Virus record (IMG/VR): IMGVR_UViG_3300005805_000245
Location: 1-34,918 of that record
Source: a virus
Taxonomy: Duplodnaviria > Caudoviricetes
Direction: 5' to 3' (one strand)
Length of the DNA: 34,918 bases
Shown: positions 1-34,918 of the stretch, in pieces
How the letters are laid out: every line of letters starts with the position of its first letter
Position numbering within the stretch: the first letter of the stretch is position 1
Program-made: the position numbers and the translations under genes
Notes under the pieces: model-generated
The model's input: only the letters and a program-made list of their open reading frames with translations
Database searches by the model: none
What the model was told of the DNA's origin: nothing

Positions 1-576
1 ATAAACAGAGGCAAAGAAGTCATCAGCAATGTGATTCGGGATGAAAGCGAACTCGTCAAGAAAGATGACATTATAGGATCCGCCTCGGACAGCAGATGAC
101 GAAGTAGAGTTAGATGAAATTTTGGAGCCATTTTCTAGTTCCAGACTACCTTTGTTCCATGATATGATACCTTGTTGCATCCACTTTGGTAAGTTTTCAT
201 AAGCAAGTTGTAATCTTCCAAGTAGGTCTCTTGCAGTAGATGCTTTGTTCGCTAGAATAGCTATATTAACATTATCGTTGAATACCGCATAATGTAACAA
301 ATATGAAACACAAGTAGTAGACTTACCTGTCTGACGGGGCATTTTACAGATATTAAATCTATTCTTGTGGAAATTGCTGATCAGTTTCTCTTGAAATGGA
401 TACATCTCAAAAGGCACTAGACCATGATCAAGAGACACGATCTTAATGTAGTTTCTAGCAAAATATACAGGATCTTCTTTACACTTTAAGAACTCAATAA
501 TTTGTTCTTCTGTAAATTCAATCGGCGTGTTGGCTTTTTTGAGCAGAGGATTGCCCAAATAAACATCACTAGACAT
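1..576 (-). CDS. gp17: Terminase large subunit (T4 gp17-like), 5' part; runs off the left edge of the window
   Basis: Not in the ORF track. Manual translation from ATG at 576: MSSDVYLGNPLLKKANTPIEFTEEQIIEFLKCKEDPVYFARNYIKIVSLDHGLVPFEMYPFQEKL...KMPRQTGKSTT (Walker A)...NVIFLDEFAFIP (Walker B). AAGGGGG RBS-like motif at 584-590; alternative in-frame ATG at 582. Confidence 0.97.
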   Translation of the reverse strand, partial: MSSDVYLGNPLLKKANTPIEFTEEQIIEFLKCKEDPVYFARNYIKIVSLDHGLVPFEMYPFQEKLISNFHKNRFNICKMPRQTGKSTTCVSYLLHYAVFNDNVNIAILANKASTARDLLGRLQLAYENLPKWMQQGIISWNKGSLELENGSKISSNSTSSSAVRGGSYNVIFLDEFAFIPNHIADDFFASVY

Positions 577-1054
577 ATTCATACCCCCTTTCTGGACCCC
601 AATGTTTCATTCTGTATGAGAGACCTTGTATTGTTATACCTACATCATCTGCAGCTTCTTGTTGAGAAACATAAACTTTTCCATTGATGGAAACTCTTTT
701 ACTGTTTGGGTGTTTTTCTCCACCCTCATACTTATGACCAAAAGAGCGACCTTTCAGTGCCTCACTTTTCTTTCTACAAGTTTCTTTACTATGTTTTCTA
801 CCAATGTTTTTTTGAGTTGCCTTATTTAAATTTTCCATAAACCAAGCATCATTATGCCACCCACACTTATGTATCTCCCTACTACAAACATATAAATGCT
901 CTGGAATATCTTTACCTCCCTCACATCTTGGGGGAAAATGATGAACATCCATACCTTTCATTTGTTCCCAAGATAGTCCCCAGTTTTTACGAGCAATATT
1001 TCTTACTGTTTTTGGACTTAACCTTTCTTTTGGAACTTTAACAATAGCAGACAC
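569..1054 (-). CDS. Free-standing HNH homing endonuclease with NUMOD3 and C-terminal NUMOD1/IENR1-like HTH DNA-binding modules
   Basis: DVHHFPPRCEGGKDIPEHL...IHKCGWH (HNH-like core), GRKHSKETCRKKSEALKG (NUMOD3-like), HPNSKRVSINGKVYVSQQEAADDVGI (NUMOD1-like HTH). GTG start; the stop overlaps the gp17 start by 8 bp. Confidence 0.88.
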   Translation of the reverse strand: MSAIVKVPKERLSPKTVRNIARKNWGLSWEQMKGMDVHHFPPRCEGGKDIPEHLYVCSREIHKCGWHNDAWFMENLNKATQKNIGRKHSKETCRKKSEALKGRSFGHKYEGGEKHPNSKRVSINGKVYVSQQEAADDVGITIQGLSYRMKHWGPERGYEYV

Positions 1055-1075
1055 ATTTCAATCCCAATCTAAAAA

Positions 1076-1083
1076 TATTTATA
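1076..1083 (-). promoter_or_regulatory. T4-type late (gp55-dependent) promoter TATAAATA upstream of the HNH gene and gp17
   Basis: Exact TATAAATA on the minus strand, about 20 bp upstream of the HNH GTG start. Confidence 0.8.
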
Positions 1084-1102
1084 CAAGATAAACTTCACTC
1101 AT
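1079..1102 (-). pseudogene. Relic of the original gp17 start: mini-ORF MSEVYLV* with a strong RBS
   Basis: Minus strand reads TAA AGGAG TTTAGTT ATG AGT GAA GTT TAT CTT GTA TAA. MSEVYL matches the current gp17 N-terminus MS-SDVYL(G). Confidence 0.75.
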
Positions 1103-1114
1103 AACTAAACTCCT

Positions 1115-2431
1115 TTATGTTAAATCATAAAAACTAACTGAACCAATACAATCAGCACTACCACTTACTGCTCTAGCTGCTAAAGTAACAATATCACTTA
1201 CTTTTGCTTGAGTTCTTCCAAGTTGTAAATCCCAATTATAATTGCTTTCAACATTCAATGGAACATCTGATTTATTTGCAGATGAAACAAAGTCATTAAA
1301 AATAATTTTACCTCCTGCAATTGTTGTTGCGTCTACATTAAATTGTGCGTTTGGAGTATTTGCCACAGTCCAGGTTGAACCATTTAAAGTTCCATTTTTA
1401 ATTAAAGCAACTTCCAATAATGCCGTTGACGCAGAACTACCTAAAAACGCAAATGACTTTGGAAGAATAATCGCATCTTCCCTTCCTGGAGTCAAACGAA
1501 TTGATACTAATGGAACAAAAGTAGTAGTGGCTATAGATACTGTTGTTGTTCTTCTCGCAACATCTCTTGCTAAAATCCTTTCATATCCTCCATTAGATTG
1601 AATGGATACACAAATTTGTTTTAATGTGGAAGATGATGTTGTAATACCAGTATTTAAAATTTCATAACGAACTGGAAGAGAAGCTGTGGTCATATAAACA
1701 CTATCAATAACATTAGCGTGTTCAAATCTGTGTGCCACGTGGAAATTACCTTCTTCGTGAGCAAATCCACAGCGAACGGCACCAACACCCAACCACTCAT
1801 ATTCAGTAAACATCAGTTGTGCTTTTGTCAGATCTAAATTATGATTGGTTGGATTTACTGTTCCACCAACTCCAGTAAAATTATCAACATTCCAATCCGA
1901 TTGTGCCACTCTAATTTCTGTGGTAATACCAGATTTTTTAGTTCGCATCATCCAGTATGCTGTAGTAATACCTGATGCGTTTGTTATTTGTTCCAAAAAG
2001 ACACCATTTTCAGATCCACCGTATCCAACTCTTTGTGTAAGATTTGGTTTTGGTGGTTCCATTACAAATGTTTGAAGAACTTGTAATGCTTTTCCTGGTT
2101 GATATGAAAATACTCGCTTACTTTCTCGAATAATAGAACAACCTGCAGTAGTTCCAATTCCTAATGTCGCAGTGCTTTGATGAGTTATAATTCCAACCGT
2201 AGATCCTACACCAAGAACCACATCATCAAAGTCTCCATCTTGACTATATCTGTGAGTGGAATCAAATAAAGTAAATGGTTGAGATACTTTTAATCTTCCA
2301 AATAAATCTCCAGAAAACCCTTGACCGAGTTGTTCAAATATTTTTCCTTGAGCATCTGCTTGCATGTATACCTCAAACAGAGTTCTTTCCTGATTGAGAT
2401 AATCTTGTTCATTCTTATTCCACTGAGCCAT
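1115..2431 (-). CDS. Conserved hypothetical, probable virion structural protein (beta-rich)
   Basis: 438-aa ORF between gp16 and gp17. N-terminus MAQWNKNEQDYLNQERTLFEV of the kind seen at this locus in cyanomyoviruses; Thr/Gly/Ser-rich; motifs SYQPGK, EWLGVG, YMTTASLPVRYEI. Confidence 0.7.
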   Translation of the reverse strand: MAQWNKNEQDYLNQERTLFEVYMQADAQGKIFEQLGQGFSGDLFGRLKVSQPFTLFDSTHRYSQDGDFDDVVLGVGSTVGIITHQSTATLGIGTTAGCSIIRESKRVFSYQPGKALQVLQTFVMEPPKPNLTQRVGYGGSENGVFLEQITNASGITTAYWMMRTKKSGITTEIRVAQSDWNVDNFTGVGGTVNPTNHNLDLTKAQLMFTEYEWLGVGAVRCGFAHEEGNFHVAHRFEHANVIDSVYMTTASLPVRYEILNTGITTSSSTLKQICVSIQSNGGYERILARDVARRTTTVSIATTTFVPLVSIRLTPGREDAIILPKSFAFLGSSASTALLEVALIKNGTLNGSTWTVANTPNAQFNVDATTIAGGKIIFNDFVSSANKSDVPLNVESNYNWDLQLGRTQAKVSDIVTLAARAVSGSADCIGSVSFYDLT

Positions 2432-2434
2432 GAA

Positions 2435-2749
2435 TCAATCACTCCAAGTTAAACTTTCTGGTCTATATCTTTGTGCGTTTTTAATTTTAATTGAGTCTGG
2501 TGATATTGGATAAATGTTATGGACAATTGCTCCAGGATATTCACTTTGCAGTTGTTCTGCAAGTGCATTTTTATCCATCATTTTACCTTCAACTTCTAAT
2601 CTATATAATTTTCCTTGCCAAACCATATCAGCAATAAATGATTCACCAACTGGTTGTGATTGTGATTCAGAACCATTGATATAAAGATTACCGTTAAAGT
2701 CGCCAGCAATATTGACGCTTTCTGAAATAAATTGTTTAAAAGATTTCAT
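2435..2749 (-). CDS. Conserved hypothetical, possible internal head protein
   Basis: 104-aa ORF tightly packed in the operon. N-terminal MKSFKQFISE resembles the T4 internal-protein capsid-targeting sequence MKTYQEFIAE. Confidence 0.7.
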   Translation of the reverse strand: MKSFKQFISESVNIAGDFNGNLYINGSESQSQPVGESFIADMVWQGKLYRLEVEGKMMDKNALAEQLQSEYPGAIVHNIYPISPDSIKIKNAQRYRPESLTWSD

Positions 2750-2750
2750 T

Positions 2751-5072
2751 TTAGTTACAGTTCCAACGACGAAGGGCTTTGTTGATTCTTGAATCTGGAT
2801 CTCTTGCAGTCTTTGCTGAAGTAAGTTTTGATTTCATTCCTTTCATACGGCGGCAGAATGAAGCACGACGCTTTGCTCTTTTTCCAGTTGGTTTCTTTTC
2901 AGTTACTGCAGTCTGAAGTTTTGAACCTGGATTTTCTCTGCGATATGCTTTAACAGCAGCGGGACTTAATCCATCAGTTTTATCTTGACGATTAACTTTT
3001 TGCCAATCTTCACTTAAACCCATTTCTTCTCTCCAATTAGAGAATCCTTCTGCCTTAACACAGTTTGGATATCTCTTTCCAAACATTGTCTTCATACCTT
3101 TTTTCTTATAACCAGGCCAACATTTTTCATCAATGACTTCACCTTCTATTTCGTATGAATTATTCAAAGCACGACGATCTTGTCTTACTCTCATAACATC
3201 ATCTCTGCTAAAAGCACCTTTAGTCCATGGATCATCATCAAGTGCTTGTTGTGCCTGACTTCTGTTTAAATTTGGAGTTTCTGGTTTTACTGTAGAACTA
3301 CCACCATATTTAATAGTTGAAGGTTTTGCTGGTGGGTTATAAGTAACTTTTCCTCCACCAGTTTTTAGTGGAGTTGATACAGATTTAGCAGTAGATTTTG
3401 CAATTTGGTCATCTACAGATTTGATAATTGCTTTACCAACTGGTTTTGCAGATTTCATAAGTCCTCTAGCTGCAAGTCTTGCAAGAAATCCAATAACTTC
3501 ATCAAGTTGTTCACCTTCTGGTTCATAACCAGCAACTTGAAGATCTTTTTTGAGTTCTTTTTTTGCTAAAGGAAGTTGTGGTCCAGTTCTTTTTAAGAAT
3601 ATTTCTTTTTCGTTTGGATTATCAGTCCTAGAACCTTTATTATAAATTTTTTGTGTTCTTTGTGCGTTCTTATGTGCTGCAGGATCAATAGGAGGTAGCA
3701 TTTGCTCATCAACACCTTGAAGTTTTCCTGCTTGTTTAAGAGCATTAATTCTTTGTCTTGGAGACATAGTTTCTTTTCTCTGCATAATTTTTTTCACTGC
3801 TACATCAAATGGTTTTTTATCTGACATGGTATCAGTGTCTGCAACCTGCTCCTTCATTTCGCCACTATCAACATAATCTGCTGCAGCATCAATATAATCT
3901 GCTGCCTTAGTAATTTTTGATTGAACCCATGCTTCTATTTCCCCTTCACCTTTTGCCATTTTTTTACGAAGTCTTTTTGCCGCTGCAATAATTGTAGAGA
4001 GTTCTGAACGAGCCATTGAATACTCATGATCATAAGATTCTGGAAAATTACCTGGATGTGGAGTATTTGGCGTATACTTCTTACCAAGACTCATTGGTAA
4101 TGAATACATATCCCAATAATTTGCTCCATATTTACACTCATCACGAGTCTCATTTTTTTGACATTTTGGACAATATCTCATCATTTCCATTGCCTCCGAT
4201 TTTGTTCCCCAATTAGCGGCACCAACTTTACGACACTTGACTAATGCTCCAGACGCATATGCACTTGGCCAAACATCATATCTTGACTTAACTTTATGAT
4301 AACAAGCATCTTTGGAACCACTACCTTTTCCTGGTTTATCTTTTTGTGCTTCGTTAAGTTCCATTGCTTCTTTAATTCCTGGTTCTGCCTTTACGTAATT
4401 TGGATCTTTTTTACCTTTTGCAAATGTAGGAACATTAGTTGGTTCTGCTGCCCCAGATTTTGCTTGCTGCCCTTTATCTTTTTGTCTCTTTCTACGAACT
4501 GCTGATTTAATCAGTGCTTCACCTTCTTCTCCTTTTCTTTTTAATGAAGCAAGTCTTGCACTACTAAAACATTTTGGAGTTTTAGTTTCGCCCGGTTCAT
4601 TAGCACAAGGAGAACCATCTGCTTGAACCCATCCAGGTTTTCCATCTTTTGATTTAGAACCTTTAAACCAATGATGTAAAGTGCCTTCTGAAACAGGGAC
4701 ATCTTTGAACTTTTTATGTTCTTTCTTTGCCTCTGCTTCCATTTTTTTCAAACGAGTATAATAATCTGGAATTTCATCTAAATGTTGAAGAGCAATATCA
4801 GTAGCAAGATCTTTATCTTTGGTATGCTCATGTTCAATTGGAACTCCCATTTTAAGTTGATTTTTTATGAAAGAAACTTCCATACGGTGTTTCTTTGCAA
4901 TCTGCTCAACTGTTTTATGAGACTTTACTTCGTGCATTTCATTAAATGGAGATTTTGATTTAGTCTCTTCACCTTTTTGCCTTTTTTTACGAGCGGCACA
5001 ATGAGCTTTCTGAGAAAATCCGTTTGGATTATCACAATCTATCGATCTTTTATATTTGTCAGACCAACTCAT
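2751..5072 (-). CDS. Large Lys-rich modular hypothetical protein (DUF5661-like module and several small Cys-containing modules)
   Basis: 773-aa ORF. Modules: IDCDNPNGFSQKAHC; QLKMGVPIEHEHT...IALQHLDEIPDYYTRL; DACYHKVKSRYDVWPSAYASGALVKCRK; YCPKC; EAWVQSKITKAADY; KCWPGY...PNCV; RRASFCRRMKGMK...RINKALRRWNC. Confidence 0.8.
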   Translation of the reverse strand: MSWSDKYKRSIDCDNPNGFSQKAHCAARKKRQKGEETKSKSPFNEMHEVKSHKTVEQIAKKHRMEVSFIKNQLKMGVPIEHEHTKDKDLATDIALQHLDEIPDYYTRLKKMEAEAKKEHKKFKDVPVSEGTLHHWFKGSKSKDGKPGWVQADGSPCANEPGETKTPKCFSSARLASLKRKGEEGEALIKSAVRRKRQKDKGQQAKSGAAEPTNVPTFAKGKKDPNYVKAEPGIKEAMELNEAQKDKPGKGSGSKDACYHKVKSRYDVWPSAYASGALVKCRKVGAANWGTKSEAMEMMRYCPKCQKNETRDECKYGANYWDMYSLPMSLGKKYTPNTPHPGNFPESYDHEYSMARSELSTIIAAAKRLRKKMAKGEGEIEAWVQSKITKAADYIDAAADYVDSGEMKEQVADTDTMSDKKPFDVAVKKIMQRKETMSPRQRINALKQAGKLQGVDEQMLPPIDPAAHKNAQRTQKIYNKGSRTDNPNEKEIFLKRTGPQLPLAKKELKKDLQVAGYEPEGEQLDEVIGFLARLAARGLMKSAKPVGKAIIKSVDDQIAKSTAKSVSTPLKTGGGKVTYNPPAKPSTIKYGGSSTVKPETPNLNRSQAQQALDDDPWTKGAFSRDDVMRVRQDRRALNNSYEIEGEVIDEKCWPGYKKKGMKTMFGKRYPNCVKAEGFSNWREEMGLSEDWQKVNRQDKTDGLSPAAVKAYRRENPGSKLQTAVTEKKPTGKRAKRRASFCRRMKGMKSKLTSAKTARDPDSRINKALRRWNCN

Positions 5073-5083
5073 TGAAAAATAGA

Positions 5084-5506
5084 TTACTCCTTATTATTTA
5101 GAAAACCTTGTTTGAGTAGTTTTGATAATTCAGATGTAGATCCAACAAAAATAGCATTATTTGTAGTATTTGTAGTTGTTTTAGTAACATCCTCTTCTAC
5201 TTCTTTCAATTTCTTCTGCAAATCAATCAATTTGTCTGTTACGTCTCCAACATTTTTAATCAACTGTCCAGCAACTTCATATGCTCTTGGAGAACCACCT
5301 TCTCCAGCAAGTTCCATAATTCCATTGATTGCTTCTTGTCCCTTTTCAATCAAAGAATATAAATTTGCACGAGTATATTCATAATCTTTTTGAATATCAT
5401 CAGACTTTAAAGGAGTTATACTTAACTCCTCCTTTTCTTTCTCTATTTCTACAATGCTACTTTCAATATTTAACGAAGCATCCAAACCTTCATAATTATT
5501 TTTCAT
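5084..5506 (-). CDS. gp16: Terminase small subunit
   Basis: DYEYTRANLYSLIEKGQEAI...SPRAYEVAGQLIK...NNAIFVGSTSEL, typical of T4-like gp16; lies directly after gp15. Confidence 0.93.
   Translation of the reverse strand: MKNNYEGLDASLNIESSIVEIEKEKEELSITPLKSDDIQKDYEYTRANLYSLIEKGQEAINGIMELAGEGGSPRAYEVAGQLIKNVGDVTDKLIDLQKKLKEVEEDVTKTTTNTTNNAIFVGSTSELSKLLKQGFLNNKE
5095..5102 (-). promoter_or_regulatory. Possible late promoter (TCTAAATA) for the 773-aa gene
   Basis: TAAATA core about 22 bp upstream of the ATG at 5072, within the last codons of gp16. Confidence 0.45.
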
Positions 5507-5511
5507 GATTA

Positions 5512-6309
5512 TTAGATATCAGTTTGACGTGTTGGACTATATTCTTTTCCATCAAAGAACATTTCAATTGATTCATTAAATCCAAAGTCGTCCTCTGGAC
5601 CAGCATCAATTGGATCTGGAGTCACAGTATATCTCATCTCTCTCTTTGCAGTTGTCGTATCAGTTCCAGTATAATAATCAACTTGAACCTTACGAATAAG
5701 ACCTTCTGTGCTGTCTGCAATTGGACCAAACAGATATGTTTTTGCAGTAAAGTTAAATGTATAGATTAAAATTCTTCGAGTAGAGAAATCACCCTCATAA
5801 TCATCTGTAAAAGTTACACTATCTAAAACAACTGGAATATCTCTTTTTTCTCCAATTGAATTGACTAAATCTACAGTAAGATTAAATGATGGTTGGAAAA
5901 ATGGTAAAATTTGTTCAACTACTTGGAGAGCATCATCTTGTATTTTACTCATTAAATTTACCTGAAACCCAATATTATATGGAACTGGTAAATAAACCTT
6001 TTTTAAATTATTACCATCTAGAGTTTTAAATGTTTGAGTAACATTTGCTTTTCTTGCAGGATCATATTGAATTGATGTCATCTCAAAAGAAAGTCTTGGC
6101 AAAGTCATTGCAATTGGTTTATTTAATTCCGCTTGCTGTTGAAGTCTTGCCAAAAATTTCTGCATTGGTCCATATGCCAAAGGAACTTTTATTTCACTAA
6201 TATTTGCACCACCAGAATCTTTGTGTCTGATATAAATTTCATTGAACAGTGTCCCAAAAGATATAACTGTTCTTCTAATTATTTCGTGATAAAAGTAAGT
6301 TCCTAACAT
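5512..6309 (-). CDS. gp15: Tail sheath stabilizer / tail terminator
   Basis: YFYHEIIRRTVISFGTLFN...VPLAYGP...LPRLSFE...PVPYNI...QILPFFQPSF...RDIPVVL; synteny gp13-14-15-16. Confidence 0.95.
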   Translation of the reverse strand: MLGTYFYHEIIRRTVISFGTLFNEIYIRHKDSGGANISEIKVPLAYGPMQKFLARLQQQAELNKPIAMTLPRLSFEMTSIQYDPARKANVTQTFKTLDGNNLKKVYLPVPYNIGFQVNLMSKIQDDALQVVEQILPFFQPSFNLTVDLVNSIGEKRDIPVVLDSVTFTDDYEGDFSTRRILIYTFNFTAKTYLFGPIADSTEGLIRKVQVDYYTGTDTTTAKREMRYTVTPDPIDAGPEDDFGFNESIEMFFDGKEYSPTRQTDI

Positions 6310-7700
6310 TAATAATTACCAAAAGGATTTGATTGTGAAAAATCTAAGATGTTATCTGCAGCATCTTCGATTTCTTTATTTTCACTATATTTATCATAAA
6401 CATCCCATGTATCGTATGTTATTACAGCATATCGTGCCGAAGATGCAGACCCTACAATAATTTCTCCAGGATAGAACCCTTTTGTAGATGCATTATCGAC
6501 AAAAGAAACCTTAAGAACTTTTGTATCATAATCCCAAGATTTTACGCGACCAACTGTTCCAGACCTAGATCCTGTAACGATTTCATTAAATAGATAAGTT
6601 CCAAATCCAGATAGAATTGGTGGAGCTGCAATAGATACGGTTGGGGTAGATATGTATCCAGATCCAGGATTTGTTATTCTAACTGAAGAAATACTATTTC
6701 CAACACTAACCACAGAAGAAGCAGTTGCAGTTTGACCTGTTCCAACTGATCCAGTAATTGTTACTATAGGTGAATTTACATAACCACTACCACCATTTGT
6801 AATTTTAATGCTAGAAACACCTACCAACGATGTCTCAATTGAACAAGTTGCAGCTGCTCCAGTTCCACCACCTCCAGAAATTGTTATTGTTGGTGCTATT
6901 GTATATCCTGCCCCAGCATTTGTGAGAACAATTGACTCTATAGATTTTACTCCTGCAATGGAAGTTGTAATTGCGACAGCAGTTGCATTTTTTCCACCAG
7001 ATGGTGCAGTGCTAATTGAAACTATTGGTGCAGAAGTATATCCATAACCGTCATTATTTAAGAAAATCTGACGAACATATCCAATTGATGTTACCGCTAA
7101 TCCAACCGCTGTAGAACCAATTCCAATTAAGTTTACACTTGTTATATAACCTTCTTCTTGAACCTGAGTATCAATTTCATTGATACTAGTATCAATAACT
7201 TCATCTTCATATTCAAATAATTCACATTTTAATTCATAAACATAAAGTTTACCAAGTTGATAAAAGTTTACTTCATGCTCTACAAATTTTACTTCAAAAA
7301 GTCTTTGTCCTAAGGGAAAATAAACAAGATCCCCTTCTCTAGGTCTTGATGAAACAATGATTTCATCATCATCTCCAACTTCTAAAAATGGAGATATAAA
7401 GTCTTCGAATCTTTCTTTAGATATAATTAAACTTAATTCATCTTTTAAACTCATTCCAAATTTAGTAAGAATATCACCTTGTCCAGTGTAACCATCATAA
7501 TTATTCACATATGCTTCTAAAGCAAAATTATCATCAAATTTTGATGATGATATTTCTCTTAATATAGTTTGTTTCCTTACAAATTTTCGCGGAATGTAAA
7601 TTACATCAATACCATAAATTTTTAGTTGCTCGTTGATTAAATCTTGAACGAGTCTTTGTTCTCCAGGAGATCCTTGTAAGAAAAATGGATTAAGTGCCAT
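6309..7700 (-). CDS. gp14: Neck protein with inserted Gly/Ser/Thr repeats
   Basis: EQRLVQDLINEQLKIYGIDVIYIPR...RPREGDLVYFP...FYQLGKLYVYELKCELFEY...DFSQSNPFG; four internal N-x-G-x-GY...P-x-[VI]-[ST]-I repeats. Confidence 0.93.
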   Translation of the reverse strand: MALNPFFLQGSPGEQRLVQDLINEQLKIYGIDVIYIPRKFVRKQTILREISSSKFDDNFALEAYVNNYDGYTGQGDILTKFGMSLKDELSLIISKERFEDFISPFLEVGDDDEIIVSSRPREGDLVYFPLGQRLFEVKFVEHEVNFYQLGKLYVYELKCELFEYEDEVIDTSINEIDTQVQEEGYITSVNLIGIGSTAVGLAVTSIGYVRQIFLNNDGYGYTSAPIVSISTAPSGGKNATAVAITTSIAGVKSIESIVLTNAGAGYTIAPTITISGGGGTGAAATCSIETSLVGVSSIKITNGGSGYVNSPIVTITGSVGTGQTATASSVVSVGNSISSVRITNPGSGYISTPTVSIAAPPILSGFGTYLFNEIVTGSRSGTVGRVKSWDYDTKVLKVSFVDNASTKGFYPGEIIVGSASSARYAVITYDTWDVYDKYSENKEIEDAADNILDFSQSNPFGNY

Positions 7701-7702
7701 TA

Positions 7703-8572
7703 TTATCCAATAAAATCGTATGGTGGTAATTCGTAATCCATTGACATTCTTTGCCTAATGTCTTCTAATTCTTTTTCTGCATCTTCATATAATTCTCTAC
7801 CATTCAATTCAATTCCACCAGGAAGTTTAACTCCCCTAAACTTAATTAAATTTTGACCCCATTGTCTTTTCATTAATGCCGTCAAATAACGTTTAAGGAA
7901 ACTATCATTATAAACGTTTGTAAACGTATTTGGATCTAAAATTCGATAACAATCAATTACAATGAAATTATTTACAGAGACTGCTGACCAATCAATATCT
8001 AGATATAATCTATCTTGTCTTTTATTATATCTAATTTGCTTATCTGGAGAAAGAAGAAAATCAATATCTTCAAGATAAGTTTTTACCATTGCATATTGTA
8101 AAAGTTCAACAGAATTGAAATAGTATAGATCATTTAGAAATAACTGATATTTAATGCTAAACATACCTCCAGATATGGAACTAGTATCAAATTTAAAAAC
8201 TTTTTCTATGCCAATTACAGAGTCTGGAACTTGAATAAAATTAGAATTTTCATAGTAAGTAGAAGTAACTGTTCCGAGACCACTTACATTAGTGGAGTTT
8301 GCTGTTGTTGTAACAATACCAACTCCAGTTGTGCTAATACCAGTTACTCCTGGAGAACTAGCACCTTTTCCCCTATCAATTTCACTTTGAGTAAATTGAT
8401 GTTTTAGATACATTCTCTCAACACCATCAAAATGCCTCTCCTGAAAGTATTGAAGGGCATCATCGACTAAATCATCGATCTGATCATCATCCAAATTTAT
8501 TTCTAATACTGGAGCTCCCAAACGTCTTAAGCAATAATCAATAAGTTGTTGTCTTGATGCTGGTTTTGACAT
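7703..8572 (-). CDS. gp13: Neck protein
   Basis: LIDYCLRRLGAPVLEINLDDDQ...HFDG...KRQWGQNLIKFRGVKLPGGIELNG...PPYDFIG. Confidence 0.95.
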   Translation of the reverse strand: MSKPASRQQLIDYCLRRLGAPVLEINLDDDQIDDLVDDALQYFQERHFDGVERMYLKHQFTQSEIDRGKGASSPGVTGISTTGVGIVTTTANSTNVSGLGTVTSTYYENSNFIQVPDSVIGIEKVFKFDTSSISGGMFSIKYQLFLNDLYYFNSVELLQYAMVKTYLEDIDFLLSPDKQIRYNKRQDRLYLDIDWSAVSVNNFIVIDCYRILDPNTFTNVYNDSFLKRYLTALMKRQWGQNLIKFRGVKLPGGIELNGRELYEDAEKELEDIRQRMSMDYELPPYDFIG

Positions 8573-9156
8573 TAGTAAACTCCTCCATCTATAGTATTAG
8601 ACCAAACTGGAACACCAACATTATCCGTTGTGAGTATATAGTTAGTATAATCAATTGCTGAACTTGTTGCTCCTGTAGAAACCATCAATCCAGATGAATT
8701 GAAATATGCCACACCGCTTGTAAAGGATGGGACATAATAAAATGCATCTGTAACAGTAACAAACCCAGCACGTAAATTATTTGTGGTTGTTATACCAGTT
8801 ACATTGATATCTCTGGTTACAATGTTGGATGTATTAACTAACCCAACAAAGGTAGATACTCCTGATACATTTAGATAGTTGGTTGATGTAAGACCAGTTA
8901 TTGTTGCATTTCTGGCAGTAAACTCATCAAATACTAAGTCATCAGATACAAAAAGATCTCCATCAATATAAACATTATTTTTGAATGTTGCAACACCAAC
9001 GAAAGTAGAAATTCCACTAACATCAAGAGATGTTACTGAAGCAATTCCTCCAATTACATTTTTAGCAGTTACTGCTTGACCACCAGCGGAACCAGAAATA
9101 CTGGCAACTACTTTAACTGCGTTTTGTTGCCCAACTCTAACTTTAATATCTGACAT
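8572..9156 (-). CDS. Short fibre-like virion structural protein
   Basis: 194 aa with repeated L[DN]VSG[IV]STFVG units and a C-terminal PVWSNTIDGGVY motif; directly upstream of gp13. Confidence 0.65.
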   Translation of the reverse strand: MSDIKVRVGQQNAVKVVASISGSAGGQAVTAKNVIGGIASVTSLDVSGISTFVGVATFKNNVYIDGDLFVSDDLVFDEFTARNATITGLTSTNYLNVSGVSTFVGLVNTSNIVTRDINVTGITTTNNLRAGFVTVTDAFYYVPSFTSGVAYFNSSGLMVSTGATSSAIDYTNYILTTDNVGVPVWSNTIDGGVY

Positions 9157-9500
9157 TACCGGGTAACTCCCTCCGTTACGAGAACCATCCCCTCAATAAC
9201 TCTATTTTTTACATCAAATTGATCTGTTATGACGACATCATAAACATATCTTCCAGGTTTTAAATTTGTAGTCTGTGAAGCAGTCAATTTAATCAAAATT
9301 TGTCCGGCAGTTTCTGGAGACTCTATTGTGGCAGTAAATGTTGTTGCCGTAGAACTCCCAGACCATTTTCTCATCTGAGCTGCTACAGTATAATTAGTTA
9401 AATCAAATGATGAATTAGTATCGGCACCTTCTAAAGTGAAAGATTGACTAAAATCAGCACCAGCATTCACAACTAAGTTATTTACATATACTGCTGCCAT
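9156..9500 (-). CDS. Conserved small virion-associated protein (Ig/BppU-like beta fold suspected)
   Basis: NLVVNAGADF...DLTNYTVAAQMRK...LKPGRYVYDV...RVIEGMVLVTEGVT; preceded by a perfect late promoter. Confidence 0.7.
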   Translation of the reverse strand: MAAVYVNNLVVNAGADFSQSFTLEGADTNSSFDLTNYTVAAQMRKWSGSSTATTFTATIESPETAGQILIKLTASQTTNLKPGRYVYDVVITDQFDVKNRVIEGMVLVTEGVTR

Positions 9501-9522
9501 CTATTTTATAAGCTCTACTTCT

Positions 9523-9530
9523 TATTTATA
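9523..9530 (-). promoter_or_regulatory. T4-type late promoter TATAAATA
   Basis: Exact consensus in the intergenic gap, 22 bp upstream of the ATG at 9500. Confidence 0.85.
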
Positions 9531-9531
9531 T

Positions 9532-9705
9532 CTAGAGTTTTGCTAATGAACTGATTACTTCTTGTTGTTTAAGATATAATTTAAAGTAAGATTTTGCAAG
9601 ATTCTTTAAATCATCCATATCATTAATACTATCAATTTCAGCAGCATGTCTAAAATATTCAAAACTTTTACTCAAATTTTCTAGTTCAATTTTATCTGGA
9701 TCCAT
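9532..9705 (-). CDS. 57-aa protein, NblA-like helix-loop-helix candidate (not in the ORF track)
   Basis: Manual translation MDPDKIELENLSKSFEYFRHAAEIDSINDMDDLKNLAKSYFKLYLKQQEVISSLAKL*. AAGGAG RBS at 9713-9718, 7 nt upstream; fills the gap between neighbours. The ORF is well supported; the NblA call is tentative. Confidence 0.75.
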   Translation of the reverse strand: MDPDKIELENLSKSFEYFRHAAEIDSINDMDDLKNLAKSYFKLYLKQQEVISSLAKL

Positions 9706-9895
9706 TGATTAACTCCTTTAATAGGGACTTGATTTCATCAATATCTTTTTTCATATTTTCAATTTCTTGTTTTTGTGTCATTCTATTATTCACGACATTT
9801 ATATATTGATTATATGAATGATTATCGCAGTTAACTATGGCACCAGTCTGCTCATCACGATACAAATTAGGATGACCTTTTACTGGAATCATCAT
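9692..9895 (-). CDS. Conserved small hypothetical with C-terminal coiled coil
   Basis: VKGHPNLYRDEQTGAIVN followed by heptad-like EIENMKKDIDEIKSLLKELI; 4-bp overlap with the upstream gene. Confidence 0.8.
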   Translation of the reverse strand: MMIPVKGHPNLYRDEQTGAIVNCDNHSYNQYINVVNNRMTQKQEIENMKKDIDEIKSLLKELINGSR

Positions 9896-12800
9896 GCGAG
9901 TGCAATACTCCTCAAATCTTTAAATCTTGGAGCATATGCTTGATTTGTTCCAGACATGACAATCTTTATTGTATATCCAGTAAAACTACCCAAGTTGTTT
10001 GCACTAAATTCATATTCTAAGAATTGATTATCTAAACTTGGTGGAACAAAAACATCTGGAAGACCACTATTTTTAGATGGATCTATAACATCAAAATACC
10101 CATCTTGGTTATTATCAAGTGTGAGATTATTATATCCCGGGAATAACTCAAAGGATGGTTCTACTTCACTAGATTCTGGTCTAATTAAACTGTAGAGAAC
10201 TCTAAAATCTGCAGATGAATGCCTATAGGCACCTATAATCACCTTAAGAGCAGTTGCAGGTTGAGCAAGTCTTACAGTGTTAGAAATATAAACAGCGGCA
10301 TGTGGGTCATTTAAGACGTTGTTAGCACCGTTTTCAAGTGCGTAGTCTAAAATAGGTCTATTTAGTCTGTTGCTTAAAAACTCTACTGAAGACTCTTTCC
10401 AGAAAATAATTGGAGATAAGTTAGTATCTGATGTTGACAAATCAACCTTCATAGTAAATGATTTATTTCTGAGAAGAGATGCCAAATAGGTTTGCTCATT
10501 TATACTAGAGCAAACAATGCGAGTAGAAGTTAATCTATTTTCAGCACCTAATTCAACATTTTCATACCCTTGATCAACAAAAGATGATTCATTACCATCT
10601 ACACTAGTTCCACTAACAGTTCTAATTTGACCATTTGCGGTTGTTGCAGATCCTGGACTTAATAGGGCAATTTGAGGAGTAACAGCATTAAATTGAATAT
10701 TTTCTGTTGCTTGAATGTTATTACCACCACATGAAGATTCATTATTAAATGATAATTGTGGGAACTGAGAGGGTGTGTTATCTACTGAACGATCCACACC
10801 ATTTGAAGATCTATCAACCTCAATATAGTAACTATCAATGTCATTACCAGTTTCACTAACTGTATGAGTTTTATTAATTCTTCTTAAAGACACGCCACCT
10901 AATTCATACTTATATACACTAGTATTCAAATCATGGGTAACTGTAAGAGTTGAATCTGTCCCTCTTGTAATTGTTTCTAAAGCACCAATACCAATACTTT
11001 CATACTTAATAATTTCATTTTCAATTTTTACATATCCTGGGTTTGTATTATTTACAGATTTTCCTTCAAATGTGGCAAAATTTGATGTAGATGCAACACT
11101 GATTATTGTATCAGAAGATAGTAAAGGTGCAGATAATGTAGTTGGTACTACATCACTTTCAACATCTACAATAGTAACTTTATTGGTGCTGGAATACATT
11201 CCATGATCATAATGATTGACTTTAAAGAAGTTTCCAGAATAAACTCCGCCAACTGCAGTAGAAGATGTAATTGTAGTATTGGCAAGTGATACTAAATTGC
11301 CCGAAGTATCATAGTATGATAAAGTTGCTACCCCAACATTAAAGGAGTTTCCTTGAACATTTGATAGATACAAGGTATCAATACCAGTTCCAGTACCAGT
11401 AATCGTAATTCTGGCATTACGACCACCAACAGGACTTACCGATGATGTAACAATTCCAACTACATCACCTGCATTATATCCACTTCCTGGACTTAAAGTT
11501 GATACTGCAACACCAGTAATTACTCCATTAGTTGCGGTAATATTTAATTTTAAACCACTACCACTTCCTGTCACATTAAATGTTTGAACTGAACCAGTTG
11601 TAGTGTAATTACTTCCACCTGTAGTAATTCCGACAGTGGTAACAGAGGATCCAGTTCCAACAATATATCCATAATTATATGGTGCAGATTGGACAGAAAC
11701 TTTTCTTCCAGTAGTCAAAATTCCAATCATTGCAGAACTTGTTACAGTAGTAATGCCAAGATTAACTTTTCTTGGTAAAATTGTAATTGGATTGGCACTT
11801 AGAACAGGAACATAACTATTGCTTTGATTTAACGTTGGATTATGGAATAGGGCACTACCCGATGTAGAAGTAAAGTTTGCTTTATAAAGTTTAAATTTGA
11901 GATCTTGATATTGATTTGCTGTCCAAATTGATCCATTTTGCGATTTGAACAAACTTCCAATTCCAAATTGTCTGGAATATCTTACTGCCTGAGAATCCGG
12001 AAGATTGGCAGTTTCAATAGTTTTTTCTCCCATTTCCGCAATCCAAACCTCATATTGATCTGTTTGGGGGGCAAGAAGAACTATTGCATATTCTAAACCT
12101 GGTTCAAGATAAATTGGATAATCAAATGTAACTCTTGTTGGAACAGATGCATTAGATGATATTTGAATATCGCTTGGTTTTAAAGTTACTGGTTTCCCAA
12201 TAATTGTTCGTGTAGGAGTTCCAAGTTCTACAGTTCTTACTTCAACAGTTAATGGTGCATTATTCTCATCTTTACTTGCAAAGAACAAATCTACAGCAGT
12301 TAAAAATGCCCCATTTACATCTTCATTTGGTTTATTACCATTTGTTGCTTCAGTGACACCACCAACTGAGAATGATTGTGCAAGAGGATCGACAAAGTAA
12401 ATTGTTGTAGACGAAGTAGTAACTCTTTGCCTTTCTTCCCAAGTTCCTTCAGATTTATAAATTGTCTCTGCAGAAGAAATTAAAGTGCTTCCTGGAAGTG
12501 GAGTTTGGTTTGTGGAACTAGAAGATAATTTATAAACTTTAGATCCCGTAGCAATTCTAACTGATGGTGGTGGATTTGTATTTGGATCTCTTAGGAAGAA
12601 AGATCCTGAGAGGAATCCATTAATGTCACTAATTAGTCTTAAATCTTTTACATAAGCAATCGCACCACTAGTTTGTCCAACAAGTTTCATACCAACTGTT
12701 AAGTAACCAGAATATAGTCCTTGTGCTTCTAAACATAAAGATTCAATATCAACGTTTAAAGTTTTAGAAGATGCACTGTAGGATGCTGGAATTGTTTCCG

Positions 12801-15800
12801 AAGTTGCATATGGATTAGTTGTATATGTGACAGATGGATTATTAAAAGCACCTTCTTTATGATTTGAAGTAGATACTCTGAAGTTAATTAAGTTATTTCC
12901 ATTAAATGATCCAATAACAGTTTCTCCCACTTGGAAAGCTGCAGATGCTCCATAATTTTGTAATGTAGAATCATTTGCAATCTCAATAAGTTTTGGAATA
13001 AAATCAACACCACTATTACCATCCAAGAATTGGTAAACTCTTGTTAATGGTTTCAGATTTACTGCATTAAATCCAGTATTTCTGGATCTCATGTATATCT
13101 CTGCACCACTTGCAATTAGTCTATCTTCTTGGGATACATTTGTTGATTGACCAACAACTGCAAAAGTTCCAGTTGCTCTCAACCAAACCCAATTAGTTTG
13201 ATTAATATTAACATCTTGAAGTCTAATGGTTCTTACCCAACTATCACTAGATGGATTTAAATTAATCGTTCCACTATAAGAAATAACATGGAATGGATTA
13301 ACATTTTCAACCTTTGTTGCAAATGTTTGCTCAATCCACCCTACCGAATCATATTTTAGAGTAATTGCATCGCCTGTTTTTTGAACATTTGAGTCATATA
13401 AAGAAAAATTAGTATTTAAATCTAAATTTTCATCTGTTAGATTTTCCGCCGAAACTGGTTTTAAATTAATACTATTTTTAGAAATACGTGTAGTAAGTTC
13501 ATCGTTTTCTACATCTACTTCTACTGTAGATAGATTTAGATTAATTAAATCAGAATTTTTAAAATCATCTACAAAAAATCCAGTTTTAAATCTATTAAAA
13601 CCTTGAGCATCTTGAATTTGTAAAGTTTGAGTATTTAATTCAAGTAGAGATAATGATGTTACTCTCTCAAGATTCTCAACTCTATCTTCAATTTTACCAA
13701 TGTCACGCATTGTGTATCTTCTATTATCCATTAAAGATACATTAACATCCTTTGGATTATAGAGATATGGTGGAAGTGTAATGGTAGCAATTTCCATTAC
13801 ATCACTCGGTTTGCTTGGTTCTTTTGGATTTATTGATGGAGTTCCTTGAAGAACAGTAAATGTTCCTAATTTATCAAGATATAATTTATCAATTCTTCCA
13901 AGATAGAATTGATATCCAATTAACGCACTTTCATTTGGCGACATAATAAGTTTTGGTTCAGTTCCAAATGATCTTGAAGAGAAGTCAAATGGAGATGAAG
14001 AAGACCCTGTAAATACAGATACTCTAGGTCTAAAATCTAACGTATCAGATGCTCTTAGATTATTTTGTCCAATAGTTGGGATATCAGAAGAAAATCTTTC
14101 TTCCGAGTAACTGTTTACTGTAAATACATCTCCAGTATCACTAGATGGGACAGAATAATAGTCAAATACAATTAAAAGTTGTCTTGATGGTGAAGATTCT
14201 CCAGTTTTTCTAATAATTTTGGAATAATCGTAATATTGTTCTTTTTGTCCTTTATCTAATGTATATTTAAATGTAATATCTCTATATTTTCCTAATGTAA
14301 TCGCTGCAATTGGGGTATTAATACCAGATTCTTCAAAAGTTACATTTTCTCCAGATGTAAATCTACTATTATTTAAATAAACAATTCCTAAAGTATTTGA
14401 TGATGGTTTAGTTACAACTCTTGCTATTGCACTACTTGTGCTTCCGATAATATTTTCGCCAATTATAGCATTTGAATCTACATTTGCTATAGAAGTAAAT
14501 GAAATTTGGTCTAATATAGGAGCACTAGTATCTAAAGATTCATATATTGCAATAATTTTTACAGCATCTGGATAGTTAAGACTAATTTCTTCATCTTGAA
14601 CTCTTAAACCATAAGATTGATTATAACTTAATCCATCATTAATTGAGGTATTAATTCCTGTTCCAGACTGAGGATCTTTGGAAAAAACTACATTTATTGA
14701 TTGAGATCTTATAAATTGTTTTATTTTACTCTGAACCCCACTCTTTACAAAAGTGGCATTTATTGAAGAAATTTGTTTGTTTTGAATATTGGAAAAAGTA
14801 ACTTGACTTGAACTACCATTTAAGGTAACTTTATCTGACGTTAATGATTCTATAGTTCCATCAGCATAGAAAATAGAATATCTTTCTTCATCAAAAGCTT
14901 CAAATCTTATAGTAGAAGAATTAATTCCAATATTAAATTGTCCTGTTCCTACAGTTAAAGTATTAGATGATGGTGTGAATGAAGTATTAGATTGTGCAGA
15001 AAATGTTATTGTTGATGTGCTTAAGTCTGTCGATGCAATATTTGAATCTGGCAATTCTGCATATAAAAATCCTTTTTGATCATTTCTAAATTTAGCAGAT
15101 CCAACTGCATATGATCCACTAAAAGTTGTTGCTGTTCCTGGAAGTGATCCATCACAAACTCCAGAAACAGATGTGACTGCCTCCAAAGTTAGTGAGTTTA
15201 GTGCTGATGAAACGGAAATAACACGATTATAAATTTCTGTTGCTACACCAGATCTTTGGTAACGAATTATATTATCAGTTTTGATTCCAATAAATGATGC
15301 CGGAGAAGCAACAGTTGCTGTGCTCACACCACCACTTGAGGCGCTAATAGTTATAATTTCAGACCTAGAAATTCTATCAAGTTGAGTGTCTGATAAAAAC
15401 GCTGTAGAAAATCCAGATACTGCAGTTGGTTGATGAACCGATTTAATATCTTCTATACCATAAACTTTAATTGATGAGATTGTTCTAGGATATAGTTCCA
15501 ATCCATTTATCAAAATTTGCTCTCCAACTGCAAATGTTCCTGATCTTTGTCTGATATTGATTACAGTTGAATTTGATCCAGCAGAAACTACATAACCACT
15601 TGCTCCACTACTCTTTCCTTTTATGAAAGAAGTTGCAGGAACTTGAATTGCAGATACTGCTTGATTTAATGTAAGTTCAGTGTAAGTTTGAACATCATAT
15701 AAGTATAAATCCCAGTTAGTTGCTGCAGAACTATATGCAGCATCAGTTACATTAAAACTATAAACTCTTGCAGATCCTATTGTAGACCCTGCACCTAAAG

Positions 15801-17076
15801 TTGTACTATTTTTTCTTTGACCTTGTAAATAAATTTCTTGTTTTTGTTTAGGAGTTCCACTTACATTATTAACTCTCAATAAATTACCCATTTCAAATGG
15901 GATATTTGCATTAGATACTATTTGCTTAGTTCTTGGTTTGGGAACATCTATGATTTCAACACCCGTTTTTTCAATATCATATCCTCTTACATAAGCTTTT
16001 CCTGGAGAAAACTTAACACACATTAAATCATCTGATGGTGTATTTCCTTGTTCTGTTTTTTCATTACTAAAAAATAAACCATCATTTCCAAGTCTATCAT
16101 TTAAAGAATTGTTTAATGAGAATTGGAAAGGAGTGACTACATAATCTCCAGATTCATCATATGTTCTTTGTGCTAGATAGTCTCTAATCAAAGAATAACT
16201 TGATTTTATTTCTACCTTTTTAATTGCACCATTTTTAACTCTTAAGAGTTCTACAAAATCAGTATCAGTTGTATCTGTTAAAAGTTTTTTGGTTAAAGTT
16301 AAAGAAATTTTAAATCTATCTGCACCAGGCGCAGCATAGTTAGTAAATCCTTTTGCATTGTCGTATAGTGATGGATCATCTTTAGCAGTTATAATCTGCT
16401 CATCTACTCTTAAACCAACTCTATATGAAGGAGTATTGGTATAATAATCTAAAATAATTGTTTGTTTAGGAACACGAACAAAAGATCCTCTAATAAAATA
16501 AACACCTTCTCCAATAGATGCTGCAGATCCAGTTGCAGTTGCATCTGAGTTTACAGTTGTTGCAAAAGGAGTTCCAGCAATTATTGATCCTATTGTTTCA
16601 CTAGCAAATAATTGCTCATTGTTTTGGAATGGATTGATTTCAAAATTTGAATCTGAATTAATATATTTGACATACAAAGTTGCATATTCAACTCCTAGGC
16701 CCGGATTAGGAAGTTGAACCATCTGGACAGTTGCTGTAATACCAGATATTTGCCCTGTTACCTTCTTACCAACAAAATTAGATAAGTATGATGTTATATT
16801 AACATTATACTGTTGAGGATTAAGTTTAACTGCATTAAACTGATCATCAAAGGTAATATTTCCAGGAATAACTAAAGATCCCTCTTTAAAAATATGACTT
16901 CCAAATGTTTCTACTTGATCTTGCAGTATTGACTGAAGGGTATTTAATTCCCTTGCTTGTATTGGTTTTCCTGGATTAAAAAGAACTTTATAATAATTTT
17001 TATCCCTTGCACCCGTATCTTTTTCTGCAAAGTCGTCAAAATATGGACTTACATTAAGATTAGTTTTTTGAGCCAT
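9892..17076 (-). CDS. Large virion structural protein, VrlC/DUF4815-like
   Basis: NLNVSPYFDDF...VLFNPGKPIQARELNTLQSILQ...APGADRFKI...RTYDESGDY...NRRYTMRDIG...RFKTGFFVDDF...DPLAQSF...SLFKSQN; position after gp8 as in cyanomyoviruses. Confidence 0.88.
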   Translation of the reverse strand: MAQKTNLNVSPYFDDFAEKDTGARDKNYYKVLFNPGKPIQARELNTLQSILQDQVETFGSHIFKEGSLVIPGNITFDDQFNAVKLNPQQYNVNITSYLSNFVGKKVTGQISGITATVQMVQLPNPGLGVEYATLYVKYINSDSNFEINPFQNNEQLFASETIGSIIAGTPFATTVNSDATATGSAASIGEGVYFIRGSFVRVPKQTIILDYYTNTPSYRVGLRVDEQIITAKDDPSLYDNAKGFTNYAAPGADRFKISLTLTKKLLTDTTDTDFVELLRVKNGAIKKVEIKSSYSLIRDYLAQRTYDESGDYVVTPFQFSLNNSLNDRLGNDGLFFSNEKTEQGNTPSDDLMCVKFSPGKAYVRGYDIEKTGVEIIDVPKPRTKQIVSNANIPFEMGNLLRVNNVSGTPKQKQEIYLQGQRKNSTTLGAGSTIGSARVYSFNVTDAAYSSAATNWDLYLYDVQTYTELTLNQAVSAIQVPATSFIKGKSSGASGYVVSAGSNSTVINIRQRSGTFAVGEQILINGLELYPRTISSIKVYGIEDIKSVHQPTAVSGFSTAFLSDTQLDRISRSEIITISASSGGVSTATVASPASFIGIKTDNIIRYQRSGVATEIYNRVISVSSALNSLTLEAVTSVSGVCDGSLPGTATTFSGSYAVGSAKFRNDQKGFLYAELPDSNIASTDLSTSTITFSAQSNTSFTPSSNTLTVGTGQFNIGINSSTIRFEAFDEERYSIFYADGTIESLTSDKVTLNGSSSQVTFSNIQNKQISSINATFVKSGVQSKIKQFIRSQSINVVFSKDPQSGTGINTSINDGLSYNQSYGLRVQDEEISLNYPDAVKIIAIYESLDTSAPILDQISFTSIANVDSNAIIGENIIGSTSSAIARVVTKPSSNTLGIVYLNNSRFTSGENVTFEESGINTPIAAITLGKYRDITFKYTLDKGQKEQYYDYSKIIRKTGESSPSRQLLIVFDYYSVPSSDTGDVFTVNSYSEERFSSDIPTIGQNNLRASDTLDFRPRVSVFTGSSSSPFDFSSRSFGTEPKLIMSPNESALIGYQFYLGRIDKLYLDKLGTFTVLQGTPSINPKEPSKPSDVMEIATITLPPYLYNPKDVNVSLMDNRRYTMRDIGKIEDRVENLERVTSLSLLELNTQTLQIQDAQGFNRFKTGFFVDDFKNSDLINLNLSTVEVDVENDELTTRISKNSINLKPVSAENLTDENLDLNTNFSLYDSNVQKTGDAITLKYDSVGWIEQTFATKVENVNPFHVISYSGTINLNPSSDSWVRTIRLQDVNINQTNWVWLRATGTFAVVGQSTNVSQEDRLIASGAEIYMRSRNTGFNAVNLKPLTRVYQFLDGNSGVDFIPKLIEIANDSTLQNYGASAAFQVGETVIGSFNGNNLINFRVSTSNHKEGAFNNPSVTYTTNPYATSETIPASYSASSKTLNVDIESLCLEAQGLYSGYLTVGMKLVGQTSGAIAYVKDLRLISDINGFLSGSFFLRDPNTNPPPSVRIATGSKVYKLSSSSTNQTPLPGSTLISSAETIYKSEGTWEERQRVTTSSTTIYFVDPLAQSFSVGGVTEATNGNKPNEDVNGAFLTAVDLFFASKDENNAPLTVEVRTVELGTPTRTIIGKPVTLKPSDIQISSNASVPTRVTFDYPIYLEPGLEYAIVLLAPQTDQYEVWIAEMGEKTIETANLPDSQAVRYSRQFGIGSLFKSQNGSIWTANQYQDLKFKLYKANFTSTSGSALFHNPTLNQSNSYVPVLSANPITILPRKVNLGITTVTSSAMIGILTTGRKVSVQSAPYNYGYIVGTGSSVTTVGITTGGSNYTTTGSVQTFNVTGSGSGLKLNITATNGVITGVAVSTLSPGSGYNAGDVVGIVTSSVSPVGGRNARITITGTGTGIDTLYLSNVQGNSFNVGVATLSYYDTSGNLVSLANTTITSSTAVGGVYSGNFFKVNHYDHGMYSSTNKVTIVDVESDVVPTTLSAPLLSSDTIISVASTSNFATFEGKSVNNTNPGYVKIENEIIKYESIGIGALETITRGTDSTLTVTHDLNTSVYKYELGGVSLRRINKTHTVSETGNDIDSYYIEVDRSSNGVDRSVDNTPSQFPQLSFNNESSCGGNNIQATENIQFNAVTPQIALLSPGSATTANGQIRTVSGTSVDGNESSFVDQGYENVELGAENRLTSTRIVCSSINEQTYLASLLRNKSFTMKVDLSTSDTNLSPIIFWKESSVEFLSNRLNRPILDYALENGANNVLNDPHAAVYISNTVRLAQPATALKVIIGAYRHSSADFRVLYSLIRPESSEVEPSFELFPGYNNLTLDNNQDGYFDVIDPSKNSGLPDVFVPPSLDNQFLEYEFSANNLGSFTGYTIKIVMSGTNQAYAPRFKDLRSIALA

Positions 17077-17079
17077 CTT

Positions 17080-18654
17080 TTAAAATTCCAGGATAATTTT
17101 AACGTCTTCTTTTTGTCTAGAACTTCTTGTAACAGTTGGTCTGTTATCAATGTAAATTATGTCTCCCGACTTATTATTTATCTCTGGATTTGAAAGACCA
17201 TTGGTAAATTCTGTTCCAAGATTTATAATCTTATTTGATATTGTTGTAGTTATGCCAGAGTAACCACTATATATGGTTCCATTAAATCCACCTCCAACTT
17301 TTGTAATTTCAGAACTAGAATTGAAATCTAAAGTTGTATATGTAGTAGAATTAAAAAATGATGACATGCCAACAAAGTCTTGATGACTTGAACCACCACC
17401 CCCACTATAATATAAAGATCTATCTCTATAATATTTTAAAACTTTTGTTTCAGTGTCATATGAAACAACATAACCATATGCAATACCACCAGTAACTGAT
17501 TGTTGAATTTTGTCACCAACAGAAATTGTCCCCGTTGTGGAACTAAATCTCATTGCATATAGTGCAGAAAAATCACTTGAAGTATAAACGGTCGTGCTTA
17601 CTCCAGTTGAGTCATATACTGTTGGATTTTTTATAATTCCAACTTGTGCAAACTTAGTATCTACTGGAAAATCCTTTGTAGAATCATCAAATCTAGCATA
17701 TACTAAAACTTTATCTGCACCAAGTTCTTTGTAAATGTCAAAACCATGACCCTTTGATGGTGGAATGATTGGTATTAATTCTGCATATGTGCTAGGAGCA
17801 TTTGCTAATGTTGTTCCTAAATCAACTAAAGCATAAGTATAATTTTTTCCACCAGAAGTAACAGTTACATCAGTTACTTTTCCATTTGCATCAATATCTA
17901 CAGATACTTTACCTCCAGATCCATCACCAACTAAATTGCATGATTTTCCAGATTGTGTTACATATCCATTGCCTTGATTTTGAATATAAACCTTCTTAAT
18001 TTGGTTTTCATTAATTGTTGAGTCTCCATTTTCTCTAACTGCTGTAATTTGTGCATCAGTGGATGTTTGCCAATCATTGGGAACAGTTATGTACTCAGTT
18101 GAGTCAAATTTTATAATATCGCTAGGAGAAACTGTATAAAGATATTTCCAAGTGTATCCATCAGTTGACTTAGAAGGTTCTAAATCTGTAAAAGTTGGTT
18201 CAATTTGTGAAGAATTTCCTGTGGTTTTAATTCCAGATGAACCATTATCGATACAAATATAAACTCTATAATCAGAGTTCATAACATAATAATTTGCATC
18301 ATATAGTCTTAAAGATCCTGAGGATGATCTATTAACTACACTATAATCTGGACGATACATATCATATCTTTGTCCAGAAGTCCAAGATATTTTTCTAATT
18401 ACTCTTCTAATATTCGCACTTGTTACTTTTTTTCCAAATAACATTGTGGATTCATAATGATTTAAGTAGTCAATATTATCAGTTGGATTTGGGGGAGTTG
18501 TGTCCCAAGAAGAATTTCTACCAAATCCAGAAGAAGGTGATGTGGCATTAGACAATCCAACGAAAACATAGTAAGAATTTGAAGAATCTTGCACAGAATC
18601 TATAAAATTCGATGCATTCAATATTCTAAACTGATCTGTTACAAGTGCAGACAT
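17080..18654 (-). CDS. gp8: Baseplate wedge subunit
   Basis: YDMYRPDYS...YYVMNSDYRVYICIDNG...DGYTWKYLY...IIPPSKGHG...SGDIIYIDNR...QKEDVKIILEF. Confidence 0.92.
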   Translation of the reverse strand: MSALVTDQFRILNASNFIDSVQDSSNSYYVFVGLSNATSPSSGFGRNSSWDTTPPNPTDNIDYLNHYESTMLFGKKVTSANIRRVIRKISWTSGQRYDMYRPDYSVVNRSSSGSLRLYDANYYVMNSDYRVYICIDNGSSGIKTTGNSSQIEPTFTDLEPSKSTDGYTWKYLYTVSPSDIIKFDSTEYITVPNDWQTSTDAQITAVRENGDSTINENQIKKVYIQNQGNGYVTQSGKSCNLVGDGSGGKVSVDIDANGKVTDVTVTSGGKNYTYALVDLGTTLANAPSTYAELIPIIPPSKGHGFDIYKELGADKVLVYARFDDSTKDFPVDTKFAQVGIIKNPTVYDSTGVSTTVYTSSDFSALYAMRFSSTTGTISVGDKIQQSVTGGIAYGYVVSYDTETKVLKYYRDRSLYYSGGGGSSHQDFVGMSSFFNSTTYTTLDFNSSSEITKVGGGFNGTIYSGYSGITTTISNKIINLGTEFTNGLSNPEINNKSGDIIYIDNRPTVTRSSRQKEDVKIILEF

Positions 18655-18673
18655 TTGAATATGGTTTTTTCTA

Positions 18674-18681
18674 TATTTATA
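18674..18681 (-). promoter_or_regulatory. T4-type late promoter TATAAATA
   Basis: Exact consensus in the gap between gp7 and gp8. Confidence 0.85.
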
Positions 18682-18686
18682 TTAGG

Positions 18687-21600
18687 TTATAAAGTCTTTT
18701 TAATTGGTCCAATATTTCTCAACCCATACCCTCTTCTCTGTATTGTTGGTAAAGTTGTAAGACCAGAATTAATTGTAAATCCAGAAACTGCAATTGATAC
18801 TGGAGAAGATGACCTTGAGAATCCTGATAGTCTACCCCAAGAAATTTTTCCAACTATAGATCCTGTTGTAGCAAGACCAACTACAGAGGTTGTCGATAAA
18901 ATATTGCAAGTAACTATTCCAACTGAAGAATCAAAGGCGCTGACATTGTAAATGTTATCGACACATGTAGTTCCTATTCCAATTTTTTCAGCATCGGATG
19001 TATAAATTGAAGTAACTCCATTTCCTACAATTGTATCAAAAATATAAATTGGATATCCAGCACTTAATCCTGTGAATGGCGATAATGAAGAATCCAGTGT
19101 AAATGTAATAGAAAGAGGAGTTCCTATTCCACCAGTTGTTCCAATACCTGTTATATTTCCAGAAAATCCTTCAACAGTAGTAACACTTGTAATATTTTCA
19201 TAAGTTAGATCTGGCAATGGAACAATAACTTGAGGAGGTCTACTGACAGAATATCCAAATCCAGAATTTGTAATTGAAATTGGAGTAGAGAGAGATCCAT
19301 TTACAACAGAAATATTAGCAGTTGCTGTTGTTCCAATACCAACACCAATTTGTTTTGGTGCTGATATTTTAACAGTCACTGATGATCCAGTATAACCACT
19401 TCCAGCATTTACAATAGACAAGTTTTGAATTGTTCCATTAGCAGATACAATTGCGGTAACTGCCGCAGAAACAGGATCAGCAGATCCAGAAACTATTAGG
19501 GCATCAAAATCAATTTGAGGAGATGAAACATTCTCATAATTAAAGAACTGTGCATTATCAACAAATACTTCAGTATCAGTTGTTGAGAAATTTTTAATTA
19601 TTTTTGCTGTTGGATAAATTTGAGGTTCAATAGAATCTCTTGCTTTAGAAACAACTTCACCATCAATAATTTTATCTACTTTTTGTTTTGTCCAATATAA
19701 TGGTTTTTGATTATTGATATCTATACCCTGTTCGAGGTATATGTTTGTTTTAATTTTATCAGATGTTGTAATTTCAGAAACTGTTCTAGAATTTTGTGTT
19801 GTAGTAATTCCAAGAGAATTATTGTTACTGAAAACTTGAACAGTATCACCCTCTTTAATTGTTTCAAAAACATTTATTGACGTGCTATCTTGAGCACTTC
19901 CTCTATAGAAGAAAATTGATACGTTATCTTCTGCTTTTGGTGGTTCTGCGAACACAAATGAAGTTCCACCTTCAAATTGATATGATACACCTGGTTTTTG
20001 TAAAATACCATTAATAAAAATAAGAAGAAGTGAGGCAAAATCTATAAGTTGAGAATCAGAACTTGGACCTTTTTCAAAACTCAATAATTGTGAGTTATAA
20101 TAAAGTGGGAACCTTGTTCTTGCACCATCTTGTAATGCTTCTATTGAATCAATATAGTCAAGTTCTCCAAATTGCCAAGAAGAGAAAGAGTCACTAAAAG
20201 TTTCTAAAATAGTTAATTCAAAATCAGAAATCGGTTGAGACAATCCAGAAGCAGTTACAAGTCCAACTGCTTTAATAACATCACCTTTTTTAAATCCATA
20301 ACCACTTCTTGTAACTTTAAATCCAGTTACTTCAAACATTGTAGAACCTATACCCGTTGTTGAACTTGCACCAACTTCAACATTTAATAATAAACCTATT
20401 CCACAATCAGTAGTAGCGCCAATACTTAGTCTTGAAACTCCAGTAACAGATAAATTAGAATAATTTGGTGGAGATATATTAATAGTTGGATTTGTATAAC
20501 CAGATCCTCCACCCACAATTGTAAATGCTAGTGTTCCACCTGCACCTACATTGGCAGTAATTGTTGCAGCAGATCCTGTGTGTCCATACTCAGTTACAGC
20601 AATTGAAACAGGATTTCTATAACCAGATCCCCAGTTTCCGGTTGTTCCTATGCCAATTGATGTAATTGATCCCCCAACACCAATTATTGCTGTTACAGAG
20701 GCACCAACCAGAGGAGCATAACCCAATCCAGGTGTAGAACCTAACGATACAATAATACCGCCTCTAGGAAGTTGATTCATATTTACATCGGATTGTGAAA
20801 TAATTACAGATCCGTTTGAAGATGTGATACCAGAGAAAATAATGCTACTAATTCCAACAGACGTGTTTTCAACAATTCTAAAGTTATTATTTGTATTATT
20901 CTCTGTTGTTGGTGTTTGGAATATTCCATTTATTATGACAATTCCATTTCCACCACTAGTTCCCAATCCTACAGTGTTTCCACCACCAACAGTTAGAGTG
21001 TAAGTTTGTCCTATTCCGGTAAAGTTTTCTGAAATATTGTCATAAACTTGATTTGATGTATAATCAGTTCTTAAAAATACTCTACCATTGAAATATGCTT
21101 TATCTTCTGGTAAATTATCATTATCTCCAAATAATTGATCTTCAAAACTACCTTGAGGTGCTTCAGTAAAGTAAACTTTATTCTTTGCAATATTAAATGA
21201 ACCTCTATAGAGATTTACTGAACTTGAGTTGGAGTGTGTAGTAGATGCACTTCCAACAAAACCTCTCCTTACATTTACCAGTGGGAAAGTTCCTGCAAAA
21301 GAAATTGGTCCCGCATAAGTTGTTCCTAAACCAACATTAACAACTTTCATATATTCATTATCAATTTTTAAAATATCACCAGGTATAATAGAAGAAATAC
21401 CGCTTAAAGCAAAAATTGTAGATGCAGAACCTATTTGAGTATCATTATTAACTGTATAATTTAATAATGAATATGCAATTGGTGCTTGAATAATATTGTT
21501 AATTGAAATGATCGATTTTTCATTTTTCTTGACCATTTCTAATTCATGTGCATTTCCTGCACCAATAGAAGTAAAAGTCACCGCAATTCCGGAGGTTGCA

Positions 21601-24600
21601 TATTCCTTTCTGGTAGCAATTCTAAATTTATCATTATTATCTTTAATTGCATATACTGTAGTTGGAAGTATATCAGTAACAACTCCAACATAATTTAATG
21701 TTGAACCAATACCTACCGATACTGGTGTTATTCCGAAGAACGTTGAATTTGGTCTATAGATTAATTCTTCACCTGTGCTAAAGAAATGGTTGTTAATACT
21801 AAATTGACCTGTTGACAAATCCAATATTGAAGAATCAGATGGATTAAATGTCTTCATGAAAATTGGTGTGCCATTATAGAACATGTCAAAATCGAGTTTG
21901 TTTAACTCATCACTATTAACAGCATAGTATTTTGAAACTCCAACAGATTCAATAACATTATGATATTCTAAATTAAGAGGTGTATTTTCAATCGCATAAT
22001 CATTTTGAGAATAGAAAATTTGATTAAAGTTTAATATTTCAAACGTTCCAACAAAGTTATTATCTGGATAGAATTTTAATGATGCTGTAGATCCAGAAAC
22101 CTCTCCACCAAAAGTTCCAATTCCACTATTAGTGTTAACAGAAAGGAAAGGATATTGAGTTGTATAAGTATTAGTTCCATTTGAAATCATTAAAACTTGA
22201 TGTAAAGCACTAGTCTGACCAATACTTACTTTTATTAATGACTTAAGTGATGTAAACTCGGTAATATCAAATGATGCAATACTGGAAGATGCAGAAACAT
22301 TTGAATAAGAAGAATTATACCAAACAGTTTTTTCACTATTATCTGGTTGACCAGATGCTTTAAACCTATAAGTTCCTACCCCAACAGCAGTTGTTCCAAA
22401 TCCTACGTTTCTAGATCTAATTGTAACTGAGTTATTTGAAGTATTGGTGTAATTTAGTGATAGAATTCCTCCATCTATTGACGCACCAAAAGTTCCTATA
22501 AAGTTAGAACTACCTCCTGTTCCAGTGTCAAAATAAAACTCAGACAAATTAGTATTTGTTCCATCATGATCTAAGAATAATTCAACATAATTCATTTCAT
22601 TAGTTACATTATCAATTAAATGGAACTCCGAATAAACTGATTTTATTAGAGATTGTGAACTTTGCAGTATATTTGCTGTAGATCCAGTAGAAACTGTCGA
22701 AGTAATTCCACTAAGATTAACAAATCCAACAGAGGTGCTTCCAACTCCAGTTGCAAAGTTTCCAAAAGAGGTATTTACATACTTAATATTATAAGTTGTA
22801 TTATATGGATCTTCTGGATCAAATTTTAGGTAATGACTACCTAGATTATCAACATAACCACTTATATCACCTAATTGATTAGTTGTATATGAAATTTCTG
22901 AAGAGAATCCAACATTTAATGTTCCCCTCTCTAATGTAAATATATCTGGTTCCGTTGGATCATTATCATTTAAAACAATGACTTCTGTGAGTTGATATGT
23001 GGAATAATCCTTATCAGAAATTTGAACCAAGTATCTATTATATTTTCTTGATTCGATAATCTCTGTTATTTTTGATGAAGTTTCAATATCTTGATCATTA
23101 TTTGAAAATTCATCACTAATATCATCTATCTCAAGAACTCTATTTGTACGACATTCAATATAATCTGCGAGTCTCTTAGATGTGAATTTTAAGAATCTAG
23201 ATGAATCACCGAGAGTGTCAACATCAAAGACAAGATCAAAATTATTAATTGTATCTACTCTATTTTCATCAATTATATCAAATAAAACGGTTGTATACTC
23301 TTCTACAGTTGTTGTTCCAACGCCAACATTGTTTGTTATTTGAGTGTCTGCAAAGTTTTTAAGTCCACTTACATGTAGTAATCCATTTACTGGACTTACT
23401 ATATTAGTCCATTCTTGCTCACTCTTTACAGAATATGAGAGATTTTGATAATAATCATTATCTGCAATAACTTGTGTGTCTTCATCTAATTTTCCAATAT
23501 CATCAGACCATCCTATTCTTTGATTAGATGCATAATTAATATTAAATTTACCAGTTGAAGTATTAATAGAATCAACCGTTGCTATTGAACCAGATTGTGA
23601 ACCACGAATAATTTGATTTTTTTGAAGATCATAATTACCAGATACTTTAATGTAATTTTCATTAGATTCAACAATTCTCAAATCTTCTTGTGAAAATCCA
23701 ATATCAGTTTTTACTTCTAATATTTCTCCAATAATAAATTGAGCAAAATTCTGAACAACTTCAAATCTTGGATAATTATTATAATTTATTGCTGATCCAT
23801 ACAATCCTTGCGTGGTTTTTGCAATACCAATATTTGTGCTGAATCCAGATAAACTAAATTCAAGTTTTCGTGCTAAAGTTGTGCCGCCGTTAAGATAATT
23901 TGAAACCGTAAAGAATCTATATCCATAATCTTCTGAATTAAATCCATCTCCTTCACTACCATATTTTTCAATTCCTTCTACATAAATTTTATCCCCTGTT
24001 GTAAATGGTTCTGTGCTAAATCCAGTTAGTGGAGTTACCAAAAGGCATGTGACTATTCCAGATGATGACGATTGGACTGTTTGAATTCCTATTCCATTTG
24101 TATTATTAGTCGCTCTTATGGTAACATTTGATTCTGGTAATCCTTTAGGTGGTTGAACTACTGAAACTGAAAATATAGAATTTCCATAATAATTTGCAAC
24201 TAATAAACCAGAATCAATTTTTTCTCCAGTATCTGTATTAACAATAACTAAGTTTGGTGCTGAAGTATAATTTTTTCCACCATCAATAACGGTAACTTCA
24301 TTAAGTGTGTTAGAATTTTTTATTGTTACGGATTTTGGTAATGATGCCTCTGGTTGCAGGGTTTTATCTGAAGAATATTCAAAACCTTCATTAATGATCT
24401 TAATTTGATTAATTTTACCAATTGTATTGGACTTTGGAATAATATAAGCTCCAGTTCCAGAGGTTGAACCAATTCCCTCAAATACTGGTAATTTTTTAAA
24501 GTTGACTCCTGGCGAGATTGTTCTTACTTTTGAAACTCCACCAAAATCTGAAGTTGAATTAGTAGTATATTTGATAATATCACATTCAGATCTTGCATAT

Positions 24601-27600
24601 GAATTTTTTTCTGGAGATTTTGTCAGAGATATATCAAAAGTTGTAGATCCAATTCCACTAACTTTATATGAACCATTATAATAACTATCAATAAAATTAA
24701 TTTGTGAATAATTTTGAACTTCGGTGTCTGCAGTGCTAATATATCCCGATTTTTCTAATGAATAGAATAATATTGATGGCAATTCTTGACTGTAATTAAT
24801 TGTTAACGAAGAATTTGTGGAAACTCCAACTGTGCCAACACCACTTACTGAAATAGTGTTTGTTGATCCAGTAGATACAAATTCATCTTTAAAATCTTTG
24901 TCATAAAATACTTTAAATGTATATCCTGATAGAGAAGAATCCGTTAAATCGAATACAAGGTTATTATTTCTTACAACATTTAGAGATGGGTTTACTAACG
25001 AAATATTTTGTAAAGTTCCTCCAGTGCTTGCAATACTTACTGTATTTGGTGGTGTTGTCTCTACACAGTCAATGTAAGTTTCCGCTAGTTTGATATTATT
25101 ATCATCGACTTTATAAACAAAATAAAATCCAGTTGATAATCCAGATGCAACTAAGTTTGCAGAATATTTAACTTTATCTCCTGTTTTTAATTTGTGAGAA
25201 TTAAGTGTAATGGTATTTGTTGAGGTATTAATTCCAGAAGAACTAAAACCTATATTATTAATTAAAGGATATCCTGTAGAAATATCTCTTGTAACTTTTA
25301 CCGCAGTGGATGTGCCTACCCCTACAGAAAGATTGGGATTAATTGAAAGAGTTATTGAATCTCCAGAAGAAAGACTATGTGAAGTTGATAAAGATACTCT
25401 AGAAGTAATTTTTTCAATGTCTCCCTTTACTTGAGAATAATTAGATTGCAACAGATATTGATAAGTATCAGACCCATTGGATAAGAAGAATAAACCGTTT
25501 GTTGATGTTGTTAACCCTACCTGAGTTACAATTCCAATGTAATCCACAGATTTTCTAATTACAAATACGGTTTGACTATCCCCGCTAAATGGTAAGTTAA
25601 ATGCAGAACTTTCAGATGTATTTGCAACTGAAATTGCAGATGCTGATGAAGGTTTTATTAAAGTTACTAATTGATTAGTTTTAAATGGATGATTTGGTAA
25701 GTAAATTGATTGTGTAGGAATAGAAATTATATTATTAGTTTGAATACCAACATTATAAGTTACTGCAACTCCAACTCCGGAGGTTGTTCCAACACCAACA
25801 GATTGCTTTGGATTAAAATAAACTAAATCATTATTTTTAGAATCAAAATAATTTACTGATTTATCAATTATAAAAGTATCTGGTATAAAGTATATCGGCG
25901 TAGTTGCTGTATGTCCTGTTCCAGAAACTCCCCTAAGAACTCTAATTATATTTTGAACATCAAAAATGTTTAAAACTGATAAAGTTTCTGTCCCAATTCC
26001 AATGCTACTTCCAATAGAAATGTTCTTTGGAACATTAGAAATATAAATGTCTGTAACAATTCCACTTCCACTTGAAGATGGAAGATCTTTAATCAAAGAT
26101 GATGTATAAGATGTTACCCCAATCTGATGGAATCCATTTAAAACTGATAAAGATGTTGAAAATCCAGAAACACTAACATAGTCTAGATTTCCTAAACTAT
26201 GTCTAGGAGAGATTTTTGCCTTAACTTGATTGCCATTTTCCCAAGTAAATACAGCATCATCATATGATGTTGTTGAAGTTTGGATATCTACAATATCTTT
26301 ACCATTAATTTCAAATACTTGTGCTATTAATCCGCCGCCTTGTGTTTCACTCTCATCAAATTCTAGGGTATCACCAACTCTATAATTATTTCCAGACTTT
26401 ACAATTTCAAAATCATCAATTGATCCAGAAGTAACTGACTCTACAACTGTTACTTGATTAACAACCTCATTAGACTCAGTTATAAAATCATTATTTGCAT
26501 ATAAATCATTAACTTTATATGGGAAAGTATTGCGAATTAATTTTGAATTATTAAAGTTAAAAGATTGATTTAAAGATGTATTTTCCGAAATAAATTTAGA
26601 TCTATATCTGTCTCCAATAAAATATGGAAAACTACCAACAACATTATTTTGATTATCAATTATAGAAGTAGCAAAGTATGCATAAACACCATTTGGAAAC
26701 TCTGGAGTGACACAATATCTGCCATTGTATTCATCCAAATCTCCAGAATTTGTAAACTTATAATCATCAATAAAAAATCCAGCAGAAAATCCAGATGGTC
26801 TATTTGAAACATTAGATACGTCTAAGGTATAACCAGAAGTTAATTTTTTCAGAGATGAATTTTTATCTTTTGGATTGGAATATCCATATGATCCATAAAT
26901 TGGATTTCCATCATATGCCCATCCAATAATTGGTGAGTGCTTAGTTCCATCGTCTCCAAAATCACTTTGAACAACTTGTGAATAACCACAAATACTGTAT
27001 TGTAAATTATTATAAGAAGATTTTATTAATTCGTTTGCCTCTGAAGATGTGCTATTGGCATCATTATATAAAACATTATTATTAATATCTAAAGATCTTA
27101 CTTGAGGGTCAAAAATAACATTTTTACCAGCTGATGTTACTGTAATACTAGTATTAGATGTAGAATAACCTACCCCAGAACTTATGACAATTACATCGGT
27201 TATTTTATTGTTAACTATAACCGGTTTAAGAACTGCTCCTGTTCCAATTCCAGAGACATTGATATCTGGAGTTGAATAATATTCACTTCCACTATATTGG
27301 ACCGAGATATCTTGTATTGTCCCATTAACAATTATGGGTTTAAATTGTGCATTTTTACCATTTTTAACTGTAATTGATGGTTTTTTGTGGTAGTTTAAAA
27401 TAGTTGATCCATAATCTGAACCTTCATTATAAACATATGCATCTACAATTTCCCCTCTTATAATTGGAGTTGCATTAATAGATCCTCTAAATTGAGTGCT
27501 CCCTAAACCTACTGCACCATATTCAACTTTGAAGGTTATTTCTGGATAATTAAAAATATGATAACCAGTTCCTGAAGTTTCACCTAATTTAATGAATTTT

Positions 27601-30600
27601 CTTCTATCATAGTCTGCTCTTACAGTTCCACCAATACCAGCATCAGATAATCTAAATGTATTATTATCAACTTTAATTACATAATATTGTTTTGTGGTCG
27701 ATAAACCAGTTATAGAATTTCCAGTATAAGAATATGTAATTAATTCACCATCACTAAATCCATGACTTGTAAATGAAATTGTGTTATTTGTTGTTGAAAT
27801 TCCAGTTGGTAAAACTCTTAATTTTCTATTTGTATATCCTTGTCCTTCATTCAATACTTTGATTTGTGTTAAAGTATTTTTTGGTTCTGTGGCAAATTTA
27901 TGAATGCCAGAGTTTCCGATAGTGGTAAATCCTACCGTATTAATCCCTGCAGTGTAATCTGAAGATGACTGATAAAGTTGAATTGTAGTATCACTTATAA
28001 ATTTGACATAATATGTTGATTCATCTTTTAAAGTATTACCTGTGCTTGTATTAGATCCTTTAAAAGTTCCAATGCCTAATGCAGAATTATTTCCAGGTCT
28101 ATAAACTACAGGTTGACCATTTATTAAATTATGTTTTGTTAAAAATGTAATTGTTTCATTTGTAATATCAATTCCACCACCATCAGATATTTGTCTAGCA
28201 TCAAATTCTATTTCTCTTCTCTTTCTTTCAATTACTGGTTCAAAAACAGCACCAAATCCATTTCCACCAGTTAAAGCAATTGAAACTACAACATCAATAT
28301 TAAAATCTTGCGGATCAACAAAAACTTTTTTTACAGATCCTTTGATAACAGGTTGAACAGATCCAATTCCTGAAGATAGTGATAATAATGGCGGATTAAT
28401 TACATCATAATCTTTTCCACCATTTAAAACTCTAACAGATTTTAAAGGTCCATAGTAAACTTTATCATTTGTTTTATAGTTTAGAATTTCAACTCCATTG
28501 ACTAATAATCCAACAGCACCAGGAATTGTTAAATCGGATTGACCATCTCCAATGTTAACAGAAAGTGGGAACTTTCTAAGTATTTTTTGTGGAGATAAAA
28601 GTTGTTCTTTCTGTGAATTTAAAACAAAATTATGTGTTCCTGATGTTAAAGATCCAAAAGTCAAATAATCACTTGTTCCTATTACTGATCTTGATGCATA
28701 TAATCTAATTTGAAGTTGTCCAGGTAAAACTTCTACAAAGTAAACACCTTCAGGTAATCCAGAAATAGAAGTTCCTGATGGTTTATAATAAATTTCATTT
28801 CCAGTTATAAAGGAAACTTTTTCAAAAAAAGTAATTATTGAATATAATCCAGTATCTTCATCTTGACCACTAACACCAATAGCATTATATGAGAAGAGAG
28901 ATTTAGTTATTTGATAAGATGGTAGAGAGTTGGATGCAACATACATGTAGTCATCGTTCTCATTATAAACATTTTGAATATCTGCAATTGTTGGAGTAAA
29001 TTCCAATGGAACTATTGAAGTGTTTACATTTTTAATTCTTCTTCTGACATCATAACTAGCACCAGAAGAAAGTGTAAAACTTTGTGCTGTTGTAATTTGT
29101 TTTCCAGAAATTGCTGTTATTCTTAAATTAGATACGACTATGGTTTGAGAATCTCTATTTAAGATATCAATATAGTCACCAACTTTTAAATTTGATTTAT
29201 CAATGCTACTTTTTAAAGTAACTTGAGATATGGAACCAGAAGAAAAGGAGTCAATATAAAATCTTGAACTTGTATTATAGATCCAACTGTTAGCAAATAT
29301 TTCTTTATAAGTTTTATTATTTTCTGGATTACGAATAATTTCTCCAACATTTTTAACTGTTATTTTATCGCCAACCGAAATTGAAGAATTTGTAGTTATT
29401 GGAGTATAATCTGATAGAACACCAGTAATTCTAATTTCAACTTTTTTGGATAAATCTCCATTTTCATATCCATAATAAGTTTCATCAGATCTAATAACTG
29501 ATGCTGTAGATATTCCAGAAGTTACTCCAGAACATCCAAAAAATTGATTAATACTTTTCGAGGTGTAATCAATTACATTGGATCCGGAATAAATTTTTCC
29601 AGATTCTGGGAATCCAATTGTAGAATCTACACTAATTGCAGAACTTCCAACACTTACATATTCTAAGTTTTTAGTGCTGCCAGTAATATTAAAAGTTCCA
29701 GTTATTGTTGGAAATGCATCATCATAACCAATAAAAAGTAAAAGTTTATAATATGTTTTTTCTTTTCTTCTAATTACTTCTACCTCTGATACTGAAGCAG
29801 TTGTGCTACTATCATTTGTTTTAAAGATTGTCTGACCCTCTAATTTAAGTGGATCACCGGAAATAACATCTGCAACAACAACTGCCCTTCTTACATATGT
29901 TGCTGAAGATGGTTTGACCAAAAATTGCTCAAGATCAATAACTTTTGGAGTTTCTCCAAATAATACATTAAAGAGAATACGGAAAGATTCTTCAGTTCCT
30001 TTTGCTTCATAGAGAGTTCTTGCTTCTTTAATAAAGTTTCCTACATTTAAATCTGCAACAAACTCTTTATTTTCTAAATCTGGTGTTAAAGAATACTTGA
30101 TTTTTTTGTAAAATTCTTTTAAAAATAAAGAACTTAAATTTTGAACAGTAGTCAGTCCTACGTGAGATGCTGAACTTGATGTTGAAAATACTAATTCTTC
30201 TGAATGGAGATCTTGATGATAACTTGTTATACCAGAAAAACCACGAACACATCCAGTAAACGTATTGGTAGTTAGACCAGTATAAGTAATAATTTCATTA
30301 TCAATTTTCAACAATCCATAATTTTGAGGAAATCCCTTAGTTGTTGAAACTTCAATTGTAGTTGCAGATGAAGAAATTCCAGTTGAAAGGGTTGTAAATC
30401 CAACTACAACCTCTGGAGTTAAGTTATCAACTTTTAAATATTGATCAAGATTTTCGGAAATATCGACCGGACCACCTTGATACTCTTGAGAAATATAATA
30501 CTGCTTTAAAAAGTCTACCGCCTTTGGACTTTCATCTAAGATAAATTCTGGAAGTTGACTATTAATTATTTGTTGGACTTTTACCCTAGACTCAAAACCA

Positions 30601-30611
30601 GTCTGTATCAT
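18687..30611 (-). CDS. gp7: Giant baseplate wedge initiator
   Basis: 3974 aa between gp6 and gp8. N-terminal SQLPEFI...FLKQYY and LYEAKGTEESFRILFNVLFG; internal ADNDYYQNLSYSVKS...LLHVSGLKNF, typical of cyanomyovirus gp7. Confidence 0.88.
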   Translation of the reverse strand: MIQTGFESRVKVQQIINSQLPEFILDESPKAVDFLKQYYISQEYQGGPVDISENLDQYLKVDNLTPEVVVGFTTLSTGISSSATTIEVSTTKGFPQNYGLLKIDNEIITYTGLTTNTFTGCVRGFSGITSYHQDLHSEELVFSTSSSASHVGLTTVQNLSSLFLKEFYKKIKYSLTPDLENKEFVADLNVGNFIKEARTLYEAKGTEESFRILFNVLFGETPKVIDLEQFLVKPSSATYVRRAVVVADVISGDPLKLEGQTIFKTNDSSTTASVSEVEVIRRKEKTYYKLLLFIGYDDAFPTITGTFNITGSTKNLEYVSVGSSAISVDSTIGFPESGKIYSGSNVIDYTSKSINQFFGCSGVTSGISTASVIRSDETYYGYENGDLSKKVEIRITGVLSDYTPITTNSSISVGDKITVKNVGEIIRNPENNKTYKEIFANSWIYNTSSRFYIDSFSSGSISQVTLKSSIDKSNLKVGDYIDILNRDSQTIVVSNLRITAISGKQITTAQSFTLSSGASYDVRRRIKNVNTSIVPLEFTPTIADIQNVYNENDDYMYVASNSLPSYQITKSLFSYNAIGVSGQDEDTGLYSIITFFEKVSFITGNEIYYKPSGTSISGLPEGVYFVEVLPGQLQIRLYASRSVIGTSDYLTFGSLTSGTHNFVLNSQKEQLLSPQKILRKFPLSVNIGDGQSDLTIPGAVGLLVNGVEILNYKTNDKVYYGPLKSVRVLNGGKDYDVINPPLLSLSSGIGSVQPVIKGSVKKVFVDPQDFNIDVVVSIALTGGNGFGAVFEPVIERKRREIEFDARQISDGGGIDITNETITFLTKHNLINGQPVVYRPGNNSALGIGTFKGSNTSTGNTLKDESTYYVKFISDTTIQLYQSSSDYTAGINTVGFTTIGNSGIHKFATEPKNTLTQIKVLNEGQGYTNRKLRVLPTGISTTNNTISFTSHGFSDGELITYSYTGNSITGLSTTKQYYVIKVDNNTFRLSDAGIGGTVRADYDRRKFIKLGETSGTGYHIFNYPEITFKVEYGAVGLGSTQFRGSINATPIIRGEIVDAYVYNEGSDYGSTILNYHKKPSITVKNGKNAQFKPIIVNGTIQDISVQYSGSEYYSTPDINVSGIGTGAVLKPVIVNNKITDVIVISSGVGYSTSNTSITVTSAGKNVIFDPQVRSLDINNNVLYNDANSTSSEANELIKSSYNNLQYSICGYSQVVQSDFGDDGTKHSPIIGWAYDGNPIYGSYGYSNPKDKNSSLKKLTSGYTLDVSNVSNRPSGFSAGFFIDDYKFTNSGDLDEYNGRYCVTPEFPNGVYAYFATSIIDNQNNVVGSFPYFIGDRYRSKFISENTSLNQSFNFNNSKLIRNTFPYKVNDLYANNDFITESNEVVNQVTVVESVTSGSIDDFEIVKSGNNYRVGDTLEFDESETQGGGLIAQVFEINGKDIVDIQTSTTSYDDAVFTWENGNQVKAKISPRHSLGNLDYVSVSGFSTSLSVLNGFHQIGVTSYTSSLIKDLPSSSGSGIVTDIYISNVPKNISIGSSIGIGTETLSVLNIFDVQNIIRVLRGVSGTGHTATTPIYFIPDTFIIDKSVNYFDSKNNDLVYFNPKQSVGVGTTSGVGVAVTYNVGIQTNNIISIPTQSIYLPNHPFKTNQLVTLIKPSSASAISVANTSESSAFNLPFSGDSQTVFVIRKSVDYIGIVTQVGLTTSTNGLFFLSNGSDTYQYLLQSNYSQVKGDIEKITSRVSLSTSHSLSSGDSITLSINPNLSVGVGTSTAVKVTRDISTGYPLINNIGFSSSGINTSTNTITLNSHKLKTGDKVKYSANLVASGLSTGFYFVYKVDDNNIKLAETYIDCVETTPPNTVSIASTGGTLQNISLVNPSLNVVRNNNLVFDLTDSSLSGYTFKVFYDKDFKDEFVSTGSTNTISVSGVGTVGVSTNSSLTINYSQELPSILFYSLEKSGYISTADTEVQNYSQINFIDSYYNGSYKVSGIGSTTFDISLTKSPEKNSYARSECDIIKYTTNSTSDFGGVSKVRTISPGVNFKKLPVFEGIGSTSGTGAYIIPKSNTIGKINQIKIINEGFEYSSDKTLQPEASLPKSVTIKNSNTLNEVTVIDGGKNYTSAPNLVIVNTDTGEKIDSGLLVANYYGNSIFSVSVVQPPKGLPESNVTIRATNNTNGIGIQTVQSSSSGIVTCLLVTPLTGFSTEPFTTGDKIYVEGIEKYGSEGDGFNSEDYGYRFFTVSNYLNGGTTLARKLEFSLSGFSTNIGIAKTTQGLYGSAINYNNYPRFEVVQNFAQFIIGEILEVKTDIGFSQEDLRIVESNENYIKVSGNYDLQKNQIIRGSQSGSIATVDSINTSTGKFNINYASNQRIGWSDDIGKLDEDTQVIADNDYYQNLSYSVKSEQEWTNIVSPVNGLLHVSGLKNFADTQITNNVGVGTTTVEEYTTVLFDIIDENRVDTINNFDLVFDVDTLGDSSRFLKFTSKRLADYIECRTNRVLEIDDISDEFSNNDQDIETSSKITEIIESRKYNRYLVQISDKDYSTYQLTEVIVLNDNDPTEPDIFTLERGTLNVGFSSEISYTTNQLGDISGYVDNLGSHYLKFDPEDPYNTTYNIKYVNTSFGNFATGVGSTSVGFVNLSGITSTVSTGSTANILQSSQSLIKSVYSEFHLIDNVTNEMNYVELFLDHDGTNTNLSEFYFDTGTGGSSNFIGTFGASIDGGILSLNYTNTSNNSVTIRSRNVGFGTTAVGVGTYRFKASGQPDNSEKTVWYNSSYSNVSASSSIASFDITEFTSLKSLIKVSIGQTSALHQVLMISNGTNTYTTQYPFLSVNTNSGIGTFGGEVSGSTASLKFYPDNNFVGTFEILNFNQIFYSQNDYAIENTPLNLEYHNVIESVGVSKYYAVNSDELNKLDFDMFYNGTPIFMKTFNPSDSSILDLSTGQFSINNHFFSTGEELIYRPNSTFFGITPVSVGIGSTLNYVGVVTDILPTTVYAIKDNNDKFRIATRKEYATSGIAVTFTSIGAGNAHELEMVKKNEKSIISINNIIQAPIAYSLLNYTVNNDTQIGSASTIFALSGISSIIPGDILKIDNEYMKVVNVGLGTTYAGPISFAGTFPLVNVRRGFVGSASTTHSNSSSVNLYRGSFNIAKNKVYFTEAPQGSFEDQLFGDNDNLPEDKAYFNGRVFLRTDYTSNQVYDNISENFTGIGQTYTLTVGGGNTVGLGTSGGNGIVIINGIFQTPTTENNTNNNFRIVENTSVGISSIIFSGITSSNGSVIISQSDVNMNQLPRGGIIVSLGSTPGLGYAPLVGASVTAIIGVGGSITSIGIGTTGNWGSGYRNPVSIAVTEYGHTGSAATITANVGAGGTLAFTIVGGGSGYTNPTINISPPNYSNLSVTGVSRLSIGATTDCGIGLLLNVEVGASSTTGIGSTMFEVTGFKVTRSGYGFKKGDVIKAVGLVTASGLSQPISDFELTILETFSDSFSSWQFGELDYIDSIEALQDGARTRFPLYYNSQLLSFEKGPSSDSQLIDFASLLLIFINGILQKPGVSYQFEGGTSFVFAEPPKAEDNVSIFFYRGSAQDSTSINVFETIKEGDTVQVFSNNNSLGITTTQNSRTVSEITTSDKIKTNIYLEQGIDINNQKPLYWTKQKVDKIIDGEVVSKARDSIEPQIYPTAKIIKNFSTTDTEVFVDNAQFFNYENVSSPQIDFDALIVSGSADPVSAAVTAIVSANGTIQNLSIVNAGSGYTGSSVTVKISAPKQIGVGIGTTATANISVVNGSLSTPISITNSGFGYSVSRPPQVIVPLPDLTYENITSVTTVEGFSGNITGIGTTGGIGTPLSITFTLDSSLSPFTGLSAGYPIYIFDTIVGNGVTSIYTSDAEKIGIGTTCVDNIYNVSAFDSSVGIVTCNILSTTSVVGLATTGSIVGKISWGRLSGFSRSSSPVSIAVSGFTINSGLTTLPTIQRRGYGLRNIGPIKKTL

Positions 30612-30612
30612 A

Positions 30613-32553
30613 TTATGACCTCGTTAATTCCCCGTTCGAATAGCTTGATCTATAATAGTCGTTTGTAGAAAAAACGACTCCAGATACGTCATCACCAGAA
30701 GCAATGACATCTTTAATCATATTTATTTTGCTTTTTGAAATGCTAAAAGACAAATATAAATCCTTCAATCCAATAACATCATTAGATTCTGGGAAGGCTT
30801 GAATTTCTATAATATCTTGACTTAGTTCCGTAGATACAATCGTTATTGCTCCTAAAAGGATTTCTCCCGTTTCATAATTTATAGTCCCTGCAGATTGAAC
30901 CACAACAGGTGTTTGAAGAGTTGCGGTTGTTCCTACACCAACTAAAACAGGAGTTTGTTTTATGATTGAAATAACACCCTTTCCTGTTAAAGTTCCATCA
31001 GAATTTTTAGAAGGAGTATCTGTAAAATAAACCGTGCTTGGTTCTCCTAAAATATGAAATCCTGTTGATTTGATATTTTTTCCTTCTGGATTAATATGAA
31101 ACTTATTTCCATAACAAATTTCATATTGAGTTGGTGAATTTATTTTTGCTTTTAAATCTCTTCTAATTCTAACTTTAGTAATATTTGATGTTACTGCAGT
31201 GTCAGTATTGTCAATGACTTGTAAAACTTTACTATATTTGAATCTGCCACCAAATGCATTTAGATCAGTTGATTGTGCATATGAATTTAAAGACTTAATA
31301 ACATTTGTCTTTAAGTTTTCTACACTTGAAACCTGTGCATAATTATAATAAATTGATGAATCAATTTCAACATACAATATTTTTAAATCAATAATTTCTG
31401 GATTTACTCCAGCAACACTATATTGCTTCAGTTTATTTTTGATTTCTTGTTTATTAAAGTCAGATACAAAGGTTCCATTTTTTGGTTTGATACTAATAAA
31501 AACTTTACCAAACTGAGGTGGAGTTAGTTCTTCACCACCGACAACAGAGACAGATTCTGTTTCTGGATATATTTTTGATTTGATAATTGATTCATAATCT
31601 CTCGCAGTTACTGCCCTATATTGAGATGCATAAAGTCTAGGGGCAAAATTACGAACTGAATCAATACTTTCAATGTCAGACCCATTTTGAGACGATTCAA
31701 TTGTGGTAACAGTTATTGTATTATCTGGAATTTCGATAGCATCGCTTTCATTTTTGAACGTTCCGGCAAAAGTAAATGAAGTGGCACCATTACCATCCTT
31801 ACCATCAGTAATAATATAAGTTACAGTAATTACAGCATTATTTTCAAGTTTTTTTCCAAATCTCCCATCACCAAAAAGAAGTTCATATTTTTCATCTTTG
31901 ATTTCTTGAATCAAATAAATTTTTGAAGTTGCATCTACTTCAAAAATATTGTCAGCAAGAGTATATGGATTTCCAAGTCCTGTGTCACCTGGACCTTTTA
32001 CATAAACACGAATTGTAGATGTATCGATATAAGCATTATCTAAAATAAATTTTTGATCTAAAGATCCATCAACAATGAATTGTTTTCTTAAAAATGTTCC
32101 TTGTTTAATAGTTAAATTATTAAACGATGCTACACCATTCGATACGGTCGCTGTAGTGTTGTCTGGAATGGAAAAGATATAAGATGACCCACTTGCAGTT
32201 CCCGTGCATACAAGACCTGCCTGGAGCGTTACAGTTGATGTAGAACTTTTTGGTTGAACTGAGAAAGAAATTGAAGCACTTGCAGCAGTTCTAGATTTTG
32301 GAACATAACCAATATTCCTTGCAAGTGAAACCACATTTTCTCTTAAAGTAGCAGAATCCAGAAAGGATTCATTAACTACCATATTTGAATTAAATGCAGT
32401 AATGTATGTATTATACGCAAGGGCGTCAATCAAAACAGAAAAATTAGACCCCTCAAAGTCAAAATCCGTGAAATTTGAATTTGCACGAAGATAGTCTTTG
32501 ATTGAGGTCTTTATCTGATCAAAATCTAGATTAGTAAATTTAGTGAAAGGCAT
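30613..32553 (-). CDS. gp6: Baseplate wedge subunit
   Basis: LDFDQIKTSIKDYLR...FTDFDFEGSNFSVLIDALAYNTY...ESFLDSATLRENVVSLARNIGYVP...FGDG...QYRAVTARDYE. Confidence 0.96.
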   Translation of the reverse strand: MPFTKFTNLDFDQIKTSIKDYLRANSNFTDFDFEGSNFSVLIDALAYNTYITAFNSNMVVNESFLDSATLRENVVSLARNIGYVPKSRTAASASISFSVQPKSSTSTVTLQAGLVCTGTASGSSYIFSIPDNTTATVSNGVASFNNLTIKQGTFLRKQFIVDGSLDQKFILDNAYIDTSTIRVYVKGPGDTGLGNPYTLADNIFEVDATSKIYLIQEIKDEKYELLFGDGRFGKKLENNAVITVTYIITDGKDGNGATSFTFAGTFKNESDAIEIPDNTITVTTIESSQNGSDIESIDSVRNFAPRLYASQYRAVTARDYESIIKSKIYPETESVSVVGGEELTPPQFGKVFISIKPKNGTFVSDFNKQEIKNKLKQYSVAGVNPEIIDLKILYVEIDSSIYYNYAQVSSVENLKTNVIKSLNSYAQSTDLNAFGGRFKYSKVLQVIDNTDTAVTSNITKVRIRRDLKAKINSPTQYEICYGNKFHINPEGKNIKSTGFHILGEPSTVYFTDTPSKNSDGTLTGKGVISIIKQTPVLVGVGTTATLQTPVVVQSAGTINYETGEILLGAITIVSTELSQDIIEIQAFPESNDVIGLKDLYLSFSISKSKINMIKDVIASGDDVSGVVFSTNDYYRSSYSNGELTRS

Positions 32554-32554
32554 T

Positions 32555-32956
32555 TTATCTTGTTGCCTCTAATATAAATGAAAACTGTTGTGTTGGAATT
32601 TCTTGCCCAATAATATCAAAAGTAATAGTAACTTCAAATTCATTTAAATCAGGTATTGGATCTACCTGAACAATCACACCATCTACTCTTGGTTCATAAT
32701 TAGAAATAACTTCAATAATTTGATCTTGAATTACAGAAGCAGTTCCATAATCAACAAATTCAAATAAACTTCTTCTTACATTTGAACCAAGAGAAGAATT
32801 GAAAAATCTTTCTGTAGGTATTGTTTCAACTAAATTACGAACCGAACGAATTATCGCTCTTTCATTGACCAAAACTGGTAGATCCTTCGTTACAGGATGA
32901 GGATCAAAAGATAAACTGATATCTTTAAAAGATCTAGATATCCTAGTAACTGACAT
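32555..32956 (-). CDS. gp25: Baseplate wedge subunit / sheath initiator
   Basis: FKDISLSF..HPVTKD...AIIRSVRNLV.T...ERFFNSSLGS...YEPRV (GPW/gp25 family). Confidence 0.95.
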   Translation of the reverse strand: MSVTRISRSFKDISLSFDPHPVTKDLPVLVNERAIIRSVRNLVETIPTERFFNSSLGSNVRRSLFEFVDYGTASVIQDQIIEVISNYEPRVDGVIVQVDPIPDLNEFEVTITFDIIGQEIPTQQFSFILEATR

Positions 32957-32978
32957 TTTGAAATATATTTTCTTTACT

Positions 32979-32986
32979 TATTTATG
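32979..32986 (-). promoter_or_regulatory. Late promoter (CATAAATA) heading the baseplate operon
   Basis: 7/8 match to TATAAATA in the gap, 22 bp upstream of gp25. Confidence 0.7.
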
Positions 32987-32987
32987 A

Positions 32988-33230
32988 CTATTTCCATGAA
33001 GATCCGAATGTTGGTTCAGTTCCATATTCCCAATCATCATAGTCTTCATCGTTTCTAATTTTTTCATGCAACTCAGTTTGTTTTTTTAAATCATGTTTTG
33101 GTGCAAGATCATGCACAATTTCTTGAAGCACTCTTTTTTGGTGAGAATAACCATAGTCAGTGACTAATCTTGAAGTTCCCCACATTTCTCTCATATAATT
33201 AGAGTCCCTATCAACTGGTAAATTAGACAT
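32988..33230 (-). CDS. Conserved hypothetical, 80 aa with an acidic C-terminus
   Basis: AGGAG RBS 5 nt upstream of the ATG; ORF fills the gap; ends EDYDDWEYGTEP. Confidence 0.75.
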   Translation of the reverse strand: MSNLPVDRDSNYMREMWGTSRLVTDYGYSHQKRVLQEIVHDLAPKHDLKKQTELHEKIRNDEDYDDWEYGTEPTFGSSWK

Positions 33231-33233
33231 TTT

Positions 33234-33300
33234 AGCTCCTGTTTTAATGAATAAAACAGAACTTTTATAAAGGAGGTTGCTATCTCCTTATTTCTATTTA
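33234..33300 (-). promoter_or_regulatory. Structured leader with two hairpins, the second occluding the RBS of the 80-aa gene
   Basis: Inverted repeats AAGGAG/CTCCTT (33270-33289) and CTGTTTTA/TAAAACAG (33239-33259, extendable over GGAG). TAAATA at 33295-33300 and TATAAAAG at 33262-33269. Confidence 0.6.
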
Positions 33301-33639
33301 ACGGTCTACTTCACGCAATGAATATGAGTCAGAATTGAGATATTTTAATAGTTCAAGAGCGATTAATTTTGGATTTCCTTCACCACAAGTGTAGACATCA
33401 ACCGCCAAACATCCATTTTCTGGCCAAGTATGACAAGAAACATGACTCTCTGCAAGTGAAATGACGACTGTACACCCTTGTGGAAGAAAACAATGCGAAA
33501 ATACGTTCAAAATCGTCATTTTTGCACGATCAATGCCTCTAATCATGACGTTTTGTAGAGATTCTACGTCATTAATCAGGTCAAAGTCCACGTTATACAC
33601 CTCTAACAGCAGGTGTTTACCCATTGAAAAGCGTTCCAA
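33298..33639 (-). CDS. speD: S-adenosylmethionine decarboxylase proenzyme family (pyruvoyl-dependent); substrate not certain
   Basis: GKHLL...PQG.T....LAESHVSCHTWPE...DVYTCG; intact E|SH self-cleavage site. Start is TTG at 33639 or ATG at 33624. Confidence 0.9.
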   Translation of the reverse strand: MERFSMGKHLLLEVYNVDFDLINDVESLQNVMIRGIDRAKMTILNVFSHCFLPQGCTVVISLAESHVSCHTWPENGCLAVDVYTCGEGNPKLIALELLKYLNSDSYSLREVDR

Positions 33640-33660
33640 CTCAATTTTTTAGTAAAAAAT

Positions 33661-34317
33661 TTATTTATTTTGTTTTTCCTGAGGAGTTTGCCAAAAATAT
33701 TCATCAGTATCACCCAATCTACCCCATCGAATACCTTGTTCAATCTGAAAAGTAGTGGTTGAAGTCAAGAAATCTGGTATTTTTGGTTCATCCAGAGTCA
33801 AAGAAAGATCATACATCTTCATTCTATTGGTTGGATAGAGTGCAAATTGACCATTTTCAAGTTCGATGCAGTTGTGAGACTTGTGTTCATCGGGCATTTC
33901 ACTCACATCAGTGTCAACAGTATCTAAATCAGCATGATAATTGTCTAAAGTGAAGTGATATTTACCCTTAATAACTCCAAAATTACGAGAAAAGACTTCA
34001 AAATCCATATGTTTGATAAATTGCTTCTCAATACAAATGATTCCATAGTCCATACAATTCCAAAACTGTAGATTCGAAAGATCTAAATCGGGTTCTGGAG
34101 TTTTTGGAGACGAAACAAATGCCGAAATTGGCAGTTTATCATACATCGCACCATATTCAGGTAGATAAGTCTCAAAATAAAAAGCACGTCCAGGTATGCT
34201 CTTTGCAGCAACCCAGACTCCCTCTACAAATTCACCATGACCGTCTTTAAGATCTCTAAGATATTCTTTACGAACCCATACTTTAATCATGGGTAAATTT
34301 GTAACTAGTTGACTCAT
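33661..34317 (-). CDS. Conserved phage hypothetical protein
   Basis: 218 aa; KVWVRKEYL.D...GHGEF...YDKLPISAF...LQFWNC...EHKSHN..ELENGQFALYP.NR, a family I recognise from aquatic phages, function unknown. Confidence 0.8.
   Translation of the reverse strand: MSQLVTNLPMIKVWVRKEYLRDLKDGHGEFVEGVWVAAKSIPGRAFYFETYLPEYGAMYDKLPISAFVSSPKTPEPDLDLSNLQFWNCMDYGIICIEKQFIKHMDFEVFSRNFGVIKGKYHFTLDNYHADLDTVDTDVSEMPDEHKSHNCIELENGQFALYPTNRMKMYDLSLTLDEPKIPDFLTSTTTFQIEQGIRWGRLGDTDEYFWQTPQEKQNK
33662..33669 (-). promoter_or_regulatory. Possible late promoter (AATAAATA) for speD
   Basis: 7/8 match overlapping the stop of the upstream gene, about 22 bp before the speD TTG; the AT-rich context lowers significance. 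Confidence 0.4.
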
Positions 34318-34321
34318 TGAA

Positions 34322-34750
34322 CTAAAAATCCCGTTCAGAAGGTATGTAATACATTGTTAGTTCTTCTCCAGCAGCAATATTCACCTGAGAGTAAATATCT
34401 CCACTTCTACGATTCCAAAAACAATTTGGTGTATCGGAATGATTGATGTAATATTGTTGATAAAACATAAACGGAGGAGCATCAACATAAAATTTATTGT
34501 CGTATCCGTCCGTCATTCCCCACAAATAGGTTTTAATTCGATCATCTAAATCTTTAAATTCATTCCAGTCAAATAAAAAATCTTCTTCATCTTGACCAGT
34601 GAATTCAATGAAATGACGGAATCCCATGATTAAAGTATCTTTAGGAATATCAATCAATGCAAAGACACCAACACCTGCACCAGGTATTTGACTTGGTGCA
34701 AGTTTAGTTTGATGTTTATAAATCAGTCTTTTGACATCTTCACGATTCAT
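34322..34750 (-). CDS. SET-domain protein (putative lysine methyltransferase)
   Basis: All three SET signature motifs: SQIPGAGVGVFALIDIPKDT, YINHSDTPN and IAAGEELTMYY; no post-SET cysteines. Confidence 0.9.
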   Translation of the reverse strand: MNREDVKRLIYKHQTKLAPSQIPGAGVGVFALIDIPKDTLIMGFRHFIEFTGQDEEDFLFDWNEFKDLDDRIKTYLWGMTDGYDNKFYVDAPPFMFYQQYYINHSDTPNCFWNRRSGDIYSQVNIAAGEELTMYYIPSERDF

Positions 34751-34902
34751 CCTTTTCCTTGTCCACGATACTTCTTTCTCGCCCCATTACGAGAAGACGC
34801 AGCATATTTAGTTCCGTCTCCATCTCCCTGACGAGACTTCTTAGGACGCCCAGGAATATAAGAACTGTTCTTATTCAGTCCACCTTTTGCTTTTGCAGCC
34901 AT
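34747..34902 (-). CDS. 51-aa Lys/Arg/Gly-rich basic peptide (not in the ORF track)
   Basis: Manual translation MAAKAKGGLNKNSSYIPGRPKKSRQGDGDGTKYAASSRNGARKKYRGQGKG*. GGAG RBS 8 nt upstream; the TGA stop overlaps the SET ATG (ATGA). Confidence 0.85.
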   Translation of the reverse strand: MAAKAKGGLNKNSSYIPGRPKKSRQGDGDGTKYAASSRNGARKKYRGQGKG

Positions 34903-34918
34903 ACGTTATTCTCCACTA

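Follow-up and report, generated by a model that had tools for sequence, protein, structure and literature searches.

In a T4-like phage contig, the start of the gene for the large terminase subunit (terL, gp17) is probably occupied, with a likelihood that we put at about 0.8, by an intron-less cassette that encodes a predicted nuclease and spreads by homing. The window, that is the whole stretch of DNA that was analysed, is 34,918 nt long, and the entire arrangement of terL start and nuclease lies on its minus strand. The best cultured matches of the contig are Synechococcus and Prochlorococcus myoviruses, and its host is presumed to be a cyanobacterium. The six sequencing runs that contain at least half of the region are all lake, lagoon or freshwater metagenomes and come from three studies.

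The cycle that we propose involves terL alleles with the nuclease (occupied) and without it (empty). A late-expressed enzyme would cut or nick empty alleles around the Leu-Gly codons CTT-GGT. During repair, the right end of the cassette would pair with the conserved body of terL, while the left end would pair with a short stub in the region of the ATG, which is the only left homology available because the genes upstream differ between phages. The recipient's own start would be left behind as a dead stub, terL would be translated unspliced from the ribosome-binding site (RBS) and ATG of the cassette, and the synonymously respelled copy of the start would resist re-cutting.

Anatomy of the locus

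Read along the minus strand (an orientation that the first-pass annotation had left unstated), a strong RBS is followed by a stub that breaks into TATAAATA with an in-frame TAA, as first described, and the features that follow are collected in table 1. The nuclease open reading frame (ORF) extends from a GTG at 1054 to a stop at 569 and encodes 161 aa; its last codons carry AAGGGGG (590-584) and overlap a second terL start (ATG 576), again as reported. This second start reads MSSDVYLG, the terL sequence opens MSSDVYLGNPLLKK, and the terL protein would begin here. The overlap of the nuclease ORF with the terL ATG is 8 nt in the window, and across 45 loci it is 8 nt in 35 and 11 nt in seven. A recount of the two start copies gave exactly the 13/16-nt match claimed for them, and in-silico removal of 555-1083 yields the in-frame peptide that had been quoted. 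Chance is an unlikely source of the duplication, as the peptide pattern of a terL start is found at these two places only when both strands of the 34.9-kb window are scanned. An ATG at 582 was considered as the terL start and rejected; it lies 1 nt from the RBS and is missing in many relatives.

Table 1. Features of the terL start and nuclease locus, in window coordinates.
Feature	Position	Strand	Remarks
Upstream host gene, virion structural protein	1115..2431	-	phrog_1645; outside the mobile unit; stop at 1117-1115
Original terL RBS, AGGAG	1110..1114	-	Now serves the stub only; same layout precedes intact terL in empty alleles L119, L124 and L134
Stub, the original terL start (6 codons + 1 nt)	1084..1102	-	Reads MSEVYLV-stop, to 1079; probable second role as left homology arm
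T4-type late-promoter motif TATAAATA	1076..1083	-	Left edge of cassette; source of the stub's TAA stop
Leader of nuclease gene, weak RBS GGGA	1055..1075	-	Conserved (0.93-0.98 identity, 24 close relatives)
Nuclease gene, N-terminal HNH-like domain (aa 1-85)	800..1054	-	H38, H39, G47, L54, H62 and H67 invariant; HNH hits in homologs
Nuclease gene, C-terminal I-TevI-like DNA-binding domain and tail with new RBS	569..799	-	PF20987, E 1.2e-6; 1i3j
Replacement RBS, AAGGGGG	584..590	-	Inside nuclease codons E-R-G
Cassette-borne replacement terL start, ~15 recoded codons	530..576	-	Right edge between ~532 and ~517
Terminase large subunit terL (gp17), first 192 codons	1..576	-	Runs off the contig end

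The motif TATAAATA has three copies in the window, all of them on the minus strand; the cassette copy stands 29 nt ahead of a gene start, and the remaining two stand 27-30 nt ahead of theirs. By analogy with T4, it would serve as a promoter. Among 38 IMG/VR loci that carry the nuclease ORF, 37 continue into a terL start and the 38th reaches the end of its contig, which excludes an assembly artefact.

Empty alleles, cassette boundaries and the left junction

Pooling of the available loci gave 269 distinct terL starts, of which 45 are occupied and 224 are empty. The first-pass annotation had called for a comparison with nuclease-free relatives, and this bore out its expectation: in empty alleles the RBS and ATG lead directly into terL, and the 19-nt stub of the window is identical to the start in 11 of the 220 empty alleles with a placed ATG, which identifies the stub as the old terL start. 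The peptide MSSDVYL was found in only one of these 220 (L052), a nuclease remnant that keeps the last 13 nuclease codons, and no empty allele combined MSSDVYL with a stub. Likewise, no stub-like short ORF lies ahead of the 207 nuclease-free terL starts with at least 300 nt of upstream sequence. When loci were fetched by the upstream gene instead (80 loci, 51 of them including terL), the nuclease was absent from 50 of the 51. The motif TATAAATA was found within 100 nt upstream of only 1/222 empty starts, and is therefore borne by the element. A search of IMG/VR for the exact empty allele of this phage, using the upstream-plus-stub pattern, gave 0 matches; in the nearest empty allele, L119, the upstream protein is 75% identical and the start resembles the stub at 17/19 nt.

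The edges of the mobile unit emerge from the identity profile of occupied and empty alleles. Identity of 24 close relatives to the window is low, at 0.25-0.38, in the sequence preceding the stub; it rises to 0.68-0.78 across the stub and reaches 0.93-0.98 over the promoter and leader. Over the first 30 nt from the Tyr codon, it is 0.95/0.89 in occupied alleles versus 0.78/0.63 in 53 empty ones; the excess is slight in the next 15 nt and is gone beyond 45 nt. This places the mobile unit from ~1083 to ~530. Judged by this profile, the cassette spans ~555 bp and comprises the promoter motif, the predicted nuclease gene, the new RBS and the recoded first ~15 codons of terL. The element had originally been taken to end at 555, and its right edge is now moved ~25-40 nt further, to about codon 15 of terL. 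The proposal that it donates an N-terminus, RBS and promoter holds in that all three are borne by the cassette, with the refinement that the start is a captured and recoded terL start. This spare start is best read as taken from the terL of an earlier host and occasionally re-copied, and its construction de novo is disfavoured. Downstream of it, the terL ORF closes in 22 occupied loci; counted from the Tyr codon, 20 of these give 543-560 aa, and the other two stop at 287-288 aa. A further 23 run beyond the available sequence.

The right end is constant across the family and the left junction varies. The 5′ side is visible in 41 occupied loci, and in 28 of these the stub ends at Tyr-Leu plus one base. 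Insertion at codon 7, as first claimed, is the junction of this one clade, and 13/41 have another left junction. Of these 13, four carry other stubs (MSEV, MV, one that is Asn-rich and one that is longer and without the Leu-Gly core); another three possess the promoter motif and have no stub. The remaining six, distant members at 57-66% identity, lack the promoter motif, and in them the nuclease begins where terL's own ATG sits; altogether, nine of the 41 are without a stub. Two stub types that are absent from empty alleles, MSEFYLI (L012 and L014) and MSDNIY-x-I (five loci), track the cassette tree over different upstream genes, yet stub type also switches on several branches of that tree. 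From the two observations together we infer crossovers at or inside the stub, which would act as a very short left homology arm. The simpler idea that each stub mirrors the start of its present host was only half borne out: in 15/29 comparisons (exact in one) the best upstream-matched empty allele is closer to the stub than the locus's own new start is, with the reverse in 12 and ties in two. On the available alignments, the stub travels partly with the cassette.

The same loci bear on whether the insert is a group I intron, with the stub as a first exon that splicing rejoins to terL, or involves a ribosomal bypass, a reading that we regard as scarcely credible. In its favour, the boundaries can be drawn so that the stub closes on U and the insert on G, removal of 556-1084 likewise keeps the frame, and spliced terL genes are described in phage ICP1 (PMC10448857, in part). 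Set against this, a complete second start with its RBS makes splicing unnecessary, the stub is missing from those nine loci and mutated in some others, and an Rfam scan up to E 10 returned no intron family, giving only three chance miRNA/lncRNA hits. The nuclease ORF fills 486 of the 529 nt of the insert, which leaves 43 nt outside it, and no self-splicing ribozyme core was found around the ORF. The joined form that was seen is in DNA, in one contig that links 1084 to 540 via 14 letters of empty-type codons, weak evidence given a short side of 21 nt.

A T4-type hairpin that would sequester the RBS was also sought, and none of the eight folds surpassed its shuffled controls (z -0.75 to +2.1). 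Translation of terL may be coupled to the nuclease ORF, as had been suggested and as the overlap allows, although such coupling is not needed because terL has its own RBS. Separately, a 151-nt contig from an oligo-dT RNA library spans 963-1113 unspliced at depth 3; as it may be DNA and has only 30 nt on the stub side, it is given no weight here. Another RNA-labelled run is probably DNA.

The nuclease, its mobility and its likely target

A Pfam search with the window protein returned only I-TevI_DNA-bd (PF20987, E 1.2e-6), and its PHROG match is phrog_314, a homing endonuclease. For the C-terminal half, 1i3j is the top match both by profile and by fold. The window protein itself has no Pfam HNH match; nevertheless, the HNH family PF01844 is matched at E ≤ 0.01 by 20 of the 40 distant homologs scanned. 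The histidines H38, H39, H62 and H67 are invariant in 116 sequences, and all 34 close family proteins have His at position 53, where the wider consensus has the Asn that is usual in HNH nucleases. A fold model of the N-terminal 85 residues is confident (pLDDT 91), and its matches are mostly HNH nucleases, individually weak (Z ≤ 3.4, Foldseek E ≥ 0.34), none of the fold matches being significant. An earlier call of an HNH/NUMOD gene needs correction in that the window protein directly matches only the I-TevI-type DNA-binding domain and the homing-endonuclease PHROG. We describe the protein as HNH-like; its predicted nuclease domain is joined to an I-TevI-type DNA-binding domain, as in T4-like free-standing homing endonucleases.

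The gene is under purifying selection, with a median dN/dS of 0.055 in 30 comparisons to the window. R148, W152, G157 and Y158 are invariant in the 34 family proteins; residues of the tail, G157 and Y158 among them, are conserved where their codons form the RBS and run into the terL ATG. Decay is seen as well: two of the 34 nuclease copies are frameshifted and there are two remnants. One further locus, L220, scored as broken in an ungapped test and was rejected as such, having an open frame of ~160 aa.

Cassette and surroundings have different histories. The cassettes of L027, L028 and L029 are 97.5-98.6% identical, with terL bodies at 74-90% and upstream regions at 24-35%; L002 and L006 share 100% of the cassette versus 85% of the terL body; and in the converse case, L011 and L027, the terL body is 99% identical versus 77% for the cassette. 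The 34 promoter-bearing loci are spread over 15 upstream clusters. A tree of terL bodies was built from 159 of the 211 usable rows, comprising the 41 occupied alleles and 118 empty ones at least 80% identical to an occupied row. On it, the presence of the nuclease requires 35 changes, of which well-supported branches force 18, and its clustering does not exceed that of shuffled labels (128/500). Going by these comparisons, the cassette has hopped between otherwise unlike phages. The junction of upstream gene and terL is mosaic among empty alleles too, and empty sisters differ in their upstream gene, so general recombination explains part of this scatter. The cassette is also rare: none was found in 120 pattern-sampled terL starts or in 50,697 cultured phage records, which hold only matches to the DNA-binding domain at <60% identity, in enterobacterial phages. 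More distant homologs (L226-L278) share the nuclease domain only, and none stands beside terL among the matches listed. The element is thus optional and patchy and moves horizontally, and both its empty counterparts and its decayed copies are represented among the loci.

This distribution weighs heavily on the suggestion that the protein is a domesticated accessory nuclease of packaging, of the HK97 gp74/GVE2 type, serving the terminase. The nuclease does abut terL, with a late-promoter motif and under purifying selection, and HNH genes of this type next to terL have been described (PMC10448857 and PMC12724721, both in part). A packaging nuclease would stand beside terL in all members of the group, however, and this one is missing from all 120 sampled terL starts and from cultured cyanophages; it is scattered on the tree, has a homing-type DNA-binding domain and occurs in broken and remnant copies. 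We consider a packaging role very improbable.

The likely target of the homing enzyme is suggested by codon spelling. At the Leu-Gly codons, CTTGGT is the commonest spelling of empty alleles (92/224) and is absent from all 45 occupied ones, which makes the empty-allele CTTGGT the likely target. Leu is instead spelled TTG in 37/45 occupied versus 24/224 empty alleles, and in 11 of 12 distant members at <76% identity. Fisher tests of the two contrasts give P of 1e-9 and 1e-21, values that overstate independence, as the 45 occupied loci share descent. The stubs keep CTT in 25 of 28 cases. In L025, the N-terminal peptide is the same as in its empty sister L109 and the codons are CTC-GGC in place of CTT-GGT, while the longer stub of L211 lacks exactly the Leu-Gly core when compared with the common empty spelling. 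The spelling CTTGGC is found in five occupied alleles and also in 24 empty ones. These patterns make it likely that the recoded copy resists re-cutting, an immunity by recoding that the first-pass annotation had anticipated.

Alternatively, this could be an ordinary free-standing endonuclease that cuts elsewhere or no longer cuts, its cassette shuffled by recombination, the stub a one-off scar and the spelling that of a donor. For the free-standing enzymes of T4, the cut generally falls at a distance of hundreds to thousands of bp (PMC2988022, in part), the upstream gene varies among empty sisters as noted above, and TTG-Gly spellings do occur in 24/224 empty alleles. Yet the shared tract stops 30-45 nt past the Tyr codon, unlike the outcome of a distant cut; CTTGGT is excluded even at 55-75% identity and after re-copying from hosts; and every one of the various left junctions falls at the terL start or immediately ahead of it. 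We judge this alternative unlikely, and prefer homing into the terL start itself.

Comparison with known mobile elements

The cassette works like two known kinds of element and is a member of neither. The first are the mORFs of fungal mitochondria, found in atp6 of Allomyces macrogynus and in atp6, atp9, cox2 and nad3 of Glomus (accessible text of PMC3630166). As in these, an intron-less endonuclease gene lies in an essential gene, accompanied by a foreign and largely synonymous copy of a terminus, and the native piece is orphaned. According to the same text, mORFs replace the 3′ end, encode LAGLIDADG or GIY-YIG enzymes and involve 51-298 alignment positions; the cassette, in contrast, resides in a phage, replaces ~15 codons at the 5′ end and encodes an HNH-like protein. 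As the 5′ end is replaced, it must bring an RBS and a start codon, and these lie in its own last codons.

The second is the MobA element of T4, which splits the topoisomerase genes 39/60 (bioRxiv 10.1101/2022.08.31.505936, in part, here and below). Both involve a T4-like phage and a nuclease gene, HNH in MobA and HNH-like in the cassette, whose ORF is overlapped by an element-encoded N-terminal extension (by 8-32 nt for MobA). In both, codons of the host gene give way to a homologous but diverged stretch that hosts occasionally supply anew, the left edge is variable and the right edge fixed, and pseudogenes and remnants occur. MobA, however, is inserted in mid-gene and leaves two functional subunits and a 50-nt ribosomal bypass, whereas the upstream piece here is a dead stub of ~6-7 codons and one whole terL is open from 576 without bypass; neither two functional host polypeptides nor a bypass cassette was found. 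The same source counsels caution about immunity, since polymorphisms in the MobA system did not by themselves block nicking.

The seg and mob genes of T4 and mobE in nrdA of Aeh1 are likewise free-standing, overlap their neighbours, have embedded host signals that favour retention and use a late promoter, as set out in part of PMC2988022. These enzymes either cleave at a distance from the place of insertion or divide a host protein in two. In the present cassette, by contrast, the predicted target and the place of insertion are the same, namely the first codons of terL, and the RBS-sequestering hairpin was not found. An 'N-terminal duplication' is mentioned in the accessible part of PMC7315562, where it denotes copies of the following exon at the 5′ end of introns and has a different geometry. 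A literature search, confined largely to openly accessible main texts, found no description of 5′-end replacement by a free-standing phage endonuclease.

It is tempting, if speculative, to see in gene-start replacement a general and so far undescribed way for homing endonucleases to occupy essential phage genes, third after introns and inteins. The 19-nt stub would then be a micro-homology arm carried for phages with unrelated upstream genes, and perhaps also an I-TevI-like autorepression operator, in which the left half of the target abuts the late promoter. A selfish nuclease could in this way occupy an essential gene without splicing and without a split protein, and it would be hard to delete, with the host gene's RBS lying within its own codons. 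The predicted target is short (terL codons 5-15) and comes with natural pairs of predicted sensitive and resistant alleles that differ synonymously, and the system raises the question of homing with <20 nt of homology on one side. Finally, stubs and overlaps of this kind cause mis-called starts of terL, a widely used phage marker gene.

Nuclease remnants and alleles that lack the nuclease

At L052 and L041/L042 the nuclease has been lost from the region 5′ of the terminase large subunit gene, terL, while its final codons, the ribosome-binding site (RBS) and the replacement start have been kept. The host seems to be tied to the translation signal of the parasite at these loci. Others (L040, L124/L125 and L133) are without the nuclease, and codons 5–14 of their terL are spelled as in the alleles that carry it, a pattern that could possibly reflect either co-conversion without the gene or its exact loss between the two copies of the start.

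Left junctions without a stub

The stub of the original terL start is absent from the left junction of L024, L210 and L021; in L024, the upstream gene seems to use the TAA within the promoter motif as its stop codon.

Interruptions within terL

Two terL genes (L014 and L161) contain an in-frame insert immediately 3′ of the RQTGK Walker A motif, and L014 carries the start cassette as well. By its motifs the insert is a candidate intein, but it begins with Ala (ALSLDTP...) in place of Cys/Ser. In L016 and L213, both with the cassette, the terL ORF ends midway, at codon 287–288; these truncated ends may resemble the N-halves of split inteins.

Distant nuclease relatives and other genes of the window

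The nuclease domain is the only part that the cassette protein has in common with a large, distant family (L226–L278), which among the matches listed includes many other phage loci, where the start of the next gene is often overlapped.

Further open reading frames on the minus strand and their positions in the window
Feature	Length (aa)	Position
Protein made up of small repeated modules (DUF5661, DUF6321; phrog_727)	773	2751–5072
Very long ORF, structural region	2394	9892–17076
Very long ORF, structural region	3974	18687–30611
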